Source: a virus. Taken from it: a stretch of DNA of 64,000 bases. The translations under genes were made by a program, and so were the position numbers. Shown one piece after another: positions 1-64,000 of the stretch (position 1 is its first letter; each line of letters begins with the position of its first letter). A model generated the notes under the pieces. The model did not search any database. It was not told the origin of the DNA and saw only the letters and a list, made by a program, of their open reading frames with translations. The stretch is taken from IMG/VR virus record IMGVR_UViG_3300045988_150172, one strand, 5' to 3'.

Positions 1-19
1 CAGGGGTAAAATAAGAAAA

Positions 20-66
20 AATCTAGAATTATTCTAGGATTTCAAAAGAAAAGTGGTTATATTTGT
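20..66 (+). promoter_or_regulatory. phage promoter cassette (inverted repeat + -7 box)
   Basis: Inverted repeat TCTAGAATTATTCTAGGA is followed by TATATTTG at 58-65, about 25 nt before the ATG at 90. The same architecture recurs through the window. TAnnTTTG matches the Bacteroides primary-sigma -7 consensus. Confidence 0.45.
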
Positions 67-89
67 AGTCATAAATTTATTAAATAAAA

Positions 90-653
90 ATGATTATGGA
101 AAACAAAGAATTGGCAGTACGAATGAAGATTCGGAGGCACAAAAATGACAGTGCAAAGTTGACGGAAATTATTGAATCAGCAACATCCACCGACTTGGAA
201 AAGAAGATTGCTTCAGAATACCTTAATAAGGTTACTGAACTAGGGTGTGATACCAGCAAATCTGATACGACAGCAGCCGACACGGTTGCTACCGAAGTTA
301 CAAGTTCAGAATTGACACCTGAGGAAGTTGATCGTCTTGGTGATGCAGAAAAAAGATTTGATAAGCGACAGGCTAATCGTAAGACACCATCTAAGGCTGA
401 TAAGAATATGCGTGAATCCAAAAGAAGCACCTCCGTTTCTACCAGTAATTTGCATGAAAGCAAAAGGGAGAATCTGGAAGAGTCTGTTGAGGTTTCCGGT
501 CTAAAGGTGGGCTCTATGGTTAGAATTGGTGATGAAGAGGGTGTTGTGGTACGTATTTATCGTAGTGCGGATGGTAAGGAGAAGTGTATGGTTAAGATAG
601 GTGACAATAAACCTATTAAGAAACGTGTTACTTCTGTGGAACTTATGAAATAA
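90..653 (+). CDS. hypothetical protein, beta-rich KOW/SH3-like C-terminus
   Basis: ORF track, follows a promoter cassette. C-terminus reads VGSMVRIGDEEGVVVRIYR..KCMVKIGD. No catalytic motif recognised. Confidence 0.6.
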   Translation: MIMENKELAVRMKIRRHKNDSAKLTEIIESATSTDLEKKIASEYLNKVTELGCDTSKSDTTAADTVATEVTSSELTPEEVDRLGDAEKRFDKRQANRKTPSKADKNMRESKRSTSVSTSNLHESKRENLEESVEVSGLKVGSMVRIGDEEGVVVRIYRSADGKEKCMVKIGDNKPIKKRVTSVELMK

Positions 654-662
654 TTAGAATTT

Positions 663-1397
663 ATGGTTGCAGATTCGGGAACCATAATCCTTATCAAGGG
701 AGTCAGTGGAAGCGGTAAATCTACAAGGGTTTACTGTTTCCTTGATTTTCTGGAAAGCATTGGTATGGAATTAAGACCATATCAGTTTGTGAACATTCTT
801 GGGCAGAAACAGGAAATAGGTGTGTATTCAGAAGAATTGAATATGCTTTTTCTTGGTAAGTTCTATGATGATAACGGAGTACGTAGATGGCAAGGTCTTG
901 ATGCTGTTACAGGACGACTGCATACAGCGGAAGGGCTTTCTTATTTCTTGAAATGGGCTGGTCAACAGAAGTTGAATGTTGTACTGGAGGGTGCTGGAAC
1001 GTCTGTGACATGGCGATTGCGCCCGATGGAGATATGTGCTGAATACGAATTCCTAAACATCCTATATTTAGTCTATACGTTTAAGTTGGAACAGTATGAT
1101 GACTATGTTAGGAGGATAGAGTATCGTTCCGGCAAGGCTCCGAAAAGCGACGCCATGTGGCGGAAGCGCAAGGGGTTTGAATCTGATTATGCTCAGACTG
1201 TGGTGGAAGCGAAGGACTTGAATATGGCTGGGGCTGATATCGTCATTAAGTATAATCTTTTTGATGCGGATCCATGGGATTTAGGTACAAGCATTATGCA
1301 GTATTTTGGTCTTGATGAACTGTGTGATGAATTTAGGCAGTTTGTGGAAAATAGTAGTTATATTGAAGAGAATTCTTTTGAAAACATTAGAAAATGA
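663..1397 (+). CDS. P-loop kinase (candidate 5-hydroxymethyl-dU DNA kinase)
   Basis: Walker A LIKGVSGSGKST near the N-terminus. The stop overlaps the next gene (ATGA). The specific function is inferred only from neighbours. Confidence 0.5.
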   Translation: MVADSGTIILIKGVSGSGKSTRVYCFLDFLESIGMELRPYQFVNILGQKQEIGVYSEELNMLFLGKFYDDNGVRRWQGLDAVTGRLHTAEGLSYFLKWAGQQKLNVVLEGAGTSVTWRLRPMEICAEYEFLNILYLVYTFKLEQYDDYVRRIEYRSGKAPKSDAMWRKRKGFESDYAQTVVEAKDLNMAGADIVIKYNLFDADPWDLGTSIMQYFGLDELCDEFRQFVENSSYIEENSFENIRK

Positions 1398-2404
1398 ATG
1401 GAATAGTTCCAAATGATAACCTGACATACTTATTCTATTGGTGCTGTGAACGAATGAACATATTCTGGAAGCGGTACAATGGGGAACAGCAGCCGTGGAC
1501 TAGTGATGAAATCTTACAGCAGTATAAGTTCACGAACGTGTATCGTGTGCTGGATAGGTCTAGTCAGTATATGCTTCGTAATGTCATCTATAATGGTAGG
1601 GAGTATTCCAGGGAAGACATGTTCTTTCGTATTCTACTGTATAAGCATTTTAATCTTCCTGAGACTTGGGATGCTCTTATGACTGAGTTTGGGGATATTA
1701 CCTATGATACTGGATGGGAGGATATTGCACGCTTTCTTGATGATAGAATTGAACATGAAGTCATTTATTCTAATGCTTTTATGTTGACAGGGTGGTTTTA
1801 TTCTCTTCCGGAGTATGCTAATATTCGTGGAGCATCAAAACATCGTGGGTATTTTGAAGTGTTTAGACGTAAAATTTTTGAGAATGGCGAAATTGAGGCC
1901 TTTCTTAATGCCACAGGCTTCGAAGAACTTTTTTATATGTTTAAGAAGTTGGAACCATTCAGTGATTTCATGGCACAGCAGTATTGTCTTGACCTGAATT
2001 ATTCTCCTTTATATGACTTCACAGAAAATGACTTTGTTGTAACTGGTCCTGGAAGTAAGAGAGGTATTCAATTTGCATTTGAGGGTGAACATAAACATGA
2101 TGGTGAAGCTGTCTTACAATGGACACAGGAACATTTTGAAGAGTTGATGGATAGGTTTTGTGAGGACACAGGTATGGTTTGGAATCCATTACCGTGGGAG
2201 CCAGTACCTACATTGACAAATATTCAAAATTGTTTTTGTGAATTATCAAAGTATGCTAAATGTATGGGTGTGCAGTTTAAGAAGAATACTAAAGGTAGAC
2301 TGAAGAATGTTTATACTACACCAAAATCAGAAATATCCTATATGTTTCCACGGAAATGGAATGTGGAAATGCCGTTAAAGGGGCAAATAGAAACTTATAA
2401 ATAG
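1394..2404 (+). CDS. candidate alpha-glutamyl/putrescinyl-thymine pyrophosphorylase-like protein
   Basis: 336 aa. The N-terminal motif PWTSDEILQQYKFTNVYRVLDRSSQY resembles, from memory, the aGPT-Pplase family. Sits between a P-loop kinase and a ThyA-family gene. Confidence 0.4.
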   Translation: MNGIVPNDNLTYLFYWCCERMNIFWKRYNGEQQPWTSDEILQQYKFTNVYRVLDRSSQYMLRNVIYNGREYSREDMFFRILLYKHFNLPETWDALMTEFGDITYDTGWEDIARFLDDRIEHEVIYSNAFMLTGWFYSLPEYANIRGASKHRGYFEVFRRKIFENGEIEAFLNATGFEELFYMFKKLEPFSDFMAQQYCLDLNYSPLYDFTENDFVVTGPGSKRGIQFAFEGEHKHDGEAVLQWTQEHFEELMDRFCEDTGMVWNPLPWEPVPTLTNIQNCFCELSKYAKCMGVQFKKNTKGRLKNVYTTPKSEISYMFPRKWNVEMPLKGQIETYK

Positions 2405-2412
2405 AAACGATT

Positions 2413-3528
2413 ATGTATTTTGAATTTGATAATCTTAGTCAGGCTCTTGTCGGGCTTTTGAGGGATCTTAAAAGTGCTGGTATTTGGACACGTAGAGGAA
2501 CCAACCCAGCAGGAAATATGTGCTTGGAATTTCCAGAAGCAGTCCTTATAAAGATAAATAATCCACTGAATAGATATGTCTTTGTTCCAGAGCGTAAATG
2601 GAATAAGACATTGGGGTGGATAGAATCCCTCTGGATTGCACGTGGAGATAATTGTTTGGAAATGCCGTCTGCCTATGTTAAGAACCTGTTGTCTTTTTCG
2701 GATGACGGTGAGACAATGCGTGCAGGGTATGGTCCGAGGATTCGTAACTATGGTGCTCATTTTGTGACAAGCTTTTACAAGAATGATGAATCATACAAGA
2801 TATATAGTCAGTATGATTCTAGGTGTATGAGTGCTGTAAAAGCAACAGACCAGTTGAGATTTATAGTGGATAAGTTTAAGCAGGATATTACCACCAGAGA
2901 AGCCGTAATTACCATTCATGATCCTATTGCTGATGACTTTAACAATGGAGAGATTCTTATAACAAAGGACACCCCATGTACGCGATCCATTCATTTTATG
3001 ATTGTTGACGGCAAGATGAACTGTTATGTGGATATGAGGAGTAATGACTTAATTTGGGGATTAAGTGCTGTTAATATCTTTAATTTTACCTTAATGCAGG
3101 AGTATGTTGCTGCAATGGTAGGTGTGCCTGTGGGGGCATACTATCATAAAGTTGATAATCTGCACATTTATGAGGGTTCACTTCCTATGCTTCAGAGTAT
3201 TATTGCGGTAAATGAGACACCACGAAGTCTTGAGATGTGGTCAGATTGGTACAGATTTTCGGAATGTAGTGATTGGCATGGTTATGAACATACATTTACT
3301 ACACTGGAGGAATTTGATATGCTGATTAGTCTGTTGTCTGTTTTTGAGCGAGGTGTGCGTGGTGCTGACGACTTACCGTATAGCAATAAGGAAGCTATCT
3401 CTGAGATAGAGTCCAAGTTTAGCGATGAACCTATGTTTAAGGACTGGGCAAAGGTTATTTATCGTAAGTGGTCAAAAGATACGTCTGTGACATTTGATAA
3501 TCCATACTTGACAAAGTTATTTATATAA
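2413..3528 (+). CDS. ThyA-family pyrimidine methylase/hydroxymethylase with C-terminal extension
   Basis: Motifs GYGPRIRNYG, TREAVITIHDP, catalytic-Cys motif DTPCTRS, MRSNDLIWGLSAVNIFNF (Asn retained, so dUMP-type) and NLHIYE. About 100 extra C-terminal residues. Confidence 0.8.
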   Translation: MYFEFDNLSQALVGLLRDLKSAGIWTRRGTNPAGNMCLEFPEAVLIKINNPLNRYVFVPERKWNKTLGWIESLWIARGDNCLEMPSAYVKNLLSFSDDGETMRAGYGPRIRNYGAHFVTSFYKNDESYKIYSQYDSRCMSAVKATDQLRFIVDKFKQDITTREAVITIHDPIADDFNNGEILITKDTPCTRSIHFMIVDGKMNCYVDMRSNDLIWGLSAVNIFNFTLMQEYVAAMVGVPVGAYYHKVDNLHIYEGSLPMLQSIIAVNETPRSLEMWSDWYRFSECSDWHGYEHTFTTLEEFDMLISLLSVFERGVRGADDLPYSNKEAISEIESKFSDEPMFKDWAKVIYRKWSKDTSVTFDNPYLTKLFI

Positions 3529-3557
3529 GTTACTTTAGAAACCATTGTGTATTGGAA

Positions 3558-3625
3558 CAGCCGTGCAACCTTGGTCTGGGAAGCCTGTGACAGGTGAGGA
3601 GAAAGTTCGAATCTTTTCACGGCTG
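3558..3625 (+). ncRNA. intergenic structured element with tRNA T-arm-like hairpin
   Basis: An 8-bp closing helix CAGCCGTG/CACGGCTG encloses CCTG-tga-CAGG and GAAAG-TTCGAAT-CTTTT (canonical T-loop sequence). Only 35 nt lie between the acceptor-like strand and the T-arm, so it is not a full tRNA. Confidence 0.3.
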
Positions 3626-3654
3626 CAATTGATTAAGTTAAAAATGATTTTGAT

Positions 3655-4200
3655 ATGAACTACAAAAAGATTGAATATCTGCTTCAGATGAAGCAGATAC
3701 AAAGACTTCCAAACGTTCCACACCACAGAAGTTATAATATTCTTGAACATGGGTTTGTCGTAGGTATGCTTTTTAGGTGGTTTGCTTCTGCTTGTGATGT
3801 ATCCTATGATATTAATGTGTGGGATAAGGTGCTGATGCACGACTATCTGGAGGCATTTACAGGCGATTTGAACTTTGTTGTTAAGAACCTTTCAGAGAAG
3901 ACTTCCAGTGCGTGGGCTACAATAGAGAAGGAGGTTTGTGATCGTGATACAGCGTTGAACCACTATTCTGATGAAGCTATAAAGTCTGCCATGACGGAAG
4001 AACAGTATACACTCTTTAAGGTGTGTGACTATCTCGATCTGTGGATTTTCTGTAAGCAGGAAGAAGCCCTTGGGAATACTACAACAGGGAATATGACCGT
4101 GATAAATAATTGTAAAAGGCTTATCTATAATCTTTGTGGGCAGGGGCAGAATAGAAAGTGGCTTCCTATTTTTGATTTTATGGCTAAATATCAAGCATAG
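3655..4200 (+). CDS. HD-domain 5'-deoxynucleotidase (YfbR-like)
   Basis: HHRSYNILEHGFVVGMLF and VLMHDYLEAFTGDL match the YfbR-type HD phosphohydrolase signature (H..HD..D). Confidence 0.7.
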   Translation: MNYKKIEYLLQMKQIQRLPNVPHHRSYNILEHGFVVGMLFRWFASACDVSYDINVWDKVLMHDYLEAFTGDLNFVVKNLSEKTSSAWATIEKEVCDRDTALNHYSDEAIKSAMTEEQYTLFKVCDYLDLWIFCKQEEALGNTTTGNMTVINNCKRLIYNLCGQGQNRKWLPIFDFMAKYQA

Positions 4201-4202
4201 TT

Positions 4203-4874
4203 ATGATGAAGATTCCAGTTGAAATATATGCCTTTGTTGGTGTAATAGGTTCAGGAAAGAGCCATCGTCTTGAACAGATGAAAAAGGAGTATAATGGCGA
4301 TGGTCAGGTTGTGATTACTGCTGATTTTTCCGATGGAATTCGTGATTTGACACGGCAGATATTTGGGTACAGTAGTGAATTTGGAGATGTAAATTCAGAA
4401 GAATATCGCGACTGGAAGAACAATGTTGTATGTGAATTTAGTGAGATGACTCCTTACGGTGTTATTGAAAATAAAATGAGGGGTAGGGAAATTCTGTGTC
4501 GTATTGGTGAGGGTGTAAAGAGTGTTGCAGGGGTGGATGTATGGGCTAGATACACAACAGCCAGAATTTATGATCAAGTATGCAAGCAGTCATTTCGTTC
4601 TGATGTCCGTGTGAATGGAGTGCGAGTATTGATTGGTTCCGTTCGGTTTAAGGATGAAGTTCAGTCTATTTTTCAACTATACAGGGATTTAATGGATAAG
4701 GCTCAATTCTTGGGTATGGAACCTCAGATTCATTTTATCTTCTGTGATTACCATTCACAGAGCTATGATGCTACAAGTCATCACATCAGTGAAGCATTTG
4801 CACAGGCAGTGATTAATTTGGGCAAGTATAAGGATGGGGATGATATTACTGAAATTGTAAATTACGTAGTATGA
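4203..4874 (+). CDS. P-loop nucleotide (dNMP) kinase-like protein
   Basis: Walker A FVGVIGSGKSH at residues 11-21. The stop overlaps the dnaE start. Confidence 0.5.
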   Translation: MMKIPVEIYAFVGVIGSGKSHRLEQMKKEYNGDGQVVITADFSDGIRDLTRQIFGYSSEFGDVNSEEYRDWKNNVVCEFSEMTPYGVIENKMRGREILCRIGEGVKSVAGVDVWARYTTARIYDQVCKQSFRSDVRVNGVRVLIGSVRFKDEVQSIFQLYRDLMDKAQFLGMEPQIHFIFCDYHSQSYDATSHHISEAFAQAVINLGKYKDGDDITEIVNYVV

Positions 4875-6352
4875 GACAGGAATTTGAACAGTATCTTCAA
4901 AGGAATTTAATGTCGTATAAGGAAGTCAGTCCTTATGTGTACGAAATAGGCGGCAAGACATTTGAACTTTATAAGCCTGACAATGACGGTGCTCTGTTTG
5001 ATGACGACTTTAGGTTCACAGGCATTCCGGCCAACCCAGACAGATATACTTCTTCGGAGACCACCATTGACACCCAGTGTGATTTCTATGCCTATAAGTT
5101 CGGTGGTGTGTGGTATATGCTTCCGAAGGATGGACGGGATGGTGTAAAGCTAAGACGGCTGAAATATATTGGAGAAGCTGTGCAGGAGATTCCTACGCCT
5201 GTTTTTATGGGTGTTCATGGTCAGTATGAAATTATGTCAGGCTCTGGAACCTATGCTGATTGGTGTGCAAAGGCAAAATTCTATGGGGTGACCACGCTTG
5301 GTATTTGTGAGAAGAATACTCTGTCGGGTGCTTTGAAGTTTCAGGTGGAATGCCAGAAGAATGGTTTGAAGCCTGTTATCGGAATGGAGTGTACCGTATA
5401 TGATACAGTTAAGGACTTTAGGTTTACTGCCAAGGTGTTTGTAAGAAACGAAGTTGGGTGGCAGAGTTTACTTACCATGTCGGAAGCTATTAACTGTGAT
5501 AATCCAGGGTATATATCTATTGACCAGTTTAAGGATGAAATTAGCCGAAATGCTGATGGGCTGGTGGTAGTTGCAGACCCCAAGACGACCGACTATGATA
5601 CATTCGCTAAAATAGGTCTAAAAATCGGTTATTATCAACTTGATCCTGTTAGGTATGTGGAAGAGTCTCGCGATGAAGTATATTTGAAGAATCTGAGGAA
5701 ATTCTATCATAGTGGTATGCTTGCACTTCCTATGGTTGATGCGTGGTATCTAGACGAAGAATATAGCTGCATTAGAGCTAGGCTTGCGAGTATAGGTGGG
5801 TCCAACTTTTATGACAGTGATGACCAGTGGTTTAAGCCGAATGATGTATTGTTCTGTCAGCTTGCTGACATGTTCCCAAGCACGGATGATGGTCTGGGGC
5901 TTGCATATCAGGACTTTTTGGATGGGCTGGAAAGGTTGATGGATATTGCTGACAGTATTGATTTTACTGTGGACACAACCAAGAGACATCTTCCACGTTA
6001 CATTATGACGGAAGAGGAAGCAGCCAAGTATGCCACCAATGAGGACATGTTCTGGGGGCTTATTGATGAGGGACTTCAGCGGCATCCTGAACTGATTGAA
6101 CGGTACGGTGAGGATGTTGTGATGGAACGTATTGACAGGGAGGTTGGCGTAATTAAGCTGGGGGATACAATTGATTACTTCCTAATTACAAGGGATATCA
6201 TTAACTGGTGTCATCGTAATGGCATTATGACAGGGATTAGTCGTGGTTCAGCCGGAGGGTGTCTTATTTCGTATCTGTTGGCTATCACTAAATTGGATCC
6301 GATAGGCTATAATCTTCTTTTTGAGAGGTTCCTGAATGAGGGTCGTGTTGGT
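4871..6352 (+). CDS. dnaE: DNA polymerase III alpha (DnaE) exon 1 / N-terminal PHP fragment
   Basis: PHP-domain motifs FMGVHGQYEIMSGSG, LGICEKNTLSG, KPVIGMEC, GISRGSAGGCLISYLL and LLFERFLNEGRV. The ORF reads on to a stop at 6506-6508, but similarity to DnaE ends near 6352. Confidence 0.85.
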
Positions 6353-6658
6353 TATTGGAAGGATGAACAGATTGTTATTATTAGTTTTGAGGATGGTCGG
6401 CAGATGGAATTTGATTCCAAGAAAAAACTTGTTGTAGAACGTAACGGCCAACACATAGAATTATGTGCGAAGGATTTTGAAGTCGGGGACAATATACTTG
6501 CATATTGATGATAATTCATGATTATATTCACGGAATGTGTTATTAAAGTATAGATAATATAATTATGTCGAAGATAACAAAAATTAAGATTGAGGACAGG
6601 AAGGGATTCGTGCGTGTTTCCCTTCCTGACGAGTAGCCCCCATCAGTAATGGTGGGGG
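6353..6658 (+). other. intervening sequence in dnaE (putative group I-like intron)
   Basis: The conserved DnaE motif is split, with RVG upstream and QSEIDVDF downstream. The downstream part is in frame but has no start codon before M6716. The candidate 5' site follows U6352 and the 3' site follows G6658. Strong hairpins lie at 6598-6627 and 6635-6660. Confidence 0.45.
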
Positions 6659-9643
6659 CAGAGTGAAATTGATGTAGATTTTCCCGGAGAAGACCGAGGA
6701 AAAGTCAAGCAGTATATGGAACAGCGTTTTGGTGAAGTTAATGTCTGTTCAGTGGGTACTTACTCCGCCTTGCAGTTAAGAGCGGCTATTAAGGACATGT
6801 CTCGTGTGTATGGGCTGGAGTTTCAGGAGGTGAATGACATGATGAAACTCTTTGGAGTGGATGATCGTAAGCCTGAAGACCTGTTTAGGATAGCCTGTGC
6901 TCAACCGCGTGTGAAGAAGTTCGTTAAGGATCACCCTGACTTGGTCAATGAGGTCATGCTGATTATGCCAGCACCAAAGGCACGTTCAGTTCACGCCTGT
7001 GCAACCATGATATTTCCAAAGGAGCATGATATGTTCCACTGGACGCCTATTCGTAAGCAGAATGGAGAATATGTGACTGAATGGGAGGGTGGTGAAATGG
7101 ACGGTGCTGGATTTTTGAAAAATGATATTCTGGGTATTAAACAGCTGGATAAGTTTCAGAATATGGTGCGTCTTGTGAAAGAGAATGAGGGTGTTGATGT
7201 GGACATTTTCAATGTACCGCTTGACGACCCAGAGGTTTATCGTTATTTTCAGAATGGCTGGACGGAAGATAATTTTCACTTTGGCTCACGTGGTTTGACA
7301 GGCTACTGTAAGGAGATGAAACCTGAAAACATAGAGGACTTGATTGCAGCTATTGCCCTGTATCGCCCTGGAGCAATGGAGAACGGTTTCCATACGGAGT
7401 ATGTTAAGCGTAAGGAGGGTGCGCCTGTAAGTTACTTTGTAGGTTCCGAAGAAATTCTCTCTAATACTTATGGGATTTTTTGTATTTCGGAAGATAGCGA
7501 TGTGCTGACTGAAAGAGGTCTTGTTAAGATTCAGGATATCATTCCTGGAAAGGACAGAGTTAAAACAGAGGATGGTTCTTTTCAGACAGTCTATTTGAAG
7601 AAGGATAATGGTGTTAGAGATGTCGTTGAAGTCCAAACAGGCTTTGGGCGGCCAGTGCTCTGCACCCCTAATCATAAGTTTCTAACAAGAGAACGTGGTT
7701 GGCAGGAAGCACAGAATTTGCGACACAATGAGGAAATTGTATGTTATTTTGAACAACCGTTAAGAAAGGATGATCTAACTGAAAGGGAATGTCTTGAACA
7801 TTGGCTGTTAGGGTATTTTCTTGCAGAGGGTAGTTGTGGTTCATCTCCATATTTTACTGTTACCAATAAGGAAGTTGCTGAAAAGGTGTCTCAGATTATA
7901 TTGAAACTCTTTCCATCTATGATGGTAGGTATTAAGGAGAAAAAGACTGTTCATAAATCAGGTAGGATTGGTATAACAACACGAGTATATGTGAGACAGA
8001 AGAATGGCAACAATGGCTATTTTAATGCGAATTATGAACCTAATCAGTTTATTGTTTGGTTGAAAAAATGGGGTGTTTGGGGTCAGAGCTGTTATACCAA
8101 GAGACTTCCTAAAGATTATTCCTTGGACATGATTGTTGGTCTATTGGAGGGTGACGGCTGTATGAAGAATTATACTTTGCGTCTTTGTAATAAGGAACTT
8201 TCTATGGATGTTTATATGGGGTTGCAGTCTTACGGGATTCAGTCTTCATATAAAATTAGTAAGAGTGGAATACCTGTTGTAAGTTGGAATGACTTGAATC
8301 AAGAGTTTAATCTTAGATTGTTTAGTCATAAAAAATTGGTAAGACCGTCGACAGTACATTCTGGTTATGGTAGGGTTCGTTCTATTACTCCTATGGGGGC
8401 ACGGAGAGTGTATGATTTGAGTGTGGATAATGTTCATAGTTTTGTTGTAAATGGCTGTGTTGTAGCGAATTGCTTCCAGGAACAAATTATGGAATTGTGT
8501 AAGTGCTTGGGTGGGCTTTCACTTGTGGAAGCTGATGATGTGCGAAAGGCTATGGTGAAGAAGAAGTATGAAGCACTTCACCAGTATCATCCACGATTTG
8601 TCGACAACTACGTGACACAGTTCGGTGTGACGAATGAATATGCTGAAAATGTGTGGGATGCTATTGACAAGGCTTCCACCTATCTGTTCAACCGTTCTCA
8701 TGCTGTTGCCTATGCTCTTACAGGTTATATCTCACAGTGGATGAAAGTTCATTATCCGATAGAATACTGGAGTGTGGCATTTAAGGAAGCAACAACAGAT
8801 GACTATCCTCGTTATATTGCTGAGATCAATAAGACAGGGGTCTGTACCGTAAAACCTGTGGACATTAATCTGTCAGGAACAGGTGTGTATATTGACTTTG
8901 CGGCGAAGACGCTTTATTGGTCAGTTACAGGTGTGAAACAGGTTGCCGACAAGGCAGCAACGCAGATACTCAAGGAACGGGACGAAAATGGTAGGTACTG
9001 GTCTCTTGATGACTTTGTAACTCGACACAAGTGGAAGGGTTCTGCTGTGAACACAAGGGTTGTGCAGAATCTAATTCTTGCAGGTGCATTTGATGCAGTA
9101 GAGAACATTACTGATGCCCCACAGAGGGTGGAACTGCTGATATCCTATTTAGCTTCCACGAAAAACAAGCTGAATGGGGAGGATCCTATTATAGCAGGGT
9201 TTGACAATCACAGGAATGATGCTTGGTGGTGGCAGCTTATGCAGAAGAAGCTTTCAGGGCTTGCATTCTTTGATTATAGTAGTATCTATGAAAAGGTGAA
9301 GCAGTTCTTTCCTGACGGTTATGAATATCACACATTTGAGGACTGTAATGATGTTGAATATCGTCCTAACAGGGGTTATGTGATTGTTGGGGGTTATGTG
9401 TCTGCAATAGACCTTAAAAAGACTAAAAAAGGAGATGTTCTGTGTCGCATTACACTGGAAAATAATTATGAGTTCCTGGATTTGGTGGTATTTCAGTCAG
9501 AATATGAACGTCTTCAGGAGGAAATTACGGCAAGCAAGGATAATATTGTGCTTTTGAATGCAACGCTCTACTATGATGCACGAAATGATAGAAATGCCTT
9601 ACGTGCTGACATGGAGACCAATATGGTGACATTTAAGTTATAG
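6659..9643 (+). CDS. dnaE: DNA polymerase III alpha (DnaE) exon 2, intein-containing
   Basis: In-frame EIDVDF, SVHACATMIFP, LKNDILGIKQLD, ALYRPGAM, NTYGIF/CFQEQIMEL, ADDVRKAMVKKK and FNRSHAVAYALTGY. The frame is open from 6650; the first ATG is at 6716. Confidence 0.85.
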   Translation, partial: QSEIDVDFPGEDRGKVKQYMEQRFGEVNVCSVGTYSALQLRAAIKDMSRVYGLEFQEVNDMMKLFGVDDRKPEDLFRIACAQPRVKKFVKDHPDLVNEVMLIMPAPKARSVHACATMIFPKEHDMFHWTPIRKQNGEYVTEWEGGEMDGAGFLKNDILGIKQLDKFQNMVRLVKENEGVDVDIFNVPLDDPEVYRYFQNGWTEDNFHFGSRGLTGYCKEMKPENIEDLIAAIALYRPGAMENGFHTEYVKRKEGAPVSYFVGSEEILSNTYGIFCISEDSDVLTERGLVKIQDIIPGKDRVKTEDGSFQTVYLKKDNGVRDVVEVQTGFGRPVLCTPNHKFLTRERGWQEAQNLRHNEEIVCYFEQPLRKDDLTERECLEHWLLGYFLAEGSCGSSPYFTVTNKEVAEKVSQIILKLFPSMMVGIKEKKTVHKSGRIGITTRVYVRQKNGNNGYFNANYEPNQFIVWLKKWGVWGQSCYTKRLPKDYSLDMIVGLLEGDGCMKNYTLRLCNKELSMDVYMGLQSYGIQSSYKISKSGIPVVSWNDLNQEFNLRLFSHKKLVRPSTVHSGYGRVRSITPMGARRVYDLSVDNVHSFVVNGCVVANCFQEQIMELCKCLGGLSLVEADDVRKAMVKKKYEALHQYHPRFVDNYVTQFGVTNEYAENVWDAIDKASTYLFNRSHAVAYALTGYISQWMKVHYPIEYWSVAFKEATTDDYPRYIAEINKTGVCTVKPVDINLSGTGVYIDFAAKTLYWSVTGVKQVADKAATQILKERDENGRYWSLDDFVTRHKWKGSAVNTRVVQNLILAGAFDAVENITDAPQRVELLISYLASTKNKLNGEDPIIAGFDNHRNDAWWWQLMQKKLSGLAFFDYSSIYEKVKQFFPDGYEYHTFEDCNDVEYRPNRGYVIVGGYVSAIDLKKTKKGDVLCRITLENNYEFLDLVVFQSEYERLQEEITASKDNIVLLNATLYYDARNDRNALRADMETNMVTFKL
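7481..8470 (+). mobile_element. intein with LAGLIDADG homing endonuclease in DnaE
   Basis: Starts CISEDSDVLTERG, block B is CTPNHKF, LAGLIDADG motifs are LLGYFLAEGS and IVGLLEGDGC, and it ends VYDLSVDNVHSFVVNGCVVAN followed by +1 Cys. Removal joins YGIF to CFQEQIM. Confidence 0.85.
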
Positions 9644-9647
9644 ACTT

Positions 9648-10178
9648 ATGATAATTACAACACATTTTGCGAATGTTCCGGTAGAACTGGAAACTAATGG
9701 CTTTGACGGTCGTATAGACATAGATAGACTGACCAGTATAAATTATGAAAATCTGTTTGGGGAAGCCGTTACAGTTAGTGCGCTTTTGAATAAGGTAGGA
9801 ATTCTTAGGGCTGAAGCTGAAAAGGTCGTAGCAGAAAAGAAGCTGGAGAAGGACATCTATGAAGCAGATAGAAAAAAGTTTTATCGTAGGCAGGCACAGA
9901 AGAACGGTGGTAAGTTCTTCTTTGACAATGATGAGATAAAGATGTCTGAAAAGGCTTTGGAGGAAGTTATTTTACTTGACGAGGAATACCAGCAACTGTC
10001 CTGTGAGTTGATAGAGGCACAGAAGAATTTTGCTATTCTTGACACGCTGCAATGGTCTGTTCAGGACAAAAGTAGGAAGTTGAATAACCTTTTGAAGCCT
10101 GTTACACCAGCAGAGTTTTTACAGGAGCTAGTGGATGGTGAGGTTAATTCATTTTTAATTCGTAAAAAAGGATTTTGA
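9648..10178 (+). CDS. hypothetical protein (coiled-coil)
   Basis: ORF track, tightly packed after dnaE. No motif recognised. Confidence 0.6.
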   Translation: MIITTHFANVPVELETNGFDGRIDIDRLTSINYENLFGEAVTVSALLNKVGILRAEAEKVVAEKKLEKDIYEADRKKFYRRQAQKNGGKFFFDNDEIKMSEKALEEVILLDEEYQQLSCELIEAQKNFAILDTLQWSVQDKSRKLNNLLKPVTPAEFLQELVDGEVNSFLIRKKGF

Positions 10179-10179
10179 T

Positions 10180-10455
10180 ATGAAATTTGAGGATGTAGAA
10201 GAACTAAAGGAAGCCCTGTGGGAAAGAGATGCAGAAGATACGACATTCTTTGTTGATCCTGACTATATATCTGCTGTTATAGGTATTTCTACGGATGACA
10301 GGGTTGTGTATTCCTATGAGAAGATGGTTGAGTTCTTAGTGAATAGTGATGGCATAGCCTATGAGGACGCAGAAGAGTTTATAGAATATAACACCATTCG
10401 TACGATTCCTTATATGGGTAAAAATTCACCGATAATTGTTAAGGAAGAAATATAA
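10180..10455 (+). CDS. hypothetical acidic protein
   Basis: ORF track. Starts 1 nt after the previous stop. Confidence 0.6.
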   Translation: MKFEDVEELKEALWERDAEDTTFFVDPDYISAVIGISTDDRVVYSYEKMVEFLVNSDGIAYEDAEEFIEYNTIRTIPYMGKNSPIIVKEEI

Positions 10456-10473
10456 AGAAATTCCTGATAAACT

Positions 10474-10527
10474 CCTTGGATATCCAAGAAAAATAATTAC
10501 CTTTGCCGTGTAATCATTAAATCAATA
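10474..10527 (+). promoter_or_regulatory. promoter cassette with conserved leader
   Basis: TCCTTGGATATCCAAGAAA, then TACCTTTG (10499-10506), then GTAATCATTAAATCA. ATG at 10533. Confidence 0.6.
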
Positions 10528-10532
10528 AAGTT

Positions 10533-10751
10533 ATGAAAATCGGAGACAAGAACTTTAACGAAGCATTGAGCATTATTGCTAAATCACCAACAAGGGTCAA
10601 TGTCACTATTAACGAACCTGTTGAGGACAACTATTCCAATGTCCACCCTATTCTTTTACATCAGGCGTGTGCAAAACTTATCAATAATTTGATTGGAGCC
10701 GGATTTTCAATAGGCGTGTGTTCAAAAGGTACTTGGGTTGATAAATTTTAA
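10533..10751 (+). CDS. hypothetical protein
   Basis: ORF track. First ATG after the cassette. Confidence 0.55.
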   Translation: MKIGDKNFNEALSIIAKSPTRVNVTINEPVEDNYSNVHPILLHQACAKLINNLIGAGFSIGVCSKGTWVDKF

Positions 10752-10883
10752 TTTTAAGTTATGGCAGAATTTATCCATATTTCAGGTGAGTTTTATATTA
10801 AACAGTGTGAAACAGCCCCACAGGCATACGACATTTATCGTAAGAAAAATGAATGTTAATAGAGAAAGGCATCCTATGGTAAA

Positions 10884-11054
10884 ATGGAAGACATTTCTTA
10901 TGCAGTTCCTCTTCCGTATGCACTTCATCGTATAGCGAATGCGTTGGCAGCAGAAGAATCAGCTAACATTTATGAGCTTGCAGATAATCTTAAGAAATAT
11001 CAGGATGATTTCTTGGAAAGCGTTAAACAAATAGTGAAAATTTACAAATCCTAA
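10884..11054 (+). CDS. small hypothetical ORF (56 aa)
   Basis: Hand translation gives MEDISYAVPLPYALHRIANALAAEES..IVKIYKS. Below the track cutoff. Fills an otherwise empty gap. Confidence 0.3.
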   Translation: MEDISYAVPLPYALHRIANALAAEESANIYELADNLKKYQDDFLESVKQIVKIYKS

Positions 11055-11072
11055 TTATAAATAAAAGAAATT

Positions 11073-12479
11073 ATGGCAAGTTTTAACAGAGACAGGTTCA
11101 GGGCAACACCACTATCAACGGTAAATTCAACCGTTACGGAAACAAAGCAGTATGACACCTTTTACGGTGGAAGCAGCGACTATGCACCATTCTTTAAGAA
11201 TGTGGAGGGTGTGACCATTAAGAGGGTTCTCCCAGCACATGAGCCAGGAGACAGTCCTTACGTTCCTATGATGACTTCAATGCTTGAGTGTGAAGTTGAG
11301 GACAAGAAGGATGGTGTGGTTATTGGTAAGAAGATTGCCAAGAAGAAAATCTTTATTGCCACACTTCATGCAGGATCAAAGTACGACATCATTGATGAGT
11401 ACATTAAGAGGGTGTATGCTCTTGCGGAGCAGTATCAGGATAAGGATGAACGTAGCAGATTCCTTAACCCAATTACAGGCTATAGAATGGGTAAACAGTG
11501 GGTTTCAGGCATTCGTCCACAGCTGGAGTATGTCTATTATGCACTCATTAACGGTCAGATTTATCGCGATAGCTTGAAGCCGAAACAGATGGAAGCTCTC
11601 AACAAGGAGTCCGCTGAAATGTGTGCACAGGATGATACAGCAGCAATAGACATTTTCAGTGATCCTTCAACTGGTTACCCTATTCAGTGGTCACGTGAAA
11701 AGGATGAGAACGGTAAGACTGTTGAAGTCTTGAAGGCACTTCCGCTTCCTCGCACAATGTCCTGGGATCAGTATTTTGAAAAGTACGCTGTTCCTGATAA
11801 GGTGCTTGAGGATCTTCTTAAGCTTCCTTCGCTTAAGAGCTTGTACGTTGGTTCCTATCGTAAGAAGGACTTCGAGTATGCACTGGATGGCCTGAAGAGG
11901 TTTGACCAGAACAATGGTTACAATGTCTTTGCTGATGAGGACTATCTGGACTATATAGAAAGAGCCGAAGCTGAGCTTTCCAAGAAGTGGGGTTCAGAGG
12001 AGGATACTGATTCAGCACCACAGCCAAAGACAGCACCAGCACCTCAGGAGGAAGCACCTGCAAAGCCGAAGCCTGTTACAAAGAAGTCAGTGGCTAAGAA
12101 AGTGGCACCTGAAGAACCCACACTGGAGCAGAAGCTGAAAGTTATTAATGTGGAATTTGTTAGGCAGTATGGTAATGAGTATGAGGAAATTACTATTGAT
12201 GACTTGGGTTCTGATCTAGATTCCATCTATGCACTTGCAGTTAAGAAGGAGGATCTTGGCTATGATCTTGACCATGTTCCTGGATGGGATGCTAAACCTG
12301 AAGCACCTGCAAAGCCGAAGCCGAAGCCAGTTTCAAAGGTTGAGGATCCTGAACCTGAAGCAGCTCCAGAACCAGAGCCACAGGCAGCAGCTCCACAGCC
12401 ATCAGGCAATGCAACGGCACAGTCTGCTCTGGAAAGAATTAAGGCTATGCGTGAAAGGGCTAAAATGAACAAACAATAA
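11073..12479 (+). CDS. possible ssDNA-binding protein (gp32-like) with PAKP-rich acidic tail
   Basis: IKRVLPAHEPGDSPYVPMM is reminiscent of the T4 gp32 N-terminal region. The Pro/Ala/Lys/Glu-rich C-terminal third is low complexity. Sits at the head of the recombination gene block. The function call is weak. Confidence 0.3.
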   Translation: MASFNRDRFRATPLSTVNSTVTETKQYDTFYGGSSDYAPFFKNVEGVTIKRVLPAHEPGDSPYVPMMTSMLECEVEDKKDGVVIGKKIAKKKIFIATLHAGSKYDIIDEYIKRVYALAEQYQDKDERSRFLNPITGYRMGKQWVSGIRPQLEYVYYALINGQIYRDSLKPKQMEALNKESAEMCAQDDTAAIDIFSDPSTGYPIQWSREKDENGKTVEVLKALPLPRTMSWDQYFEKYAVPDKVLEDLLKLPSLKSLYVGSYRKKDFEYALDGLKRFDQNNGYNVFADEDYLDYIERAEAELSKKWGSEEDTDSAPQPKTAPAPQEEAPAKPKPVTKKSVAKKVAPEEPTLEQKLKVINVEFVRQYGNEYEEITIDDLGSDLDSIYALAVKKEDLGYDLDHVPGWDAKPEAPAKPKPKPVSKVEDPEPEAAPEPEPQAAAPQPSGNATAQSALERIKAMRERAKMNKQ

Positions 12480-12498
12480 TGAAGTAGTAAATGTGATT

Positions 12499-12530
12499 GA
12501 GGGGTGGCAGTGATACCACCCCTCTTTTAA
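12499..12530 (+). terminator. rho-independent terminator
   Basis: GAGGGGTGG-loop-CCACCCCTC followed by TTTTAA. Confidence 0.7.
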
Positions 12531-12541
12531 TCTAATCATAT

Positions 12542-13570
12542 ATGATGAAACAACCTTTAGCAATAATCAGCACGGACTGGCATATTAAGGCTGATAATAA
12601 GGAATCAATTTTGAGTATTACAGAACAGGAGATACAGTTGGCTCAGAACTGTGGCGTGAGTACGATTATATGGCTTGGCGACATATTTGACAGTAGAACG
12701 AGCCAGAGTCAGGAGCTTCTTACCCTTATGGATAGCATTCTGAATATGTATTATCTTGCAGGGTTGACCGTACACTGTATTCCTGGAAATCATGATAAAA
12801 CAGATTACGGTGATGATAAAAGCTTCCTAACAGTGTTCAAGTATCATCCAAATTTCCATTTACATGAAGAACTGGACATGTTTGTTCTTGGGCAATATAA
12901 ATTCTGGTTAATGCCTTTTTACAGACAGGATGTGTATCTTAAGAAATTTGAAATGTGTACCCCTTTGGGTCGGTGTGTTCTATTCAGTCACACAGCTATT
13001 CAGGGTTCTATCAACAATGATGGCAGCAAGGTGGAGTCTTCCATTAAGGCTTCTCTGTTTAAGGGGTTTGAAAAGGTCTTTCTTGGGCATTATCATAATA
13101 GACAGCAGCCAGCCAAGAACATCTTTCATCTACCGAGCGTGCAGCAGAACAATTTTGGGGAGGATGAGGACAAGGGTTTTACCGTTCTGTATGATGATCT
13201 GTCCTTTGACCTTGTAAAGTCAGTTTTTAAGCCTTATAAGGAGATTGTAGTTGATGCTCGGACAGTCACCTCGGAGGAACTTGTAGAACTTTCCAAGTCG
13301 TCCGTAGATGGGGTGAATCTGCGTCTTACGTTTACAGGGGATAAACAGGCAGTAAAAAAGATTGACCGAAAAAAATTCACAGCCGTCGGTATAAGTGTGC
13401 AGGTTAAGTATGATGATGTCAATGTTGATGAGGTGGATGAGCACCAGAATATCATTGCAATGACCGGAACCAGTATTGCGGAGAAATTTGAAGAATTTTG
13501 TAAGGAAAAAGGTTATGATTATATAAAGGGTTACGAACTATTAAAAGAAATAATGAAATGGCAGGAATAG
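12542..13570 (+). CDS. sbcD: SbcD/Mre11-family nuclease
   Basis: Metallophosphoesterase motifs ISTDWH, WLGDIFD, PGNHDK and LGHYH. Confidence 0.85.
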   Translation: MMKQPLAIISTDWHIKADNKESILSITEQEIQLAQNCGVSTIIWLGDIFDSRTSQSQELLTLMDSILNMYYLAGLTVHCIPGNHDKTDYGDDKSFLTVFKYHPNFHLHEELDMFVLGQYKFWLMPFYRQDVYLKKFEMCTPLGRCVLFSHTAIQGSINNDGSKVESSIKASLFKGFEKVFLGHYHNRQQPAKNIFHLPSVQQNNFGEDEDKGFTVLYDDLSFDLVKSVFKPYKEIVVDARTVTSEELVELSKSSVDGVNLRLTFTGDKQAVKKIDRKKFTAVGISVQVKYDDVNVDEVDEHQNIIAMTGTSIAEKFEEFCKEKGYDYIKGYELLKEIMKWQE

Positions 13571-14520
13571 AAGAACTTGTATCCACCCTACAGAAGAAAT
13601 TCGGTAAGGAGATTGTAGCTGGGAACACTTCACAGGAAGTTACATTCATATCGTCAGGCAGTATGGGTCTAGACTTGGCCTTGGGTGGGGGTTATCCTCT
13701 TGGAAGAATAGTGGAACTCAGAGGATATGAATCAAGCGGTAAGACGACTCTTGCACTTACAGCCTGTGCAAGCATTCAAAGGCAGACAGGTAAGGCGATT
13801 ATCTATGTTGACAGGGAGAATGCTATTGACATGGACTATGTGGAAGCTCTTGGCGTGGATATCTCTCCTGATAAATTCATTCTGACACAGGCAGGCACTG
13901 CTGAGGAATGTCTTGAAATTATACGTGAATCGGCAAAGTCAGATGCTGTTGGTGGTATTGTCATGGATTCTGTGGCGGCTATGTTTCCACGGTGCTATCT
14001 GGATGCGGAGGTGGGGGATGCCAAGATGGGTGTTCTGGCTCGACTGATGTCAGCGTGGCTTCCAGGAATTGTGGGTGACTTGAAGAGAAACAACATCATT
14101 GCTCTGTTCATCAACCAGTATCGTGAAAAGATAGGTGTGATGTATGGTTCACCTAAGACAACTCCAGGAGGAAAGAGTTTGGGTTTTTATGCAAGTCAGA
14201 TTCTGGATATTGCTAAATCAGGTGTTATAGGTGACAAGGGTGAGGAATCAGCCATTCACGTTAAGGTACGCGTGGAGAAGAATAAGGTTGCACCACCACT
14301 TCGCAAGGCGGAGTTTGATATTCGCTTTGGAGAGGGGGTTGATAGGGCTTCTGAAGTGCTTGAGCTGGCTGTTGGTTATGAAGTCATTGAGAAGAAAGGC
14401 ACGTTTTTCCGCTATAATGGTAGTTTGATTGGTCAGGGTGCTGAAAAGGCAAGAATTTTTCTTAGAGACAATCTAGAACTGATGCAGGAGATTGAATCAA
14501 AGATAACAGAAAAGATTTAG
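13558..14520 (+). CDS. recA: RecA recombinase
   Basis: SSGSMGLDLALGGGYPLGRIVELRGYESSGKTTLAL, VMDSVAA and FINQYREKIGVMYGSPKTTPGGKSLGFYAS are colinear with bacterial RecA. Confidence 0.9.
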   Translation: MAGIEELVSTLQKKFGKEIVAGNTSQEVTFISSGSMGLDLALGGGYPLGRIVELRGYESSGKTTLALTACASIQRQTGKAIIYVDRENAIDMDYVEALGVDISPDKFILTQAGTAEECLEIIRESAKSDAVGGIVMDSVAAMFPRCYLDAEVGDAKMGVLARLMSAWLPGIVGDLKRNNIIALFINQYREKIGVMYGSPKTTPGGKSLGFYASQILDIAKSGVIGDKGEESAIHVKVRVEKNKVAPPLRKAEFDIRFGEGVDRASEVLELAVGYEVIEKKGTFFRYNGSLIGQGAEKARIFLRDNLELMQEIESKITEKI

Positions 14521-14524
14521 GCGT

Positions 14525-16519
14525 ATGCGACTGGAAACGTTAAGATTAAAGAATTTTCTATCTTTTAGGGAATTGAACCATACATTCCGTAATGGGGCGA
14601 CCCTTATTCAGGGTAAGAATCTTACGGATGATAGCAAGGAGACAAATGGTGCTGGAAAGTCCACTATGGAAGCTGGTATTTCTTATGCACTGATGGCTAC
14701 ATCGCTTCGTAAGCAGACACTGGATAGGGATCTAATAAGGTGGGGTGAGGATGAAGCAGAAGTTGAATTAACACTGTTTTGCCCAGTAAGGAATCAACGC
14801 CTTAGAATTTTTAGAAAAATCCGTAGCAAGGGATCAGCGACACTTGAACTATATGTAAATGAACAGCCTGTTCAGTTTGCTTCTGTGCTGGAAGGAAACA
14901 GGTATATTCTGGACTGGATAGCTATAACACCTGACGACCTAAAGTCATTCTATATTCTTAATAAGGAAAATTATAAGTCGTTCTTGAGTGCTTCCAATAC
15001 AGACAAGCTTGCTCTTATTAATCGGTTTATGAAAGCAGAGCAGCTGGAAGCCGCTGATGATGTTGTAAAGGAGAGAAGCATTCCTTACATTGAAAAGCGC
15101 GATGCGGCTCAGAAAAAGGTTTTTTCGGTGGAGGGGGAATTAGACGCTTACAGGAGTCAATTGACCCATGAACAGTCCCGTAATCTTGATGAGGAGCTTG
15201 AACAGCAAATTGGGGTGATTAACGAGCGAATAAGTGGGTATAGGCTGAAGATCCAAACGTGTGAGGATAATAATAGGCAGATGGAAGAACTGCAAGGTAA
15301 GGTTGAGCTGGAAGTTGATCAGAGAAAGAAAGTCTTGGCGACAGTGAAACAATCACTTGAAGCAATGGTGGTTGACAACACACTTGAACAACAGAAGGAA
15401 TCAATCAGGCAGGAACGTCAGGGGTTGGATAATGCAGTGCTTGAAGCACGTAATTTTCGTAACGAAGAGAATAGAAGACTTGATGAAACGAACAGAAAAT
15501 TAGCTGAACTGAATAAGATGCTTGCAGGTACTGTTACGTGTCCACACTGCCACCACAGATTCCTACTTAATGATACGGAACATTCTATTGCCGCACTTGA
15601 AAGTGAAAAGGTAAATCTGACCTATGATGTGCAGATTCATAATGACACAATCAATGAAGTTAATAAAGTGCTTGATGAACTTGCAGACAATCTTTCCACC
15701 TATGCTGGTAAGGAGGAGGAAATTGTTGAAGCTATGAACAAGCGTGATATTGAATTATCAGCATTGCGTAAACAGGTTGCGGAAGCGGAGCGTACAATTT
15801 ACAGTAAAGAGGCCTTATTGAGTCAATATGAGGAGACTGTTAATCGTAACAATTCTACTATTGAAAATCTACAGAAGGATATTCAACAGGAGGAGGAACG
15901 AATTGCTGTACTGGAAAAGAATGGCATTCAGACAAAGGTTGAAGAATATGAGGGTTTAATAACTTTGACGGAAAGGAAACTGGAGCGTGCTCAGAAGGAA
16001 CTTGAAAAGGCAGAAGCTGAACTCAGTGAACTTCAACAGTGGGGGCAGCGATTTAAGGACTTTAGAATGTCATTAGCCTGTGGCCAGTTGAAAGTGATTC
16101 AGGATGCTGCAAATCTGTCTCTTGAACGGCAAAAATCTGAACTTCGTGTTTCCATTGACGGTTTCAAGGTGAATGCTAAAGGTCAGATTAAGAGTGAAAT
16201 TACAGTGCTTGTTATCAACGGTGAGGGTGAATATAAAAGTTTCTGGTCATATAGTGGGGGTGAACGTGCTAGAGTGGAGATGGCTATGATACAGGCATTT
16301 CAGGAAATGCTCAACGCTACGAACCCCTATGGTGGGCTGGATTTTTTGATGATTGATGAAGTGCTGGAGGGGACTGACCCCCTTGGGTTAAGTTTACTCA
16401 TTGAATCGTTGAAGGACGTAGAAAATCCAGTTTATATAATTAGTCATGTGATGAACATTAAGGTTGGAACACCAATTTTAACTGTTGTGAAAGAAAAAGG
16501 TATAAGCAGAATTGAATGA
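14525..16519 (+). CDS. sbcC: SbcC/Rad50-family ATPase
   Basis: LRLKNFLSF, Walker A NGAGKST, long coiled coil with a CPHC zinc hook, signature YSGGERARV and Walker B LMIDEV. Confidence 0.85.
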   Translation: MRLETLRLKNFLSFRELNHTFRNGATLIQGKNLTDDSKETNGAGKSTMEAGISYALMATSLRKQTLDRDLIRWGEDEAEVELTLFCPVRNQRLRIFRKIRSKGSATLELYVNEQPVQFASVLEGNRYILDWIAITPDDLKSFYILNKENYKSFLSASNTDKLALINRFMKAEQLEAADDVVKERSIPYIEKRDAAQKKVFSVEGELDAYRSQLTHEQSRNLDEELEQQIGVINERISGYRLKIQTCEDNNRQMEELQGKVELEVDQRKKVLATVKQSLEAMVVDNTLEQQKESIRQERQGLDNAVLEARNFRNEENRRLDETNRKLAELNKMLAGTVTCPHCHHRFLLNDTEHSIAALESEKVNLTYDVQIHNDTINEVNKVLDELADNLSTYAGKEEEIVEAMNKRDIELSALRKQVAEAERTIYSKEALLSQYEETVNRNNSTIENLQKDIQQEEERIAVLEKNGIQTKVEEYEGLITLTERKLERAQKELEKAEAELSELQQWGQRFKDFRMSLACGQLKVIQDAANLSLERQKSELRVSIDGFKVNAKGQIKSEITVLVINGEGEYKSFWSYSGGERARVEMAMIQAFQEMLNATNPYGGLDFLMIDEVLEGTDPLGLSLLIESLKDVENPVYIISHVMNIKVGTPILTVVKEKGISRIE

Positions 16520-17016
16520 ATGATAAAACGATAATAGGCGTTGATCCTGGAAAGGAAGGATTTATAACTGTAATGAGGGGTGGTGCGTTTGTTCACCATC
16601 CCATACCCATGGTAGGTCATCGGGAACTGGATATGGTTGCTCTTTCAGCTTTAATTGTTAGTATTGCAAGTGAATGTGATCCTAAGATGACACAGGTTGT
16701 TATAGAGGATGTTCATGCTATCTATGGTAGTTCTGCTGGAGCAACATTTACATTTGGAGGGATAGCCTATGCTCTTAGAATGGGGTTCATCATGGTGGGG
16801 CTTCCTGTGGTGCTTGTAGCTCCTAAGAAGTGGCAGAAGGAGATGTTTGAAGGGGTTAAGGTTGATCCAGATAAAAAGGTGATGTCCATAGCAGCCGCAA
16901 AGCGTCTGTGTCCTGGAGCTGATTTACGAAGAACACCAAGGTGTACCAAGCCTGATGATAATCTTACCGATTCGTTACTTATTGCCATCTATGGTTCAAG
17001 ACATTATGTATTATGA
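16516..17016 (+). CDS. ruvC: RuvC-like Holliday junction resolvase
   Basis: IIGVDPGKEG, VVIEDVHA and NLTDSLLIAIYG fit the RuvC acidic tetrad layout. Confidence 0.75.
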   Translation: MNDKTIIGVDPGKEGFITVMRGGAFVHHPIPMVGHRELDMVALSALIVSIASECDPKMTQVVIEDVHAIYGSSAGATFTFGGIAYALRMGFIMVGLPVVLVAPKKWQKEMFEGVKVDPDKKVMSIAAAKRLCPGADLRRTPRCTKPDDNLTDSLLIAIYGSRHYVL

Positions 17017-17366
17017 AATGGGTGTTAAAGTGTTCAAATAAGGCAGATTGTGAATTTGCTAATAGTGGTAAGTGGCTGGAGTCAGGCTGTTATACGCTAA
17101 AGTATGATAGGAAAAGGAAAAGAATGTTTCCAACTTCAGATGAGGATGTAAGGTGTCCAGTCTGTGGCAGGATTCTTCGATGGGAGGAGCAGTCTGTTCC
17201 TATATCAAATTTTGGTGTCAGTACATTTAATGGTCTTTCGGATGAAGCAAAGAAGAAAGTTCTTCGTGAAAGGTTTGATGCTGACAATAAGCGTACTGGG
17301 AATGACATTAAGGCAAATAATCATCGTAAGGCGATGGAAAAACTAATAGGATATGACAAGCAATGA
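17013..17366 (+). CDS. zinc-ribbon protein
   Basis: CPVCG plus an upstream Cys pair. ORF track. Confidence 0.5.
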   Translation: MKWVLKCSNKADCEFANSGKWLESGCYTLKYDRKRKRMFPTSDEDVRCPVCGRILRWEEQSVPISNFGVSTFNGLSDEAKKKVLRERFDADNKRTGNDIKANNHRKAMEKLIGYDKQ

Positions 17367-17670
17367 AATGTTTTTGGATGCCTGTCAAGGCATTGTAATG
17401 AACTGCAACAGGCAGATTCTTGTGATTAAGATTATGGATGAGTGGCGTGCAATTTTGACAAAATATGTTCGTCTTCCAAATAGAGAAGTTCGTTATTCTG
17501 AAGTTATAGGACAGGACATTACTAGAATAGTACAAAACTTTCAAAGTAATTTTCAGGGTATGACAGAGCAGCGTCTTGAAGAACTGGTACAGTCAGTATG
17601 TATACAGACGTTCAAATTTGGAACGAGTGATTACATTTGGCTAACACAGGTGGATTTGAATAAGGGCTAA
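17353..17670 (+). CDS. hypothetical protein
   Basis: ORF track. Overlaps the previous stop. Confidence 0.5.
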   Translation: MTSNEMFLDACQGIVMNCNRQILVIKIMDEWRAILTKYVRLPNREVRYSEVIGQDITRIVQNFQSNFQGMTEQRLEELVQSVCIQTFKFGTSDYIWLTQVDLNKG

Positions 17671-17693
17671 TTGATATATAATAACTACATTTG
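17670..17693 (+). promoter_or_regulatory. possible promoter (-7 box TACATTTG)
   Basis: TTGATATAT, then TACATTTG at 17686-17693. ATG at 17724. Confidence 0.35.
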
Positions 17694-17723
17694 TGTTGTA
17701 TATTGTTTAATGTTTTTTGAAAA

Positions 17724-18341
17724 ATGGATACGACACAGATTGTAAATTCAGCTATTGACACAGGCAAGGCGATTGGTGATGTTGGCATGATGGCTATTAC
17801 GGCCGGATTTTTTTTGGTTCTTTCTGGAATCCTTATGGTGGTGTGCTTTAAGTGGTTCATTAAACTTATTAACAGCATGATGGAGGATCAAAAGCGAACC
17901 ATGGAAGAACTTCTAAAGGAAACGCGCGATCAGAATTCAAAGCTTGCAGAACTGTCAGAATGTCTTACTCCTGAAAATCAGCTAAAGACAAAAGTGATTT
18001 CGAATGCTTTCTTTGACCTAGGTATTGAAAAGGTCTGTCGCGTCATTAAAAAGGTTAGAGTGGAAAACCACATCATTGATAAGGAAGCAACAACGGCAAA
18101 GGTTCATAAATTGCTGAAAAATTTGCATGATGATAGGAACAGTAAACTGGATTCGTTTGCCTATTTAGGCAGACCTCTTTCAAGTTATACTGATGAAAAG
18201 TGGGTTGCCAAGGTTGCAGAAGTCGTTCTTAGTGAAATTTACAATGAAAATGGAGTTAATGATGAAAGAGCCAATACGAACGTTACAGCCGTGTACGATC
18301 AGATAAAGTTGGACTTCTATAGTAATATGATGCAGAGATAA
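17724..18341 (+). CDS. membrane-anchored protein
   Basis: One hydrophobic segment, MMAITAGFFLVLSGILMVVCF, near the N-terminus. Confidence 0.6.
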   Translation: MDTTQIVNSAIDTGKAIGDVGMMAITAGFFLVLSGILMVVCFKWFIKLINSMMEDQKRTMEELLKETRDQNSKLAELSECLTPENQLKTKVISNAFFDLGIEKVCRVIKKVRVENHIIDKEATTAKVHKLLKNLHDDRNSKLDSFAYLGRPLSSYTDEKWVAKVAEVVLSEIYNENGVNDERANTNVTAVYDQIKLDFYSNMMQR

Positions 18342-18343
18342 TT

Positions 18344-19414
18344 ATGAGTCTTTTTGAATTTATAGCTAAATCACGTTCAGGTGTCTATAAGGATACTTCA
18401 GAAAATCGTAGACTTCATCGTGTAGGCCAGCGTTATGGTGCAATTCAACAGATTGTTGATGAGGGGGAACTTGTTCCTGGAATGCCTAATTCGACAAAGG
18501 TGAATCTGAAGAAGTACCTTTCAGGTAAGATGAAGCACCAAGTAGATGCATATATTAATGCACTAAAGGTTACTCCTGCTTGGAATGATATTGAGAAGCT
18601 TCGTGCTGTGACTAAAGCTTATCAGGATATGTTTAATGGCAGTTTTGATTCCTTGTCTAAAAGCAATAGAGCTCTTTTTGTTGAAATTGTTAAAAGACTT
18701 CAGAATAGAATTGCTGAACTTGGTGATGCGAAGAAACCTGATAATGCTGTTGTTACGACAAATGTGGGCACAAAATCTAAATTTGAACAGGCGGCTGAAA
18801 AGGCTGGTTTTGAACGTGGTGAGCCGATGTCTATTGATTTGGCTGATGATAAACATGCCAATCCTAAATATATGAAATCAGTTGATGGAAGTTTTCGTCC
18901 ATATACTTGTAATTGTCAGACATGCGTTGTTGCCTATGAACTTAGACGTAGAGGTTATGATGTAGAAGCAATGGGTGCTGGTGTTCAAAAGGGTTTTATT
19001 AATGAATATCAACACTCACTTGCACTTGATAGCACAAATGCCTTTTTGGGAATATCATTTAAGCGTTCTACATTAAATTGGAATAATTCAATTAAGAGTA
19101 ATACACCTAAAGGTCGTCGTGAGTATGTTGCTAATCTGTTTGATGCAACAAAAGAAGAGGGTCGGTATTTCCTTTCCATGAAAAATAGAAGAAGATCTAC
19201 TGGACACATTGTTGTAGTGGAATCCACTGAGGATGGTGGAAAACTTTTAGTTGATCCTCAATCTGGGGAAAGGATTAATCTTACTGATGGTGCTGCCGTT
19301 GATAAATACTTTTCTAGAGTAGATGTTAAGCATCTCTATAATAAAGTATTTAGGGTTGATAATCTGGAATTTAATCCTGCCGTGTTTACCGTTGTAACTA
19401 AAAATTCTGAATAA
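18344..19414 (+). CDS. NRRL-leader protein with papain-fold toxin-like (Gln-deamidase-like) C-terminal domain
   Basis: N-terminus SGVYKDTSENRRLHRVGQRYG. The C-terminus has CNCQTCVVAYELRRRGYDVEA...TGHIVVVES...LVDPQSG, a Cys-His-Asp arrangement like Tox-PL1 (from memory). Confidence 0.5.
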   Translation: MSLFEFIAKSRSGVYKDTSENRRLHRVGQRYGAIQQIVDEGELVPGMPNSTKVNLKKYLSGKMKHQVDAYINALKVTPAWNDIEKLRAVTKAYQDMFNGSFDSLSKSNRALFVEIVKRLQNRIAELGDAKKPDNAVVTTNVGTKSKFEQAAEKAGFERGEPMSIDLADDKHANPKYMKSVDGSFRPYTCNCQTCVVAYELRRRGYDVEAMGAGVQKGFINEYQHSLALDSTNAFLGISFKRSTLNWNNSIKSNTPKGRREYVANLFDATKEEGRYFLSMKNRRRSTGHIVVVESTEDGGKLLVDPQSGERINLTDGAAVDKYFSRVDVKHLYNKVFRVDNLEFNPAVFTVVTKNSE

Positions 19415-19416
19415 AA

Positions 19417-19653
19417 ATGATTGCTGAAAAGGACATATTGAAGATCTGTGAAGCAGCAGGTTGGAAAGGTGGAGAACTTCTTTATGGAGGTTTTGCCGAT
19501 GGAAAGTATTACGTATCCTATGGTGGTAAGAGTGAGGATGGTGTTATTCTGCTAGTGGGAGATCCTATAATTCTCATTGTAGAAAATGGTGTGTGTAGGG
19601 TTGCTACTGATAGTGAAAGGGTTTATTTTTATGAAAATTTCGTGAAAGATTAA
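19417..19653 (+). CDS. small partner protein (immunity-like), paralog of 20688-20925
   Basis: 78 aa, immediately after the toxin-like ORF. Ends ILIVENGVCRVATDSERVYFYENFVKD. Confidence 0.55.
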   Translation: MIAEKDILKICEAAGWKGGELLYGGFADGKYYVSYGGKSEDGVILLVGDPIILIVENGVCRVATDSERVYFYENFVKD

Positions 19654-19660
19654 GGAATAA

Positions 19661-19693
19661 TCCTTGGATATTTCAGAAAAGTGATTATATTTG
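19661..19693 (+). promoter_or_regulatory. promoter cassette
   Basis: TCCTTGGATATTTCAGAAAA, then TATATTTG at 19686-19693. ATG at 19712. Confidence 0.55.
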
Positions 19694-19711
19694 CGTTATA
19701 AAATTTAGGCT

Positions 19712-20440
19712 ATGGGCTTGTTTGAATACATAATTAAAGCTAAATCTGGTGTTTATAAGGATAATCCAGAGAATAGACGACTGCATAGGGCTGGATTACA
19801 ATATGGTCAGAAAAAGCAGCAGGAAAGCGTTCCTGATGTAAACAAGGAGGATTTTGAACTTGCGGAAGCAAAGGTCGAGAAAATGCTTGCCGTGAAACAG
19901 AACTTTGATAATGTTTCACAGGCTGTGTGTATGGAGGTTGGTTGTATTGTCTCCCCTACCAACATTAAAAAGCCCATAAGGATTGCTCAGAAAATGGCTT
20001 CTGATAATTCTACTATTGATGATATTAAGGATGTTATGCGTAACACCTTTGTTGTTAATAGTGACGCTGATGTTGGCAAGGTTATAGAAGTCATATCCAA
20101 GCATTATAAAGTCGTTAGAGTAAAGCGTCAAATGCCTGACAAGTTCGCTGGTTATAGTGGCAATATTGTCAATGTGGAGCTTCCTAATGGTGAAATTGGT
20201 GAAATGCAGGTGAACACGCCACAAATGATATTTGGTAAGGAGGTTGAACGTGATGCTAGAATGATTCTGGGTGATAGTCTATGGGAACGATTAAAGGCCA
20301 ATGCAGGAAACCTTATCCCTGGACTTGGTCATAGGATGTATGAGGTGCTTCGGGATGATTCCATTGACGATGAAAGACTTGATATTGTTGAACGCAATAG
20401 TAGAATTTATTATGATAGAATTAGAAAGATTTCGCTATGA
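19712..20440 (+). CDS. NRRL-leader protein with RelA/SpoT-like nucleotidyltransferase domain
   Basis: N-terminus SGVYKDNPENRRLHRAGLQYG. The C-terminal IDDIKDVMRNTFVV...FAGYSGNIVNVELPNGEIGEMQVNT follows the D..R / GY..H..V / E.Q.RT pattern of alarmone-synthetase folds, though divergent. Confidence 0.5.
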   Translation: MGLFEYIIKAKSGVYKDNPENRRLHRAGLQYGQKKQQESVPDVNKEDFELAEAKVEKMLAVKQNFDNVSQAVCMEVGCIVSPTNIKKPIRIAQKMASDNSTIDDIKDVMRNTFVVNSDADVGKVIEVISKHYKVVRVKRQMPDKFAGYSGNIVNVELPNGEIGEMQVNTPQMIFGKEVERDARMILGDSLWERLKANAGNLIPGLGHRMYEVLRDDSIDDERLDIVERNSRIYYDRIRKISL

Positions 20441-20685
20441 GAACAGTAACTAACAAGGAACTGGGGGAGTTGCTCCGTTCCAATGAAATGGTCTATCTAT
20501 TAGACGACACCGATGAAATTGCATGGGGGTTTCTTGGTGAAGGAAAGAACCGTAGAAGAGTGGTAAGCAAGGCAAAGGGAAGAGAGCCTTTCGAGCACAA
20601 CCCAAAGCAGCAGAACTCCAACAGTATGATCCGTGCCTATATGAATAAGGATGTGATGACAAAGGAGGAATTTGAAAATTACTGA
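20437..20685 (+). CDS. hypothetical protein
   Basis: ORF track. ATGA overlap with the upstream gene. Confidence 0.5.
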   Translation: MRTVTNKELGELLRSNEMVYLLDDTDEIAWGFLGEGKNRRRVVSKAKGREPFEHNPKQQNSNSMIRAYMNKDVMTKEEFENY

Positions 20686-20687
20686 AT

Positions 20688-20925
20688 ATGTGTGAGCGAA
20701 AGAATGACATATTAAAGGTCTGTCAATCGGCAGGTTATACAGAGGGAAACCTCATCTATGGTGGTTTTTGTCAATGGGAAACATTATGTGTCCTACGGGC
20801 AGGATGATGCGGAGGAACTCCAATGTGTAGGTGCTCCTGTCATTCTGATAGTAGAGAACGGTCTATGCAGAATTGCCACTGATGATGAACGAAATTACTT
20901 TTATAGATTTCTTGTGAAAGATTAA
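20688..20925 (+). pseudogene. frameshifted paralog of the 19417-19653 small protein
   Basis: Frame 1 (20688-20807) gives MCERKNDILKVCQSAGYTEGNLIYGGF. After the T5 run at 20765-20769 the homology continues in another frame (VNGKHYVSYG...VILIVENGLCRIATDDERNYFYRFLVKD, stop 20923-20925). Confidence 0.6.
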
Positions 20926-20968
20926 GGATGGTTATTGTATATGCGTTTCTGACAGAGTTAAAGACTAT

Positions 20969-21268
20969 ATGGAAATGAAAAATGATTTCGCGAAGTCCAT
21001 TCTTGACAACCCTTATAACAGGGTTGAGGGTGGCCAGAAGATTGAATTGTTCAATGTTCTGTCCAAGTACAGGTATCAGCGTCAGAATAGGCAGTTGACC
21101 ACCTATGTTGCGTATGCCGAGGATCTTGGAATAACCAAGGAGGAAGCTGTGGCTTACCAGAATTGGATAAACGACGGCAATCCGACAGGCATTGAGTCCG
21201 ATGAGCAGTTTTATGAGATTCAGAAACAGGTATATGGCAAGGTTGTTATAAAATTGTCGTGGCTTTAA
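20969..21268 (+). CDS. hypothetical protein
   Basis: ORF track. Confidence 0.5.
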   Translation: MEMKNDFAKSILDNPYNRVEGGQKIELFNVLSKYRYQRQNRQLTTYVAYAEDLGITKEEAVAYQNWINDGNPTGIESDEQFYEIQKQVYGKVVIKLSWL

Positions 21269-21289
21269 TTGATTTTTCATGGGTTATTC

Positions 21290-21321
21290 TTTTGGAAATT
21301 CAAGAACAACGACTATATTTG
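21290..21321 (+). promoter_or_regulatory. promoter cassette
   Basis: TTTGGAAATTCAAGAA, then TATATTTG at 21314-21321. This implies the real start is the ATG at 21349, not 21259. Confidence 0.5.
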
Positions 21322-21348
21322 CGTTGTAAAATTAAAAATGATTTTGTT

Positions 21349-21798
21349 ATGAACATGGTTGTTAAATCTAAAGATCAGTTTCGTCTGGCTACTGAAATCG
21401 CAGTTCAGGCACACAATGGGCAGGTTGATAAGAATGGAGTTCCGTATATCTGTCATCCTATTGCTGTTGCTAATAAATGTTCACTTCCAATAGCCAAGTG
21501 TATTGCTATGCTTCATGATGTGCTGGAAGATACAAAAGTTACAGCAACAGATTTGATTGGTATGGGTGTTGACCCATATATTGTTGAATGTGTGGGGAAG
21601 CTGACACACAGAAAAGGCACTCCATATTTGGACTATATTCAAAGTATAATTGATACAGGAATCTATAACGTTATCAGGGTGAAGTACGCTGACTTATGTG
21701 ACAATCTTGATCCTGCGAGGGGTGGTTTGAACGAGCGGAAGATGCCTTTGTATCTTAAGGCTAAAAGAATGTTGGAGGAAGCGTTATGTCGTGTATAG
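21349..21798 (+). CDS. HD-domain (p)ppGpp hydrolase-like protein (small alarmone hydrolase type)
   Basis: AVQAHNGQVDKNGVPYICHPIAVA and MLHDVLEDT match the RelA/SpoT hydrolase HD signature. Confidence 0.7.
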   Translation: MNMVVKSKDQFRLATEIAVQAHNGQVDKNGVPYICHPIAVANKCSLPIAKCIAMLHDVLEDTKVTATDLIGMGVDPYIVECVGKLTHRKGTPYLDYIQSIIDTGIYNVIRVKYADLCDNLDPARGGLNERKMPLYLKAKRMLEEALCRV

Positions 21799-23711
21799 AA
21801 CTAAGAAATGAAATCCTCCGTTTGAATTCTCTGTATAGGCAAGGTAAGCCGGAGGTCAGTGATGTTGAGTACGATTCACTTGTGGAGCAGCTGAGAGCTA
21901 TATCTCCTGATGATGACTTCTTCAAGTCGGGTGTTGCTGAAAAGGCAACAGATAGAATGCAGAAGCTTCCCCTTCCTATGTTTTCTCTGGAGAAAATAAA
22001 GACGTTTAAGGAGTTTTTGACGTGGGTTGATAGGATGGCTAGGGCTGGGTGTAAAAATCTCGTAATAACGCCTAAATACGATGGAATAAGTCTTCTTGTT
22101 AGTGAACTGTCACAGGCTGCCTGGACAAGGGGTGACGGTGTGCAGGGTCAGCGAAGCGATGCACACTTTTCACGAATGAAGAATGGTGAGGTTGAACAGC
22201 CTGTGTTTGAATATACATGGGGTGAAGCCATCTGTTCTAAAAAGGATTTTGAATCCGTTAAGGGTGAGTATAAGAATGTTCGCAACATGGTTGCAGGTCT
22301 GTTCAACTCTCCTATGGGGGCTAATACGGAACAGATAGGGGCTGTGACCTTTGTAAGGTACGGTATTGATTCTGATGAAAATAAATCCGTTCAACTGGAT
22401 TATCTTAATGGTCGTTACCAATACACTACACCATATAGACTGATACAGATTGAAAACATTCTTATGTATAATGAGAATGATGTGCTGGGTATGTTGGATA
22501 GGCTTTATAGAGAATGGAAGTTGGCATATCAGATAGACGGCCTAGTGATTGAGGTTGATGAAAACAGTGTTCGAAAGAAGTTGGGTCGCAAGCCAAATGG
22601 AAATCCTGACTATGCCGTTGCATTTAAGAGGGAGGAATGGTTGCAGTCCTATACAACAACCGTGGAAAAGGTTGAATGGAATGTTAGCAAGGATGGCTGT
22701 CTGTGTCCTGTGGTATGCGTAAAGCCTGTTGAGATGGAGGGTGCTACCGTGTCCAAGGTAACAGGATATAATGCTAAATACATTCTTGACAATCATATTG
22801 CAGGTGGTTCCACGATAGACATTATTCGTAGTGGTGACGTTATTCCAAAGCATATTAGAACGCTTGGTTATTCTACGGAAACATGTTCAAAGGAATTTCC
22901 TGCTGTCTGTCCATGCTGTGGCAAGCCTGTTCAATGGGATGCGACGCATACCGAGCTTGTATGTACGAATAAGAATTGTAGGCAACAGGTTATTTCCAGA
23001 ATGGTGTACTTTTTCAGAACAATGGGTTGTGAGGGTTTTGATGAACCTATCGTGCGTCGCCTGTATGACGCTGGAATGGATAGTATCCAGCTTGTCGTGG
23101 CGAGCAGGTCATTGGCATTTATGCACGTACTTGGAGAGAATAAGGGGTTGGCTGTATATAATGAGATCTGGAATAAGGTGCTTAATACAAAAAATCCTGT
23201 TGCAAGACTTATGACCGCATATAATGTGTTTGAGGGTGTTCTTGCTGAAAAGACAGCTCAAAGCATTATAGATGGAAGTGAAGCAGTTCAATATCTGTTG
23301 CGTTTCGGTATCAATCAACCTATGAGAGACAAGGATATTTTGGCAGTTCTTCACGAGGAGCTCTGTTCCATCTCTGGTGTGGGTGCTGTTACGGCTGACA
23401 CATTCATTACAGGCATGAATAAGTTCTTGGATATGAGGTGTCTGTATCCCTATTACACCTGCACCCCTAAGAAAAATTTGGCTGATAACTGTATGTATGT
23501 CTGCATGACAGGTTTTAGAGATAAGGAACTGGAGAATGAGCTTATAAAACAGGGGCACGAAGTTTTGAGCGGTGTTACGGCCAAATGTACTGTTCTTGTG
23601 GTGGCTGACTTGAATTCAACAAGCAGTAAGATGCAAAAGGCTCAGAAAATGGGAATTCGTATTGTGGACAGAAAGACATTTGAAGATGAAATATACAGCA
23701 ATAAGGGATAA
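21786..23711 (+). CDS. ligA: NAD-dependent DNA ligase
   Basis: Adenylation motif KYDGISL, Zn finger CPCCGKPV..CTNKNC, HhH region and a BRCT-like C-terminus. Confidence 0.9.
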   Translation: MSCIELRNEILRLNSLYRQGKPEVSDVEYDSLVEQLRAISPDDDFFKSGVAEKATDRMQKLPLPMFSLEKIKTFKEFLTWVDRMARAGCKNLVITPKYDGISLLVSELSQAAWTRGDGVQGQRSDAHFSRMKNGEVEQPVFEYTWGEAICSKKDFESVKGEYKNVRNMVAGLFNSPMGANTEQIGAVTFVRYGIDSDENKSVQLDYLNGRYQYTTPYRLIQIENILMYNENDVLGMLDRLYREWKLAYQIDGLVIEVDENSVRKKLGRKPNGNPDYAVAFKREEWLQSYTTTVEKVEWNVSKDGCLCPVVCVKPVEMEGATVSKVTGYNAKYILDNHIAGGSTIDIIRSGDVIPKHIRTLGYSTETCSKEFPAVCPCCGKPVQWDATHTELVCTNKNCRQQVISRMVYFFRTMGCEGFDEPIVRRLYDAGMDSIQLVVASRSLAFMHVLGENKGLAVYNEIWNKVLNTKNPVARLMTAYNVFEGVLAEKTAQSIIDGSEAVQYLLRFGINQPMRDKDILAVLHEELCSISGVGAVTADTFITGMNKFLDMRCLYPYYTCTPKKNLADNCMYVCMTGFRDKELENELIKQGHEVLSGVTAKCTVLVVADLNSTSSKMQKAQKMGIRIVDRKTFEDEIYSNKG

Positions 23712-25375
23712 TGCGGTACTTCTATCGTGACAGTGCTTGGTGGCACATCGGGTTTAGTTATGATCCGGAGCTGGTAAAGGAAGTCAAGTCCTTTGCCAAT
23801 TCCGGATTTAACCCTGAATTGCGCGAATGGTACGTTTTAATTCATATAACTACATTGGCAGCAGTGCAAAAGTGGCTTGCAGACAATAATTTTCGGGAGG
23901 AAAGGGTGTATATACCATCCAGGAGAGTTGTGGAGTATCAGGAACCACCTGAAGTGATTACGGCTGATGATGTGCTTGCAGCATGTAAGGAGGTTGAGTT
24001 AAAGCGTACACCACGACACTATCAGGCGGAGGGTATTGCCTATATGATTAATCACGGTAACTGTATAAATGGTGATGACTGTGGGCTTGGCAAAACCGGA
24101 CAGGCTATTGTTACTGTAGAGCTCATGGATGTGTTTCCTACTCTTGTTATCTGTCCAGCGTCCGTTAAATACAACTGGAAAAAGGAATGGCAGAGGTGGA
24201 ATCCAGCCAGAACGGTGGGTATAGTGGAATCTGGAAAGAAATATGATGAATCCGTATGGAACAGTGACGTGGTGGTTATAAACTTTGATATTCTTGGCGA
24301 GCGAAGTACGGATAAGCCAAAGGTGAAATATAAGGAGCTGTTGAAGAAATACTGGGGTTCATGTATAATTGATGAGATTCACTTTTTGAAGTCAGAAAAG
24401 GCAATTCGTACCCGAATGACCAAGAAGATAACGAAGCATATTGCTCACGTGTGGGGGTTGACTGGAACGCTGACGCAGAATCGTCCTCTGGAACTCATTC
24501 AGCCTTATCAGATACTTCGTAGGTTCAGCGAAATTTTTGGTGACACCCTTGCATTCAAGTTCAGGTACTGTGATGCAAAGAAGACGATGTTCGGTTTTGA
24601 TGCAAGTGGGTTCAGCAATCTGGAGGAGCTTCACGAACTGTTGCGAATGGCTGGGTATGTTCGACGGGATAAAAGAGATGTGCTTACGGAACTTCCACCA
24701 GTTATAGAACAGACAGTTGATGTTCCTATAAGCAATGCAAGAGAATATCACCATGCGGAGGACGACCTGTTGAACTATCTGGAGGCAATAGATGTGGAAA
24801 GGGCAAGTTCAGCGGCCAATGCTCCTCATCTTGTGATGTTGAATACACTCCGTACGTTGAGCATTGTGGGTAAGATGGCCTTTATCAAGTCCTATATTCA
24901 GGAGTGGCTTGAATCCAATGAGGAAAAACAGCTTGCTGTCTTTGGGGTGCATCGTGAGCCGCTTCAGGAGCTTGCAGATTACTTTAAGGCTCCAGTCATT
25001 CAGGGTGGTGTGTCCATAGAGAATAAACAGAAGATTGTGGATGCGTTTGCGGCACAGAAGCATCGTCTTCTGTTTGCCAACATTCAGTCGGCTGGAACAG
25101 GTACTGATGGACTTCAGACACACTGTTCAGATATGATATATATAGAACTTCCCGACCGAAGCACTGATGTTGAACAGACGAATGCTCGACTGGAGCGTAT
25201 GGGGCAGAAAAATACCATAACGGTTACCTATCTGTTGTCGCCTGAAACAATTGATGTTGAAATGAAGGAGACACTGGACGGTAAGAAGATGCTTACCGAT
25301 GTTGTGAATGCAGGGAAAAGCGAAAATGACCTCATTGCTATGAAATTTTTTAGAAATCGTAGGAGAAATCCATGA
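23711..25375 (+). CDS. SNF2-family helicase
   Basis: HYQAEGIAYM, DDCGLGKTGQAI, DEIHFLKS, LTGTLTQNRP and the C-terminal helicase motifs QSAGTGTDGLQ. Confidence 0.85.
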   Translation: MRYFYRDSAWWHIGFSYDPELVKEVKSFANSGFNPELREWYVLIHITTLAAVQKWLADNNFREERVYIPSRRVVEYQEPPEVITADDVLAACKEVELKRTPRHYQAEGIAYMINHGNCINGDDCGLGKTGQAIVTVELMDVFPTLVICPASVKYNWKKEWQRWNPARTVGIVESGKKYDESVWNSDVVVINFDILGERSTDKPKVKYKELLKKYWGSCIIDEIHFLKSEKAIRTRMTKKITKHIAHVWGLTGTLTQNRPLELIQPYQILRRFSEIFGDTLAFKFRYCDAKKTMFGFDASGFSNLEELHELLRMAGYVRRDKRDVLTELPPVIEQTVDVPISNAREYHHAEDDLLNYLEAIDVERASSAANAPHLVMLNTLRTLSIVGKMAFIKSYIQEWLESNEEKQLAVFGVHREPLQELADYFKAPVIQGGVSIENKQKIVDAFAAQKHRLLFANIQSAGTGTDGLQTHCSDMIYIELPDRSTDVEQTNARLERMGQKNTITVTYLLSPETIDVEMKETLDGKKMLTDVVNAGKSENDLIAMKFFRNRRRNP

Positions 25376-25414
25376 TATTTCGTTGTAATTATATAATTAA
25401 ATGAATTTCATTAG

Positions 25415-25591
25415 ATGAATACATTGAAAAGATTTAAGTGTAAATTCTTTGGTAGCAGAGAACGCAAGGGGCAAATCACACAGCAGACATCTTTTGTGAC
25501 AACCTATGACCGTGCTATGGTTGAGGATGTCCTTAGAAATCAAGGGTGGGTTAAGATCAACGGCCTAAAGATTAGAGAATGCGAAGAATAG
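25415..25591 (+). CDS. small hypothetical ORF (58 aa)
   Basis: Hand translation gives MNTLKRFKCKFFGSRERKG...KIRECEE. Overlaps the rnhA start by 13 nt. Below the track cutoff. Confidence 0.3.
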   Translation: MNTLKRFKCKFFGSRERKGQITQQTSFVTTYDRAMVEDVLRNQGWVKINGLKIRECEE

Positions 25592-26055
25592 ATATATACA
25601 CTGATGGGAGCTGTAATGCACGAACTAGGGTTGGCGGATATGGTGTATATGCTAGGGATGGTGAGAATGAGGTGGTGATACACCAAGGCTACACCAGCAC
25701 AACAACAGCTAGGATGGAAATGAGAGCTGTGCTTCATGCAATACGCTTGGTATCCAATGAACCTCTGGACGTCTATATTCATTCTGATTCTCAATTCGTA
25801 GTAAATGCGTTTAAGGAGGGGTGGCTATCCAGATGGCGGCTGTCTAATTTTGTTGGAGTGATGAACGCCCCCATCTGGAAAGTTATTGTGCTTGAATTGG
25901 CAAAACGACCACAGGTTCATTTTCACATTAGATGGCTTCATGGACACCAGAAGGATATTCTGGATGAAGCAGTCTTTGGAAATACGGTGGCTGATGCACT
26001 GGCTGACTATAAGAATCAGGAATCATATATAAAAGATAAAGACGATAATCTATGA
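25579..26055 (+). CDS. rnhA: ribonuclease HI
   Basis: IYTDGSC, GGYGV, ARMEMRAVLHAI, IHSDSQFVV and GNTVADALA. Confidence 0.9.
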   Translation: MRRIDIYTDGSCNARTRVGGYGVYARDGENEVVIHQGYTSTTTARMEMRAVLHAIRLVSNEPLDVYIHSDSQFVVNAFKEGWLSRWRLSNFVGVMNAPIWKVIVLELAKRPQVHFHIRWLHGHQKDILDEAVFGNTVADALADYKNQESYIKDKDDNL

Positions 26056-27506
26056 CACCGGACAAGTACCAGCAGGCAGTAATTGATGAGTATAGGAATA
26101 CGAATCATAATATCTTTATAAGCGCAACAGCAGGATCTGGAAAGACAACCTGTCTATTGGAACTTGCGAAGCGTACACCTCCAATAAAGTCTTCAATCTT
26201 TCTTGCATTCAATAAGTCCATAGCAGAGGAGCTTGGTAGGAAGCTTCCTCCTACTGTTAAGGCTATGACTCTTCATGGGTGTGCTCTTGCAGCATTAAGA
26301 AAGGCATTTTCCTTGAAATTTACAATTAAGGAAAATAAATACTTTAGTCTTGCAAGTGAAATTCTAGAAGCACATAAGATACATTTTAAGAAGATTCCTG
26401 GGCTTGCCATGCGTATGTGCAGGATGCATGACTTGATGCGATATAATCTTGTCAGCGGTGGTGTGAATGATGTCTGTGTTTTAGCTGAACGATATGGGGA
26501 GGACTGTGATGAAAAACTGGCTGGATATACCTGTGAACTATATACAGCAGCAGTGCGGAATGCTGACATGTTCTTTGCAGGTGGCGGTCAGGGGACTGTT
26601 CCTATGGATTTTACTGATATGCTTGTCTGGGCTGTAAAGTATGTTCCAAAGTCAGAGTTTAAGCAGTATAATGTCGTAATGTGTGATGAAAGTCAGGACA
26701 TCAGTCCCTTGCAATATGAACTGATAAAAAGGTTAAAGACCCCGAAAGGACGTCTTGTGGCTGTGGGTGACCCTAAACAGTCTATCTATTCATTTCAGGG
26801 ATCCAACTTGGATTCCCTCCATGCGATACAGAATTCATCAAATACTGTGACACTTCCACTGTCCATTACGTATAGGTGCGGTAAGGCTATTGTGAAGGAA
26901 GCCCAGACAGTATTTCCAGAGGGTATAGAAGCGGCTCCGACGGCTGTTGAGGGTACGGTCAGGAGGGGGCGACTTAATGAAGCCGTTGAGGGTGACTTCA
27001 TTCTATGTCGTAATAATGCACCATTGATAGACGCGTGGCTAAAGCTTGTTAAGATGGGTCGTAGGTGTGTGATACTTGGTAAGGACTTTGGAGATTCTCT
27101 TATGGAATTGCTGGATGATGCAGAATGCGTGGAGGATCTTGAAAAGCCGCTTGTGGATCTTCTGGAGCGACTGTATCGCAAGGGCATTGAAAGACCTGAA
27201 AGAACAGAGGCATACGCCAATCTGGATGAAAAAGTGGGCATTTTATTAAACCTGTTCGACTTTTTTGGAAGCCTTGATGCTGTTCGGGATAGAATTTTTG
27301 ATATTTTCGTGGAAAATGTTGATGAGAAACATGTTATTTTATCAACAATTCATAAGTCTAAGGGGTTGGAAGCTGATAGAGTGTTTTTCCTTGCACCTGA
27401 GTTGATTCCAAGCAAGTTTGCAACTACGGAACTGGCTATGTATGCGGAAAAATGTCTCATGTTTGTGGCTATTACTAGAGCTAAAAAAGAACTGATTTAT
27501 ATATAA
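26052..27506 (+). CDS. UvrD/PcrA-like SF1 helicase (copy 1)
   Basis: ATAGSGKTT, CDESQD, VGDPKQSIYSFQG, TYRCG, TIHKSKGLEADRVF and VAITRAKKEL. Confidence 0.85.
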   Translation: MTPDKYQQAVIDEYRNTNHNIFISATAGSGKTTCLLELAKRTPPIKSSIFLAFNKSIAEELGRKLPPTVKAMTLHGCALAALRKAFSLKFTIKENKYFSLASEILEAHKIHFKKIPGLAMRMCRMHDLMRYNLVSGGVNDVCVLAERYGEDCDEKLAGYTCELYTAAVRNADMFFAGGGQGTVPMDFTDMLVWAVKYVPKSEFKQYNVVMCDESQDISPLQYELIKRLKTPKGRLVAVGDPKQSIYSFQGSNLDSLHAIQNSSNTVTLPLSITYRCGKAIVKEAQTVFPEGIEAAPTAVEGTVRRGRLNEAVEGDFILCRNNAPLIDAWLKLVKMGRRCVILGKDFGDSLMELLDDAECVEDLEKPLVDLLERLYRKGIERPERTEAYANLDEKVGILLNLFDFFGSLDAVRDRIFDIFVENVDEKHVILSTIHKSKGLEADRVFFLAPELIPSKFATTELAMYAEKCLMFVAITRAKKELIYI

Positions 27507-27508
27507 TT

Positions 27509-27916
27509 ATGGGAAAAGAAAAAGAATTTAAGATTTACATTACAGTGCCACGAGGTCAGGATCGTGTGCTGCTTAACTGTAATACGATGAAGTCCATGGC
27601 TGGACTAACTCCAACAAAAGAGATTCTGATTACACATCTTCAAGCAGAGCGAGTTCGGATGGAAATCTGGAAAAGAGACCACCCTGAATGGGATAAGTTA
27701 TCAGTCAATCAAAAACTGGCTTCAGCGGAGCAGCCGTATAAACCTCAACCTCTATACATAGAGACACAGCCTGATAAGTTTAAGGATATTGTTGACGAAG
27801 TCAGAAGTAAGGTGGTTGGGTGCGGTGATCTATCCCATATTGCATTAACGACTGGGTCAGCGTATCTACCATGCTGTATAATCAGTGAATTACACATAGA
27901 GGACTATAAGAAATAA
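27509..27916 (+). CDS. hypothetical protein
   Basis: ORF track. Not GroES-like by eye. Confidence 0.6.
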   Translation: MGKEKEFKIYITVPRGQDRVLLNCNTMKSMAGLTPTKEILITHLQAERVRMEIWKRDHPEWDKLSVNQKLASAEQPYKPQPLYIETQPDKFKDIVDEVRSKVVGCGDLSHIALTTGSAYLPCCIISELHIEDYKK

Positions 27917-27921
27917 TTTTT

Positions 27922-29550
27922 ATGAATACAAAGATTTTGTTTGGAAAGGACGCTAGAGGTGCACTTCTAGCTGGAGCTGAAGAACTTTATTCAGCAGTAG
28001 CATCCACCCTCGGACCGCGAGGTCATACGGTTGCGATTGACAAGGGGTATGGAATTCCACACATCACGAAGGACGGTGTGACGGTTGCTCGTGCCTATGA
28101 CACTGATGATCCTATGAAACGAATGGGCGCGACACTTGTGAAGATGGTGGCTGCGAAGACATGTGATCAAGCAGGTGATGGAACAACTACGGCTACGATT
28201 CTGTCCTATGCTATGATGAAGCGTGGTGTGTCTGGATCTGTAAATATTCAAAACCCACACGAATATCGTAGGGGCATGGAGGATGCTAGGGATGAAGCCA
28301 TCAACTATATCAAGGGGTGTGCTGTAAAGATTGCCCCTGATGAGATTGATAGAATTAGACAGGTGGCTAGGATATCTGCCAATGGGGATGATATGGTTGC
28401 AGACCTCATAACGTCAGCAATTGACAGTGTTGGCAATGACGGTATCATTACCGTGGAGGAAAGTCCTAAAGGTGATGAATCTACCGTTGAAGTTACAACT
28501 GGCTTCCAATGGAGTAAGGGGATTATAAATCCATATTTTGTTACCGACAGTGAGCGAATGGAGTGTGTTCTGGATAAGCCGTATGTTCTTATCTGGGGTC
28601 AGAACATCAATTATGTTCAGGAGATTCTTGCTGTGGTGCAGACTGTATATACAGCCAAGAGATCCCTTTTGATTGTGGCTCCAAATGCCTCCAATGACGT
28701 GATAAAGTTTCTCGTCACAAACGTTCAGCAAAACAACGGTCTAAAGGCATGTTTTGTAAAGGCTCCAGGATTCGGTCAGATGCAGAAGGACTTGATGCAG
28801 GACTTGGCTGTAAAGGTGGGCGGCAAAATTGTTGGTGAGGAATACGGTAACGCCATTGAGTCATTTGGAACTGACTGGCTTGGTGAAGTGGACAAGGCCA
28901 CAATTTCAGCAAACAGAACAGTTCTTGTCGGTGGTGCTGGTAGGACAGGTGATATAGAAGCAAGAATAGAATTCATTAAGAATGAAATGGCTGAAAATTT
29001 CAACACCTATGACAGAGAGAAGTATAGAGAGCGTATTAGCCGTCTTACAGGTGGTGCTGCCGTCATCTATGTTGGGGCTGATTCTGAAGTTGAGTTGAAG
29101 GAGCGCAAGGATAGAGTTGATGATGCTATTGCAGCCACTAGAGCAGCACTTGATGAGGGGTATGTTCCTGGAGGGGGAACGATTCAATACAAGTTGGCAA
29201 AGTTTTTGGACGGATCCCTGAAGAGCAACCCTAGCTGGAACCCTGACTATGTGGAGGGCTACCGTGCTGTAATTGATGCCCTGATGGAACATTTTAACAC
29301 ATTGTGCTTGAATGCAGGTGTTGAACCGATAAGAATTGAGGTGTTAATGGATTTAAGATCCAAGGAGTTACAGTATGGATATAATCCATTTAAGAATAAG
29401 GTTGAGGACATGTATAAGGCTGGTATCATAGACCCTGCAAAGGTAACAAGAGCATCTCTTGAAAATGCTGTTTCCGTGGCCGTTCAATTTCTTGGCATGT
29501 CGTGTGCCATGTCAGCGGATGAAAGTACAATAACCAACAATAAACCATAA
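27922..29550 (+). CDS. groEL: GroEL-type chaperonin (Cpn60)
   Basis: LGPRGHTVAIDKGYGIPHITKDGVTVAR, AGDGTTTATIL, TVEES, GGAAVIYVGA and VPGGG. Confidence 0.9.
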   Translation: MNTKILFGKDARGALLAGAEELYSAVASTLGPRGHTVAIDKGYGIPHITKDGVTVARAYDTDDPMKRMGATLVKMVAAKTCDQAGDGTTTATILSYAMMKRGVSGSVNIQNPHEYRRGMEDARDEAINYIKGCAVKIAPDEIDRIRQVARISANGDDMVADLITSAIDSVGNDGIITVEESPKGDESTVEVTTGFQWSKGIINPYFVTDSERMECVLDKPYVLIWGQNINYVQEILAVVQTVYTAKRSLLIVAPNASNDVIKFLVTNVQQNNGLKACFVKAPGFGQMQKDLMQDLAVKVGGKIVGEEYGNAIESFGTDWLGEVDKATISANRTVLVGGAGRTGDIEARIEFIKNEMAENFNTYDREKYRERISRLTGGAAVIYVGADSEVELKERKDRVDDAIAATRAALDEGYVPGGGTIQYKLAKFLDGSLKSNPSWNPDYVEGYRAVIDALMEHFNTLCLNAGVEPIRIEVLMDLRSKELQYGYNPFKNKVEDMYKAGIIDPAKVTRASLENAVSVAVQFLGMSCAMSADESTITNNKP

Positions 29551-29551
29551 T

Positions 29552-29773
29552 ATGAGTAGAAAAGTTATAGGCAAGGGTGATATTGTTCGGATACGACACA
29601 ATACATCTGACCACCAGTTCAAGGAGAATGAGCTGGTTGTTGTTAAGGAGACATATCCTTTGCATGAGGAGGAGCCCGAATATCTAAAATGTGCAAATAG
29701 AGAGACACACTGGATGGTCAATATGTCAGATGTAACACTATTTGAACGCAACCCCCACCCTGATGACGAATAA
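29552..29773 (+). CDS. hypothetical protein
   Basis: ORF track. Starts 1 nt after the groEL stop. Confidence 0.5.
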   Translation: MSRKVIGKGDIVRIRHNTSDHQFKENELVVVKETYPLHEEEPEYLKCANRETHWMVNMSDVTLFERNPHPDDE

Positions 29774-29801
29774 GTTTAACAAGTTAAATGAAAAAATAAT
29801 T

Positions 29802-30263
29802 ATGTATTACGAAGTAAAAGTTAAGAGAACCTGTATTGCTGAGGAGAATAACGCCTATGGTACAATTAAGGAGTCCTATCTGGTGGACGCTGTCAATTAT
29901 ACCGACGTGGAAGCAAGCGTTGCTCGCTATATGAATAGTGAACATTCTGGAGATGACTATAACATTCAGAAAATTTCAAAGAGCAAGGTTGATGATCTTA
30001 TTATAAAAGTCTTGGTTGACGGTGAGGAAAAACTTGAGACCTATTATAAGGTTCGATGTGCTTATATGGAGAGTGTTAATGGTCACATGAAGAAGCGTAA
30101 ACTTATAGCTCTCGTGAATGCTGGTGGTGTGGAGGAAGCATCCTCTATGGCTTTGACAAATTATGATCCAGAGGACATCCTGCATTATGAAGTTGTGAAA
30201 GTTGAGAAGACTTCCATTGTTGGCGTTATTAATAATGCATGTGATGAAGAACGTGAGTCATAG
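29802..30263 (+). CDS. hypothetical protein (DUF4494-like by recollection)
   Basis: MYYEVKVKRT...KESYLVDAVNYTDVEASV resembles a Bacteroidota-specific family from memory. The start is moved to the first ATG, at 29802. Confidence 0.4.
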   Translation: MYYEVKVKRTCIAEENNAYGTIKESYLVDAVNYTDVEASVARYMNSEHSGDDYNIQKISKSKVDDLIIKVLVDGEEKLETYYKVRCAYMESVNGHMKKRKLIALVNAGGVEEASSMALTNYDPEDILHYEVVKVEKTSIVGVINNACDEERES

Positions 30264-30276
30264 TTTTGTGTGTGAA

Positions 30277-30320
30277 TCACCCCTATTGTGCAGGAGGCTG
30301 TCAATGGGGGTGTTAATTCT
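30277..30320 (+). terminator. hairpin terminator
   Basis: CACCCCTATTG pairs with CAATGGGGGTG (11 bp including one G-T pair), followed by a T-rich tail. Confidence 0.55.
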
Positions 30321-30328
30321 TTCTTATT

Positions 30329-31771
30329 ATGTCTGATAAAAAGGCTACACCAAAGAGAATTATAACGGAACAGGATGTGGAACGTATTATGCGTACAGCT
30401 CCTGACTGGATTCTGGATGCGGCTGATGACATACAGGATTTATGGGTATCATCAGAATGGGCGAAGGAGGAACGTGATCTATCTCCAAGGCGATACTTTG
30501 ACATTACTTTGAATGCTGGCACAGCAAAGGAGAAGGAGCTTCACATTGACTTTCAGCAGACTGTAAATCCATCGGCAGTCATCAAGTCGGCAGGAGGATC
30601 TCTGGAGGACATGCAGAAAGCCAATGGTGCTCGCCTAGGGTATCTGGCTCTTGACCGTGCCTATAACAATGCAGTCCTTGCATTGAATACGGCAATGGGC
30701 ATTCGAAGTCGGAAGCCGCGAAATATCGTGGACTACACTGGAACGATAATGGAGCTGTTCGGCAAGTTCTACACTGTGGCTGACGTACACAATGTTCTGA
30801 GCAAGGAATATCGTATAAAGGTTCCAGAGGATGAGCTTCGTAAGTTCTATGTTGAGCATCGTGACCTGATAACCAAGCGAAGAGCGGAATATGTTCTTAA
30901 CAGCAAGGAATTTCGCATCGCAACTGAGACTGGACGGCTGGAGATTCTGAACAGGCTTCTTGTGGAGTTTGAAATAAAGAACAAGAATGCTGGCGGCAGC
31001 AATCTGGAAATATCAAATATGATACTAAAGATTGTCGAACAGGCTCGAAAGGAGGTCAAGGGAAACGAACTGAAGATGACCGTTGACGGTCGCATAGATG
31101 TTTCCGCTACCGTTCATGCTGAATCCAACGTGGTGGATGTGATGAAGCACCTGTCCATCAATGCTCTAGTCATCGGTCTAACAGCAGCAAAGGCAGGACT
31201 GAATCCAGCAGTGCTGATAGGACAGCTGGCGAACAGCTGGTATAGTCAATTTAATGGCTTTAACGGTAACATTATGGAGGGTAAGGAAGTTCGACTTCCT
31301 TCCGCACTGATACGATCCTACGACTGGGGTAAGATTGAAGATGGAAGTAAGGCATTTGTCGGTGAATTCACCCCTATATCGGAAGTTGTGGATGAACAGG
31401 ACACCATCGCTCGGGAACAGGGTGAAAGTCGCCGTGAGGAGCTTATAAATCGCCTTAGAAACATAAAGAATGCAAAGAACAGAGAACAGGAAAGAGCCAA
31501 CCCCTACACCACGGACGGACTGTCAGAGGAGACCTCTGGAGGTCTGGTGGCAGCTCCTGTCACGGCAGGAGAAGGAGCAGCGGAGCCAAAGCACGAATTT
31601 GAAGTGGATTACGCGTTGAACAATAACCAAAAGCAGAAGCATAATATTCGTATTCGCGGTAAGATTCATGAATCAATTAAGAGACATGCAGCACAGAGGG
31701 AAGAAGAATCTGTAAAAAGAAGAAGTCGTGCATTAAGGAAGAAGGATGCACAGAAGCCTACTAACGAATAG
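30329..31771 (+). CDS. hypothetical protein with basic C-terminus
   Basis: ORF track, 480 aa. No motif recognised. Confidence 0.7.
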   Translation: MSDKKATPKRIITEQDVERIMRTAPDWILDAADDIQDLWVSSEWAKEERDLSPRRYFDITLNAGTAKEKELHIDFQQTVNPSAVIKSAGGSLEDMQKANGARLGYLALDRAYNNAVLALNTAMGIRSRKPRNIVDYTGTIMELFGKFYTVADVHNVLSKEYRIKVPEDELRKFYVEHRDLITKRRAEYVLNSKEFRIATETGRLEILNRLLVEFEIKNKNAGGSNLEISNMILKIVEQARKEVKGNELKMTVDGRIDVSATVHAESNVVDVMKHLSINALVIGLTAAKAGLNPAVLIGQLANSWYSQFNGFNGNIMEGKEVRLPSALIRSYDWGKIEDGSKAFVGEFTPISEVVDEQDTIAREQGESRREELINRLRNIKNAKNREQERANPYTTDGLSEETSGGLVAAPVTAGEGAAEPKHEFEVDYALNNNQKQKHNIRIRGKIHESIKRHAAQREEESVKRRSRALRKKDAQKPTNE

Positions 31772-31808
31772 AAATATTATATTTGTGCGGTTAAATAGTA
31801 ATAATATC

Positions 31809-32195
31809 ATGAAGATTGTCTATAATAAGTTTATCCCCTTTGAGGGGTATCTTGCAATTAATCTGTTTGGTATCCTGTTTGTGCGTGGAACACGAGAAGC
31901 CACCCAGCATAGAATTAACAACAGACTATTGACACATGAGAGGATTCATACGGCACAGATGAAGGAACTAGCATATATCTTCTTCTATCTGTGGTATTTC
32001 GTGGAATACTGTATTGTTAGACTGTTTCACAGGAAGCAGGGGTGTGCCTATCATGACGTTTCGTTTGAGGAGGAAGCCTATCTGCATGAAAATGACTTCA
32101 ACTATCTGGAGAACAGGAGGCATTATGCGTGGACAAAGTTTCTCAAGGCTAGAAGCAATCATACCCATACTGGTCGGGGTTATTGTCAAAAATAG
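31809..32195 (+). CDS. small HExxH-motif membrane protein
   Basis: THERIHTAQ (HExxH) plus hydrophobic segments. The start is moved to the ATG at 31809. Confidence 0.4.
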   Translation: MKIVYNKFIPFEGYLAINLFGILFVRGTREATQHRINNRLLTHERIHTAQMKELAYIFFYLWYFVEYCIVRLFHRKQGCAYHDVSFEEEAYLHENDFNYLENRRHYAWTKFLKARSNHTHTGRGYCQK

Positions 32196-32228
32196 GCTGG
32201 TAAATGTTTTATTAAAAAATTTAATGTT

Positions 32229-32900
32229 ATGGCAAAACCGGATTGGGTAACCGTTAGTCCTTCATCAGGTGTGGGTGCAGGAAGTTTTAACGTTACTTTC
32301 GCACAGAATACATCCACTTCTGCAAGAAGTGGGATAATAACTGTTAAGACTATTAGCGGATTAACACATGATATACAGGTAACTCAAGCAGGAAAGCCTG
32401 CAAATTCTTTGCAGGCTTCAGGAGTTTTCTGTGGTATTGGAATAATAAAGACCTACGTTCCTAGTGGAATATCGCAGATAACTTTTTGTGTTTCGTTATG
32501 GTGTTCAAATGGTGCAAAGATTCCTGCTGGACATATGACATTAACCAAGGGAAGTCAAACTTTTATGACTGGAGAATTATCCTTTGACTCTTCAAAAGTA
32601 GCATTTGATAACGGTGTGACCGTCAACAGGGTGGTTATAACATGTAATCCAGGTTCTGAGCCATGGGCTACCCCTTTCAAGAAGTGTATTGGGTCATTGG
32701 ATTACGACCCAGGAGATATGGCATTTGGAGCAGAAGGATCTTCCACTACCTATCCAGCTACTTTTGTTCAATTTTCTAATGCTGAATTTGGATTTAATAT
32801 TCCAACACCAGTTCCTATATCAGGAGAGACTACTTTTGTGTATAAGGGAAGATATGTGGATGATTTTCCAGTTATTAACATTACCACAAAGTTAAGCTAA
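32229..32900 (+). CDS. BACON-domain protein, paralog 1
   Basis: N-terminus MAKPDWVTVSPSSGVGAGSFNVTFAQNTSTSARSGIITV..IQVTQAG fits the BACON pattern. Unique ~165-aa C-terminal part. Confidence 0.7.
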   Translation: MAKPDWVTVSPSSGVGAGSFNVTFAQNTSTSARSGIITVKTISGLTHDIQVTQAGKPANSLQASGVFCGIGIIKTYVPSGISQITFCVSLWCSNGAKIPAGHMTLTKGSQTFMTGELSFDSSKVAFDNGVTVNRVVITCNPGSEPWATPFKKCIGSLDYDPGDMAFGAEGSSTTYPATFVQFSNAEFGFNIPTPVPISGETTFVYKGRYVDDFPVINITTKLS

Positions 32901-32919
32901 TTTTTAATATTCTTATATT

Positions 32920-33597
32920 ATGGCAGATTTAACGTGGGCTACATTGGGTAAGTCGTCAGGTATGGGAAATGATACCGTGTCTGTAACAGTTTCGGAGAAC
33001 GATACGATATATAGTAGAGAGGGGTTTATAAAGGCTGAGGCTCAGGATGGGAGTGGTATTGTCAAAAGTATTAAGGTGATACAATACGGAAAGCCTAGCT
33101 TTAAGATTCAATTGTATCTTGTAGGAATTGAAACAGGAGCTTCTGGTGGTCCTATGATCATTAATTCTTATTATTGTGTGTTTACACCATTAATACCTGT
33201 AACAGCCTATGATCATCTGATAGTGGAAGCATCTGTGTGTCAGGGTGACGGCAGTCTCATAAGTTTTCCAGAACAGACTGGAGGTGTGGGTAGTGCTGAC
33301 CCTACTATTTTGAAATTTCCTATATCCTTAAATGTAGGAGACACATCTTCTAAGTGTAGCTATGTATTTTCCCAGCCTATACATCTTCTTGGTGCACATG
33401 GTATGTACTTTAAGGATATAAAGGCTTATTCAGAACCAAATTCAAGATATGTTTTCGGGGATAAGGGTGTATCAACTGTATATGGTGAGATTGAATATCT
33501 TGTAGTAGACGCTTCTTCTATTTCTAAGGAGGCAGATGGTGGTACTTATTCTGTAACCGTGGGCACACAGGATAGCGTGGAATGGACTGTTGAATAA
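32920..33597 (+). CDS. BACON-domain protein, paralog 2
   Basis: MADLTWATLGKSSGMGNDTVSVTVSENDTIYSREGFIKA..IKVIQYG. Confidence 0.7.
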   Translation: MADLTWATLGKSSGMGNDTVSVTVSENDTIYSREGFIKAEAQDGSGIVKSIKVIQYGKPSFKIQLYLVGIETGASGGPMIINSYYCVFTPLIPVTAYDHLIVEASVCQGDGSLISFPEQTGGVGSADPTILKFPISLNVGDTSSKCSYVFSQPIHLLGAHGMYFKDIKAYSEPNSRYVFGDKGVSTVYGEIEYLVVDASSISKEADGGTYSVTVGTQDSVEWTVE

Positions 33598-33620
33598 TAA
33601 CTTATAAAAATTTTAATATT

Positions 33621-34301
33621 ATGGCAAAACCAGATTGGATAACATTAAGTAAGAGTTCAGGTACAGGAAATGATACTGTAACTGTTACGGCAGCAAAGAA
33701 TACCACAGGAGCAGCTCGGAGTGGTTCCATTACAGTAACAGCAGGAGGGGTCGCCAAGACTGTATCCATCACACAGGAAAAGATTGTAAATTCTATTCGA
33801 GGTGGTGCTAGTCAGTTTATGGACATAATTGTTCCGTATGATGTTTTTACTACTATAAGTTTAACACTAACCTTTCAAGCACAGATATTGTTGAGTCGTA
33901 GTTCTACTGTTGTGACATGTGAGCCGTTAAGAATACACGCAGATGAACGCACACAGAAGGATTCATTTGGTGTTCTGGATCTTTATTCTAGTACGTATGA
34001 ACTTGTTGATGAGGATTATGTGACAGGCATTGAGGTTTTTGTCTATGCAGGCGACCAACCTGATGGAACACCTTGTGGTCAAATTAGATGGGAAATTCTT
34101 AATGATTCACCGAATCTTACTTTTAGATGCTATAATGGATTATCAGGACAGACGGCACAGGCAACTCTTGGTTCTAATTATAGAAGATCAATAGCCTTAG
34201 ATTTTCTGTCTAATCAACTACCTGTTTCCGGTGAAACTGTAATTGAGTATAATGGCAATGCTTTAGAGCGTCCTAATATACGGATAATCGCACTCAAATA
34301 G
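33621..34301 (+). CDS. BACON-domain protein, paralog 3
   Basis: MAKPDWITLSKSSGTGNDTVTVTAAKNTTGAARSGSITV..VSITQEK. Confidence 0.7.
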   Translation: MAKPDWITLSKSSGTGNDTVTVTAAKNTTGAARSGSITVTAGGVAKTVSITQEKIVNSIRGGASQFMDIIVPYDVFTTISLTLTFQAQILLSRSSTVVTCEPLRIHADERTQKDSFGVLDLYSSTYELVDEDYVTGIEVFVYAGDQPDGTPCGQIRWEILNDSPNLTFRCYNGLSGQTAQATLGSNYRRSIALDFLSNQLPVSGETVIEYNGNALERPNIRIIALK

Positions 34302-34336
34302 GTAAAGCAGTGTATGTTAAATCATAGTTGAAGGTA

Positions 34337-34780
34337 ATGGAAAATAATTATATACATAGACTTGTTGAGCTGCTTGGGTCACATTATACGGTGATGACCT
34401 ACGCATGGGGCTGTCACTGGAATGTAACTGGCAATGGATTCAAGGCAGCACACGACTTCCTAAAGGAGCTTTATGAAGCAGAACAGGATAGAATTGATTC
34501 CACGGCTGAAAGAATTCGTGCCTTGGGTTCAACATGTCCTGCCACAATGCTTCAGATGGAACAGACGACACTGATAGGTGATGCACCTAATAACAGCGAA
34601 TTTGCCATGGAACATGTGTGGCCAGAACTGTCCATTCTGTGGGCAAGGCTCATTTCAATAGCATGTTCTGTTCATGCCGTGATTCCAGACAGTGACATTG
34701 CCACAAAGTCCTTTCTGGAGAACATGGTTGAATCAATGCAGAAGGAGCTCTGGATGATAGATGCCAATATAGCCAAATAA
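34337..34780 (+). CDS. dps: Dps/ferritin-like protein
   Basis: HWNVTGNGFKAAHDFLKELYEAEQDRIDSTAERIRALG matches the Dps ferroxidase-site region. Confidence 0.8.
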   Translation: MENNYIHRLVELLGSHYTVMTYAWGCHWNVTGNGFKAAHDFLKELYEAEQDRIDSTAERIRALGSTCPATMLQMEQTTLIGDAPNNSEFAMEHVWPELSILWARLISIACSVHAVIPDSDIATKSFLENMVESMQKELWMIDANIAK

Positions 34781-34801
34781 CAGTGTTTGGAATACATAAT
34801 T

Positions 34802-34845
34802 TCAGCGGCTGAATCACTATATATGGTCTGGCCGCTGATTTTATT
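34802..34845 (+). terminator. rho-independent terminator
   Basis: TCAGCGGC-loop-GCCGCTGA followed by TTTTATT. Confidence 0.7.
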
Positions 34846-34863
34846 ATGAAAATTCAAGAATTG

Positions 34864-34912
34864 TTCTTGGATATCTCAGGATAAATGATAAACTTTGCTG
34901 CTGTAATTAAAA
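34864..34912 (+). promoter_or_regulatory. promoter cassette (AACTTTG subclass)
   Basis: TTCTTGGATATCTCAGGA, then AAACTTTG, then GTAATTAAAAA. ATG at 34925. Confidence 0.5.
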
Positions 34913-34924
34913 ACACATTGAATT

Positions 34925-35248
34925 ATGAACTCACTAAAGACACTTTGGACACGTGTAAGGTCACACAGCAGCCACAAGCAGCAGAGTCAGCATCATTGGC
35001 TGGACGGCATGTCCACACGCGACAGGATCAACCTGATGGCTCGGGCACACGCCATCTTCTTTCGTAGTGGAAATCTTATAAACTATGAGGACATTGTAGG
35101 TCGATGGTTTCGTACGGTTGGATTCAAGGTGGTGTCGGGAGAGGCATGGATATCACCGTATTCCGTACAGTCACAGTTTAGGGTTGTTGACCCGAGCTGT
35201 CATCAGAATATAACTGTAACATTTACTTCAAAAAGGGTTTTGCTATGA
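34925..35248 (+). CDS. hypothetical protein upstream of sigma factor
   Basis: ORF track. ATGA overlap with the sigma gene. Confidence 0.55.
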   Translation: MNSLKTLWTRVRSHSSHKQQSQHHWLDGMSTRDRINLMARAHAIFFRSGNLINYEDIVGRWFRTVGFKVVSGEAWISPYSVQSQFRVVDPSCHQNITVTFTSKRVLL

Positions 35249-35868
35249 CATACGTTATGAAGAGATCCAGGAGGGAGGTTGACTTCTTTCTGGTGCAGAG
35301 AGCCATCTGCGGTGATCAAGCGGCCTATTCTGAAATATACAACAGTTACAGCCGATTCGTTCGAAATGCCGTAAGCAGCATTCTCATCAGGGTTCCACAG
35401 GACGTGGATGACGTGTGCATGGAGACATTTGAAAAGGCGTTTCAGTCCCTGCACAAGTTCCAGCCGGACTATCAGCTGTCGGCATGGCTTGTTCGCATAG
35501 CCGTAAACAGTGCCAAGGACTGTCTGCGTAGGCATGGGAGAGTTCAGCTGGTCTCTCTGGACGTGGATGATACCGCTGATGATGCTGGGGTCGTTCCTCT
35601 GGCGGCATGTATAGCCACGGATGACCCACTGCCGACGACGTGCGTGGAGAATGTACAGGACATTGAATATCTTGAGGGGTTGATGCGCCAGCTGCCTGTG
35701 TCTGAAGCCACCATGCTTCGGCAGAAATGTCTTGACGGCATGTCCAGTGATGAGATTGCCGACTTCATGGGTGTGAGCAGAAAGGCCGTCAGACGCTGTG
35801 TTCGTAATGGGCTGAAGCATCTACAGGAGATTGTAAGCATCAATGACATTAGACTTAGAAGCAGATAA
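35245..35868 (+). CDS. ECF-type sigma-70 family factor
   Basis: Region 2 is YSRFVRNAV...DVDDVCMETFEKAF...SAWLVRIAVNSAKDCLRR. Region 4 is LPVSEATMLRQKCLDGMSSDEIADFMGVSRKAVRRCVRNGLKHL. Confidence 0.85.
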   Translation: MTYVMKRSRREVDFFLVQRAICGDQAAYSEIYNSYSRFVRNAVSSILIRVPQDVDDVCMETFEKAFQSLHKFQPDYQLSAWLVRIAVNSAKDCLRRHGRVQLVSLDVDDTADDAGVVPLAACIATDDPLPTTCVENVQDIEYLEGLMRQLPVSEATMLRQKCLDGMSSDEIADFMGVSRKAVRRCVRNGLKHLQEIVSINDIRLRSR

Positions 35869-35882
35869 AACTGAAATACATT

Positions 35883-36158
35883 ATGATTGACACATTAAGA
35901 GCAAAGATTAAGCAGGGAACCATGTCCGTTGACACTTCAACCACCAGATGTGACTACTGGGTGGAGGGTGGAAGCAACGGAATACAGACATTCTTCATGA
36001 CAGCCGAACAGCTCGAAAGGCTGAATGAAAAGTCCATGAAGAAGTTTGGTCGCATAAACTTCAGGAAGAACGTGCTGGAGAAGTGGGTTAAGGATCACTG
36101 GGAGACCGCTGACGTGGACGATGTTGAAGAAATTGAGGATATTGACTATGAAGACTAA
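35883..36158 (+). CDS. hypothetical protein with acidic tail
   Basis: ORF track. Confidence 0.5.
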   Translation: MIDTLRAKIKQGTMSVDTSTTRCDYWVEGGSNGIQTFFMTAEQLERLNEKSMKKFGRINFRKNVLEKWVKDHWETADVDDVEEIEDIDYED

Positions 36159-36630
36159 CAGAGGGAAGTCCAACCTGAACAGTGTGCACAGCACCATTGA
36201 TGACACATCCATTCCGGAGGAGATGGCTTCCTGTATGGTACTGGCGACTGCCATGGACGTAATCATGACGGACGTCTTCAGTAGAATCAAGGCCATCTAC
36301 AGTGCATGCGGCATTGAAATAAGAGGGAATGACGTGCTCAAGGGCTTGAAAAGCTACTGTCAGGCCGTAAAACAGGCTGGGTACTGGTTTGACAGGGAGA
36401 TTGAGCCTAGAAACGTGGACTGCACATTCGGAACATACGGTACGGCATCGTCCTATGACAGCTTTCGTGCAAGGTGCGGTGAGGTGGCTGAAGTCGTATC
36501 CATGATTGTGCAGGCAAGCAAGGATCCCGATGCTCTGGAGCAAATTAGAGCCACAGCGAGAGAAGCGGCACGTGACCGAGGAGTAACCCTTGAAGACTGG
36601 AAAAGACTTCGCCTAAAGACAGATTATTAG
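36148..36630 (+). CDS. hypothetical protein
   Basis: ORF track (36121). The first ATG is at 36148. Confidence 0.5.
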   Translation: MKTNRGKSNLNSVHSTIDDTSIPEEMASCMVLATAMDVIMTDVFSRIKAIYSACGIEIRGNDVLKGLKSYCQAVKQAGYWFDREIEPRNVDCTFGTYGTASSYDSFRARCGEVAEVVSMIVQASKDPDALEQIRATAREAARDRGVTLEDWKRLRLKTDY

Positions 36631-36652
36631 TATAACAAAAATTAGAGTCATT

Positions 36653-37198
36653 ATGAATGTATATGAAGCAGCCCTGAAGACAGTATGTACCGCCTATGAG
36701 ATAACGCCTGAAGTGTTACGTAGTAGATGCAGAAACAGGCGTCTTGCCCTAGCACGATGCTGGTACTGTCTATTGACAGGAAGCAAGCCAAGCGGCAGAG
36801 TGGGTAGATATGTCGGTCGAGATCATGCGACAGTGGTGTATAGTCGTAGAATGATGAAGGACTTGATTGATATATACCCAGTGTATATGGAGCGATGGAG
36901 AGTTCTCAAGGCCATGTTTGAAAAGTACCTTGCGGAGGAGAGCGTGCCGATGCCGTCCATCAGAAGATACACGTCCCTATGGAAGGATTACAGGGATCTA
37001 CTGTCCGCTGCTGAAGCCGCCAGAAGAAATCTGAACGAACTGTCCACGGCCATCGTGGGACAGCAGTGCTGGGTGTGTGAACGGCAGGAGGGGGATCTTG
37101 TGGTCGTGAAGCCCACATCCACGGAATCTGACTATCTGAGCCTGGACGATATGAAGGATATGATCAGAGAACTGCATGGTAACCAGCGTTCAGCATAG
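36653..37198 (+). CDS. DnaA domain IV-like DNA-binding protein
   Basis: RCRNRRLALARCWYCLLTGSKPSGRVGRYVGRDHATVVYSRRMMKDLI parallels the DnaA C-terminal R..i..aRqiamyL...s...IG..fgrDHtTV motif. Confidence 0.6.
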   Translation: MNVYEAALKTVCTAYEITPEVLRSRCRNRRLALARCWYCLLTGSKPSGRVGRYVGRDHATVVYSRRMMKDLIDIYPVYMERWRVLKAMFEKYLAEESVPMPSIRRYTSLWKDYRDLLSAAEAARRNLNELSTAIVGQQCWVCERQEGDLVVVKPTSTESDYLSLDDMKDMIRELHGNQRSA

Positions 37199-37269
37199 AT
37201 GGGTGAGGTGCATAATTAGAACTTATCATCCTCGATAAGCAGAACTTATAGTTGATCATAATTGATAGG

Positions 37270-37314
37270 CACACAGAGAATCCGGAGACTGGTCCTGATC
37301 CTGTGTGTCTTTTC
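37270..37314 (+). terminator. hairpin terminator
   Basis: CACACAG-loop-CTGTGTG followed by TCTTTTC. Confidence 0.5.
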
Positions 37315-37365
37315 GTGTGAACTCCGTAGGATGTTCACACCTGGAACGTTCGAACAGAACGTTCC
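37315..37365 (+). other. two consecutive perfect hairpins
   Basis: GTGTGAAC/GTTCACAC (37315-37340) and GGAACGTTC-gaaca-GAACGTTCC (37343-37365). Confidence 0.7.
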
Positions 37366-37451
37366 CCAACTTCCTGATATTCAGAACATCCCATTATTCC
37401 TATGATAAGTTTTTCTTATAATGGATAATAACCATTCCTTATATGGAGCAT

Positions 37452-37660
37452 ACATAGAGGTCAGGCTGGTATCATATAGAGGGGTGTTTGAGGTCACGGT
37501 CTGGATGGTCTGGGTCAGGTCTGTATCATGTTGAGGTCGGTTTGGGGAGTTAAGGGGGTATTTTGAGGTCGGTTTGATATCATGTTGAGGGGTTGGGTAG
37601 ATCAGTATAGAGGACTGTCTGGGTTCGGTTTAGGTGGAGAGGTTCTGGGTATTTAGAGCC
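37452..37660 (+). repeat. degenerate direct repeats (iteron-like), G/T-skewed
   Basis: TATCATRTWGAGG at 37469, 37523 and 37577 (54-bp spacing). GAGGTC at 37456, 37489, 37532 and 37564. GTCGGTTTG occurs twice. Very few C on this strand. Confidence 0.75.
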
Positions 37661-37781
37661 GTGCGGAACCGTCTGCGTCTAAATCCCTTTCGTTCACGTC
37701 GTGGCTGTTTTCGGGCGAAATTAGCCGATGACAGGGTGTTTCCGACATAGATGCATCACCTATGAGCAGTCACTTTCCTAA

Positions 37782-37936
37782 ACTCCGGGATTTTCGGTAC
37801 TTAACGGAAGCCCATCGGGACAGGCGGATGCCGAAATTTTGTGAAAAACTGGTCGTGAAAATGACGCGAAAAACATAATTCGTTGATAATGAGTGACTGA
37901 TTTCAAATGTTAAGTAGTTGATACCAAAATCCCGGA
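37782..37936. repeat. 12-bp inverted repeat pair
   Basis: CTCCGGGATTTT (37782-37793) and AAAATCCCGGAG (37925-37936). Direct repeats AAATGTTAAGYAGTT at 37904 and 37978. ATCCCGARWTTACG at 37962 and 38025. Confidence 0.7.
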
Positions 37937-38080
37937 GATGTATAAAACGAAATTAAGCAAAAATCCCGAAATTACGTAAAATGTTAAGCAGTTTTTGAAG
38001 TCCGTTCTCATAACTCCCCTCAGGTATCCCGAGTTACGATGATTAAAATTATAAGTTAGTAGAATTCCTTGAAAATTTCA

Positions 38081-38130
38081 TTGGATATTCAAGAAAATGC
38101 ACCAACTTTGCACATGTAATCATTAAATCA
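38081..38130 (+). promoter_or_regulatory. promoter cassette (CCAACTTTG subclass) with conserved leader
   Basis: TTGGATATTCAAGAA, then CCAACTTTG, then GTAATCATTAAATCA. ATG at 38139. Confidence 0.55.
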
Positions 38131-38138
38131 TTGAAATC

Positions 38139-38429
38139 ATGGACACAAAGAAACAGCTTCAGAATCGTATTGATTCACGTGAAACACATATTAGAAACCT
38201 CTCTGCTGAGATTGAAGACCTGACAGCCAAGATTAAGGCTCTGCAGGAATGGCAGGTGCAGCTCAAGGATGAACTTGCCGCCATCAAGGACGCCAGAGCT
38301 GGGATCTATGACAAGTGGTATCGGTATCACAGGGAGGACAATTCACACTATGACACAGCGTGGGAAGTGGAGAAGAGGCTTATGCTGTCAGAGGGGTATA
38401 CAGGTGAATGGAATGTAATAGATGGATAA
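38139..38429 (+). CDS. hypothetical coiled-coil protein
   Basis: ORF track. Confidence 0.55.
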   Translation: MDTKKQLQNRIDSRETHIRNLSAEIEDLTAKIKALQEWQVQLKDELAAIKDARAGIYDKWYRYHREDNSHYDTAWEVEKRLMLSEGYTGEWNVIDG

Positions 38430-38451
38430 GCGTTGCTTATAATAAAAACTT

Positions 38452-38625
38452 ATGGATGATATGAATATACCTGTATGGAAAGTCTCCTATATGGAGCGCG
38501 GCTCATCTGCCGTACACGTCACAACCTACGAGGGTGTCCTGACGCGAGATGAGGTGGCTGAATTCTTTGGTCTTAACAGCCCCGACATTGTATGGTATGA
38601 GGTTGTCCTGACTGGAGTAAAGTGA
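38452..38625 (+). CDS. small hypothetical ORF (57 aa)
   Basis: Hand translation gives MDDMNIPVWKVSYMERGSSAVHVTTYEGVLTRDEVAEFFG... Below the track cutoff. Confidence 0.35.
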   Translation: MDDMNIPVWKVSYMERGSSAVHVTTYEGVLTRDEVAEFFGLNSPDIVWYEVVLTGVK

Positions 38626-38840
38626 AACAGAATAACTGGGTGGCCTGCCATCCATTTATCATATATGATAAATGAAAAATGGATAAGAATGGATTTTTAT
38701 GGAAAGACTGCTCCTATATATAAAGATGAAGTACAGCCAGACGCTCACATCCGAGCAGAAAAAGGCATGCTGTCTCCTTATATGCCTGATGGATCTTATG
38801 GGAAGTAAGAATTCCAAGGAAGATTCTACGAAAATATAGA

Positions 38841-38938
38841 AAATTTCTTGGAAGATTCAAGAAATAGCCCCAACTTTGTATCGTTGGTTCAGCAAGGTGC
38901 TGCCAACAAGGGTTTTTGAAAGTTAATCATTAAAATTA
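38841..38938 (+). promoter_or_regulatory. promoter cassette (CCCCAACTTTG subclass), long leader
   Basis: TTCTTGGAAGATTCAAGAA, then CCCCAACTTTG, then TTAATCATTAAAATTA. ATG at 38946. Confidence 0.5.
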
Positions 38939-38945
38939 TTTCGTT

Positions 38946-39431
38946 ATGAGCGCAACAATCGTTCTTCCAAACACAAATGAATCGCACATCGCACACATCC
39001 TCGCAAAGGACAAGTACGCATTCAAGTACATCAGCAAGGATTATATTCTGGCCGAAATAGGCAATCTCTGTGATGCTGCCCAGAAAGCCAACGCAAACAT
39101 TAGACCGATAGTCGGTCTGGACAGCAAGGACAAGGCAGGACTCCTCAACACCTATGAGGATCTTTATCGGGAATGCAGGGAATATAACTTGGCTCTTCTT
39201 TCTAACAGGCAGATTAAACTTCATCAGTCAGTTGTAAAAAATGCCGCTAGAGCAGCACGCCTACGCGATGCGGAGGAAAGGTTCACACTTTACAGTGAAG
39301 AGCTTGCCAAGCGCGAAGCAGGAGACATGATGGGGTTGGATGCGAAGGGTCAGAAGCATCGCATCGCCAGTCTGAAGCGTAAGATTGCTCGTGCTGAAGC
39401 GAGCCTGATGAAACTTCAGACGAATTCCTAG
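38946..39431 (+). CDS. hypothetical protein with RIASLKRKIARAEA C-terminal motif
   Basis: ORF track. The C-terminal HRIASLKRKIARAEASL is shared with the next gene. Confidence 0.6.
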   Translation: MSATIVLPNTNESHIAHILAKDKYAFKYISKDYILAEIGNLCDAAQKANANIRPIVGLDSKDKAGLLNTYEDLYRECREYNLALLSNRQIKLHQSVVKNAARAARLRDAEERFTLYSEELAKREAGDMMGLDAKGQKHRIASLKRKIARAEASLMKLQTNS

Positions 39432-39435
39432 AATA

Positions 39436-39492
39436 TTTTCTTGGATATTTCCAGAATTCACCCCAACTTTGCAGGCGTAATCATTAAATCAT
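39436..39492 (+). promoter_or_regulatory. promoter cassette (CCCCAACTTTG subclass) with conserved leader
   Basis: TTCTTGGATATTTCCAGAA, then CCCCAACTTTG, then GTAATCATTAAATCA. ATG at 39501. Confidence 0.55.
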
Positions 39493-39500
39493 TATCAACT

Positions 39501-40121
39501 ATGGCAACAATCGTTTCAAACAAAACACAGGAAATTCAGGCAAGGTTCGTACAGGCAGGTTTCACTCCAGAAGAAATCCAGGCAGTCAGGGATGCGTGGA
39601 ATCACGGTCTTTGGGGCGACGCAGAGGTTAGGTTTGCAGATAAAGACGAATATGGAATTGGTGCTTGCACTAATGACATTCACTTGGCAGGCAACTTCAA
39701 AGGTCGTGAGGTAACTAACATCTGTCGTAAAATCGCTAATCGCATCAGGAAGCAGGGGCTTGACTGGATTAATCACTTTAACGATTGGTGGGGTGATGGT
39801 AGTGGTGATATGCTTTTTATCGCTGAAAAGGTAGGATCGTGGGATGAGCTCACGGAGTGGGCACGAACCACTCCGGAGGAAATCCATGCGGCTATGGCTG
39901 CTGTCGAAAGTAAGGCATGCAAGGCTGAGGAAAGCCAGCGTGAGCACAGCGAGCGCATCAAGGCCGTTGAGGACAGGCGCAACAACTATGTGGCAGAGTT
40001 CCAGAAGTGTCAGGACAGAAAGCGTATCGCATCCCTGAAGCGCAAGATAGCCAGAGCGGAAGCCAGACTGGAGGTGCTTCGCTCCATTGACAGTCTGTTT
40101 CAGAAACCTGAAGAAAAATAG
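39501..40121 (+). CDS. hypothetical protein with RIASLKRKIARAEA C-terminal motif
   Basis: The track ORF 39441 begins inside the promoter cassette. The first ATG is at 39501 (MATIVSNK). Confidence 0.6.
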   Translation: MATIVSNKTQEIQARFVQAGFTPEEIQAVRDAWNHGLWGDAEVRFADKDEYGIGACTNDIHLAGNFKGREVTNICRKIANRIRKQGLDWINHFNDWWGDGSGDMLFIAEKVGSWDELTEWARTTPEEIHAAMAAVESKACKAEESQREHSERIKAVEDRRNNYVAEFQKCQDRKRIASLKRKIARAEARLEVLRSIDSLFQKPEEK

Positions 40122-40128
40122 AGAAAAG

Positions 40129-40180
40129 TCCTGGGAAATCCAGGACTTCCCATTATATTTGCATCGTAATCATTAATTCA
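40129..40180 (+). promoter_or_regulatory. promoter cassette with conserved leader
   Basis: Palindrome TCCTGGGAAATCCAGGA, TATATTTG at 40154-40161, then GTAATCATTAATTCA. ATG at 40189. Confidence 0.55.
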
Positions 40181-40188
40181 CACACGTT

Positions 40189-41088
40189 ATGTCACACTTC
40201 AACAACATCACATCGTTCCAGAACCTCAAGGATCAGTACAGAACCCTCGCCATGGCAAACCACCCTGACAGGGGCGGTGACACTGCCACCATGCAGGAGA
40301 TCAATGCCGAATACAGCCGCCTGTACGCCATCTGGGTAAACAGAATAGAGGATGCAAACGTTCGTCCTACGATGACTGCCGAGCAGTCCATCCGTCACTT
40401 CTACACGCAGAACGGCTGGGAGGGATCCAACTATGACTCCAGTCTCAGCACCAAGGACATCGCCGCGCTGGTTCGTGAATACTGCAAGCAGAACTGGAAC
40501 CAGTGGAGGTTCTCCATCAGATGCCACTTCGCCTCCATGTGCAGCGAGATCAGCGTTCATCTCAAGGGCGGTCCGATAGCTTCAGGTCTGGTCGGTGAGC
40601 AGGGCACGTGCTGTCAGGAGTTCGGCTACCAGACGAGATACCAGTACAGAAGTGAGCGTGACGAAAGAGTAGCACCCGAAGCGGAGATCGTGATGCAGGA
40701 CGTCATCGCCTATCTCCAGTCCTTCAACTATGACGACAGCGACGGCATGATTGACTACTTTGACACGAACTTCTACATTCACGAGTGCATCGCTGGCAGC
40801 ATGGAGTGGAAGCACATTCAGAAGCAGGCTCGCATCACAGCCCCACAGCCTACACCAAGCGAGGAACAGGCCGCTGCCCCACAGCTGGGGGAGGGTGTGG
40901 ACATCATCACCTATTCTGACAGAGCTCTGGCCGTGGTAGGTGACACCAAGCCGCTGAGAGCACGTCTCAAGGAGCTCAAGGGTCGCTTCAATCCAGGCCT
41001 GACGGTGGACGGCATTCGGAGGGCTGGATGGGTGTTCAGCGCAAGGAGCTACACAGCGGACACACTTAGACAGGCGATATTCGCCTGA
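40189..41088 (+). CDS. J-domain (DnaJ-like) protein
   Basis: LKDQYRTLAMANHPDRGGD with the HPD tripeptide, then EINAEYSRLY. Confidence 0.85.
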   Translation: MSHFNNITSFQNLKDQYRTLAMANHPDRGGDTATMQEINAEYSRLYAIWVNRIEDANVRPTMTAEQSIRHFYTQNGWEGSNYDSSLSTKDIAALVREYCKQNWNQWRFSIRCHFASMCSEISVHLKGGPIASGLVGEQGTCCQEFGYQTRYQYRSERDERVAPEAEIVMQDVIAYLQSFNYDDSDGMIDYFDTNFYIHECIAGSMEWKHIQKQARITAPQPTPSEEQAAAPQLGEGVDIITYSDRALAVVGDTKPLRARLKELKGRFNPGLTVDGIRRAGWVFSARSYTADTLRQAIFA

Positions 41089-41180
41089 ATTTGCGTTAAA
41101 TTCGCCAAAATTAGAGAGGTTCACCTCCTATGTGATACAAGTAGTCGGGTAACCTCTCACAATCGTAAATAACGACCAAA

Positions 41181-41522
41181 ATGAAATATCTACAGATTAG
41201 CACAGCATCACGATCCACGTCCGTAACGAATAGAGGGAAAACTGCATCTGATACACAGGCTGGGTTCTTCAGCATTCCAGCCACAGAACTGAGGTCATGC
41301 GTTCTGGACGAGCGCAATGGCTTTCTGACGATTCGGACACCACATGAAACAGTCAATCTCCATTCCACTGGGTGGAAGTGGGAAACCCTGCTGGACTGCT
41401 TCTGTGACGCAACGGAAGCCCTGATGAGCCACTATGCTGACAGGCCGGACGTGAATGACAGAATAACGATAACCGAAGCCGGAGGAATTACAACACTTAC
41501 AAACCTATATTGCAATGAATAG
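41181..41522 (+). CDS. hypothetical protein
   Basis: ORF track. Confidence 0.5.
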   Translation: MKYLQISTASRSTSVTNRGKTASDTQAGFFSIPATELRSCVLDERNGFLTIRTPHETVNLHSTGWKWETLLDCFCDATEALMSHYADRPDVNDRITITEAGGITTLTNLYCNE

Positions 41523-41703
41523 AAGAAAGCAGCACGCCCAGAAGAAAACTGGCTGGGTAAACGTCTATAAGGACTATGACGATTCCATTATTCTTGGTGA
41601 CGTACATGACACTAGAGAAGAAGCTATATCTATTACCAATAAATCACTCACTTACTTGGATACTATAAAAATAGAATGGGAGGAACGATATGGAACAGTT
41701 TGA
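41515..41703 (+). CDS. hypothetical protein with GWVNVY module
   Basis: KKTGWVNVYKDYDDSIILGDVHDTREEAI is repeated in the next ORF. Confidence 0.45.
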   Translation: MNRRKQHAQKKTGWVNVYKDYDDSIILGDVHDTREEAISITNKSLTYLDTIKIEWEERYGTV

Positions 41704-42133
41704 TTTACAGGAATATCTGAAGAACCCTAATAGAAAAGTTGTCACTAGAGCTGGTAAAGATGTGAGGATTGTATGCATAGACGAAAATCTTGATGATCAC
41801 CCAATCGTTGCTCTCCTGCAAGGAAACTTCTGTGAAAATACATGCTTCTATAGAAGAGACGGATTATGGTTAAACGACGTTGAAACTTCAATGGATTTGT
41901 TCTTCGCTTCAGAAAAGAAAGAAGGATGGGTGAATATATATGAAAATTCGGATGGAAGTCTCCAACTTGGTAGGGTTTACACCTCAAAAAAGATAGCAGA
42001 AGATATGTCTAAAAGTGTGAGCTTTACCCTTATATTGCCACAGCAAAAATCGAATGGAAGGAATAATATGAAACCGAGCGAAGATAGCAATAGAAGATTG
42101 GGCAAAGTTAATTTAATCAAGATAAAAGGGTAA
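41690..42133 (+). CDS. hypothetical protein with GWVNIY module
   Basis: KKEGWVNIYENSDGSLQLGRVYTSKKIAED. Confidence 0.55.
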   Translation: MEQFDLQEYLKNPNRKVVTRAGKDVRIVCIDENLDDHPIVALLQGNFCENTCFYRRDGLWLNDVETSMDLFFASEKKEGWVNIYENSDGSLQLGRVYTSKKIAEDMSKSVSFTLILPQQKSNGRNNMKPSEDSNRRLGKVNLIKIKG

Positions 42134-42138
42134 CACAT

Positions 42139-42492
42139 ATGAAAGTTGTTTGTAAAATTTGCGGAGCTGAAGAAGAATCTGAGAAATGGATTCCTCAAAC
42201 CAAAGAAAGGGTTGAAAAAGAACAGATGTGTTTTCGTTGCCTTCACTGGGCAGAGCAGCATCGCTTAGACCTTACCGAGAGGGGAGAACATGGATGGGCT
42301 GTAATCAATGGAGTTCATTATGTTTTGTGTCCGCATACGGATCTAAACTGGCCGCGTGGTATGGGTGGAGCCAAGATGAGAATAAGATTTTTTGATGGGT
42401 ACGAAACTATTTGTGATAATCTTTGGTGTCAGGGAGAAATTCCAAGTGGTCACTGGAGAGACATTATGCCCGATAACGCTAAATTTATCTAG
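42139..42492 (+). CDS. Cys-rich (zinc-binding) protein
   Basis: CKICG and CFRCLHW pairs. Confidence 0.5.
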   Translation: MKVVCKICGAEEESEKWIPQTKERVEKEQMCFRCLHWAEQHRLDLTERGEHGWAVINGVHYVLCPHTDLNWPRGMGGAKMRIRFFDGYETICDNLWCQGEIPSGHWRDIMPDNAKFI

Positions 42493-42498
42493 AAAGAT

Positions 42499-42741
42499 AT
42501 GGAAACAATAGAAGAAAGAGCAAAGGCAGCATCGGAAGACTACAATGATGATGGATATTCAGCAGGTCTTTATATGGGTTATAAAGCAGGAGCAACTGAA
42601 CAAAAAATTATTGATATTAATAAGGCTTGCGAGTGGCTTGATAATTACCTTATGGAGATAGGCTACCCAGATGATTGGATGCGAGATTCTCCAAATATGG
42701 AAAGCGGAAAAGAAAGATTTAGAAAAGCAATGGGATTATGA
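42499..42741 (+). CDS. hypothetical protein
   Basis: ORF track. Confidence 0.5.
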   Translation: METIEERAKAASEDYNDDGYSAGLYMGYKAGATEQKIIDINKACEWLDNYLMEIGYPDDWMRDSPNMESGKERFRKAMGL

Positions 42742-43016
42742 ACATAACTAAAATCAAAAGGCAGTTTGCAAGGACGGAGTCAATGGTGGCAGAAGCTGAC
42801 AGCCAGAGAATGCTCCTATGGAATATGCTTTTACCGTACATGTCCGAGGAGTTTCACGATGAATCCTGTTATATTGATGTGGCGCATGGCGACGGTCTTG
42901 TTGTTGTATTTGAAGAGAAGTTTAATTTTGTCAGAGATTATTCGGTAAGTCAAATTATTGACCTTATTGAAGAGGGTGTGACATGTATAACACCTGACCA
43001 ACTGATACCAATATAA
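42738..43016 (+). CDS. hypothetical protein
   Basis: ORF track. ATGA overlap. Confidence 0.5.
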   Translation: MNITKIKRQFARTESMVAEADSQRMLLWNMLLPYMSEEFHDESCYIDVAHGDGLVVVFEEKFNFVRDYSVSQIIDLIEEGVTCITPDQLIPI

Positions 43017-43051
43017 AAAATGGAAGATTAATTTATAAACTTATAAAACAC

Positions 43052-43561
43052 ATGAAAAATATATTTGAAGACGCCAAGTTCGGTGACATATTTGTTGATG
43101 TGAATAATGGCACTGAAATGAGGTTCGTCATGGCAAATGAAAATGGAGCCAGATTGTTGGAAGAAGATAAGGAAACAGGAAGACAGCGGCTGTGGAAATA
43201 CAGTCTAGACGGAAGAAACGCTGAGGGTGACATTGAAATTCTGCGCAAGGTAGCTCCTAGACCAATAACCTTAGACCAGCAGGGAATCATAAAGTTCCTA
43301 AAGGAGAACCCCATGGACAGATACGTTATTCTTGCAGCACTGCTGGAGGATGACACGATTTCAATTGCGGAACTCGTCAAGCACAAGGAAAACTCTCTTA
43401 AGGAAGTATTGGGAAATAAGACCGAAGAATTGTCGAATGCGTGTGCACTTGTTATACGTTATAAGGAGAGGATCAATACTAATACGGTAGATAATGACGC
43501 ACAGAATTTCCTGGATAATTGTAGTTTTACTGGATTTGCTGGGTACGGCAAAACAAAATAA
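43052..43561 (+). CDS. hypothetical protein
   Basis: ORF track. Confidence 0.55.
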   Translation: MKNIFEDAKFGDIFVDVNNGTEMRFVMANENGARLLEEDKETGRQRLWKYSLDGRNAEGDIEILRKVAPRPITLDQQGIIKFLKENPMDRYVILAALLEDDTISIAELVKHKENSLKEVLGNKTEELSNACALVIRYKERINTNTVDNDAQNFLDNCSFTGFAGYGKTK

Positions 43562-43572
43562 AATATGATATT

Positions 43573-43971
43573 ATGGCAAATATAAACGAAAGAATGGACG
43601 AAGCAGAGGTTCTGCTTGCAAAACTTCAGGATCTGCATGACAGGTTCACCATGGACGGCTCTCCGTCCAATCAGATACCAGCCTTGGTCGGAGCGATGAT
43701 GGTAGTTCTAACAAATGTTGCATTCCCACGTGATCCGTCAGCCGCTGACGTGGCGGAGTTCCCTGCTCGGCTGCTTGACATGAATGCCGTATGGGAGGAG
43801 TTTGTCAGGAATCACAGGGACGCCAGCATCTACAGCGGTGATCTCTTCAGGAAGTGGGTATGGGGGCTGTACCGCCAGCACAGGAAGACAAGAATGGGTC
43901 TGTGGAAGATACTGGGCTGGGAAGAGTTTAATACTGATGAAGACGAGGTAAAGGATGAAGAAGATTCTTAA
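43573..43971 (+). CDS. hypothetical protein
   Basis: ORF track. Confidence 0.55.
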   Translation: MANINERMDEAEVLLAKLQDLHDRFTMDGSPSNQIPALVGAMMVVLTNVAFPRDPSAADVAEFPARLLDMNAVWEEFVRNHRDASIYSGDLFRKWVWGLYRQHRKTRMGLWKILGWEEFNTDEDEVKDEEDS

Positions 43972-44037
43972 AAAGCCTTTAAGGAGGGTCATGACCGTTA
44001 CCCCTATGCCGGAACGTTTGCTGGAGAGCTGTTTGGA

Positions 44038-44280
44038 ATGACCCCTGATGACTATCGTCTTGATGGGTGGAGGGCTGCTGTTTCATATACAGTTGAAGCC
44101 ACGCTTCAGCACGTTAAGAGCACGCTGGAAGCAAATATGAAGAAGTGCAACGCTGGAGAAGTCTATGGTGCTGTCTATGGTGCAGGATACCACAAGGCTG
44201 TAAATGATGTCATCAGCCTAATAGATAATATGTTGAACAGTCTTAACAAGGAACATGAAAATGATACCAAAATGGATTAG
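44038..44280 (+). CDS. hypothetical protein
   Basis: ORF track. Confidence 0.45.
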   Translation: MTPDDYRLDGWRAAVSYTVEATLQHVKSTLEANMKKCNAGEVYGAVYGAGYHKAVNDVISLIDNMLNSLNKEHENDTKMD

Positions 44281-44476
44281 ATCAGTAATTATCTTCACCT
44301 GTGTATTCAATCTGCTAGCCTGCATACTTAATGCTATGGATGGATGCTGGGTTGATGCATGGTATGAACTTCAGATTTTCTTGGTTTGGGGGCTTTTATT
44401 CCTGTATGATAAAAGGGTGGAAGTCGTTATAAAACATCATAGGGATGAAAGGCAGAACAGCACTGAAAATCATTAG
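44255..44476 (+). CDS. small membrane protein
   Basis: Two hydrophobic segments, VIIFTCVFNLLACIL and IFLVWGLLFLY. Confidence 0.45.
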   Translation: MKMIPKWIRSVIIFTCVFNLLACILNAMDGCWVDAWYELQIFLVWGLLFLYDKRVEVVIKHHRDERQNSTENH

Positions 44477-44678
44477 AAGCATTCAGGAGCATCCTGAACT
44501 TCTACGACACTATCCACGTCACACCGTGAAACTGGCAGTGTCCACCGTGTATCGTGGACGGAGGCTTGCATCGTGGATAAGGTCACACGCACGAATTCGA
44601 TTTGCTGACAGGACGGCAGTGAAGATGCCCGACAGGACGCACGCCTTTATGCTAAACGAAGATTTTGATAGACTATGA
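44445..44678 (+). CDS. hypothetical Arg-rich protein
   Basis: ORF track. Confidence 0.4.
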   Translation: MKGRTALKIIRSIQEHPELLRHYPRHTVKLAVSTVYRGRRLASWIRSHARIRFADRTAVKMPDRTHAFMLNEDFDRL

Positions 44679-44905
44679 ATGCAAGGCAGATACGACAGGC
44701 CAGACGAATGATCTCTGGCAAGGGGTACTACAATATGAGAATAATGCAGCACAGGAACACCCTCAGACACCTATGTCTTGACTTTGACACCTGTGTGCGA
44801 GACGCTGGCGGCACGGAAAATCTTCCTCCACATGTGTGCATGCTCTTCGTCAGGAACTACGCCTGCATCAAACGTAGGATTGCATGGTACGAATCCAGAC
44901 GATGA
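44675..44905 (+). CDS. hypothetical Arg-rich protein
   Basis: ORF track. Confidence 0.4.
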   Translation: MNARQIRQARRMISGKGYYNMRIMQHRNTLRHLCLDFDTCVRDAGGTENLPPHVCMLFVRNYACIKRRIAWYESRR

Positions 44906-44973
44906 CACGTTATATAAATGGAAGAATGTCTTATTTGATTTTATGATTACTATATTGCGCTATGTTTGCGTCT

Positions 44974-45012
44974 GGACAGGGTTGCAGTGATGCACCCCTG
45001 TCCTTCTTTTTA
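44974..45012 (+). terminator. rho-independent terminator
   Basis: GGACAGGG-loop-CCCTGTCC followed by TTCTTTTTA. Confidence 0.65.
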
Positions 45013-45040
45013 TGAAATATTTTTAGAAGATTCCTAGAAT

Positions 45041-45097
45041 ATTTCTTGGATATCTCAAGAAGCAGCCCCAACTTTGCCCCTGTAATCATTAAAAATC
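45041..45097 (+). promoter_or_regulatory. promoter cassette (CCCCAACTTTG subclass) with leader
   Basis: TTCTTGGATATCTCAAGAA, then CCCCAACTTTG, then GTAATCATTAAAAATCA. ATG at 45105. Confidence 0.55.
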
Positions 45098-45104
45098 ATG
45101 CATT

Positions 45105-45413
45105 ATGTCAAAGTCAAAGTACATCTGTGTTAGAAATCATCACAACGGTCGCACGACACTCTGGTGCGGCACACTTCAGTCTCTCATTCGTGACGTATTC
45201 GGTTATACTCTTGCATGCGGTCACAGCTGGAGGTCATCCATAAGCGAAAATCCAAGAGGACTAAAGTCTCTCGTACTCTCCCTGAACAAGTCCTATGAGG
45301 TCTGCAATAGATGGTCAGACTGGGCAGAGGAGGGCAGCTATGAGGAGTTCATGGCAGCAGGAGGGGTGATCAAGGAGGGTGAGGAGAATGGATATGTAAC
45401 ACTTGTAGACTAG
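45105..45413 (+). CDS. hypothetical protein
   Basis: ORF track. First ATG after the cassette. Confidence 0.55.
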   Translation: MSKSKYICVRNHHNGRTTLWCGTLQSLIRDVFGYTLACGHSWRSSISENPRGLKSLVLSLNKSYEVCNRWSDWAEEGSYEEFMAAGGVIKEGEENGYVTLVD

Positions 45414-45427
45414 GAGGAACACACACT

Positions 45428-45769
45428 ATGGAACAGAAAGTTAACTTCAACACCCCTGCATGGGGCATTCAGGAAATTACAGGCTACGAGCCCAGGACAA
45501 CATTCTGGCAGGACTTCAGCATAGCTGACAGCCTTGGAGCCAGTGCCATCATGGACACCTATAATAGATCCTTTAACGCATGGAAGGATAACTATGAATA
45601 CCTCACGGAGCTGGTCATGGTTCTGAACTGGAAGTGCTGGTACTGGTATGATCAGGGTAATGAGAATAGATCAAGGTTCTACAGCGAACTCTTCTATCGC
45701 GCTAGGGACTACGCACTGGAGAACCTCATGGGTGAAGAGCTACATTATTTCTTGAAAACTACAGATTAG
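45428..45769 (+). CDS. hypothetical protein
   Basis: ORF track. Confidence 0.55.
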   Translation: MEQKVNFNTPAWGIQEITGYEPRTTFWQDFSIADSLGASAIMDTYNRSFNAWKDNYEYLTELVMVLNWKCWYWYDQGNENRSRFYSELFYRARDYALENLMGEELHYFLKTTD

Positions 45770-45826
45770 TCCTTGGATATTCAAGAAAGATAATTACCTT
45801 TGCAGCAGTTAATCATAAAAATCATC
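45770..45826 (+). promoter_or_regulatory. promoter cassette with leader variant
   Basis: TCCTTGGATATTCAAGAAAG, then TACCTTTG at 45795-45802, then GTTAATCATAAAAATCA. ATG at 45833. Confidence 0.55.
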
Positions 45827-45832
45827 TACATC

Positions 45833-47326
45833 ATGGGATTTACACCGAGCAAATATCAGCAGCGTATCTACGACTTCATCGAAAGGGGTTCAGGCAATGC
45901 AGTCATCAATGCGGTCGCGGGAAGCGGCAAGACAACGACCCTTATCAGTCTTCTGGAACGTGTTCCAGCCACCAGCAGGGTTCTCTTCCTCGCATTTAAC
46001 AAGTCCATCGTGGAGGAGCTTAAGATAAAGACCTCCCGATTCAGCAACGTGGACGTCAGGACGCTTCACTCGCTTGGGTGCTCCGCACTTCGCAAGCAGA
46101 TATCCACCATCGGTGACATCAACAGCAGCAAGTATCGCCAGTATGTCAACGAGCAGCTGAAGTCCGGTGCATACGCACCCACACGGGAGCTGTCTCTGGA
46201 GGAGAAGTCAGAATACAGATCCAACATCATCGATCTCATCGATCTTGCACGCGTCAACCTGTGTCAGTCCGCACAGGACATCGTCAATGTGGCTTACAAG
46301 CACGGCATCTTCCTGTACGACAACGAGGTTCAGCTTGTCATGAATGCGATCGTGTGGGGTCGTAGCGAAAGCGGCCTGTCCACCATTGACTTCACGGACA
46401 TGGTCTATCTTCCGTGCTACCTCAAGGACATCAGGTTCTTCAAGTATGACCTTGTTCTCATTGACGAGTGTCAGGACTTGAATGCGGCACAGAGAACCCT
46501 GTTCCTGAAGACCATCAAGCGCAATGGACGCTTTGTGGCGGTAGGTGATCCACGTCAGGCCATCTACGGCTTTGCAGGTGCGGACGTGGAGTCCTTTAGG
46601 CTTCTCACCAAGCTCCCTAACACGGTGGAGCTTCCGCTGTCCGTATGCTATCGCTGTGACATGGACATCATCAAGAGGGCACAGGCTGAGGTTCCACAGA
46701 TTGAATGGAGGGAGGGTGCTGGTGCTGGCACTGTGAATGATTCCGCAAAGGTTGCTGACATTCAGGACGGTGACATGGTTCTATGCCGTCTTTCAGCTCC
46801 TCTGGTGGCACTCTGCATCAAGTACATCGGCGAGGGTGTCAAGGCCTACATCAAGGGTCGTGACATCGGTGTCAATCTCATCAACATGCTCAAGAAGACC
46901 AACAGGGTTTGCATCAAGGACGCGCTCAAGGTCATGAACAGGGAGCTTGTTCGCGTTCAGGCTGAAATCGTAAAGACCACTGGAATGTCTCCTGAGGAAG
47001 CCGTCCAGCACACGTCCTACGTCCTCTATGCTGACAAGATCAAGGCTATTGAGGTCATCAGCGAGGGTCTCACCAAGGTTGAGGACGTCTGCGACCGCAT
47101 CAACGCAATCTTCAGTGACGAGAGCAAGCAGGGAATCTGTCTCAGCACCGTCCACAAGTCCAAGGGGCTTGAAAGCGACAGGGTGTTCATTCTGTGTCCG
47201 GACAAGTTCCTTCTGAAAAGAGCCATGCAGATAGACTGGATGGCTGAACAGGAGCACAATCTCATCTACGTTGCCTACACAAGAGCGAAGCACTATCTTG
47301 GCTTCGTAACCGACTTCAAAATCTAA
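45833..47326 (+). CDS. UvrD/PcrA-like SF1 helicase (copy 2)
   Basis: AVAGSGKTT, IDECQD, VGDPRQAIYGFAGA, CYRC, TVHKSKGLESDRVF and VAYTRAKHYL. The start is set at the first ATG after the cassette. Confidence 0.85.
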   Translation: MGFTPSKYQQRIYDFIERGSGNAVINAVAGSGKTTTLISLLERVPATSRVLFLAFNKSIVEELKIKTSRFSNVDVRTLHSLGCSALRKQISTIGDINSSKYRQYVNEQLKSGAYAPTRELSLEEKSEYRSNIIDLIDLARVNLCQSAQDIVNVAYKHGIFLYDNEVQLVMNAIVWGRSESGLSTIDFTDMVYLPCYLKDIRFFKYDLVLIDECQDLNAAQRTLFLKTIKRNGRFVAVGDPRQAIYGFAGADVESFRLLTKLPNTVELPLSVCYRCDMDIIKRAQAEVPQIEWREGAGAGTVNDSAKVADIQDGDMVLCRLSAPLVALCIKYIGEGVKAYIKGRDIGVNLINMLKKTNRVCIKDALKVMNRELVRVQAEIVKTTGMSPEEAVQHTSYVLYADKIKAIEVISEGLTKVEDVCDRINAIFSDESKQGICLSTVHKSKGLESDRVFILCPDKFLLKRAMQIDWMAEQEHNLIYVAYTRAKHYLGFVTDFKI

Positions 47327-47335
47327 TTCCAGGAA

Positions 47336-47372
47336 CAGTTCCTTGGATATCCAAGGAACTGCCTTATATTTG
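47336..47372 (+). promoter_or_regulatory. promoter cassette with perfect 26-bp palindrome
   Basis: CAGTTCCTTGGATATCCAAGGAACTG (47336-47361), then TATATTTG (47365-47372). ATG at 47395. Confidence 0.6.
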
Positions 47373-47394
47373 CACGCATAAAAATACACACGAT

Positions 47395-47865
47395 ATGACA
47401 AAAGAACTTACAATCACTCTAGACGGCTGGACAGGAAGCTACAATGTAGCTGAAATAACGGCCAATGAGGACGGAACGGTGACGCTTCGATGCACACCTC
47501 AGGACAGGAGGGCAACAGTCGCCCAGAAGCCGGAAAACTCGGCAGATGCACAGAAATCCTATATTCGTTCCTACATGAACTGTTCAGGGCTTGTACGCCT
47601 GTTCATGAACGGCAGAATGATCACGGCAGCTGTCACACACTGCACCGACAAGGCCGTAAGGGTGCTGAATCTCGAACTTGGTGCTGCATGGATTCCAAAG
47701 AATGTTCTTAGATGGTCAGAGGTGGCCGGAATGCTCTGTGTGGTGGACATGGACTACTATCCAGACTTTACGGATAGAATAAGCCCATCCATGTCAGAGT
47801 ATCCAGCATTCTTCAATGCCGAGGAGCTCTATGACAGGGAATTCGCTCACAATATGTACCTTTGA
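47395..47865 (+). CDS. hypothetical protein
   Basis: ORF track. Confidence 0.55.
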   Translation: MTKELTITLDGWTGSYNVAEITANEDGTVTLRCTPQDRRATVAQKPENSADAQKSYIRSYMNCSGLVRLFMNGRMITAAVTHCTDKAVRVLNLELGAAWIPKNVLRWSEVAGMLCVVDMDYYPDFTDRISPSMSEYPAFFNAEELYDREFAHNMYL

Positions 47866-47891
47866 GGTCGCAAAACCACATAATAGGAGAT

Positions 47892-48050
47892 ATGGAAAAC
47901 ATGATAGATAGAATGCTTCTATGGCTTACAAGTCTAAATCTTGTGGACAGGATGATTGCCGTAACAGCGATCATGCTTGGAGCGGCCTTTACTGGAGCAC
48001 TTATAGCTCTAACTCTAATGGGAATTCTATGTCTAATTGCAAATTGCTAA
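47892..48050 (+). CDS. small transmembrane protein (holin candidate)
   Basis: MIAVTAIMLGAAFTGALIALTLMGILCLI. Lies immediately upstream of the lysin. The first ATG is at 47892. Confidence 0.4.
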   Translation: MENMIDRMLLWLTSLNLVDRMIAVTAIMLGAAFTGALIALTLMGILCLIANC

Positions 48051-48066
48051 CAAAATAAAAACGATT

Positions 48067-48585
48067 ATGAACGAGAAAATTTTTTGGCCTGTTAAGCCTG
48101 TTACGATTTTTTGGATTCTTTTAGTGATTGCAGGTGTAACAATAACAGCAATATCCTTTACAGGCAATCATGAATCTAACAATGATGAAGCTATAAACCA
48201 CCTCAATGACTCCACCAGCAAAAGCGAACTAATGGAGTCAGTGTATGACAGGATATTTCAGCTTCGACTGGAGCATCCGGACATTGTCATGGCTCAATGC
48301 ATACTGGAGAGCGGTGAATTCACGTCCGACATCTTTGTAAACGGAAACAACTGTCTAGGCATGAAAGTTCCAGGACAGCGTCCAACCTTTGCAGTGGGGG
48401 TATATCGCAACCACGCAAGATTCAGGTCATGGCACGACTGCATCGCTGACTACGCTCTGTGGCAGAGTGCCTACGGTCGCGGTCTTTCAGATGACGCCTA
48501 TCTTGCCCTACTGGATAGAATATATGCAGAGGACGGATCCTATGCAGCCAAGCTAAAGTCAATCATTCGTAAATATGAACTGTAG
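48067..48585 (+). CDS. glucosaminidase-domain endolysin with N-terminal membrane anchor
   Basis: N-terminal TM segment IFWILLVIAGVTITAISF. AQCILESGEFTSDIFVNGNNCLGMK...FRSWHDCIADYALW resembles the FlgJ/LytD-type glucosaminidase domain. Confidence 0.65.
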   Translation: MNEKIFWPVKPVTIFWILLVIAGVTITAISFTGNHESNNDEAINHLNDSTSKSELMESVYDRIFQLRLEHPDIVMAQCILESGEFTSDIFVNGNNCLGMKVPGQRPTFAVGVYRNHARFRSWHDCIADYALWQSAYGRGLSDDAYLALLDRIYAEDGSYAAKLKSIIRKYEL

Positions 48586-48587
48586 TC

Positions 48588-48743
48588 ATGTGGAAGATAG
48601 TTAAGTCAAGAACGGACAGGGACGCTGAATTCTTTAGGCAGATGGAGGCACAGGGGTGGAAGCTGAAGTCAGTCCTCTATTCCTGCATGGATGGAATGTA
48701 TCACTATATCTTTAGAAGAAACGAAGAAGATGATGAATTATAG
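48588..48743 (+). CDS. small hypothetical ORF (51 aa)
   Basis: Hand translation gives MWKIVKSRTDRDAEFFRQMEAQGWKLKSVLYSCMDGMYHYIFRR... Below the track cutoff. Confidence 0.3.
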   Translation: MWKIVKSRTDRDAEFFRQMEAQGWKLKSVLYSCMDGMYHYIFRRNEEDDEL

Positions 48744-49101
48744 GCTGCACCCACACTGTGTCGTAACACCAAACAACGTTACAATAATTTTATACTATAT
48801 AACAAGAGTGCTGAACATGCCTGTATTCCTGAATACGGAATTAGGCATATTCTGTACGCCGAGGTGGTGGCAATGGATTCGTGACAGCAACCTACCCCCA
48901 TCCATTGCGATGCTTATGCACGGTACGCTGAAGGAGGAATACGGTCTCAAGATGGAAGGATGCGGCAGCACAGTGAGCATTTCGCTTGACGATGAGTCAG
49001 CGCTGCTCATGGAGCAATGGCTCAAGGGGTGGAAGGATCAATGCCCTCGACGGTCATACAGCCAGCACAGCAGGGTATTTTCAGTATTTACATTCAGCTA
49101 G
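48730..49101 (+). CDS. hypothetical protein
   Basis: Track ORF 48691. A start at 48730 (MMNYRL) avoids a long overlap. Confidence 0.4.
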   Translation: MMNYRLHPHCVVTPNNVTIILYYITRVLNMPVFLNTELGIFCTPRWWQWIRDSNLPPSIAMLMHGTLKEEYGLKMEGCGSTVSISLDDESALLMEQWLKGWKDQCPRRSYSQHSRVFSVFTFS

Positions 49102-49140
49102 GAAATATTCGTGGATATTTCTTGACTGCACGTTATAATT
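49101..49140 (+). promoter_or_regulatory. degenerate promoter cassette
   Basis: GGAAATATTCGTGGATATTTCTTG, then TATAATTC. ATG at 49164. Confidence 0.35.
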
Positions 49141-49163
49141 CAATAATAAAACATTGAAAAGTT

Positions 49164-49493
49164 ATGAGACAGTCAGAATTATGCAGGGAAATATCCAGGA
49201 GGGTGCTTGTCAAGCCCCTGCTGGTTAGGAAATGTCTAGAGACATTGAGTGACATTCTTAAAAGTACCGTTCTAGTTGATGGACAGGAGGTTGCAACACC
49301 CTTTGGCAAGTTTAATCGCAAGGTGATCCCCTCCAGAAAATGTCGCAACCCGAGAACAGGCACTTCGTATGTAACGGATGAGACACATGCTCTAGCATTT
49401 TCCACAAGAAAGAAGCTAAAGCTCCACAAGATGGAGGACGGCACATTTGCACCAATCCCGCCTAGAAAGAGAAAACCAGTAAAATCCAGATAG
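49164..49493 (+). CDS. HU/IHF-family DNA-binding protein
   Basis: FGKFNRKVIPSRKCRNPRTGTSYVTDETHALAFSTRKKLK matches the HU arm region (GFG.F..r.r.aR.gRNP.TG). Confidence 0.8.
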   Translation: MRQSELCREISRRVLVKPLLVRKCLETLSDILKSTVLVDGQEVATPFGKFNRKVIPSRKCRNPRTGTSYVTDETHALAFSTRKKLKLHKMEDGTFAPIPPRKRKPVKSR

Positions 49494-49495
49494 AT

Positions 49496-49972
49496 ATGGC
49501 AAGAAAGAAAGACGATCACTGGAGAATACAGTTCACGGTGAACAGAGAGGACACACTTGATCTACATGGGCACATAGACTTCATGAACAGGTGGTTTCAC
49601 GGTCTGATATGGTGTGACGGTACTTGGAACAAGCATTCAAACCTAATCATTGATCGTACAGGTACGGCCTACACGGCCGTTAAGGCCACGGCTCGTTCAC
49701 AGGGGCTTGACAAGCCCTATCCTAGGGATGAGGAGCTGTTGATATTCACCTCCACCCTAGCAACAGTCATTGTCAGAGCCAAGGACTTCTTCTCCCACGG
49801 GGGTAGGCTTGTCAACAGTGGCAGATACGGTGAAGGCCTTTGGAGCTCCTATGAGGAATACCTGAACGAATTTGCGCTGGCTTCATTTTCAGTGGACGAC
49901 TGGTATGACGCCTGCATTAAAAATTATATAACATTCATATATCATGAGAAAATGGATAAAACAGAGGTTTAA
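49496..49972 (+). CDS. hypothetical protein
   Basis: ORF track. Confidence 0.55.
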   Translation: MARKKDDHWRIQFTVNREDTLDLHGHIDFMNRWFHGLIWCDGTWNKHSNLIIDRTGTAYTAVKATARSQGLDKPYPRDEELLIFTSTLATVIVRAKDFFSHGGRLVNSGRYGEGLWSSYEEYLNEFALASFSVDDWYDACIKNYITFIYHEKMDKTEV

Positions 49973-50360
49973 GGGCTTCTTCGAGTGGGCTTTCAGTGAC
50001 GAGCTCTCCAGCATGAGAACCACCTGTGAGCAGCAGCAGAGGACAACCCTACAGATGAAGCATGAGATTGAAGAGCTACGCATTCTACAGAATGCCGTCA
50101 ACGTCTACAAGAAGAAGCTGGAATCCATGCTGGGCGGTATCAGCATTTCGGCTAACATTCCTCGAAAGGGAGAGAACTGGGCTGTCATATCAATTCAGGG
50201 GGAAAAGATTGACTACGTCAAGTTTATTGCCCTACCCAAGAATGACATGATTGCCATCAGCAAGTTTCTGGCACAGTTTGACCAGAGAGCACTGGAAACA
50301 AATCCAGCCAACTACGATCTTATAAACGGTAAAATCATTGAAATACAGAATAACAGATAA
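49944..50360 (+). CDS. hypothetical coiled-coil protein
   Basis: ORF track. Confidence 0.5.
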   Translation: MRKWIKQRFKGFFEWAFSDELSSMRTTCEQQQRTTLQMKHEIEELRILQNAVNVYKKKLESMLGGISISANIPRKGENWAVISIQGEKIDYVKFIALPKNDMIAISKFLAQFDQRALETNPANYDLINGKIIEIQNNR

Positions 50361-50372
50361 AAGAAGATCAAA

Positions 50373-51146
50373 ATGAAACTTTCAGAAAAGAGAATCGTGT
50401 TCGTCGACATGGACGACACCCTTATCAAGACAACATCGGGACAAACATTTCCACTTGGAGTCTATGACATGACGCTTCGGCTGGACGTCTTTGCAAAGAT
50501 AAAAATGATAGCTCCCAATGCCGTGTTCATCGTATCCAATCAGGGTGGAATAGAAGCTGGATTCGTCAATCCAACACTGTTCCAGCAGAAATTCATGTAT
50601 GTCATTGCATCACTTCAGGAATTCCTCGGACTGCACACCTTTGTGGCAGGAAAATTCTGCCCGACACAGGATGCAAAGTTTGAAGGTCGCAAACCTAATA
50701 CGGCAATGCTTACATCCATGCTTGATGAATTTGAACAGATCGTAGATCACAAGTTCACAAAGGATGACTGTGTGTATATCGGTGACACCCTTATTGACAC
50801 TGAAGAACTTACTGCAAGAAACTTTGGCTGTGACTTCGTGCCTGTGGAGACGCTCCCTACGATGAAGATAGACACACCCATGTATCGCGTGGTCTATAAA
50901 AAGGACTGCTCAGACTTTGACGGTAAAATTGTCACAAGGGCAGAAGCCACACAGGTAGTCAGGGAACACACCGATGACAAGGGTGAAACTGAACTGGACA
51001 TCGTTCCTAGCAAGTTCATTGCTCCAAAGCTGCCAGCTGCTCCACAGCCAGCAGAACCCGAAAAGGATTCCAAGCCCAAAGTCAAGCAGCAGGAAAAGAA
51101 GTCAAAGATAATAAAACTTCCTTTTGCCAAGAAGCCAAATAATTAG
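50373..51146 (+). CDS. HAD-IIIA-type phosphatase (PNK 3'-phosphatase/GmhB-like) with Pro/Lys-rich tail
   Basis: VFVDMDDTLIKT (DxDxT), VSNQGG, GRKPNTAM and IGDTLID. Confidence 0.7.
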   Translation: MKLSEKRIVFVDMDDTLIKTTSGQTFPLGVYDMTLRLDVFAKIKMIAPNAVFIVSNQGGIEAGFVNPTLFQQKFMYVIASLQEFLGLHTFVAGKFCPTQDAKFEGRKPNTAMLTSMLDEFEQIVDHKFTKDDCVYIGDTLIDTEELTARNFGCDFVPVETLPTMKIDTPMYRVVYKKDCSDFDGKIVTRAEATQVVREHTDDKGETELDIVPSKFIAPKLPAAPQPAEPEKDSKPKVKQQEKKSKIIKLPFAKKPNN

Positions 51147-51149
51147 ATT

Positions 51150-51176
51150 TTCGGGGATTATTCCCCGAATTTCTTA
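51150..51176 (+). terminator. rho-independent terminator
   Basis: TTCGGGGA-ttat-TCCCCGAA followed by TTTCTT. Confidence 0.65.
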
Positions 51177-51219
51177 TGAAATGCTGTTTATAACATAAAT
51201 AATAAAATTTTTAACAACT

Positions 51220-51909
51220 ATGTTTTTAGAAGCCACTTATAACTTCCTATTTAAGGAAATAAACAGTTCCTGTGGAAAAGTTAGAAGAACACGTATTCTG
51301 ATGGAAAACCCGAGCCGAAACAGCCTTAAGAAGAAAGCAAATGAAATCATCAATGATGCCCTGCATTTGGGGGTAAGGCTGGCTCTTATTGAAGCATACC
51401 CATCAGTGGACGACAGTCCAGAACTCCCAAGAATTTCACGTCACAGCAGGAATGACCACCTGTATAAGTACGAGATCATTCTGGGAAGCATTCATTCAGA
51501 AGAAATTACAAGAATTCCCATTATGGAATGCAGTGATTCGCCATACGTTCTAAATGAAAAGCGCATTGATGTCGTAGCCAAGGAATATATTCAGGATGAG
51601 ATTAGGCTGGGATATGAAATGCTTGGAATGACCTTTTTAGGCGAAGAACCCCTCCATACTGAACCTGTTAGTGAGGAGTCAATGGAAAAGTCTCGCAAAT
51701 CGGCTAAAAATGACAGACCGGACTATGTCTGGATTAAGATTAAGGACGGCAAGACACATAACGGCACGAACTGGATTCCTGCTATAAGGGTCTCTGAAAA
51801 TGAAGTCACATCCTTTGCAGGTCTTATGTTCACTGACACTCCCGAGGAGGATACACGTTCATTTACGGACTGCCCGATTCCTGGATACGTTATATCAGTT
51901 ATAAAGTAG
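51220..51909 (+). CDS. hypothetical protein
   Basis: ORF track. Confidence 0.55.
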   Translation: MFLEATYNFLFKEINSSCGKVRRTRILMENPSRNSLKKKANEIINDALHLGVRLALIEAYPSVDDSPELPRISRHSRNDHLYKYEIILGSIHSEEITRIPIMECSDSPYVLNEKRIDVVAKEYIQDEIRLGYEMLGMTFLGEEPLHTEPVSEESMEKSRKSAKNDRPDYVWIKIKDGKTHNGTNWIPAIRVSENEVTSFAGLMFTDTPEEDTRSFTDCPIPGYVISVIK

Positions 51910-51986
51910 CAATACTTGAAGAATTTGTTATTTCCATGTCAATCCTGACCGCTTGTGATAAGTCGTCAGGATTTCTTCATTATAGT

Positions 51987-52036
51987 CCTTGGATATTCCA
52001 GAAAGATAATTACCTTTGCCGTGTAATCATTAAATC
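51987..52036 (+). promoter_or_regulatory. promoter cassette with conserved leader
   Basis: TCCTTGGATATTCCAGAAAG, then TACCTTTG (52011-52018), then GTAATCATTAAATCA. A 34-nt stretch is identical to the cassette at 10474. Confidence 0.6.
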
Positions 52037-52046
52037 AATTCATGTT

Positions 52047-52229
52047 ATGAAAAAGTTTAGAATCACTTACAGCCAGCTCACTCCGATGGGTCTATCGTCA
52101 TCACACGTCTACACAAGAGAGGTATGGGCAAAGACAAGCCGTGGTGCACAGGGCATCTACAACAGGGAAATCAGGCAAAGCCAGGACAGTGCCTATGAGA
52201 CAACACTTCTAAACATAGAGGAGCTATGA
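52047..52229 (+). CDS. hypothetical protein (60 aa)
   Basis: The track ORF 51936 spans the cassette. The first ATG after the leader is at 52047 (MKKFRITY). Confidence 0.45.
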   Translation: MKKFRITYSQLTPMGLSSSHVYTREVWAKTSRGAQGIYNREIRQSQDSAYETTLLNIEEL

Positions 52230-52507
52230 TGAACAGCAACATTACATTGAAATCGTTCAAGTATCAGAACGGCTCTGGGTATATCAAGACGGACTATGTG
52301 CAGGTACTGTTCAAGGGGAAGGAGGTAGGATTCATTGCTCCGGAGGGCATCTTTCTACGCATGTATGATCCGCACTGCAAGGAGGGCATCCTACGACCGA
52401 TAGGCGCACCCAAGGTCAATGACGTGTCCGTGCTGGTAAAGTTCTTCAGGGATCACTTTGATGCCATCAATGATCGTTACATGACTGTCTTTAGAAATGA
52501 AGTCTAA
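52226..52507 (+). CDS. hypothetical protein
   Basis: ORF track. ATGA overlap. Confidence 0.5.
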   Translation: MMNSNITLKSFKYQNGSGYIKTDYVQVLFKGKEVGFIAPEGIFLRMYDPHCKEGILRPIGAPKVNDVSVLVKFFRDHFDAINDRYMTVFRNEV

Positions 52508-52630
52508 ATTTGAAATGTCATATTCTAGACATACCTTTGTTCTGCTTTTTGTACTGCTTCAGGCAGGGATGTATTTTCCTTTTGATTGGTTAGGTTGGTG
52601 TTTTGCTTAATTTCTTTTCAATAAGCAATG

Positions 52631-52667
52631 CGAGGGCTGCACAGGTGTGAAACTTCTGCAGTCCTCG
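52631..52667. terminator. hairpin at convergent gene junction
   Basis: CGAGGGCTGCA pairs with TGCAGTCCTCG (11 bp including one G-T pair), between the last + gene and the first - gene. Confidence 0.5.
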
Positions 52668-52673
52668 TAGCCT

Positions 52674-53129
52674 TTATAGAACATGGAAGTCAAACAGGGT
52701 ATCATCTATATCAATGAACCCATTATCCACAAGAATGGTTAGACAGGTGCTTCTGTCAGTAAACCATACGTCAATCAATGGATACATGCCTGATTCGACG
52801 GCGAACACACCCACCTTTTCCCTACGCAGATGATCCCACACGGGAAGCGTTATCGGCTTGCGAATACGACTTCTAACACCAAATGAACCACCGTCCTTGA
52901 CCAGCGGCTTCGGCTGAATAAGGACGGTTTCAATTCTATGAATGTACTTGCGCTTCAACAGGCAGAATGCAGTTCTACACACTGCCCTGTCCAGTGTAAT
53001 GTAATCAGCTGAGACACGGAACTCCTCTCTAATCCTGTTACGAAAATAGTTCGTGTCCTCCTTGGCCATGTCATCAAAGTCCATTCTAAGGATATTCAGC
53101 AGTCTATTGTCTACGCTATTATTATTCAT
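52674..53129 (-). CDS. hypothetical protein
   Basis: ORF track, minus-strand island. Confidence 0.55.
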   Translation of the reverse strand: MNNNSVDNRLLNILRMDFDDMAKEDTNYFRNRIREEFRVSADYITLDRAVCRTAFCLLKRKYIHRIETVLIQPKPLVKDGGSFGVRSRIRKPITLPVWDHLRREKVGVFAVESGMYPLIDVWFTDRSTCLTILVDNGFIDIDDTLFDFHVL

Positions 53130-53132
53130 GAT

Positions 53133-53333
53133 TCACGTTAATTCTATTGCACCGTCAGCATAAACAATGTGTTTTCCTAGAAGTCTAAAGTCAGCACCAG
53201 TAGGAAGTTCTACGCCATAATCAATGAAATTTTCAGATTCAATCACTTCCTCCCTATAATATTCAAATCCATCACATGTAGGCTTGTCATTGAAAATGAC
53301 AAGCCTGTAATTTTTATTCCTCGCTATCCAGGC
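53133..53333 (-). CDS. hypothetical protein
   Basis: The track ORF runs to 53387. An ATG at 53333 (MAWIARNK) gives the usual short overlap with the upstream small ORF. Confidence 0.4.
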   Translation of the reverse strand, partial: AWIARNKNYRLVIFNDKPTCDGFEYYREEVIESENFIDYGVELPTGADFRLLGKHIVYADGAIELT

Positions 53334-53487
53334 CATATCTTTTAATGAGTTGAATACATTGTTCAGCCTTAACCTTGATTTCATCAAGCACGTCTGAATC
53401 TTTCATTATAAATCCGTATGGAGTTTTTCTGTCAGTAGCCAATCGAACTATATACTCAAACCACTCAATAATGCGATCCTCATTCAT
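53314..53487 (-). CDS. small hypothetical ORF (57 aa)
   Basis: Hand translation gives MNEDRIIEWFEYIVRLATDRKTPYGFIMKDSDVLDEIKVKAEQCIQLIKRYGLDSEE. Confidence 0.3.
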   Translation of the reverse strand: MNEDRIIEWFEYIVRLATDRKTPYGFIMKDSDVLDEIKVKAEQCIQLIKRYGLDSEE

Positions 53488-53514
53488 CTTTTCCTAATCT
53501 TACTGTTGACTGTT

Positions 53515-54030
53515 TCATAAGTCGTAATCATTGGTTATTCTAAAAGACTCCTCACTGGTTATCGGTCGAACATGCTCCCACCCCAGTTCACTGAGAGCCT
53601 CCTGTGTTATAGGGTAGCCCACACTAACATTTCCATCTAGGGTATGGAAGCACCTATGCTCATCATCACGAAACAGCACAATGTCCGGATAGTTCTGTTC
53701 CCAGAATATCGGGTCAGAGAATGCAACCATCACGTCCTGCCATTCAGCTTCCAGCCCCTGCTGTAATTCAACATCCTTTGTGGCATTCAGCAGTGACTGA
53801 AATTCGCCTGCTGTTAGCCGTTCTGGAGATGCTTGTAGGGTAGTGGACTGCTGACTGTCCAAAAGTCGCTGTAATTCGGCATTCTTGGTCGTCAGCTCAT
53901 CTATCAGGGTGCTGGCGTTATCAAGTTCCTTCTGCAGATCCTTAACTTCACGCTCCTTGAAGTAAAGCTTTCTCTCAAGACGATCATTTTCCGCCTTGAG
54001 AGACTGTATATTCTGTTCCACCATATTCAT
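53515..54030 (-). CDS. hypothetical coiled-coil protein
   Basis: ORF track. Confidence 0.55.
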   Translation of the reverse strand: MNMVEQNIQSLKAENDRLERKLYFKEREVKDLQKELDNASTLIDELTTKNAELQRLLDSQQSTTLQASPERLTAGEFQSLLNATKDVELQQGLEAEWQDVMVAFSDPIFWEQNYPDIVLFRDDEHRCFHTLDGNVSVGYPITQEALSELGWEHVRPITSEESFRITNDYDL

Positions 54031-54039
54031 ATCATATCA

Positions 54040-54597
54040 TCATTTTAGGGCATAGTCCACATAGGATTCATACACTCTGTAGTAATACCCGATGTACTGT
54101 GACCATCGCTTTTCGATCACAATTTCCAGTATGTATGTCGTGGATGAACTATCTTTCATTTGAAATGCAAGACTAAAGGAATCACTACGATCATCCTCAC
54201 TGCATACAGCCTGTTCTATATTAACGTTTTTATCGTAATAGGGTCGTAGAAAGGAATTGACGTATATTCTACTCTTGAAGTCCTGTAACGCATCATTAAA
54301 GTTCATAATGTGGTCATTGATGGCCAGTATCTTACGATAGATGATACGGCTGTAAATGTTATATATGAGGTAGGTTTTATCTATAATCTGATTATTTTCT
54401 ACAGTAGTGACAAGCACCTGATCTATACGTTGAAACATGTCAACATTGTATTTGTACCAGTCGGAGGTTCGTTTCCATGAAGTATAGACGCTGTCTATGT
54501 TTTCACCGACATTCTGGTATTCAAAGAAGCTCTTTTGAGCAAATGCAGCGGACACTCCTAGAATGACTGCTGTGATGACTGCAATAAATTTTTTCAT
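54040..54597 (-). CDS. secreted protein (signal peptide)
   Basis: MKKFIAVITAVILGVSAAFAQ is a typical signal peptide. Confidence 0.6.
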   Translation of the reverse strand: MKKFIAVITAVILGVSAAFAQKSFFEYQNVGENIDSVYTSWKRTSDWYKYNVDMFQRIDQVLVTTVENNQIIDKTYLIYNIYSRIIYRKILAINDHIMNFNDALQDFKSRIYVNSFLRPYYDKNVNIEQAVCSEDDRSDSFSLAFQMKDSSSTTYILEIVIEKRWSQYIGYYYRVYESYVDYALK

Positions 54598-54611
54598 AAT
54601 ACGAAATTATT

Positions 54612-54896
54612 TTAATAAACATATATTCTATCCATGTCAGCATTCTTCATGATGCCCAGAATGATCTGAAGATCAACAGGACGCATCTCTTCAGGTGTAA
54701 ACTGGTTTCCCACTACATCCATCAGGAATATTTGACCGTTCTTCTTGCGAACCACTGACGCTATGTCAAAGAGGTGGCCTGCATATTCAGGATCAGTACA
54801 CTCACAGCCTAGAGTTACAGCAAACGGAAGAACCAGACCACGACCAAGAATGGACTTAACGAAGGACTTGAAGTGAGAAGCAGAGAAACGTGCCAT
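54612..54896 (-). CDS. hypothetical protein
   Basis: The track ORF runs to 54953. The first ATG downstream of the minus-strand cassette is at 54896 (MARFSASH). Confidence 0.5.
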   Translation of the reverse strand: MARFSASHFKSFVKSILGRGLVLPFAVTLGCECTDPEYAGHLFDIASVVRKKNGQIFLMDVVGNQFTPEEMRPVDLQIILGIMKNADMDRIYVY

Positions 54897-54950
54897 AATG
54901 CAAACAAAATAAAAACCAAACAAACAAAGGCAACCAACCTGATTGCAGAA

Positions 54951-54997
54951 CAAAGGTAGTTATCTTTCTTGAATATCCAAGGAGTTTATCAGGAATT
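54951..54997 (-). promoter_or_regulatory. promoter cassette on minus strand
   Basis: The reverse complement reads ATTCCTGATAAACTCCTTGGATATTCAAGAAAGATAACTACCTTTG. It shares 23 nt with the + cassette at 10461-10484. Confidence 0.6.
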
Positions 54998-55022
54998 CTT
55001 CAAAACTTTTTAATTAAGCAGC

Positions 55023-55151
55023 ACACCTCGATTTGGGGGTTTTATGCCCCGATTTGAGGGGTTTTACTAAATCGATTTTTACCCTTTTACTGAGAATACA
55101 AACATTATAAAATTGAGCCTTTTCTTCACACCTCGATTTGGGGGGTTTTAT
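55023..55151. repeat. CGATTT..GGTTTTA repeat family flanking the rep 3' end
   Basis: ACACCTCGATTTGGGGGTTTTAT (55023-55045) and ACACCTCGATTTGGGGGGTTTTAT (55128-55151). Degenerate copies at 55048-55067 and 55071-55090. Confidence 0.7.
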
Positions 55152-55938
55152 CCTGCACCTGTTTGAAAATCTCAAATTGAATGTGTGTAACAGGCTTTCT
55201 ACCCCGAATTATAGGACGACCAGGAACTTCCTTATAAAGTGGTGCAAACGTAAAATTTAATACTGTTTGACAATCCATAAATGCTAATCTAGAAGCATCC
55301 AACCGTTGCCGTTTTATAACATCCCAAGATTCATCTGTATTTATATGTAACAATTCTCTTAACTTTTCTATAGAAATTACAATTTGTCCTTGCTGTTTAC
55401 TTAAAGAATAGTATTTACTGATAAATTCATACACATCCATAGTTGTTGTAGAATTCAACTTACATACGGATGGGATATGAACATTACGATAATTGTCTTT
55501 AATCACTTCTAAAAAGAATCTAACGGATTCAAGACCCATAACAATTTCATTCTTAGTTCCATCCACTTCATCCCATATAATTTTAATAAATGGGAAAAAT
55601 ATGCGACCACGAGTTTTAGAACTTCCTTTTTCAAGAAAATAAGCATTTTTAGCCAAGGATAATAAAGCCTTTTTATAGGAAGTTCTAATTTTATTACGCA
55701 CACTTAATAGGCGGATGTTTACCTTACAGTGAAAATAACAATAGGAATCCAAATCAAGTTCCCTTTTTAGGAATTTAATATAGGTTTCCCAGTTTTCATC
55801 AAGTTTGGTAAAGTCTATTTTACCCCAAAACGGCTGTAACTGTTGAGCGACAAGATACAAGCATTTTCGTTGAGCAACGTTCCATTCTGAAAGATCCACT
55901 TCCATAGGAAATCTTACTGTTTCTATCATAATTTTCAT
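55126..55938 (-). CDS. Rep_3-like iteron-binding replication initiator
   Basis: The layout YKKALLSLAKNAYFLE / NEIVMGLESVRFFLEV / TTTMDVYEFISKYY...GQIVISIEKLRELLHI / RGRKPVTHIQFEI resembles two winged-helix plasmid initiators. Iterons lie directly upstream. The start is set at the ATG at 55938, after the -7 box. Confidence 0.65.
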   Translation of the reverse strand: MKIMIETVRFPMEVDLSEWNVAQRKCLYLVAQQLQPFWGKIDFTKLDENWETYIKFLKRELDLDSYCYFHCKVNIRLLSVRNKIRTSYKKALLSLAKNAYFLEKGSSKTRGRIFFPFIKIIWDEVDGTKNEIVMGLESVRFFLEVIKDNYRNVHIPSVCKLNSTTTMDVYEFISKYYSLSKQQGQIVISIEKLRELLHINTDESWDVIKRQRLDASRLAFMDCQTVLNFTFAPLYKEVPGRPIIRGRKPVTHIQFEIFKQVQDKTPQIEV

Positions 55939-55949
55939 TTTATTTGCGG

Positions 55950-55957
55950 CAAATATA
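55950..55957 (-). promoter_or_regulatory. -7 box TATATTTG for rep
   Basis: The minus strand reads TATATTTGCCGCAAATAAAATGAAAATTATG. Confidence 0.45.
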
Positions 55958-56008
55958 AATGTTTTATAGGTAAATAACAAATTTATCATTTTACACTTGG
56001 CAATTAGA

Positions 56009-56160
56009 AGTATAGGTTTTTGTGCAGAAAGTTATAGGTTTTTGTGCAGAAAGTTATAGGTTTTTGTGCAGAAAGTTATAGGTTTTTGTGCAGAAAGTTA
56101 TAGGTTTTTGTGCAGAAAGTTATAGGTTTTTGTGCAGAAAGTTATAGGTTTTTGTTTTAC
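56009..56160. repeat. iteron array: seven 22-bp-phased direct repeats
   Basis: The core TATAGGTTTTTGT begins at 56012, 56034, 56056, 56078, 56100, 56122 and 56144. There are six contiguous copies of GTGCAGAAAGTTATAGGTTTTT. Confidence 0.95.
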
Positions 56161-56202
56161 ACAACTTACTGTGCCACAGGACATTATCGGGGTTTCGCGG
56201 AT

Positions 56203-56300
56203 GGGGTTATAGTATAGGGTTATAGCTTTGAATGGTTATATTTGATAGTATTACTCCTAAAGTCGTAATACATATCATAACCATTCTTTTGGTTATAGTT
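56203..56300. repeat. GGTTATAG half-site repeats in A/T-rich DNA
   Basis: GGTTATAG/GGTTATAT occurs four times and shares GTTATAG with the iteron. Confidence 0.5.
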
Positions 56301-56355
56301 TGAAGGGAAATATAGAAAAGGGAACCAAAACGCCACATCTGAAATAGAGGGCTTC

Positions 56356-56403
56356 GAAAGGGAGACTCCTCCCTATGGTCGGAGGTCTTGTCTTCTCCCT
56401 TTC
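56356..56403 (+). other. 10-bp long-range stem enclosing an inner hairpin
   Basis: GAAAGGGAGA (56356-56365) pairs with TCTCCCTTTC (56394-56403). An inner CTCC...GGAG hairpin lies between them. Confidence 0.5.
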
Positions 56404-56416
56404 TACCGCCCAGCAG

Positions 56417-56441
56417 AGGGTCGACGGAGCGACCCTATTTT
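56417..56441 (+). terminator. orphan terminator-like hairpin
   Basis: AGGGTCG-acggag-CGACCCT followed by ATTTTC. No upstream + strand ORF. Confidence 0.45.
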
Positions 56442-56514
56442 CATATAGGAGATTTCTTTATGAAAGACGTTATATAATCAGCATTTGAAAGATTTTCAGA
56501 TTAATACCAAGATC

Positions 56515-56608
56515 AGGTATATAGCATAATGGGAGTGCGCTTATGATCTTACTCAGATTTTTAGGGTAATATTAGAAAGAGGTGGTGGTTCGAATCCACC
56601 TATACCAC
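56515..56608 (+). ncRNA. tRNA-like element (good acceptor, D-arm and T-arm; aberrant middle)
   Basis: AGGTATA/TATACCA acceptor (6 bp plus an A-A mismatch), U8, D-arm GCAT-AATGGGA-GTGC, T-arm GGTGG-TTCGAAT-CCACC. There are 44 nt between position 26 and the T-arm, and no canonical anticodon stem-loop. Confidence 0.35.
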
Positions 56609-56850
56609 TAATTTCGGCCTTGTGCCTGTATGTATATTTTGAGTTTGATTTTGTGATTAGGTGATTTTGTCGGTTTTTAAGCGATTTTAGAAAGTTTTTA
56701 TATTTTGCTTGGTAAGTTTGTCGGTTTATACTGGATTATCGCTATAATAGCGTCTTTTGGCTTTTTGTATTTTTGAACTTTTACGAAAAATTGAGATTGT
56801 GAAGTTTTTATTTTAGATGCTAGAGTTTTTCTTTTTCGTGTCATTGTGAT

Positions 56851-56890
56851 TCCACTGTCTGAGAAGTAAGTTTCTCCACAGTGGATTTTT
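56851..56890 (+). terminator. rho-independent terminator with no upstream ORF
   Basis: TCCACTGT-loop-ACAGTGGA followed by TTTTT. Confidence 0.6.
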
Positions 56891-56908
56891 ATGAAAATTG
56901 CCAGTATA

Positions 56909-56941
56909 TCCTTGAATATTCCAGAAAAGTGATTACCTTTG
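56909..56941 (+). promoter_or_regulatory. promoter cassette
   Basis: TCCTTGAATATTCCAGAAAA, then TACCTTTG (56934-56941). A second TATATTTG lies at 56991-56998. ATG at 57026. Confidence 0.5.
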
Positions 56942-57025
56942 TGTTCCAAGAAAGTAGAACAATGACTCCCTATATTAGGGTTTAATTGCCTATATTTGTA
57001 TCATGAAAATTTTAATTTTTAAGAT

Positions 57026-59557
57026 ATGATGAAAAAGAAATTGGTTCCAGTTGAAAAGTTCATGGAAGTAGCTCTAGCCAATGGCTATGAAGTATTTGAT
57101 GAGGCACAGGTTGCCGCTTATGCCAAGGACTTTATGATAAAATCTCAGGCAGGTGAAGTTCTGCAGGAGGATAAGGATGAATTTGCCGTAGAGATGGCAG
57201 GTCTTCAAAAGGCCATCTGTGCCAATGAGGACGGTAGCCAGTGTACCCTCTATTATCGTAAGCCGCTTGTTGACTGGAAAGTTGACAGCAATGGTCTTGT
57301 GATGAAAGGTATTGCAGGAACATATACTGATACACCTGAAAACAGAAAATTGAATCGTGTTGGTCAGGCTTATGCGGCAAATCCTGATGTAATCAAGGCA
57401 ATCTATGGCGATATTGAAAAGAGTGTAAAGGAAGATGAAGCTGTTGTTGATGCTGAACTGTCTAAACAGGCTGATTCCATTAAGAAGTCCTGTCTGATTG
57501 TTACTGCTGATGCGGATAGAAGACTTGCGCTTGGTGAGATTGATGAAGCGCTCTGTAAGTCGGTTAAGGATGACATTAACTTGTATCTAACGTCTTGGGG
57601 TGATACGCTTGATGAATGCTGTGACGTTGTAAAGTCTGAGGACTTGGCTGACGTGCGTGAGGACTTGGCTGACGCTACCGCTGCATTTGCGGACATTGTT
57701 AAAGCAGCACACGGTCGCTATGCTGACAATGCCAAGAACAGGCGTCTGCATCGTGTAGGTCAGGAATACGGTAAGGCGGCTCAGGAGGAGGACAAAGGTG
57801 GGAAGAAACAGGGTGCGGCTGACGGTGAGTCAGGTGAAAAACCGTCCCGCAACGGTGACTCCGTGAAGCGTGATATTTCCATTCTCGAAGAGAACAAGGA
57901 CAGGATTGTTGAAAAGTACGGCCAGGAAGCCTATGACAAGAAGATTGAAGCCCTGAAGAAGGAGGGTGAGGACTTTGAGCAGAAGGAGACAGTGAAACAG
58001 CTTAAGGAGCGTGCTGACAAGCAGGATGCCGAGGAGGAGGAGCGTAAAAAGGCTGAAAAGAGAGCCAAGCGACAGGAAAGACGTAGAGCGCGTCATGCAG
58101 CCAAGAGGGAAGCAGCTAAAAAGGCCAAGGAGGAAGCCGAGCAGAAGGAGAAACAGGAGTCTGAAAAGAAGAAAGAGCAGCCGAAGCAGGAATCGAAGGA
58201 AGATGGTATTAAGTTGACTCCTAAAGGTATTAAGGACTATGTTGCCAAGAATAGTGCTACTGCTGATGATCGTATGAAAGCAATGGCTGAAGCTTATAAG
58301 GCACTTAAAGATAGCGGTAAGAGCAAGAAAGTTGACACTTTTGTTAAGGAAGTGTCAAGTGGAAGTCCAAAGGTGGATATGACTACACGTAAGTATCTGG
58401 AAGCTTCTATGGATGGAGCTACACACGAGGAAGCCAAGGAATTTGCTCAGAAGACGTTTGAAGCTCTTGATCATGATATTGAAGTGGCTCAGGCAGCTAG
58501 GGAGGGTGGACACCCTCAAGGTATGACGGATTATATGTTGAAAAAGGCTTATGACGTTTTTAATAAAGCGAAGTTTACAAAGAATGAATCACAGGCAGCT
58601 ACATCTGAAGAGGACACCAAGAAGAAAGTTCGTGCCTTTATAAAGAATGGGCTTGATGGTGCTGTTGATAGAGCGATGAAAGGGTTTGTAGATGATTTTT
58701 ATGGTGGTAATGGTGAACATTTGAATGTTTCTGATTATGTTAATAGTGGAGATTTTCAAGAATATTTGAGAGAAGAACTTCCTGACGGTATAATGATTTC
58801 TGATCTAAAGGAAGCTGTTTCATCAGCTGTTAAGGGTGGGATTCAGCGAATGAAGGATGCAGTGTCTAAGGAAGAGGATAAACTTAAAGCAGAGGAAGAG
58901 AAATTAAAGGCTTCAAAGATTGACGAAGCTAAAAAGGCTGGTGCATCTCCCGAGGAAGCAAAAGCCTTTGCTGATAAACTTTATGCTGATACCATAGCGC
59001 GTGCAGAGAGGGAATACAAACGTGACCTAGAGGATGGTAAATTGCCTTATGGAGCGGAGGATTATCAGAAGAAGTACGCTCGAGAAGCCTTTGATAATGC
59101 AAAATTTGAAAAGGGTAAAAAAGACCATGGGTATATGGATAAAGATGATATTGAGCACGTCATGGGTAATGCTGATGTTGTGTATGCTGATATAGATGAA
59201 TTACTCAACACTATTAAGGAACATGGTATTTCTTCAATTCCAGATAAAATGCGTCAAGGTGCAATATCCACTGAATTTAGCGGTGATGCTTTTGATCATG
59301 AAGCATCTGTCCTTATTCCAGGAATGTATAATCGTGTTGGAATGCAGAATGCTTCAAAGGGTAAACAGCCTGAAAAGTTTTATTCATTGAATCTTAAATT
59401 GAAGAATGGTAGAACTTTGCGTGATTTTAATATGGGAAGAGTTACACGTGATGATATAGAAAGTGCTCATTTGCAGGTTAATTACCCCAAGGATAACACA
59501 TATACGATAGAACGTGAAAAGATAAAACTTGACAAAGTTCCTGTTAATGTGTTGTAG
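57026..59557 (+). CDS. large Lys/Glu-rich protein with two internal NRRL motifs (virion/ejection protein candidate)
   Basis: GTYTDTPENRKLNRVGQAYA and GRYADNAKNRRLHRVGQEYG. The C-terminal ~70 aa are similar to the end of the next ORF. Confidence 0.75.
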   Translation: MMKKKLVPVEKFMEVALANGYEVFDEAQVAAYAKDFMIKSQAGEVLQEDKDEFAVEMAGLQKAICANEDGSQCTLYYRKPLVDWKVDSNGLVMKGIAGTYTDTPENRKLNRVGQAYAANPDVIKAIYGDIEKSVKEDEAVVDAELSKQADSIKKSCLIVTADADRRLALGEIDEALCKSVKDDINLYLTSWGDTLDECCDVVKSEDLADVREDLADATAAFADIVKAAHGRYADNAKNRRLHRVGQEYGKAAQEEDKGGKKQGAADGESGEKPSRNGDSVKRDISILEENKDRIVEKYGQEAYDKKIEALKKEGEDFEQKETVKQLKERADKQDAEEEERKKAEKRAKRQERRRARHAAKREAAKKAKEEAEQKEKQESEKKKEQPKQESKEDGIKLTPKGIKDYVAKNSATADDRMKAMAEAYKALKDSGKSKKVDTFVKEVSSGSPKVDMTTRKYLEASMDGATHEEAKEFAQKTFEALDHDIEVAQAAREGGHPQGMTDYMLKKAYDVFNKAKFTKNESQAATSEEDTKKKVRAFIKNGLDGAVDRAMKGFVDDFYGGNGEHLNVSDYVNSGDFQEYLREELPDGIMISDLKEAVSSAVKGGIQRMKDAVSKEEDKLKAEEEKLKASKIDEAKKAGASPEEAKAFADKLYADTIARAEREYKRDLEDGKLPYGAEDYQKKYAREAFDNAKFEKGKKDHGYMDKDDIEHVMGNADVVYADIDELLNTIKEHGISSIPDKMRQGAISTEFSGDAFDHEASVLIPGMYNRVGMQNASKGKQPEKFYSLNLKLKNGRTLRDFNMGRVTRDDIESAHLQVNYPKDNTYTIEREKIKLDKVPVNVL

Positions 59558-59575
59558 TGTGAAATTTTATAGACA

Positions 59576-59611
59576 ACTCCTTGGATTTTTCTGAGGGGGT
59601 TGTTATATTTG
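59576..59611 (+). promoter_or_regulatory. promoter cassette
   Basis: AACTCCTTGGATTTTTCTGA, then TATATTTG (59604-59611). ATG at 59632. Confidence 0.5.
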
Positions 59612-59631
59612 CATTTATAAAATGAAATGAT

Positions 59632-61080
59632 ATGTTAATAGAAAAATCAAGAAGTGGTGTTTATCAGGACACATCGGAAAATAGGCGTTTACACCGTGTC
59701 GGTCAGAAGTATGGTAAGGTAGCTCAGAAGGAGGAAGATTTTGAATCATTTGCTGATAGGTACGAAAAAGAATATCGAAAGAAACATTCTGGCTCACCAG
59801 TTAAAAATTCTGAAATAAGGTACGAAGCATCAAAGGCATGGGATAAGATGCATTCTTCAGAAAACCGTCGTTTACATCATGTAGGTCAGAAGTATGGTGG
59901 TGCAAAGAAAGATGAAGCAAAAGTTGATTACAAGGATGTAAAAAGTGTTGCTGATTTTTTACTAGATAAATTTAACATTTATTCTAAGACAGAAAATTAT
60001 TCTGAAGTTTCTCCAACTTATCTAAAGTTGAATAAAGGTGTTGAAATCCGTTTTTCTCCTAAAAAAGAATCGGAAAGGGTAGGTAAAGTATTTTATTCTT
60101 CAAGTCAATTTGACAATGAACCTGTTTTTGTAACTATTCTTGCGTCGTTTGATAAATATCCTGAATTAAAGAAATTATTTGACAAGTTAAGTTCTACTAA
60201 TCTTAAAGAAGCAACTGACGGTAAAACTGCTCAATGGGGGACTTGGAAGTTTGCAATTCGAAGCAAGGAAGATTTGAAAAAATTTGGTGAAATTTATAAT
60301 CAAGTTTTCAACAAGAAAAAGGCTGTTTTAGAGTCAGGTGTGAAGAAAGGTGAAATGAAACAGGTTGAGAAAGTTTCTTCAAAAGTTGAAGAACAGCCTG
60401 TTAAGGAAAATGCTGAGAAGCAGGACAAACAGATTTCACGTGTTACTTTTGCAGACGTTCCACGTTCCAGGGAAGTGAACCTGAAGAAGTACCTTACTGA
60501 TTCAAGGCGTAAGCAAGTTGATCATTTGATGAAAGCAGCGGAGGTTATGCCGAAAAGCACTGTAAAACAGATGCATGATGCAGCTGTTAAGAAGTTCAAT
60601 GACAATTTTGATAACCTGAAGAAATCTGAACGTGCATCAGCTCTCTATGTTATTATGAAGTATAAGGACTTTATGAATAAGGCGAAGTCTTCACCTGATA
60701 GGAATAAGGTAGCGCGTGAGGATATAGTCAAAAGAATGTCTGATGCTAAAGTGTCATTTGGTTCTATAGAGCAGATTCTTAGGGAGGGTGCTGAAAAGAA
60801 GAGTGGTGATTCAGGAGCAGTAAAGGGTGATATTGAAGTTGACTTGTCTGGTTCCTATAATGATCATGCTTGGAAATCTTCTGGTCGCAGTAAGCCGAAG
60901 AAGACGTATCAGTTGATACTTCATACGGATGCTGATGCAGGTGCATTTAATAGAGGAACGTTGACAAGGGATCAGATTAAGGGTGTTACGCTTGTTGAAT
61001 CCAATCCATGGGAGGGTTTCTATGTTAAGATTAAGGATATGGATCTTGATGATTTGCCTGTTCGTGCGGATAGAAAGTAA
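59632..61080 (+). CDS. NRRL-leader protein (two motif copies), paralogous modules with 18344 and 57026 ORFs
   Basis: SGVYQDTSENRRLHRVGQKYG at the N-terminus and SSENRRLHHVGQKYG at about residue 75. The VNLKKYL...QVD block is shared with ORF 18344. Confidence 0.75.
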   Translation: MLIEKSRSGVYQDTSENRRLHRVGQKYGKVAQKEEDFESFADRYEKEYRKKHSGSPVKNSEIRYEASKAWDKMHSSENRRLHHVGQKYGGAKKDEAKVDYKDVKSVADFLLDKFNIYSKTENYSEVSPTYLKLNKGVEIRFSPKKESERVGKVFYSSSQFDNEPVFVTILASFDKYPELKKLFDKLSSTNLKEATDGKTAQWGTWKFAIRSKEDLKKFGEIYNQVFNKKKAVLESGVKKGEMKQVEKVSSKVEEQPVKENAEKQDKQISRVTFADVPRSREVNLKKYLTDSRRKQVDHLMKAAEVMPKSTVKQMHDAAVKKFNDNFDNLKKSERASALYVIMKYKDFMNKAKSSPDRNKVAREDIVKRMSDAKVSFGSIEQILREGAEKKSGDSGAVKGDIEVDLSGSYNDHAWKSSGRSKPKKTYQLILHTDADAGAFNRGTLTRDQIKGVTLVESNPWEGFYVKIKDMDLDDLPVRADRK

Positions 61081-61091
61081 TGGAGTGTTTG

Positions 61092-61135
61092 CTTGATATT
61101 AAATGGCTGTTTTAGTTTTAATATGATTATATTTG
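61092..61135 (+). promoter_or_regulatory. weak promoter candidate
   Basis: CTTGATATT, then TATATTTG (61128-61135). The spacing is longer than in the other cassettes. Confidence 0.3.
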
Positions 61136-61171
61136 CTCTGTAGTTGGTGAATGATTAAAATTATATAAGAG

Positions 61172-61861
61172 ATGAAAAAGTATATTTACACAAAGGGGAG
61201 TGAGTCGGTTATTGTTGAGACTGATGGTCTTGGCAAAATTGATAATTTCATTATAACAGGTGTTATTGGTGAAAACTATGGTAGTCTGGTGCAGGCTGGG
61301 TTCTGCTTTAAGATGGGTGATACCGTTTCTATCGCTTCCATGCTGAATATGGCTAAACTTTGCAAGGCAAGAGTTGAATGTTTTGAAGGAAATACTCTTG
61401 TTGTCAATGAGAGTGTTGACTATACGGAGGGTGAGGTTGCACTTGCTGGTACGATAGAGGGCTTGAATCTTTCCATTGTTAGGGATAAGGCATCCTATGA
61501 AGCAAACATGTTCCCTGAATATGTTAAGAAGTATCCTTATGAGGAGGGTGTTACCAATGTTAATTTTCCGTGGCTTGTAGCTAGGTTTAAGAAAGTAACT
61601 GAGAAGGATGACAGCACCTATGAGGTTCAGGTCTTGGCTGATGACAGGGTTCTTGATTTTGTCGGTACAAGTGCTAATCTTGGTAAGGTTTCTGAAGACA
61701 AGAAGACACTTACATGTAAGGCAAAGAACGGTCTGTCTTGGGAAGTAATTAAGGATCTTGGTATTGTCAATCCTAAGGATGTAACTTGGTTTACCATTCG
61801 TATAACTTATAGCGGTGTTCTTTACGAAGCAAAGCTTTATGTAACTCCGGATACAATCTAA
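61172..61861 (+). CDS. hypothetical protein upstream of portal
   Basis: ORF track. The + frame has ordinary composition, unlike the antisense ORF. Confidence 0.6.
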   Translation: MKKYIYTKGSESVIVETDGLGKIDNFIITGVIGENYGSLVQAGFCFKMGDTVSIASMLNMAKLCKARVECFEGNTLVVNESVDYTEGEVALAGTIEGLNLSIVRDKASYEANMFPEYVKKYPYEEGVTNVNFPWLVARFKKVTEKDDSTYEVQVLADDRVLDFVGTSANLGKVSEDKKTLTCKAKNGLSWEVIKDLGIVNPKDVTWFTIRITYSGVLYEAKLYVTPDTI

Positions 61862-61873
61862 AATCTTCCATCT

Positions 61874-63592
61874 ATGAGTAGGAAGAAACACTTCATAAAA
61901 GGTCAGATGGGGGCTGGTTTGTCAGCTCCCATAGACCGTTTAGATGGGATGTCCATTCAGGAATTGAGCTTGATGTCACAGGCTGCACCTCTTGCTCTCC
62001 AGAATAGACTGGAAAAGGCTCTTAGATCAGAAAATGTTGAAGAGGTGTTAAAGGCACAGGCGTTCATTGCACAGCAGGAGAAGAATGGTAAGGCTGTTAA
62101 GCCGGACATCAAATCCATCCTATGGAACCCCTCTGAAATTGGTTTTAATGGTCGTGGATATCGTGATCCTAATAACGGCATACCGTTTACCACACTTCAG
62201 CGAATGGGTGATATCTATATCATTAAATCCATAATCAACACACGTATTGAGCAGATTCAGAATTTCTTAAGGTATAGTGATGACGACCAGAAGCCTGGAT
62301 TTCAGCTTCGCTACAAGCGAGTTGTCGGTGGTGACATTAAGGAAGTATCCAAGAAGGACATGAAAGTGGTTGAGGGGCTTGTGCGTTTTCTTGAGGACGG
62401 TGGTGAGAATGATAAATGGTCTTCAGAGGATAATTTTCAGGACTTTACTCGTAAGGTCATTAAGGATTCCCTGTGTCTTGATCAGATGTGCTTTGAGGTT
62501 GTTCGCAGTCGTAATATGAAAGTGAACAAGTTTAGAGCAGTTGATGCCGCCTTAATACGACAGCTTGATACTGATGATCCACGCTATGCAAGTATGTTTG
62601 AACAGTACAGGTGGCACGGTTATCTTCCTCGTTATGCGATGGTCTGGGATGGCCAGATTATTCGTAACCCAGCTACTGATGAGCTTGTTGTCTATTATCC
62701 ATGGGAACTTGGCTACGGCATACGTAACAAGACGACCAATGTATTCAGGAACGGCTACGGCTGTTCAGAGCTGGAGACTCTTATAGAAGTTGTGACGTGG
62801 ATACTGTGGGGTATGCAGTATAACGGTAATTTCTTTAAGCAGGGGTCACAGCCAAAGGGATTCATCAATGTTAAGAATTCCAACATTGATCAAGGTACGT
62901 TGAATGAGTTCCGTCAGGACTGGAAACAGACAATGTCCAGTGTCTATAATGCCCACAAGATTCCTGTGATACAGGGTATTGATCTTGAGTGGATAGACTT
63001 GCAGCAGTCCAATAAGGACATGGAATTTACGGAGTGGATCAAGTTTTTGTTTGTTGTGACGTGTGCTGTCTATCGTATTGATCCGTCAGAACTGGGCTTT
63101 CAGTTTCAGGATGCCGCAAGGGTGTTTGGACAGGACGGCCAGAAGGAACGTCTTGATCATTCGCAGAAAAAGGGGCTGTTCCCGCTTCTTATCTTTTTCC
63201 AGAACATCATAAATAGATATGTTATATCTGAAATAGATGACCGCTTTGAATTTGTGTTTACAGGCGTGGACATCAAGGATGAGTCCGCTCAGATAGAAAT
63301 TGACAAGAAGAAGCTGGATGCAGGTGTTGTTTCTCTTGAGGACATGTTTCGTAAGTATTCAGGTAGGGAGCTTGACCCTGAAAAGGATACGATCCTTAAT
63401 TCCATCTATCAGACGGCTCAGAGTAATAAGATGATGGGTGGTGAGGATATGAACGGTGCTGTTGATGAGATGAACGGTGAGGGTGGAAATGGTGATTTTG
63501 ACATTGCAGACATGCTGATGCAGAAATCTCAGGGAAACCCTATTCTTGGCAAGGCACTGGAATTTATTGACAATCAGTTATCGGCTAAATAA
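61874..63592 (+). CDS. portal protein
   Basis: 572 aa. YNGNFFKQGSQPKGFINVK...EFTEWIKFLFVVTCAVYRIDPSELG fits the conserved portal core pattern (ff..G..p.G.l / fgvP). Acidic C-terminus. Confidence 0.65.
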   Translation: MSRKKHFIKGQMGAGLSAPIDRLDGMSIQELSLMSQAAPLALQNRLEKALRSENVEEVLKAQAFIAQQEKNGKAVKPDIKSILWNPSEIGFNGRGYRDPNNGIPFTTLQRMGDIYIIKSIINTRIEQIQNFLRYSDDDQKPGFQLRYKRVVGGDIKEVSKKDMKVVEGLVRFLEDGGENDKWSSEDNFQDFTRKVIKDSLCLDQMCFEVVRSRNMKVNKFRAVDAALIRQLDTDDPRYASMFEQYRWHGYLPRYAMVWDGQIIRNPATDELVVYYPWELGYGIRNKTTNVFRNGYGCSELETLIEVVTWILWGMQYNGNFFKQGSQPKGFINVKNSNIDQGTLNEFRQDWKQTMSSVYNAHKIPVIQGIDLEWIDLQQSNKDMEFTEWIKFLFVVTCAVYRIDPSELGFQFQDAARVFGQDGQKERLDHSQKKGLFPLLIFFQNIINRYVISEIDDRFEFVFTGVDIKDESAQIEIDKKKLDAGVVSLEDMFRKYSGRELDPEKDTILNSIYQTAQSNKMMGGEDMNGAVDEMNGEGGNGDFDIADMLMQKSQGNPILGKALEFIDNQLSAK

Positions 63593-63762
63593 TGGCTTAT
63601 AGAGAAAGAGTTCCAAGGGTGCAGAGGCATGTTGACCCTATGCGATATCCAGCAGTACAGGGGCGATATGAACGTGAAGCGATGAAGAGCTTTGCGCCTG
63701 TGGAGCTGTTTGGTAACATTGTTGAAACGATGACGAAGATAGTTAAGGAAAAGAGGGGTTGA
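63592..63762 (+). CDS. small hypothetical ORF (56 aa)
   Basis: TAATG overlap with the portal stop. Hand translation gives MAYRERVPRVQRHVDPMRYPAVQGRYEREAM... Confidence 0.35.
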   Translation: MAYRERVPRVQRHVDPMRYPAVQGRYEREAMKSFAPVELFGNIVETMTKIVKEKRG

Positions 63763-63763
63763 T

Positions 63764-64000
63764 ATGCTTTTTACGGATAAGGACATACAGCAGATTTTGA
63801 AGGAAGTGGACTTGTCCACGGCCAAACTGGTTGCTCGTGTTCTTGGTCGGAGCTTTTTAACCAAATATGACATTGGCCTCCTAAAGAAGCGTGGTGTTGA
63901 CTTGGTTAAGCTGATACCGAAGTTTCCAGTACATTATCAGTCCTTTCTGTTTGGTCGGCTTTCGGCCGCACTGGGCGATTCTGTTACGAGAACGATGGCT
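63764..64000 (+). CDS. partial CDS running off the window (head-module protein)
   Basis: Open from the ATG at 63764 to the window end (79 codons): MLFTDKDIQQILKEVDLSTAKLVARVLGRSFL... Confidence 0.45.
   Translation, partial: MLFTDKDIQQILKEVDLSTAKLVARVLGRSFLTKYDIGLLKKRGVDLVKLIPKFPVHYQSFLFGRLSAALGDSVTRTMA

What the first reader, a model, noticed from the sequence alone, without database searches (positions are those of the whole stretch)
663..4874. Candidate thymidine hypermodification (5-hmdU pathway) cluster
Five consecutive genes encode the following:
- A P-loop kinase.
- A 336-aa protein with the PWTSDEIL..FTNVYRVLDRSSQ motif that I associate with aGPT-pyrophosphorylases.
- A ThyA-family enzyme with catalytic Cys and the dUMP-type Asn, plus a ~100-aa extension.
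- A YfbR-type HD deoxynucleotidase.
- A second P-loop (dNMP-kinase-like) protein.

In the published scheme for phages SP10, PhiW-14, ViI and M6, a dUMP hydroxymethylase, a 5-hmdU DNA kinase and an aGPT-Pplase install bulky groups on thymine after replication. Nucleotidases and kinases reshape the dNTP pool. This gene set fits that scheme and would imply non-canonical T in a Bacteroidota phage. The cluster may extend upstream of the window.
Basis: partly seen in the sequence, partly recalled or inferred. Interest (0 to 1): 0.7.

Follow-up and report, generated by a model that had tools for sequence, protein, structure and literature searches.

The report
Truncated thymine-modification gene cluster in gut phage
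A roughly 103-kb phage, probably infecting gut Bacteroidota, carries genes to replace thymine with 5-hydroxymethyluracil and then phosphorylate it in DNA, but it lacks the only enzyme known to attach bulky groups, so its final DNA base cannot be predicted.

Summary
The five genes are real and are conserved in order in about 50 related viral contigs.

- **Supported:** The ThyA homologue carries the dUMP-hydroxymethylase signature: Asp at the ThyA L143 position, Asn at N177 and Asp at D169. It groups with the SPO1, SP10, M6 and PaMx11 hydroxymethylases. The 244-aa P-loop protein belongs to Pfam HMUD2 and is 29% identical to ViI gp243, a demonstrated 5-hmdU DNA kinase. A YfbR-type HD nucleotidase and a dNMP-kinase-like protein follow. 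A dUTPase lies just upstream of the window.
- **Not supported as stated:** The 336-aa protein is clade 1 of the aGPT-Pplase family (Pfam PF18723, now "5-hmdU DNA kinase, helical domain"). No transferase activity has been shown for this clade. The demonstrated amino-acid:DNA transferase (clade 2, PF18724 ADDT) is absent from about 98.6% of the genome. Related phages carry it at this same locus.

The locus occurs in three interchangeable forms: kinase only (this phage), kinase plus ADDT, or cytidylyltransferase-like plus glycosyltransferase. The clade-1 protein, hydroxymethylase and HD protein are constant in all three.

**Verdict:** this is a genuine 5-hmdU pathway that stops at, or just after, 5-phosphomethyl-dU. 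It is a new variant of a known kind.

The parts
90..653 (+). 187-aa ORF of unknown function directly upstream of the kinase. Whether it belongs to the pathway is uncertain.
   Evidence: No Pfam, PHROG or NCBIfam hit. It holds the same position in close relatives but evolves fast, at 61-94% identity. tblastn found no homologue in the variant B and C loci L032-L034.
663..1397 (+). P-loop kinase of the HMUD2 family, a predicted 5-hmdU DNA kinase that would convert 5-hmdU in DNA to 5-phosphomethyl-dU.
   Evidence: PF18747 E=3.8e-22, score 79 bits against a cut-off of 25. It is 29% identical over 180 aa to ViI gp243, E=4e-18. gp243 was shown to phosphorylate 5-hmdU in DNA (PMC8989533, section 15). 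Walker A motif GVSGSGKST is present. It is the best-conserved gene of the cluster among relatives, at 90-99.6%.
1394..2404 (+). Clade-1 aGPT-Pplase, now named HMUDK_hel. It has a helical, HhH-glycosylase-like fold. Its biochemical role is unproven.
   Evidence: PF18723 E=5e-72. It aligns with the C-terminal half of SP10 gp186, which is a kinase-hel fusion. AF2 model pLDDT is 93. Top BFVD matches are SP10 gp186, PhiW-14 and proteins named Pplase1; weaker matches are ADDT proteins, TM about 0.42-0.47. Invariant residues include C282-E283. In a non-significant hhalign alignment, C282 falls on the catalytic Cys of clade 2.
2413..3528 (+). Thymidylate-synthase-family enzyme, predicted dUMP 5-hydroxymethylase.
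   Evidence: The catalytic Cys is present. Asp replaces ThyA L143, Asn is kept at N177 and Asp is kept at D169 (criteria from PMC13326640). An FSDDG motif replaces WDEW, as in the SPO1-, SP10-, M6- and PaMx11-type enzymes. Best homologues are phi18 gp135 (Okubovirus, E=6e-36) and SP10 gp188 (E=1e-33). The best solved structure is the hydroxymethylase MilA, E=1.5e-21, against 4e-10 or weaker for thymidylate synthases.
3655..4200 (+). HD-domain 5'-deoxynucleotidase of the YfbR type, probably removing dTMP or other competing dNMPs.
   Evidence: PF12917 E=4e-16. PDB YfbR 2paq, E=2e-5, with the HD motif aligned. Homologous to the 5'-deoxynucleotidase at the same position in the M6-like phage CN2 (gp17, E=1.5e-11).
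4203..4874 (+). Second P-loop protein, dNMP-kinase-like. Its inferred role is hmdUMP to hmdUDP.
   Evidence: phrog_139 (deoxynucleoside monophosphate kinase), E=2.2e-11. Only a weak AAA_22 hit in Pfam and no PDB sequence match. P-loop GVIGSGKS is present. Conserved at this position in variants A and B.
4871..9643 (+). DnaE-type replicative polymerase, interrupted. This is context: it would have to accept hmdUTP.
   Evidence: PHP and DNA_pol3_alpha domains. Intein domains were reported for the downstream part. The gene follows the cluster directly in all relatives.

Best explanation
This is a minimal thymidine-modification pathway that lacks a transferase.

**Before replication (inferred from homology).** A dUTPase just upstream of the window supplies dUMP. 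The ThyA homologue hydroxymethylates dUMP to 5-hmdUMP. The dNMP-kinase-like protein and a host NDP kinase raise it to 5-hmdUTP. The HD nucleotidase removes competing dTMP. The adjacent DnaE polymerase incorporates 5-hmdU in place of T.

**After replication (inferred from homology to ViI gp243).** The HMUD2 kinase phosphorylates the hydroxymethyl group in DNA, giving 5-phosphomethyl-dU (5-PmdU). The kinase gene overlaps the gene for the clade-1 'Pplase'/HMUDK_hel protein, so the two are probably translationally coupled, and the clade-1 protein would act with the kinase on the same base.

**The clade-1 protein.** I think it most likely uses its invariant Cys282/Glu283 on flipped-out 5-hmdU or 5-PmdU, by analogy with its clade-2 paralogues. 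It may instead only present the base to the modifying enzyme.

**End product.** The genome has no clade-2 amino-acid:DNA transferase and no tailoring enzymes, so the mature base is not an M6/ViI/PhiW-14-type amino-acid or polyamine adduct. My best estimate is a non-canonical thymine derivative at a subset of T positions: either 5-PmdU itself or a product made by the clade-1 protein.
For: - **Hydroxymethylase:** signature residues and clade membership.
- **Kinase:** family assignment and homology to an assayed kinase.
- **Gene order:** kinase, hel, hydroxymethylase, HD is the same as in the M6-like phage CN2 (gp13-14-(15)-16-17, with an extra gene gp15) and the PaMx11-like phage ZC01 (gp12-13-14-15).
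- **Fusion precedent:** SP10 fuses kinase and hel in the same order.
- **Absence of ADDT and tailoring enzymes:**. The custom HMM gave zero hits at E<=10 in this genome while recovering 8 of the related loci that phmmer had placed in variant C.
- **Selection:** the module is conserved in about 50 related contigs, and the kinase is its most conserved gene.
- **Clade-1 catalytic potential:** invariant C282-E283 plus about 25 other invariant residues, and shared fold with ADDT proteins in BFVD.
- **Protective value of 5-PmdU:** Lee 2021 reports that 5-PmdU alone blocks NcoI.
- **Clade-1-only precedent:** SP10 makes glutamyl-thymine with no clade 2 detected (Lee 2018 Table 3).
Against: - No enzyme activity was measured, and all assignments rest on 25-35% identity.
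- Clade 1 has no demonstrated activity. What I infer to be the M6 clade-1 protein (gp55) was dispensable in reconstitution, and the SP10 kinase domain works without its clade-1 domain.
- Variant B relatives keep hel but have no kinase. In some, hel is fused to a glycosyltransferase. So hel cannot strictly need 5-PmdU.
- Bacterial operons pair hel with a TS homologue and have no kinase.
- The profile alignment that places C282 on the clade-2 catalytic Cys is not significant (E=0.09-0.5).
- Four large ORFs have no family hit and could hide an unrelated transferase.
- About 1.4 kb of the genome was not inspected.
- A natural variant carries a 29-bp deletion in hel (L005).
Confidence: 0.6

Rival explanations
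1. Thymine regeneration. The phage replicates with 5-hmdU. The kinase then phosphorylates it and the clade-1 protein reduces 5-PmdU to ordinary thymine, so packaged DNA is canonical or nearly so. The pathway would serve to separate phage and host nucleotide pools or to mark DNA during infection, not to protect virion DNA.
For: In SP10, PhiW-14, M6 and ViI, all 5-hmdU that is not hypermodified is converted to thymine before packaging, and no enzyme has been assigned to that step (Lee 2021 introduction). All four phages encode clade 1 (Lee 2018 Table 3). SPO1-type phages, which keep 5-hmdU, appear to lack it: 6 Bacillus records matched hel against 69 that matched the TS homologue. A clade-2 enzyme plus borohydride yields thymidine from 5-PmdU, so the chemistry is feasible. 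The invariant Cys and a nearby second Cys (NCFCE) fit thiol chemistry.
Against: This is pure inference; no hydride donor or cofactor-binding domain is visible. Variant B loci and the bacterial operons have hel without any kinase. A glycosyltransferase-hel fusion is hard to reconcile with a reductase that competes for the same base. Strong conservation of a pathway that ends in plain T needs a separate selective explanation.
Confidence: 0.2
2. A bulky group (amino acid or polyamine) is installed on thymine, either by the clade-1 protein acting as the transferase as presumed for SP10, or by an unrecognised phage or host transferase.
For: SP10 contains alpha-glutamylthymine, yet only a kinase-clade-1 fusion and no clade 2 were detected there. 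Clade 1 shares the ADDT fold and a conserved Cys. Several large ORFs remain unannotated.
Against: No transferase activity has been reported for clade 1, although Lee 2021 purified and assayed full-length SP10 gp186. Related phages that need a transferase carry a clade-2 ADDT right next to hel as well as hel itself, which suggests that hel does not substitute for it. No tailoring enzymes are present.
Confidence: 0.12
3. Ordinary nucleotide metabolism. The ThyA homologue is a plain thymidylate synthase, the two P-loop proteins are nucleotide kinases, and the DNA is canonical throughout.
For: Records and family libraries commonly annotate these homologues as 'thymidylate synthase' and 'guanylate kinase'.
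Against: The L143 position is Asp, as in hydroxymethylases, and the WDEW motif is replaced. NCBIfam thymidylate synthase models score far below their cut-offs. The nearest homologues all come from 5-hmdU or hypermodifying phage lineages. The kinase's closest characterised relative acts on DNA. PF18723 is restricted to such systems.
Confidence: 0.05

Closest known systems
Bacillus phage SP10 set: gp186 (HMUD1 kinase fused to HMUDK_hel/clade 1), gp188 (dUMP hydroxymethylase), gp218 (kinase 2); alpha-glutamylthymine DNA
   Same: Kinase followed by the clade-1 domain in the same order, with the hydroxymethylase next to it. No clade-2 transferase was detected (Lee 2018 Table 3). The portal proteins are also related, at 34% identity.
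   Different: Here the kinase and hel are two ORFs overlapping by 4 nt, not a fusion. The adjacent kinase is HMUD2-type rather than HMUD1-type. There is no homologue of SP10 gp185. The host phylum differs, and the final base is unknown.
M6-like and PaMx11-like Pseudomonas/Bordetella phage clusters (5-NedU and 5-AcNmdU pathways)
   Same: The right-hand half of those clusters is collinear with this one: kinase, clade-1 protein, hydroxymethylase, HD 5'-deoxynucleotidase. Pairwise homology holds for hel, TS and HD.
   Different: The left-hand half is missing: no clade-2 ADDT, and no PLP plus radical-SAM or FAD plus acetyltransferase enzymes. The kinase family differs (HMUD2 here; the M6/PaMx11 kinase gave no BLASTP hit to the window kinase and only E=8e-6 to ViI gp243). 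The replicative polymerase is DnaE rather than PolA.
Salmonella phage ViI (5-NeOmdU): gp243 kinase 2, gp160 clade 1, gp247 clade 2, gp226 PLP enzyme
   Same: The kinase is of the same family as gp243. Homologues of the 336-aa protein in ViI-like phages are annotated aGPT-Pplase1.
   Different: In ViI the genes are scattered, and a clade-2 serine transferase and a decarboxylase are present. Both are absent here. Variant C relatives of this phage (L087, L092, L033) do carry a ViI-like clade-2 gene and a second ORF (u363) that matches a PLP-enzyme reference at E about 1e-86.
Bacillus phage SPO1-type 5-hmdU phages
   Same: They share the pre-replicative logic: dUMP hydroxymethylase (34.5% identity to phi18 gp135), removal of dTMP/dTTP, and a dNMP kinase.
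   Different: SPO1-type phages stop at 5-hmdU, and I saw no sign of a DNA kinase or clade-1 protein in them (only 6 Bacillus records matched hel). This phage has both.

Membership tests
Post-replicative thymidine hypermodification pathway of the M6/ViI/PhiW-14/PaMx11 type | dUMP hydroxymethylase supplying 5-hmdU | tested here: met
   Residue signature (Asp at L143, Asn at N177, Asp at D169, catalytic Cys) and clustering with the SPO1, SP10, M6 and PaMx11 enzymes. Activity was not assayed.
Post-replicative thymidine hypermodification pathway of the M6/ViI/PhiW-14/PaMx11 type | 5-hmdU DNA kinase | tested here: met
   PF18747, 79 bits against a cut-off of 25. E=4e-18 to ViI gp243, which has been assayed. 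Sequence evidence only.
Post-replicative thymidine hypermodification pathway of the M6/ViI/PhiW-14/PaMx11 type | Clade-2 aGPT-Pplase (amino acid:DNA transferase, PF18724 ADDT) | tested here: not met
   No Pfam hit in any ORF scanned across the window and the rest of the genome. tblastn with ViI gp247 and Montesquieu gp42 gave nothing below E=2.8. A custom 9-sequence HMM gave no hit at E<=10, while its positive control recovered 8 relatives. About 1.4 kb of the genome was not seen.
Post-replicative thymidine hypermodification pathway of the M6/ViI/PhiW-14/PaMx11 type | Tailoring enzymes (PLP decarboxylase, radical-SAM isomerase, FAD lyase, acetyltransferase) | tested here: not met
   None found by Pfam, tblastn or phmmer.
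Post-replicative thymidine hypermodification pathway of the M6/ViI/PhiW-14/PaMx11 type | Hypermodified thymidine in virion DNA | not testable with these tools
   Needs LC-MS/MS of virion nucleosides.
PF18723 HMUDK_hel (= aGPT-Pplase clade 1) | Full-length match to the family profile and predicted-structure similarity to known members | tested here: met
   E=5e-72 over profile positions 5-275 of 281. Foldseek TM 0.75 to SP10 gp186 and 0.65 to the PhiW-14 member.
PF18723 HMUDK_hel (= aGPT-Pplase clade 1) | Family-invariant residues, including FTNVYRxLDR and the Cys-Glu pair | tested here: met
   27 invariant columns in 36 sequences are all present in the window protein, including R51, D54, C282 and E283.
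PF18723 HMUDK_hel (= aGPT-Pplase clade 1) | Group-transfer (pyrophosphorylase/transferase) activity implied by the old name | not testable with these tools
   I found no published activity for any clade-1 member.
SP10-type kinase plus clade-1-only system | Kinase and clade-1 domain joined or adjacent in the order N to C, with clade 2 absent | tested here: met
   Adjacent with a 4-nt overlap. The SP10 fusion architecture is shown. Clade 2 is absent here and was not detected in SP10.
SP10-type kinase plus clade-1-only system | HMUD1-type kinase and a gp185-like neighbour | tested here: not met
   The window kinase is HMUD2-type. BLASTP to the N-terminal half of gp186 gave E=0.011, P-loop region only. 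No gp185 homologue.
YfbR-like HD 5'-deoxynucleotidase | Family profile above the curated cut-off, with the HD metal-binding motif | tested here: met
   59.6 bits against a cut-off of 25.9. The HD of 'LMHDYLEAFTGDL' aligns with the YfbR HD.
T4 gp1-like dNMP kinase | Significant similarity to characterised dNMP kinases | tested here: inconclusive
   PHROG 139, E=2e-11, but no Pfam, NCBIfam or PDB match.

The most novel reading that the evidence does not exclude
The mature virion DNA of this abundant group of phages, probably from gut Bacteroidota, carries 5-phosphomethyl-deoxyuridine itself, a phosphate-bearing and negatively charged thymine so far known only as a biosynthetic intermediate, or a new base made by the clade-1 protein alone. 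Either outcome would show that clade-1 'Pplase'/HMUDK_hel proteins have a function of their own. The three natural locus variants (kinase only, kinase plus ADDT, glycosyltransferase) would form a ready-made comparative system for working out that function.
Probability: 0.3. Interest if true: 0.8.

Novelty: new variant of a known kind. Interest (0 to 1): 0.6.

Why it matters
Thymidine hypermodification is understood as kinase, then clade-2 transferase, then tailoring. The clade-1 paralogue is present in every characterised system but has no assigned role, and the enzyme that turns leftover 5-hmdU into thymine is also unknown.

This phage lineage keeps the kinase and the clade-1 protein under clear purifying selection while lacking the transferase. 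Its relatives swap in either a transferase or a glycosyltransferase at the same locus, and in some the glycosyltransferase is fused to the clade-1 domain. That is a natural dissection of the pathway.

It makes the function of clade 1 directly testable with three or four recombinant proteins and 5-hmdU DNA. It also suggests that phages probably infecting gut Bacteroidota carry thymine modifications that would affect restriction, defence-system recognition, sequencing-library bias and nanopore base-calling in gut viromes.

Tried and rejected
- **blastn against phages:** the cluster found nothing in 50,697 phage records, so there is no close cultured relative.
- **PDB sequence searches:** the kinase, the clade-1 protein and the second P-loop protein gave only noise.
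- **Foldseek against PDB:** the clade-1 model gave no significant match, only weak HhH glycosylases at E>=0.8. It did not retrieve the clade-2 (gp46) structure described in PMC11472151.
- **Clade 1 versus clade 2 profiles:** the comparison was not significant (E=0.54 and 0.09). The coincidence of the Cys columns is therefore suggestive, not proof.
- **Iyer et al. 2013:** the paper that named the families was not available.
- **Literature:** searches for a clade-1 function or a 5-PmdU reductase found nothing.
- **Plain thymidylate synthase:** rejected on residue signature and clade membership.
- **Hidden transferase:** I considered one in the structural half of the genome, but Pfam found only tail, baseplate, NUDIX and BACON families there.
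- **Rfam on the DnaE interruption:** no intron family found.

Full report
**Observation.** The five + strand ORFs exist exactly as described: 663-1397, 1394-2404, 2413-3528, 3655-4200 and 4203-4874. The first two overlap by ATGA. Profile searches gave:

| ORF | Best family hits |
|---|---|
| 244 aa | PF18747 HMUD2 '5-hmdU DNA kinase 2', E=3.8e-22 |
| 336 aa | PF18723 HMUDK_hel '5-hmdU DNA kinase, helical domain', E=5e-72 |
| 371 aa | PF00303 thymidylate synthase, E=4.9e-17; phrog_5131, E=7e-63 |
| 181 aa | PF12917 YfbR-like, E=4e-16 |
| 223 aa | phrog_139 dNMP kinase, E=2e-11 |

The window belongs to a circularly permuted genome of about 103 kb, represented by ENA contig ERZ19693190 k109_149639. 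Close relatives of 97-107 kb are in IMG/VR.

**Host and phage type.** The genome carries three tandem BACON-domain proteins, DUF4494 and an ECF-type sigma factor. Its portal protein is closest to a human-faecal phage contig (50% identity), then to Chryseobacterium phage MA9V-3 and the Bacteroides thetaiotaomicron DAC phages (about 35%) and to Bacillus phage SP10 (34%). A Bacteroidota host, probably in the gut, is therefore likely. No cultured phage shares the cluster at the DNA level.

**The ThyA homologue is a dUMP hydroxymethylase by every sequence criterion I could apply.**
- Its best solved relative is the hydroxymethylase MilA (E=1.5e-21). Genuine thymidylate synthases score E=4e-10 or weaker. 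NCBIfam thymidylate-synthase models score far below their cut-offs.
- Its best phage homologues come from lineages known to make 5-hmdU: phi18 gp135 of the SPO1 genus Okubovirus (E=6e-36), SP10 gp188 (annotated dUMP hydroxymethylase, E=1e-33), and PaMx11-like, M6-like and ViI-like enzymes.
- A recent paper (PMC13326640) gives diagnostic positions relative to E. coli ThyA. N177 versus Asp sets dUMP versus dCMP. L143 excludes water in methylases and is acidic in hydroxymethylases. D169N marks 5-hydroxy-dCMP synthases.
- My alignment used an E. coli ThyA sequence recalled from memory. In it the window protein has Cys at 146, Asp at 143 (KDTPC), Asn at 177 and Asp at 169.
- It also shares an [FY]SDDG motif in place of WDEW with all the phage dUMP hydroxymethylases.
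- The roughly 100-aa C-terminal extension is a feature of this clade (SP10 382 aa, phi18 383 aa).

**The 244-aa protein is a homologue of a demonstrated DNA-base kinase.** It is 29% identical over 180 residues to ViI gp243 (E=4e-18). Lee et al. 2021 (PMC8989533, section 15) showed that gp243, gp67, M6 gp54, PhiW-14 gp37 and SP10 gp186 each convert 5-hmdU in DNA to 5-phosphomethyl-dU (5-PmdU). Lee et al. 2018 listed gp243 and SP10 gp218 as 'Kinase2'.

**The 336-aa protein is clade 1, not the proven transferase.**
- GenBank records call its phage homologues 'aGPT-Pplase clade 1'. Current Pfam names the same family HMUDK_hel.
- It aligns with the C-terminal half of SP10 gp186, whose N-terminal half is the HMUD1 kinase. 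The window therefore encodes, as two overlapping and probably translationally coupled ORFs, the same kinase-then-hel arrangement that SP10 has as a fusion.
- In Lee 2021, group transfer to 5-PmdU was assigned to clade 2 (M6 gp51, ViI gp247, PaMx11 gp46, PhiW-14 gp109). M6 gp55, which I take to be the clade-1 paralogue from Lee 2018 Table 3, was dispensable. A C-terminal deletion of SP10 gp186 retained kinase activity.
- I found no paper that assigns an activity to clade 1.
- The family still looks enzymatic. In 36 sequences down to 35% identity, 27 columns are invariant, including R51, D54, Q58, R79, K149, Q196, D200, N279, C282, E283 and K286.
- The AF2 model is confident (pLDDT 93, pTM 0.90). 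It matches predicted structures of SP10 gp186 and of PhiW-14 and phiRSL1 members (TM 0.65-0.75). It matches 'amino acid:DNA transferase' proteins more weakly (TM about 0.42-0.47, Foldseek probability 0.92-1.0).
- Against solved structures only weak HhH glycosylase matches appear.
- Profile-profile alignment with clade 2 is not significant. In the extended alignment, C282 falls on the catalytic Cys of PaMx11 gp46 (C247, PMC11472151), and Q278/N279 fall on its metal ligands E243/T244. I treat this as a lead only.

**The transferase is absent.**
- Pfam scans of essentially all window ORFs of 130 aa or more found no PF18724 ADDT, aGPT-Pplase3, PLP, radical-SAM, FAD or acetyltransferase candidates.
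- I reconstructed the rest of the genome from L004, L006 and a 95-100% identical IMG/VR contig (L013, L021). All 32 additional ORFs gave only replication, structural, NUDIX, BACON and dUTPase families.
- tblastn with ViI gp247, Montesquieu gp42, ViI gp226 and SP10 gp185 found nothing.
- The Pfam ADDT model missed ViI-like clade-2 proteins in relatives. I therefore built an HMM from nine clade-2 sequences. It recovered 8 loci that phmmer had already placed in variant C, at E<1e-118, and gave no hit at E<=10 in this genome.
- About 1.4 kb was not inspected; it falls within what appears to be one long structural ORF. Four large ORFs have no family assignment. An unrelated transferase therefore cannot be excluded.

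**Comparative genomics.** The order kinase, hel, hydroxymethylase, HD is shared with the M6-like Bordetella phage CN2 (gp13-14-(15)-16-17) and the PaMx11-like phage ZC01 (gp12-13-14-15). In those phages the clade-2 transferase and tailoring enzymes sit immediately to the left.

Among 80 IMG/VR loci that encode a hel homologue, the segment between the dUTPase and hel takes three forms:

| Variant | Content between dUTPase and hel | Loci |
|---|---|---|
| A | HMUD2 kinase alone (this phage) | about 50 |
| B | Cytidylyltransferase-like protein plus a GT1 glycosyltransferase, no kinase | L068-71, L077, L089, L097, and L032 from an NCBI assembly |
| C | HMUD2 kinase plus clade-2 ADDT | L074, L079, L080, L084-87, L092, L033 |

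- In L077 and L089 (variant B), the glycosyltransferase and hel form one 846-aa fusion.
- In variant C, some loci add an ORF (u363) that matches a PLP-enzyme reference at E about 1e-86 but has no Pfam hit. In L086 the ADDT is fused to a GNAT acetyltransferase.
- Hel, the hydroxymethylase and the HD protein are constant across all three variants.
- In variant A relatives the kinase is the best-conserved gene of the cluster (90-99.6%).
- Hel paired with a TS homologue also occurs without any kinase in large bacterial contigs, next to DUF1599, TIR and Nmad2 genes. A bacterial system containing TS, 5-hmdU-kinase, dNMP-kinase and NMAD domains was recently validated as an anti-phage defence (PMC13092281).

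**Mechanism.**
- *Shown by sequence:* all components for making 5-hmdUTP and for phosphorylating 5-hmdU in DNA are present and conserved.
- *Inferred:* dUTPase gives dUMP. The hydroxymethylase gives 5-hmdUMP. The dNMP-kinase-like protein and a host NDK give 5-hmdUTP. The HD nucleotidase removes dTMP. DnaE incorporates 5-hmdU. HMUD2 converts it to 5-PmdU.
- *Unresolved:* what hel does. Its fusion to a kinase in SP10 and to a glycosyltransferase in L077 points to a module that works on the same flipped-out 5-hydroxymethyl base as its partner. Its invariant Cys-Glu pair and ADDT-like fold point to covalent catalysis at C6. The existence of loci with hel and no kinase argues that it does not strictly need 5-PmdU.

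My estimates for the outcome in virion DNA:
- Non-canonical thymine, either 5-PmdU or a clade-1 product: about 0.6.
- Thymine regenerated from 5-PmdU, leaving canonical DNA: about 0.2.
- Ordinary thymidylate metabolism: about 0.05.

**Comparison with known systems and novelty.** The pathway works like the front end of the SP10, M6, ViI and PhiW-14 pathways. It fails the membership test for the complete pathway on the clade-2 transferase and the tailoring enzymes. SP10 is the closest precedent, having kinase plus clade 1 with no clade 2 detected. The differences from SP10 are the kinase family, the lack of fusion and the lack of a gp185 homologue. I rate it a new variant of a known kind. Its value lies in the natural three-way locus variation, which isolates the unexplained clade-1 protein, and in extending 5-hmdU-based DNA chemistry to abundant phages that probably infect gut Bacteroidota.

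Noticed in passing
window 4871-9643 (junction about 6455-6690): The DnaE polymerase gene is interrupted. After ...FERFLNEGR the frame runs on for about 50 codons to stop codons. The conserved SEIDVDF catalytic motif then resumes in the same frame about 230 nt later, upstream of the annotated ATG at 6716. The insert has strong local hairpins but no Rfam intron match. The downstream part also carries an intein. A relative (L033) has an uninterrupted 1131-aa DnaE.
   Followed up: partly
L004:2430-5810 (outside the window, same genome): The large terminase gene carries an intein with a LAGLIDADG homing endonuclease (precomputed Pfam: Hom_end_hint, Intein_splicing, LAGLIDADG_3, Terminase_6C). The genome therefore carries at least two inteins.
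   Followed up: no
L005:1865-2846, corresponding to window 1394-2404: A second metagenomic contig is 100% identical across the other cluster proteins I compared. Its hel-to-TS spacing is 29 bp shorter than in the window, which implies a deletion that splits the clade-1 gene into 221-aa and 76-aa ORFs. This is either a natural loss-of-function variant or an assembly error.
   Followed up: partly
L077:8435-10972 and L089 (IMG/VR relatives): A single 846-aa ORF fuses a GT1 glycosyltransferase (residues 220-419) to a complete HMUDK_hel domain (residues 527-807), in phages that have no 5-hmdU kinase. A cytidylyltransferase-like gene sits upstream. This suggests glycosylated 5-hmdU (a base-J-like modification) in relatives of this phage.
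   Followed up: partly
L029, L030, L031 (bacterial contigs of 167-493 kb): A conserved cellular operon reads HMUDK_hel, TS homologue, DUF1599, TIR (ThsB-like), Nmad2, and in L029 a second TIR, with no kinase. It resembles the TS / 5hmdU-kinase / NMAD anti-phage systems reported by the DefensePredictor study.
   Followed up: partly
whole window: GC skew on the + (coding) strand is very strong and sustained, at 0.2-0.3 over most of the 64 kb (G 24.8%, C 17.3%). It falls to about zero or below only around 40-42, 46-48 and 50-56 kb; the - strand genes lie at about 52.7-56 kb.
   Followed up: no
window 32229-34301: Three tandem paralogous genes of about 225 aa, each with an N-terminal BACON domain. 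A ferritin-like gene (34328-34780) and an ECF-type sigma factor (35245-35868) follow.
   Followed up: no
window 18344-21798: A group of possible host-manipulation genes: a papain-fold glutamine deamidase toxin domain (18344-19414), a RelA/SpoT-like nucleotidyltransferase (19712-20440) and an HD_4 domain protein (21259-21798). A GroEL-type chaperonin lies at 27922-29550.
   Followed up: no
window 56515-56608: ARAGORN calls one tRNA-like gene with a four-base anticodon (ctta) and no assigned amino acid. It lies in the roughly 1-kb gap between the divergent gene blocks.
   Followed up: no
L026 (Maribacter phage Molly_5, 72228-74721): The closest cultured-phage homologue of the hydroxymethylase (E=2e-39, with Asn at the N177 position) sits directly after a beta-glucosyltransferase, a UDP-glucose dehydrogenase and an epimerase. 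This suggests glycosylated 5-hmdU in a cultured marine Bacteroidota phage.
   Followed up: no

Follow-up and report, generated by a model that had tools for sequence, protein, structure and literature searches.

Two genes for predicted toxins that begin with the same short peptide, here called the tag, lie at positions 18,344 to 20,440 of the window, by which we mean the whole 64-kb stretch of viral DNA that was analysed. Both genes are located in a replication/recombination region, about 40 kb from the portal gene and outside the head operon. The features of this part of the window are as follows.

18344-19414 (+): ORF18344, tagged predicted Gln-deamidase toxin, 356 aa
18368-18439 (+): tag of ORF18344, aa 9-32
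18473-18730 (+): helical 'P-x-S-x-KVNLKKYLS' module of ORF18344 (NLKKYL module), aa 44-129
aa 129-142 of ORF18344: disordered linker
18779-19411 (+): papain-fold Gln_amidase domain of ORF18344, aa 146-356
19417-19653 (+): ORF19417, candidate immunity protein against the Gln-deamidase by position (start 3 nt past the toxin stop), 78 aa
19712-20440 (+): ORF19712, tagged Tas1/Apk-like predicted (p)ppApp-synthetase toxin, 242 aa
19736-19807 (+): tag of ORF19712, aa 9-32
aa 57-239 of ORF19712: RelA/SpoT-superfamily toxin domain
20437-20685 (+): ORF20437, candidate IapK-like specific immunity protein by position (start overlaps the ORF19712 stop), 82 aa
20758-20925 (+): ORF20758, paralogue of ORF19417 (BLASTP 58% identity, E 4e-21), second or orphan immunity-like gene, 55 aa
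21259-21798 (+): ORF21259, predicted Aph1-type (p)ppApp hydrolase (HD domain), untagged, 179 aa from GTG

The tagged toxins and their candidate immunity genes

A preliminary description of this DNA had proposed that ORF18344 is a papain-fold Cys-His-Asp enzyme resembling Gln-deamidases and that ORF19712 is RelA/SpoT-like, and both assignments hold up. Residues 190-308 of ORF18344 match Pfam Gln_amidase (PF15644) with an E-value of 1.2e-11 and 46.1 bits against a gathering cutoff of 24.1, C191/C194, H288 and D304 are invariant in 36 homologues, and the AF2 model (pLDDT 83.6) finds papain-like toxins as its fold matches. On sequence and model, ORF18344 is a papain-fold toxin with predicted Gln-deamidase activity. 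Proteins annotated as 'minor capsid protein' and as 'capsid maturation protease and MuF-like fusion protein' are among the fold matches, and elsewhere Gln_amidase is found fused to Phage_Mu_F, Phage_min_cap2, Peptidase_S78_2 and VG15. The small ORF19417 has no family match in Pfam, PHROGs or NCBIfam; its homologue, 76-79% identical, directly follows the ORF18344 homologue in two other loci (L041 and L087), and its position makes it a candidate immunity protein for ORF18344. An 84-aa ORF after the toxin of a relative, L130, looked similar to ORF19417 by eye and was dropped when BLASTP gave no alignment.

ORF19712 aligns over residues 57-239 with residues 255-435 of Tas1 (PDB 6OX6, E 8.3e-18), reaches 25 bits with Pfam RelA_SpoT, just under the 27-bit cutoff, and also corresponds to the C-terminal part of phrog_7625 'head morphogenesis'. 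It is a Tas1-like (p)ppApp synthetase by homology, the product being predicted. ORF20437 has no family match in Pfam, PHROGs or NCBIfam and no PDB match; we regard it as a candidate for a specific IapK-like immunity protein by analogy with the apk2-iapK-aph1 gene order (PMC12226406). ORF21259 lies 0.8 kb downstream of ORF19712 on the same strand and matches PDB 7SMG '(p)ppApp hydrolase' (E 8.9e-21), the HD end of TIGR00691 (E 5.5e-12), phrog_990 and, weakly, HD_4. It is thus a candidate for the immunity protein that would hydrolyse the product of ORF19712. By analogy, the three genes mirror the trio in which MuF-Apk2 (p)ppApp synthetase toxins are followed by iapK and aph1 (PMC12226406).

The motif, its carriers and its distribution

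The tag contains a motif of about 30 residues with the consensus (I/L)-x-K-(S/A)-R-S-G-x-Y-x-D-x3-N-R-(R/K)-L-x-R-V-G-Q-x-Y-G. The six copies reported earlier were recovered with a core regular expression in four ORFs of the window (ORF18344, ORF19712, ORF57026 and ORF59632), and none appeared in 400 shuffles (200 mononucleotide and 200 triplet). All six are on the (+) strand, at 18380-18439, 19748-19807, 57317-57376, 57713-57772, 59656-59715 and 59839-59898. Nucleotide identity between copies is 53-72%, and in each pair 3-10 identical residues are encoded by different codons, in keeping with the earlier remark that codons differ between copies; the conservation is at the level of the protein and not of the DNA.

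As the preliminary description had it, ORF18344 and ORF19712 are alike only at their N-termini: BLASTP aligns residues 1-36 with 64% identity (E 2e-12) and nothing beyond. All four carriers of the window have only discrete modules in common. One of these is the helical 'KVNLKKYLS' module, which often follows the tag across a variable linker. AF2 predicts two short strands in the motif unit, G-x-Y and x-Y-G, with a one-turn helix (E-N-R-R-L) between them, and in the ORF18344 model the tag has a defined local fold beside the helical module. Among ORF18344 homologues the tag is near-invariant while the toxin domains are 30-35% identical, i.e. the tag is more conserved than its cargo, and no conserved protease site flanks the tag in the homologue alignment. 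The name of N-terminal leader given to the motif is only partly right: the motif does head ORF18344, ORF19712 and ORF59632, but three of the six copies (both in ORF57026 and the second in ORF59632) are internal.

No model in Pfam, NCBIfam or PHROGs covers the motif, a PDB profile search returned one 15-bit match that we judge spurious, literature searches with motif peptides as strings returned only unrelated papers such as potyvirus reports, and a term search of the polyvalent-protein paper (PMC5512222) met no N-terminal or short-motif description there. As far as the literature, Pfam, NCBIfam and PDB searches reach, the motif is undescribed. The spacing of G-V-Y ... R-V-G is similar to that of the GIY-YIG hairpin of homing endonucleases, and 'LFEFIAK' is similar to 'YQEFIAE' of T4. 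Both likenesses are taken as coincidence, given that no further GIY-YIG features are present and that this N-terminal extension is not kept in other carriers.

The other two carriers of the window are encoded near the portal gene.

57026-59557 (+): ORF57026, conserved portal-proximal protein, 843 aa
aa 6-80 of ORF57026: α/β N-domain in the AF2 model
57317-57376 and 57713-57772 (+): internal tag copies of ORF57026, aa 98-117 and aa 230-249
59632-61080 (+): ORF59632, tagged variable head-operon protein, 482 aa
59656-59715 and 59839-59898 (+): N-terminal and second tag of ORF59632
60457-60687 (+): NLKKYL module of ORF59632, aa 276-352
aa 352-477 of ORF59632: C-terminal module common to ORF57026
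61172-61861 (+): ORF61172, conserved gene between tagged protein and portal, 229 aa
61874-63592 (+): portal protein, 572 aa, from tblastn to annotated portals; its L130 homologue matches PF04860 and phrog_12

ORF57026 has no family match in Pfam, PHROGs or NCBIfam, and the model of its N-domain has no fold relative (all E >0.3), yet homologues of that domain occur in 45 of 129 loci centred on motif matches. The centre of the protein is K/E-rich and of low complexity, and its C-terminal module is the one found in ORF59632. The latter was said to stand beside the portal gene, which is correct with the 229-aa ORF61172 in between; homologues of ORF61172 occupy the same position in 27 loci, and it has no family match in PHROGs, NCBIfam or Pfam. 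In relatives the slot of ORF59632 is filled by tagged proteins of 199-608 aa, including a toxin composed of tag, NLKKYL module and Gln_amidase. A portal homologue lies within a few kb of the motif, always on the same strand, in 40 of the 129 loci, an enrichment that is only semi-quantitative because the loci were centred on motif matches. Some loci have the order ORF57026-like gene, tagged protein, 229-aa gene and portal; in the others the gene of the tagged protein follows closely after that of the portal. The L130 operon goes on to a minor head protein (phrog_115), a NUDIX protein, a maturation protease (phrog_1028) and the major head protein. In the cultured phage DAC16 the tagged genes lie about 75 kb from the portal.

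The preliminary description had counted a motif confined to this genome against its own reading, and the motif is clearly not so confined. A profile built from phage copies only retrieved 1,485 cluster representatives. In an earlier profile search the matches were all ≤83 aa, apparently by a length limit in candidate selection, and they speak to breadth only and not to architectures. The motif is present in at least 120 stretches of viral contigs and in only six cultured phages. A scan of bacterial and archaeal genomes, 596 Gb in all with 185,579 species represented by one genome each, gave just six genuine sites, all of them in Bacteroidales and mostly on MAG contigs. Among prokaryotic sequences it thus appears to be nearly restricted to phages of Bacteroidales, and it is kept across phages whose portals are as little as 34% identical. 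Because the motif is nearly absent from bacterial genomes, we dismissed the idea that it serves conjugative elements or secretion systems encoded on chromosomes.

Of 128 complete ORFs, 76 have the tag no more than 60 aa from their start, and only three have it in the last quarter. N-terminally tagged proteins form at least 46 clusters with unrelated C-termini, most of them without a recognisable domain. The cargo that can be recognised comprises Zeta toxin, ADP-ribosyltransferase (ADPrib_exo_Tox), Gln-deamidase, Tas1-like Apk, NUDIX and HEAT repeats, beside unknowns. Proteins headed by the tag in the B. thetaiotaomicron phages DAC16 and SJC03 include a Zeta toxin (E 2.8e-35) and an AAA-like protein, among others. 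DAC16_76 is the tagged Zeta toxin of DAC16, and DAC16_79 and DAC16_82 are tagged as well. The motif also occurs inside polyvalent proteins with ART-PolyVal, Kinase-PolyVal and NUDIX domains (distant carriers P0205, P0212 and P0222), where it sits between the domains.

The unit is also found in animals, as 5-13 tandem repeats in TKL kinases of molluscs and echinoderms (sea stars) and in a RING/coiled-coil protein. These proteins were retrieved by the phage-only profile, which is independent evidence of a relation; the hhalign probability of 98.9% between animal and phage units is inflated because both sets were picked with the same regular expression.

A proposed capsid-loading role and its alternatives

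The closest known systems are the MuF polymorphic toxins (Jamet et al. 2017, PMC5576092), all reported examples of which come from temperate phages. Their genes abut portal genes, and Gp7 of SPP1 binds the portal itself (PMC5576092). MuF, Phage_min_cap2 and capsid protease are known chassis inside the capsid (PMC5576092, PMC12226406). The tagged proteins resemble MuF toxins in joining a conserved N-terminal module to interchangeable toxin C-termini (Gln_amidase, Apk, Zeta_toxin, ADPrib_exo_Tox and NUDIX). The cargo is the same, with Gln_amidase borne on Phage_Mu_F or Phage_min_cap2 and Apk/RelA-SpoT followed by an Aph1 hydrolase. Small ORFs downstream of the toxins in the position of immunity genes are likewise present, ORF19417 after ORF18344 and ORF20437 overlapping the end of ORF19712, as candidates by position. 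Adjacency to the portal holds for ORF57026, ORF59632 and their relatives but not for ORF18344 and ORF19712, some 40 kb away. There are further differences. None of the four window carriers has a MuF (PF04233, PF06152 or related) or Phage_min_cap2 domain at E<=0.1, and their N-termini have no PHROG or NCBIfam match. The module in the window is instead a peptide some 30 residues long, alone or together with the helical NLKKYL module, and it may be internal or duplicated. In close relatives the portal-proximal tagged genes are upstream and not downstream of the portal. Finally, the phages that carry the tag are myoviruses of Bacteroidales and are hardly ever met in bacterial genomes, and by this sign they appear to be non-temperate.

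Other comparisons are looser. The internal proteins of T4 and Alt carry an N-terminal capsid-targeting sequence of about 10 residues that is cleaved by the prohead protease, and the proteins are packaged and injected. The tag is likewise a short N-terminal peptide common to otherwise unrelated proteins; it differs in having no sequence relationship to that of T4, about 30 residues, a predicted fold, no evident cleavage site and internal or repeated copies, and in that its role in packaging is a predicted one. Encapsulin cargo-loading peptides, which are short, usually C-terminal and direct diverse enzymes into an HK97-fold shell, are the closest mechanistic analogy for a peptide-only tag, though an analogy only, since the sequences are unrelated. 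Tas1 is delivered by the type VI secretion system. ORF19712, ORF21259 and ORF18344 are sequence homologues of Tas1 (6OX6), the (p)ppApp hydrolase (7SMG) and Gln_amidase (PF15644), respectively, but the window toxin domains carry the phage tag and not T6SS, T7SS or MuF trafficking domains. Polyvalent proteins, which are proposed to enter with the DNA (Iyer et al. 2017, PMC5512222), have the same effector repertoire (ART, kinase, NUDIX, RelA/SpoT and Zeta), and the motif occurs inside genuine ones. The ORFs of the window, however, carry at most one recognisable effector domain each where at least two are needed for that class. No Pfam LPD or PolyVal model matches the motif, and the prokaryotic genome scan gave no link to conjugative elements.

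Our preferred reading, to which we assign a probability of roughly 0.55, is that the tag represents a new and short kind of trafficking module. It would stand in for MuF in a family of phage polymorphic toxins and would probably load its cargo into the capsid. We consider loading into the virus particle probable because the tag is sited where other phages have capsid-anchoring domains. In this mechanism the motif would be the defining N-terminal trafficking module of a polymorphic effector/toxin family in Bacteroidales myoviruses of about 100 kb, with interchangeable C-terminal cargo attached to the tag, with or without the NLKKYL module, and cognate immunity genes downstream of the toxins. 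It would take the place of the MuF, minor capsid protein 2 or capsid-protease domains borne by the same toxins elsewhere. It is not simply replacing a missing MuF-like gene, because L130 has its own 'minor head protein' (phrog_115). We infer that the tag docks cargo on a component of the assembling procapsid. Candidates for this component are the portal, the core/scaffold, the inner face of the capsid and ORF57026 with its two tag copies. The effectors would be encapsidated and then ejected with the DNA. The untagged immunity proteins ORF19417, ORF20437 and the Aph1-like ORF21259 would shield the cell in which the effectors are made and may undo the arrest later on. The virion-loading or processing role suggested in the preliminary description is supported in part. 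The context speaks strongly for loading: the motif occurs widely in phages, on unrelated effectors, in polyvalent proteins and at the portal flank, and the same cargo is borne on capsid chassis elsewhere. For processing and for the comparison with T4, there is neither a conserved cleavage site nor a sequence relationship. Counting against loading are the placement of ORF18344 and ORF19712 among replication genes, the distance of about 75 kb in DAC16, the lack of a conserved protease site, and a unit that is internal, repeated and present in animal kinases.

A rival explanation is that the unit serves generally for docking or self-association, as a SLiM-like knuckle unconnected with capsids, and that its partners are other copies, the NLKKYL module or a conserved cellular protein. 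The effectors would then act after expression in the infected cell, for instance in host takeover, superinfection exclusion or inter-phage conflict. The portability of the unit, its internal and repeated copies, its tandem arrangement in animal TKL kinases and presence in a RING/coiled-coil protein (both of them typical architectures in assembly-driven signalling), the position of ORF18344 and ORF19712 among early/middle-type replication genes and the local fold of the tag next to the helical module in AF2 all agree with this. Such a peptide leaves unexplained the near-exclusive restriction to phages among prokaryotic sequences, the strong N-terminal bias, the head-operon position and the identical cargo on capsid chassis elsewhere, and we think it unlikely, if the most serious of the rivals; it would be compatible with capsid loading if the partner were a head protein. 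A rather improbable reading is that the unit is a site for the head maturation protease or another peptidase, which would free leaders and cut multi-domain or polyvalent proteins into their domains. This lineage does encode a head maturation protease (phrog_1028), the motif does lie between domains of polyvalent proteins, an XkdF-type protease is fused to the same cargo in some relatives, and the T4 capsid-targeting sequences are removed by the prohead protease. However, 20-30 conserved and structured residues far exceed what a protease site needs, no scissile-type flank is conserved (in many copies K, L, A or Q takes the place of the Glu that precedes N-R-R), and the animal repeats do not fit.

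We give slightly less credence still to a unit that binds nucleic acid, with effectors that travel with or act on DNA or RNA and animal multi-repeat kinases that serve as nucleic-acid sensors. The core is rich in Arg and Gly (N-R-R-L-x-R-V-G), the unit is associated with K/E-rich proteins encoded beside the portal, and repeats ahead of a kinase recall the dsRNA-binding motifs ahead of the PKR kinase domain, but the unit has no similarity to known nucleic-acid-binding motifs in Pfam, NCBIfam or PDB and the targets of the cargo are diverse. That the copies are alike through recent duplication or gene conversion, or as a DNA- or RNA-level element, with no function in the protein, has the repetition itself in its favour and nothing else. 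With nucleotide identity of 53-72%, many synonymous differences, 1,485 cluster representatives, portals down to 34% identical and 0 copies in 400 shuffles, we regard this as ruled out for practical purposes.

Returning to the capsid-loading tag, 'capsid-targeting leader' is not the whole description, because the unit is portable, also internal, and tandem in animal kinases. What the unit does at the most basic level must be broader than binding to capsids, because the repeats occur in animal kinases, where capsid loading is impossible. A bolder conjecture, which we hold only tentatively and think rather unlikely, is that some 20 residues with a strand-helix-strand fold (Y-x-D-x3-N-R-x-L-x-R-V-G-x3-G) act autonomously as an interaction module found across kingdoms. 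Bacteroidales phages would use it, by self-association or docking, to co-assemble cargo with the two-copy portal-proximal core proteins and so bring it into the capsid. In molluscs and echinoderms, TKL kinases and RING E3-like proteins would be clustered or recruited by means of 5-13 tandem copies.

Significance for gut phages and beyond

MuF toxins as a kind and the cargo families were already known; what appears to be new is the short peptide module in the place of MuF. If the tag loads virions, gut Bacteroidales phages would have in it a compact means of packaging enzymes that needs nothing more than a peptide, and it could serve engineered phages that deliver chosen proteins into Bacteroides. 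The polymorphic-toxin concept would then extend from temperate MuF phages to apparently virulent gut phages. The predicted injected arsenal of (p)ppApp synthetase, Gln-deamidase, Zeta toxin, ADP-ribosyltransferase and NUDIX, together with phage-encoded antidotes, suggests that the host would be arrested and then released in a timed way. In gut viromes the motif can also serve as an easy sequence marker of effector genes that have no known function. The invertebrate kinases with their tandem copies suggest that the unit is an uncharacterised protein module whose function is not limited to phages. If the cross-kingdom conjecture is true, it would be an unrecognised assembly motif, in the spirit of RHIM and amyloid-signalling motifs, common to phage conflict systems and invertebrate innate-immunity-like proteins.

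Copies of the tag and their cargo

The window has a G+C content of 42% and is coding nearly all on the + strand. Within it, ORF18344 (356 aa) and ORF19712 (242 aa) align by BLASTP over residues 1-36 only, with 64% identity (E 2e-12). The core of this tag, G-x-Y-x-D-x3-N-R-(R/K)-L-x-R-V-G-Q-x-Y-G, is present in six copies across four ORFs, and a loose regular expression finds 6 copies in the window versus 0 in 400 shuffles:

ORF18344, deamidase toxin: one copy, N-terminus
ORF19712, Tas1-like (p)ppApp synthetase: one copy, N-terminus
ORF59632, by the portal gene: two copies, one N-terminal and the second near residue 77
ORF57026, by the portal gene: two copies, at residues ~98 and ~230

The preliminary description of a shared N-terminal leader is confirmed as to the sharing, but a leader alone is too narrow a description as three of the six copies are internal. 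It was right that conservation is at the protein level, since nucleotide identity between copies is 53-72% and 3-10 identical residues per pair differ in codon.

ORF18344 scores 46 bits on the Pfam Gln_amidase model, whose cutoff is 24, and C191/C194, H288 and D304 are invariant across 36 homologues. Its AF2 model (mean pLDDT 83.6) predicts four parts:

residues 11-32: the tag, as strand, one-turn helix and strand (pLDDT 76-79)
residues 44-129: helical module
residues 129-142: disordered linker
residues 146-356: α/β catalytic domain

Compared with PDB structures, the catalytic domain is akin to hydrolases and toxins of papain-like type; E-values are weak (~2e-3), while Foldseek gives its best matches a probability of 0.99-1.0. 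Among homologues the enzyme domain falls to 30-35% identity while the tag is still nearly invariant. Directly behind the gene lies ORF19417 (78 aa, 19417-19653), and this pair is kept together in loci L041 and L087. ORF19417 is 58% identical to its paralogue ORF20758 (20758-20925), the two having the C-terminus 'ILIVENG.CR.ATD.ER.YFY..VKD' in common. ORF20758, which stands by itself behind the Apk toxin module, is possibly an immunity gene without a partner (an orphan).

The second cargo, ORF19712, is marginally below the Pfam RelA_SpoT cutoff and matches the Tas1 toxin domain (6OX6, E 8e-18); its Apk domain also resembles the C-terminal portion of a PHROG annotated 'head morphogenesis'. On the same strand 0.8 kb downstream, ORF21259 matches the '(p)ppApp hydrolase' 7SMG (E 9e-21) as well as the HD end of SpoT. 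MuF-Apk2 toxins have the gene layout apk2-iapK-aph1 (PMC12226406). In the iapK position ORF20437 (82 aa) overlaps the stop codon of ORF19712, and homology searches gave no support for it in that role. Judged from sequence, the stretch 19712-21798, with ORF19712, small ORFs 20437, 20758 and 20969, and ORF21259, is an apk-iapK-aph1-like toxin and immunity module within the phage replication region, laid out as in MuF-Apk2. Judging by their translations, the genes on either side of the toxin loci (14525-17016 and 21786-23711) probably encode an ATPase of SbcC/Rad50 type, a RuvC-like protein of small size and a DNA ligase that is NAD-dependent.

Two further modules are shared by the tag carriers. 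Residues 47-155 of ORF18344 align with residues 276-392 of ORF59632 (E 1e-9), with the hallmark P-x-S-x-KVNLKKYLS:

18473-18730 and 60457-60687: NLKKYL module, 'P-x-S-x-KVNLKKYLS ... FN..FD...K..RA', predicted helical (AF2 pLDDT 80-92)
59111-59557 and 60685-61062: C-terminal module of ORF57026 and ORF59632, ~130 residues, 25% identity (E 9e-8), no family match

The NLKKYL module occurs in 33-34 viral loci, and in relatives insertions of up to ~300 residues separate it from the tag. Given the sharing of both modules, the four tagged proteins are mosaics of a few modules. Module shuffling is also seen among close relatives (loci L005, L009, L019, L029 and L118, and the 556-aa database protein P0120, in which the N-terminal part of ORF57026 and ORF59632-like segments are fused). 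ORF57026 additionally has an extended low-complexity region, rich in K/E/R and strongly charged (window 57950-58250, e.g. KKAEKRAKRQERRRARHAAKREAAKKAKEE), reminiscent of internal head or DNA-associated proteins.

Genomic context and distribution

We surveyed 129 loci with the motif, on average 8 kb long, counting a match of >200 residues as a portal homologue. Forty of them hold one, always on the strand of the motif ORFs. Where portals are at least 63% identical, the order is an ORF57026-like gene, a tagged variable protein (199-608 aa), an ORF61172-like gene and the portal; where they are 34-58% identical, the tagged protein is usually 0-5 kb downstream of the portal, and in L021 and L091 it follows immediately, the classic MuF position. 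Even among phages with portals 94-99% identical, the portal-proximal tagged protein ranges from 199 to 608 aa. In L018, L025, L036, L054, L085 and L099 it consists of tag, NLKKYL module and Gln_amidase. ORF61172 (229 aa, 61172-61861) is kept between tagged protein and portal in 27 loci, matches no family in any library searched, and is a candidate for the tag's partner or receptor.

In the relative L130 the operon can be followed in full; it runs from an ORF57026-like gene through a tagged deamidase, 84-aa and 226-aa proteins, portal, minor head protein (phrog_115), NUDIX, head maturation protease and a 270-aa protein to the major head protein. The NUDIX protein (445 aa, 6890-8227), between minor head protein and protease, has an N-terminus, 'MNLKKLLG', resembling the NLKKYL element. 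Behind the tail-fibre-like gene of this locus comes a GIY-YIG/NUMOD3 homing-endonuclease-like gene (12823-13038).

Our searches gave no model for the tag in Pfam, NCBIfam or the annotated PHROGs, no PDB entry and, in the literature, no paper covering it. A profile built from phage copies only, run against 1.84 billion cluster representatives, gave 1,485 proteins at E<=1e-3, of which 504 reached E<=1e-10. At the DNA level, a degenerate pattern (about 38 bits) found the tag in more than 120 IMG/VR stretches, and in the GTDB genomes (596 Gb) 7 stretches matched, 6 with genuine N-terminal tags, all in Bacteroidales; the seventh was a chance DNA match. Small gene pairs in rumen Bacteroidales MAG contigs (L126, 242-1473; L127, 1857-2516), about 0.6-1.2 kb apart with open frames of 115-201 codons, have the same leader, MISLLETILIKSRVGRYKDNA.NRRL.RVGQPYG, at the start of both members, which may be mini-effectors with a tag or else copies turned into pseudogenes. 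The tag is found in just six cultured phages, all myoviruses of B. thetaiotaomicron (DAC16, 19, 20, 22, 23 and SJC03), with 3-5 sites in each; the proteins it heads there include a Zeta toxin (E 2.8e-35) and an AAA-like protein. The same six phages rank among the best annotated matches to the portal of the window.

Of 128 motif ORFs that are complete in the viral loci, 76 have the tag within 60 residues of the start and only 3 have it in the last quarter. N-terminally tagged proteins form 46 clusters at 60% identity, most with no recognisable C-terminal domain; recognisable cargo includes Zeta_toxin (5 clusters), Gln_amidase (2), ADPrib_exo_Tox and HEAT repeats, and the C-termini of 3 clusters match a 'minor head protein' PHROG. 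Carriers among the best database matches include NUDIX proteins. The long proteins among these matches are genuine polyvalent proteins (ART-PolyVal, Kinase-PolyVal, NUDIX, DUF5661) in which the tag is internal.

What the tag may do

Homologues of the deamidase domain have Phage_Mu_F, Phage_min_cap2, Peptidase_S78_2 (XkdF) or VG15 fused at their N-terminus, and its BFVD structure matches bear the annotations 'minor capsid protein', 'capsid morphogenesis protein' and 'capsid maturation protease and MuF-like fusion protein'. According to Jamet et al. (PMC5576092), the MuF domains include both PF04233 and PF06152, MuF genes adjoin portal genes, a small ORF follows 89% of MuF toxin genes, and each SPP1 capsid has 1-2 copies of Gp7, which binds the portal. 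In this polymorphic-toxin architecture the tag sits where the trafficking domain would be, and the other versions of the architecture are anchored to the capsid; procapsid docking is therefore the most likely mechanism. The system would work like the MuF polymorphic toxins, but its carriers have no MuF domain. The T4 capsid-targeting sequences, to which the tag had earlier been likened, may likewise be similar in way of working, but are unrelated in sequence.

Animal proteins give the highest scores with the phage-only profile, and these raise other readings. The mollusc and sea-star proteins have 5-13 tandem 'Y-V-D-N-x-x-N-R-x-L-G-R-V-G-x-x-x-G-S' units with Ser-rich linkers between them, and we found no description of these in the literature:

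Biomphalaria, KAK0061970.1: tandem units
Saccostrea, XP_062600528.1: tandem units
Acanthaster, XP_022104385.1: tandem units
Mercenaria, XP_053372625.1: units accompanying a RING/coiled-coil region

In the kinase-bearing proteins the units precede TKL-type (Raf/CTR1/MLK-like) kinase domains. The consensus common to animals and phages is Y-x-D-N-x-x-N-R-x-L-x-R-V-G-x3-G. Units in tandem in animal proteins imply an activity independent of the capsid, for instance docking, self-association or the binding of a ligand. A generic interaction motif thus stays in play as a reading, though we consider it rather unlikely. The same tandem repeats prompt the idea of a cross-kingdom assembly module, to which we give slightly less credence still. 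Several observations also count against capsid loading itself. No cleavage site is evident by the tag, ORF18344 and ORF19712 have replication genes such as an SbcC-like gene and a ligase as neighbours, the tagged genes of DAC16 are far from its portal, and L130 has a minor head protein of its own.

Our preferred reading, at a probability of roughly 0.55, is that the tag docks its cargo onto the procapsid, that the encapsidated cargo would be ejected together with the DNA, and that the untagged antidotes would shield the producing cell. The early or middle placement of the toxin-antidote pairs would then be sensible if the antidotes are needed soon after toxin injection.

What the first reader, a model, noticed from the sequence alone, without database searches (positions are those of the whole stretch)
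37199..38138. 0.94-kb ORF-free island directly downstream of a DnaA-domain-IV-like gene
No ORF of 60 aa or more exists on either strand for 940 bp, in a genome where intergenic gaps are usually under 100 bp. The region begins with a terminator and two perfect hairpins. It continues with phased repeats and then a CpG-rich half with inverted and direct repeats. It ends at a promoter cassette. The gene just upstream encodes a protein whose N-terminal half mimics the DNA-binding domain IV of DnaA. A repeat field next to a DnaA-like binder is a plausible second (lytic) origin, a packaging site, or a long non-coding RNA locus.
Basis: partly seen in the sequence, partly recalled or inferred. Interest (0 to 1): 0.7.

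Follow-up and report, generated by a model that had tools for sequence, protein, structure and literature searches.

The report
Conserved non-coding control island in phage
A 940-base gene-free stretch in a ~100-kb gut-type Bacteroidales phage is real, is better conserved than the genes around it, and looks like a DNA docking site for proteins (possibly a second replication origin) rather than an RNA gene, but its function is still unproven.

Summary

The island is present in 13 distinct relatives, all ~100-kb phage contigs. It is among the best-conserved DNA of the locus: 75-92% identity where the neighbouring coding DNA is mostly 48-65%. Substitutions show no codon periodicity and no small ORF is conserved.

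Anatomy:
- a covariation-supported terminator hairpin
- two invariant perfect palindromes, flanked by mirrored CTTAT[CA] hexamers
- a G-rich, C-poor degenerate repeat array, variable in length, with GAGG cores phased at ~10.7 bp
- a 440-bp CpG-rich block with five AWATCCCGRA sites in both orientations
- one copy of a promoter cassette that occurs five times in the window

The CpG-rich block shows no RNA fold signal or covariation, there is no Rfam hit, and host DnaA boxes are absent. A better primary origin lies at 56 kb: a Rep_3 initiator gene beside 6.6 perfect 22-bp iterons.

Best reading: a DNA-level nucleoprotein site between a terminator and a promoter, possibly an auxiliary origin (confidence about 0.33). 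This is a new member of a known kind and of moderate interest.

The parts
36653..37198 (+). Upstream neighbour: 181-aa protein. It has a DnaA-domain-IV-like HTH (residues 1-94), a long helix (101-135) and a beta-hairpin with a conserved CxxC. It has no AAA+ domain.
   Evidence: Pfam Bac_DnaA_C 37.8 bits, above the gathering score of 31.5. The RDHATV motif aligns with the RDHTTV motif of DnaA. The AF2 model gives TM 0.87 to 3pvp. Homologues are aligned in A8.
37199..37455 (.). Block A: conserved 250-bp segment that holds four palindromes/hairpins and six CTTAT[CA] hexamers.
   Evidence: 86.6% identity to L003, whose coding DNA is 69-77% identical. Alignments A5 and A6.
37222..37250 (.). Left hexamer triplet: CTTATC-N6-GATAAG palindrome, then CTTATA.
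   Evidence: Invariant in 13 sequences. Part of the densest CTTAT[CA] cluster in the window: 6 in 260 bp against 1.56 per kb window-wide. Coordinates.
37267..37315 (+). hp1: terminator-like hairpin AGGCACACAG...CTGTGTGTCT followed by UUUUCG. Probably the intrinsic terminator of the upstream operon.
   Evidence: Two pairs change on both sides (AU 7 / GC 4 / GU 2, and CG 12 / UA 1). Several changes between G-U and G-C or A-U are legal only on the + strand.
37315..37340 (.). hp2: perfect 8-bp palindrome GTGTGAAC-N10-GTTCACAC.
   Evidence: Stems are invariant in 13 sequences while a loop position varies. The hp1-hp3 region folds with z = -6.1.
37343..37365 (.). hp3: perfect 9-bp palindrome GGAACGTTC-GAACA-GAACGTTCC.
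   Evidence: Completely invariant in 13 sequences. Not found in any GTDB representative genome.
37404..37443 (.). Right hexamer triplet: GATAAG-N5-CTTATA, then CTTATA. It mirrors the left triplet.
   Evidence: 27-nt inverted repeat I1, arms 37223-37249 and 37405-37431, 78% complementary. The hexamer columns are near-invariant: L018 reads GAAATAAG and L025 CCTTATAA. Coordinates.
37456..37623 (+). Variable G-rich, C-poor degenerate repeat array. Units begin with GAGG(T/G)(C/G). There is a 54-bp super-period and ~10.7-bp phasing of the cores.
   Evidence: Length is 67-199 nt across the 13 homologues and sequence is unalignable between clades. Composition is nonetheless always G 38-49%, C 4-10%, GC skew +0.59 to +0.83. 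Summed GAGG phasing power is 31.9 against a null maximum of 18.7 +/- 2.0. The GAGGTCGGTTTG family clusters here.
37624..37660 (+). Conserved 'master' copy of the repeat unit (TTCGGTTTAGGTGGAGAGGTTCTGGGTATTTAGAGCC), at the start of block B.
   Evidence: Near-invariant in 13 sequences. The array units resemble it, sharing GGTCGGTTTRG ... GGGTATTTWGAG.
37663..37676 (+). Small hairpin GCGGA-N4-UCYGC with a free-varying loop.
   Evidence: Stem pairs are GC 9 / GU 4 and GC 12 / GU 1, with six different loop sequences.
37624..38062 (.). Block B: conserved, CpG-rich 440-bp segment with long invariant runs and one replaced patch at about 37735-37780.
   Evidence: 75-92% identity to distant relatives. 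CpG observed/expected is 1.40, the highest in the window. No RNA fold signal, z -0.09 and -0.27. Covariation term only -0.6.
37681..37690 (+). AWATCCC site 1 (AAATCCCTTT).
   Evidence: Columns are mostly invariant; L006 and L017 read AAACCCC and L012 and L022 read GAATCCC. Coordinates.
37783..37794 (-). AAAATCCCGGAG site 2, in inverted orientation.
   Evidence: Perfect 12-nt inverted repeat with 37926-37937. If it were an RNA helix, the central position would be a C.A mismatch in 8 of 13 sequences (alignment).
37926..37937 (+). AAAATCCCGGAG site 3.
   Evidence: Three of the four AAAATCCC copies in the window are in the island.
37960..37971 (+). AAAATCCCGAAA site 4.
38024..38033 (+). GTATCCCGAG site 5.
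   Evidence: Invariant in 12 of 13 sequences; L017 reads TATCTCGAG. Coordinates.
38063..38138 (+). Promoter cassette for the downstream operon: TTGGATATTCAAGAA palindrome, then CTTTGC-N4-GTAATCATTAAATCA, then 8 nt before the ATG.
   Evidence: Five copies with the same architecture, all directly upstream of ATG starts, beginning at about 10467, 38060, 39421, 45026 and 51980.
38139..38429 (+). Downstream neighbour: 96-aa coiled-coil protein. It is absent in the L003 clade, where the cassette drives the next gene.

Best explanation
The island is a non-coding, DNA-level cis-acting control region at the junction of two + strand gene modules.

Shown:
- It opens with the intrinsic terminator (hp1) of the upstream operon, which carries the sigma-factor gene and the DnaA-IV-like gene.
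- It closes with one copy of a phage-specific promoter cassette that starts the next operon.

Inferred:
- The ~700 bp in between is a nucleoprotein assembly site.
- Its parts are two invariant perfect palindromes framed by mirrored CTTAT[CA] hexamer triplets, a helically phased array of degenerate GAGG(T/G)C units whose G-rich, C-poor composition (not its sequence) is conserved, and a CpG-rich block with five AWATCCCGRA sites in both orientations.
- The most likely job is an auxiliary (lytic-type) replication origin that works alongside the Rep_3/iteron origin at 56 kb.
- A dimeric DNA-binding protein would occupy the repeats. The neighbouring DnaA-domain-IV/coiled-coil protein is the obvious candidate; CTTATC shares TTATC with the DnaA box.
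- Rightward transcription into the G-rich non-template strand could help open or prime the DNA. The phage encodes its own RNase H.
For: Non-coding but selected:
- The island is present at the same place in 13 distinct ~100-kb phage contigs.
- Its blocks are 75-92% identical where flanking coding DNA is mostly 48-65%.
- Substitutions show no codon periodicity (26/22/21 and 60/54/53) and no ORF is conserved.

DNA level rather than RNA level:
- Block B has no excess folding energy on either strand.
- An all-pairs covariation scan finds only hp1 and one weak 7-bp helix.
- The 12-mer site occurs in both orientations. As an RNA helix it would carry a C.A mismatch in 8 of 13 sequences.
- GAGG cores are phased at 10.7-10.8 bp, with 0 of 1000 random placements reaching the observed power.

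Origin-like anatomy:
- The array turns over quickly in copy number, even between genomes that are 95% identical.
- There are palindromes, site clusters, and a DNA-binding gene next door in every relative.
- RNase H is encoded at 25579-26055.
- The best single change-point of GC and AT skew within the 52-kb + strand block falls at 37650 and 37800.

Ends:
- hp1 covaries and is followed by a U tract.
- The promoter cassette is repeated five times.
Against: - No experiment or coverage data bear on replication.
- A textbook origin already exists at 56 kb: a Rep_3 initiator (all 7 family members hit Rep3_N, best E 2.8e-9) beside 6.6 perfect 22-bp iterons.
- The island has no DnaA boxes.
- It has no exceptional AT-rich unwinding element: its best 100-bp window is 75% AT and ranks only 15th in the window.
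- A-tracts are not phased.
- It does not resemble the Rep_3 iterons.
- The array units are degenerate (66-76% alike), unlike homogenised iterons.
- GAGG phasing is strong mainly in the window's own clade.
- Skew polarity is opposite to that expected for a bidirectional origin, and per-gene third-position skew already falls from about 35.2 kb.
- In most relatives other small genes lie between the DnaA-IV-like gene and the island.
Confidence: 0.33

Rival explanations
1. Pure transcription-control region. The island is a module boundary or insulator. Terminators end the upstream operon. The interior holds operator or enhancer sites for phage regulators (the DnaA-IV-like HTH dimer, the ECF-type sigma factor, or others) that time the firing of the downstream promoter cassette. 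It has no role in replication.
For: - The terminator and promoter at the two ends are the best-supported parts.
- The sigma-factor gene (35245-35868) and an HTH gene lie just upstream.
- Composition and skew regimes change across this junction.
- Palindromes and both-orientation sites are typical operators.
Against: - The other four copies of the same promoter cassette work without any such 700-bp upstream region.
- Long invariant runs of 30-70 bp and a compositionally constrained 67-199 bp G-rich array are more than simple operators need.
Confidence: 0.25
2. RNA product. A promoter at the end of block A (around 37415-37450) drives a + strand transcript. Its G-rich, C-poor 5' part and conserved block B would act as a long leader or non-coding RNA, for example a Rho-resistant leader, a protein sponge with GAGG/GGAG motifs, or a regulatory antisense partner.
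For: - G-U/G-C alternations in hp1 and in the small hairpin at 37663-37676 are legal only on the + strand.
- The composition of the G-rich field is strictly strand-asymmetric in all 13 homologues.
- No terminator lies between the array and the next gene.
Against: - No Rfam family matches, even at E up to 10.
- Block B has fold z-scores of about 0 on both strands.
- The RNAalifold covariation term is only -0.6, with several uncompensated breaks.
- The motif occurs in both orientations.
- The ~10.7-bp phasing is a duplex-DNA property.
- No recognisable promoter was found upstream of the array.
Confidence: 0.12
3. Plasmid-maintenance site. The Rep_3/iteron replicon suggests that the phage can persist as a plasmid. 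The island would then be its centromere (partition site) or a multimer-resolution site bound by a small DNA-binding protein.
For: - A Rep_3 replicon is present.
- Arrays phased at about 11 bp and flanking palindromes recall parC-type centromeres (comparison from general knowledge).
- A phage-plasmid lifestyle with two predicted origins has been proposed for another Bacteroidales phage, the prototypic crAssphage (PMC10983915).
Against: - No ParA/ParM-type ATPase, ParB or recombinase was found among the ORFs scanned around the island or elsewhere in the window.
- About 39 kb of the genome lies outside the window and was not seen.
Confidence: 0.1
4. Genome terminus or packaging signal. The island would be the collapsed terminal repeat, or the pac/cos region, of the virion DNA, followed by the first early promoter.
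For: - It is a repeat-laden non-coding region followed by many small hypothetical genes and a compositional change. This resembles the ends of T7-like genomes (general knowledge).
- Mirrored hexamer triplets recall the P1 pac layout (general knowledge).
Against: - The portal (61874-63592) and the presumed terminase module start at about 57 kb, next to a different repeat region.
- Contigs of the same phage are broken at unrelated positions. The island sits at about 33.6 kb and about 88 kb in two assemblies, and none was seen to start or end at the island. Apparent locus ends were storage-chunk boundaries.
Confidence: 0.07

Closest known systems
Non-coding origin regions of dsDNA phages with repeats and hairpins, such as lambda ori iterons, SPP1 oriL/oriR and the lactococcal phage c2 ori (general knowledge)
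   Same: - It is a single-copy intergenic or gene-adjacent region with direct repeats spaced at multiples of about 11 bp.
- It has palindromes.
- A DNA-binding protein gene is adjacent.
- Transcription runs into the region.
   Different: - No sequence similarity to any deposited phage.
- The repeats are degenerate rather than homogeneous.
- There is no marked AT-rich unwinding element.
- No origin activity has been shown.
Rep_3/iteron plasmid-type origin (pPS10, F, P1 oriR class), represented in this same window at 55126-56155
   Same: - A tandem array with a 22-bp register lies next to a DNA-binding protein gene.
   Different: - The island has no Rep_3 gene beside it.
- Its units do not resemble the 22-bp iterons.
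- The 56-kb array is 100% homogeneous, whereas the island array is 66-76% alike.
Transcription/R-loop-primed origins: ColE1 RNA II, T4 oriF/oriG, mitochondrial CSB (general knowledge)
   Same: - A G-rich non-template strand lies downstream of conserved hairpins.
- The phage encodes RNase H.
- The region is conserved at nucleotide level rather than through a protein.
   Different: - No promoter has been identified upstream of the G-rich field.
- No conserved RNA secondary structure lies downstream.
- R-loop formation is untested.
Two predicted origins in the prototypic crAssphage, a proposed phage-plasmid of Bacteroidales (PMC10983915)
   Same: - It is a Bacteroidales phage of about 100 kb for which two origin regions and a plasmid-like state have been proposed.
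   Different: - The replication proteins differ: RepL there; Rep_3 and a DnaA-IV-like protein here.
- There is no sequence relation.
- The phage here is not crAss-like. Its DNA polymerase III alpha resembles that of Cellulophaga/Tenacibaculum-type phages at about 40% amino-acid identity.
Bacterial oriC / DnaA-box clusters
   Same: - The neighbouring protein has a genuine DnaA domain IV fold and keeps the RDHxTV recognition motif.
   Different: - There are no TTATCCACA-like boxes in the island, even with one mismatch allowed.
- The protein lacks DnaA domains I-III, so it cannot act as an ATP-dependent initiator.

Membership tests
Iteron-type replication origin | Tandem direct repeats of about 17-22 bp with a shared core, spaced in helical register | tested here: inconclusive
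   GAGG(T/G)C cores are spaced 22, 11, 43, 32, 22 and 23 bp, and the best summed period is 10.7 bp (0 of 1000 null placements). However, the units are only 66-76% alike, and phasing is weak outside the window's clade.
Iteron-type replication origin | Adjacent gene for the initiator that binds the repeats | not testable with these tools
   A DnaA-domain-IV/coiled-coil protein gene lies 0-600 bp upstream in all relatives. Binding is untested.
Iteron-type replication origin | AT-rich DNA unwinding element beside the repeats | tested here: not met
   The most AT-rich 100-bp window of the island is 75% AT at 38040. It ranks only 15th in the window and lies in the promoter cassette.
Iteron-type replication origin | Strand-composition (GC skew) switch of the polarity expected for an origin | tested here: not met
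   Cumulative skew rises through the island. The skew change-point at 37.65 kb goes from high to low G over C on the + strand, which is the opposite of a bidirectional origin. The sign flip is at 52-56 kb.
DnaA-dependent origin (oriC-like) | Cluster of DnaA boxes TTATCCACA | tested here: not met
   No match with one mismatch or fewer between 32863 and 43099. The window-wide count (19) is at chance level (22 +/- 5).
DnaA protein family (for the 181-aa neighbour) | Domain IV HTH together with the AAA+ domain III | tested here: not met
   Domain IV is present. The rest of the protein is a coiled-coil helix and a CxxC hairpin, with no AAA+ domain. It is a domain-IV-only protein, not a DnaA orthologue.
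Structured non-coding RNA | Match to a curated Rfam covariance model | tested here: not met
   Only the tRNA at 56515 reaches a gathering score. Within 37100-38250 nothing is better than chance snoRNA-like hits at E 0.06-4.8.
Structured non-coding RNA | Conserved secondary structure supported by compensatory changes and excess stability | tested here: not met
   Met only for hp1 (2 covarying pairs). Block B has z -0.09 and -0.27, a covariation term of -0.6, and uncompensated breaks.
Intrinsic (Rho-independent) terminator | Stable GC-containing hairpin followed by a U tract, on the strand of the upstream gene | tested here: met
   hp1 (37267-37310) has a 10-bp outer stem plus inner pairs, followed by UUUUCG (UUUUUG in two relatives). 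Covariation and G-U changes are + strand specific.
Phage promoter cassette of this genome | CTTGGATATYCAAGAA, 10-13 nt, CTTTGC, 4 nt, GTAATCATTAAATCA, 8-10 nt, ATG | tested here: met
   Five copies are aligned. The island copy is 38063-38138. Function as a promoter is inferred from position and recurrence only.
pac/cos packaging site | Location in or next to the terminase genes, or at contig or virion ends | tested here: not met
   The portal and presumed terminase lie at 57-64 kb. The island is internal in all long contigs, at varying offsets.
Protein-coding gene(s) below the ORF cut-off or in an alternative code | Conserved reading frame, third-position excess of substitutions, or stops of a single type | tested here: not met

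The most novel reading that the evidence does not exclude
The phage group runs two replication systems. One is a plasmid-type Rep_3/iteron origin at 56 kb. The other is this island, acting as a lytic origin of a new design. In that design a DnaA-domain-IV-only dimer docks on TTATC-like hexamers around invariant cruciform-prone palindromes. Transcription into a compositionally constrained G-rich array forms an R-loop, which the phage RNase H converts into a primer. All of this would occur on thymidine-hypermodified DNA.
Probability: 0.1. Interest if true: 0.65.

Novelty: new member of a known kind. Interest (0 to 1): 0.4.

Why it matters
If the island is an origin or another nucleoprotein hub, three things follow:
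- It would give a handle on how an uncultivated group of ~100-kb Bacteroidales phages replicates and switches gene modules.
- It would show what a stand-alone DnaA DNA-binding domain does in a virus.
- It would add a second case of dual origins in gut Bacteroidales phages.

Practically, the island is the most conserved DNA of the locus. It could therefore serve as a diagnostic marker for this phage group, and as a candidate 'ori-interference' element for genetics.

If it is only a terminator, operator and promoter junction, it is ordinary.

Tried and rejected
- Stop-codon recoding: rejected. Every frame mixes TAA and TGA stops, and most also TAG.
- Hidden small genes: rejected. There is no codon periodicity and no ORF is shared by all 13 homologues.
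- Known RNA families: none found.
- Similarity to deposited phages at DNA level: none.
- Host copies: the hp3 23-mer is absent from 185,579 GTDB species genomes. The two hits to a block-B 19-mer lie inside the coding sequence of a conserved bacterial gene that I read by eye as ffh (signal recognition particle protein; no family search was run), and blast finds no further similarity, so they are chance.
- More distant relatives through the DnaA-IV-like protein profile: only the same phage group came back.
- DnaA boxes: none.
- Similarity of island repeats to the Rep_3 iterons: none.
- A-tract phasing and an unusually AT-rich unwinding element: not found.
- TTATCAT as a genome-wide operator motif: 19 copies against about 16 expected, so not enriched. 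It does occur as a perfect palindrome at 38653-38674.
- Long-range RNA helix between the inverted 12-mers: rejected because of a C.A mismatch in 8 of 13 sequences.
- Contig ends as evidence of genome termini: apparent ends were storage-chunk boundaries.
- Sharp skew switch at the island: only partly true. Third-position skew starts to fall about 2 kb upstream.
- Coordinate correction: an earlier count gave wrong coordinates for hp2 and hp3. The correct ones are 37315-37340 and 37343-37365.
Full report
**Setting**

The window is part of a large phage genome. Almost all genes are on the + strand. They include:
- a thymidine-hypermodification set (5-hmdU DNA kinase domains at 663-2404 and a thymidylate-synthase-like gene at 2413-3528)
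- a split DNA polymerase III alpha (4871-6508 and 6716-9643)
- SbcCD, RecA, NAD-dependent ligase, three helicases, RNase H and GroEL
- an ECF-type sigma factor (35245-35868)
- a portal gene (61874-63592)

The polymerase is about 40% identical to those of Cellulophaga and Tenacibaculum phages and human-faecal contigs. Relatives carry BACON-domain proteins. The host is therefore most likely in the Bacteroidota. Nothing in GenBank phages matches at DNA level.

**Observation**

- 37199-38138 is free of ORFs of 60 aa or more on both strands, and it is the largest such gap in the window.
- No frame has only one kind of stop codon, so recoding is excluded.
- The upstream 181-aa protein is a real DnaA-domain-IV look-alike.
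  - It passes the Pfam Bac_DnaA_C threshold.
  - It keeps the RDHxTV recognition motif.
  - Its model superposes on DnaA DNA-binding domains bound to DnaA boxes, with TM 0.87 and 0.81.
  - It has no AAA+ domain. The remainder is a long helix and a CxxC beta-hairpin.
- All the listed internal features exist:
  - a terminator-like hairpin and two perfect hairpins
  - repeats phased at 54 bp
  - a CpG-rich second half that contains the highest-ranked CpG windows of the whole 64 kb
  - inverted and direct 12-mers
  - a terminal promoter cassette

**Relatives and conservation**

Homologues of the neighbouring protein and exact-pattern scans recovered the island in 13 distinct sequences. All come from ~100-106-kb phage contigs with the same gene order: sigma factor, two small genes, the DnaA-IV-like gene, the island, then an LPD29/DnaJ gene. 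A profile search found no further groups.

The island is more conserved than its surroundings.
- Against L003, whose DnaA-IV-like protein is 48% identical, coding DNA aligns at 69-77%. Block A aligns at 86.6% and block B at 82%.
- In 200-bp windows the island blocks reach 75-92%, where most coding windows are 48-65%.
- Substitutions are spread evenly over the three codon phases, and no ORF is conserved.

The region is therefore non-coding and under strong selection at the nucleotide level. In most relatives one or two small genes (71-128 aa) lie between the DnaA-IV-like gene and the island.

**Anatomy**

Block A (37199-37455)
- A CTTATC-N6-GATAAG palindrome followed by CTTATA.
- hp1 (37267-37310, then UUUUCG).
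- hp2 (37315-37340) and hp3 (37343-37365).
- A mirrored triplet GATAAG-N5-CTTATA plus CTTATA.
- hp1 has two pairs with compensatory changes, and several G-U/G-C alternations that are legal only on the + strand. I read it as the terminator of the upstream operon.
- hp2 and hp3 are invariant in their stems, so covariation cannot speak for or against them.

The array (37456-37623)
- It is 67-199 nt long in different genomes and is rearranged even between genomes that are 95% identical.
- Its sequence is not alignable between clades.
- Its composition is constant: G 38-49%, C 4-10%.
- Its units start with GAGG(T/G)C and resemble the invariant 'master' unit at 37624-37660.
- The cores are spaced at multiples of about 10.7 bp. 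The summed spectral power is 31.9 against a null maximum of 18.7 +/- 2.0. The signal is carried mainly by the window's clade.

Block B (37624-38062)
- It has invariant runs of 30-70 bp.
- It has five AWATCCCGRA sites, one of them inverted.
- It has further direct repeats and a CpG excess (observed/expected 1.40 against 0.67).

The last 76 bp (38063-38138)
- They are one of five copies of a cassette with a CTTGGATATYCAAG palindrome, then CTTTGC-N4-GTAATCATTAAATCA, and an ATG 8-10 nt later.

**RNA or DNA?**

- There is no Rfam match.
- Block B folds no better than shuffled sequence on either strand.
- RNAalifold finds a covariation term of only -0.6 and several uncompensated breaks.
- An all-against-all covariation scan recovers only hp1 and one weak 7-bp helix.
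- The inverted 12-mers would make a 12-bp RNA helix, but 8 of 13 sequences carry a C.A mismatch in its centre.
- Helical phasing and orientation-independent motifs are properties of duplex-DNA binding sites.

I conclude that the interior acts as DNA. A + strand transcript through it is not excluded.

**Is it the origin?**

A much more canonical origin lies elsewhere.
- ORF 55126-55989 (- strand) belongs to a family in which all seven members hit Rep3_N (best E 2.8e-9) and four hit Rep3_C. It also hits PHROG 'replication initiation protein'.
- Immediately upstream of this ORF are 6.6 perfect copies of a 22-bp unit (56011-56155).
- This sits at the only divergent gene junction and at the GC-skew sign change.

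The island itself lacks several origin features.
- It has no DnaA boxes.
- It has no notable AT-rich element.
- It has no similarity to those iterons.
- The best single change-point of GC and AT skew within the 52-kb + strand block does fall inside the island, at 37650 and 37800.
- However, the polarity is wrong for a bidirectional origin, and third-position skew already declines from about 35.2 kb. This marks a module boundary rather than an origin.

**Verdict**

- Shown: a real, conserved, non-coding island bounded by a terminator and a promoter.
- Inferred: the interior is a protein-docking DNA region.
- Most likely role: an auxiliary origin, at about one in three.
- Rivals: a pure transcription-control junction, an RNA product, a plasmid-maintenance site, and a packaging or terminal site.

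The dual-origin idea has a precedent in another Bacteroidales phage (PMC10983915). None of these readings can be settled without coverage, transcript-end or binding data.

Noticed in passing
window 55126-56155: A Rep_3-family initiator gene (- strand, 287 aa) lies directly beside 6.6 perfect tandem copies of the 22-bp unit TATAGGTTTTTGTGCAGAAAGT. The site is at the only divergent gene junction and at the GC-skew sign change. It is a textbook plasmid-type iteron origin and hints at a phage-plasmid lifestyle.
   Followed up: yes
window 56515-56608: A 94-nt tRNA-like gene (Rfam tRNA, 41 bits) for which ARAGORN reports an undetermined identity and a four-base anticodon 'ctta'. It could be a suppressor or a frameshift-type tRNA. 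The long structural ORFs nearby read through in the standard code.
   Followed up: no
window 663-3528: 5-hmdU DNA kinase domains (HMUD2 and HMUDK_hel) lie next to a thymidylate-synthase-like gene. The virion DNA probably carries hypermodified thymidines.
   Followed up: partly
window about 10467, 38060, 39421, 45026 and 51980: A five-copy promoter cassette: CTTGGATATYCAAGAA, 10-13 nt, CTTTGC, 4 nt, GTAATCATTAAATCA, 8-10 nt, ATG. It does not fit the Bacteroidota -33/-7 consensus, so it may be read by the phage's own sigma factor (35245-35868).
   Followed up: partly
window 38653-38674: A perfect 22-nt palindrome within CATTTATCATATATGATAAATG, just after a terminator-like hairpin (38637-38654). 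It is conserved in relatives and carries two inverted TTATCAT half-sites like those in block A.
   Followed up: partly
window 4871-9643: DNA polymerase III alpha appears split into two ORFs: the PHP and N-terminal part (4871-6508) and the remainder (6716-9643). They are separated by a 207-bp ORF-free gap. This could be a split gene, an intron or intein remnant, or a frameshift.
   Followed up: no
window 56200-56500 and 55028-55078: Further repeat families lie around the Rep_3 locus. GGTTATAG occurs four times just right of the iterons. A 22-bp unit TCGATTTGGGGGTTTTATAAA occurs 2.3 times between - strand genes.
   Followed up: no
window 40189-41088: A DnaJ-like plus LPD29-domain gene is the most conserved protein-coding gene of the locus, at 70-94% nucleotide identity to distant relatives. 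It has an unusually high GC content (0.56) and negative third-position GC skew.
   Followed up: no
L003, L015 and L017 loci (about 800-1980), compared with window 32229-34301: The more distant clade carries a C5 cytosine DNA methylase (PF00145) where the window's clade carries BACON-domain genes. The window as a whole is CpG-depleted (observed/expected 0.67), while block B of the island is CpG-enriched.
   Followed up: no
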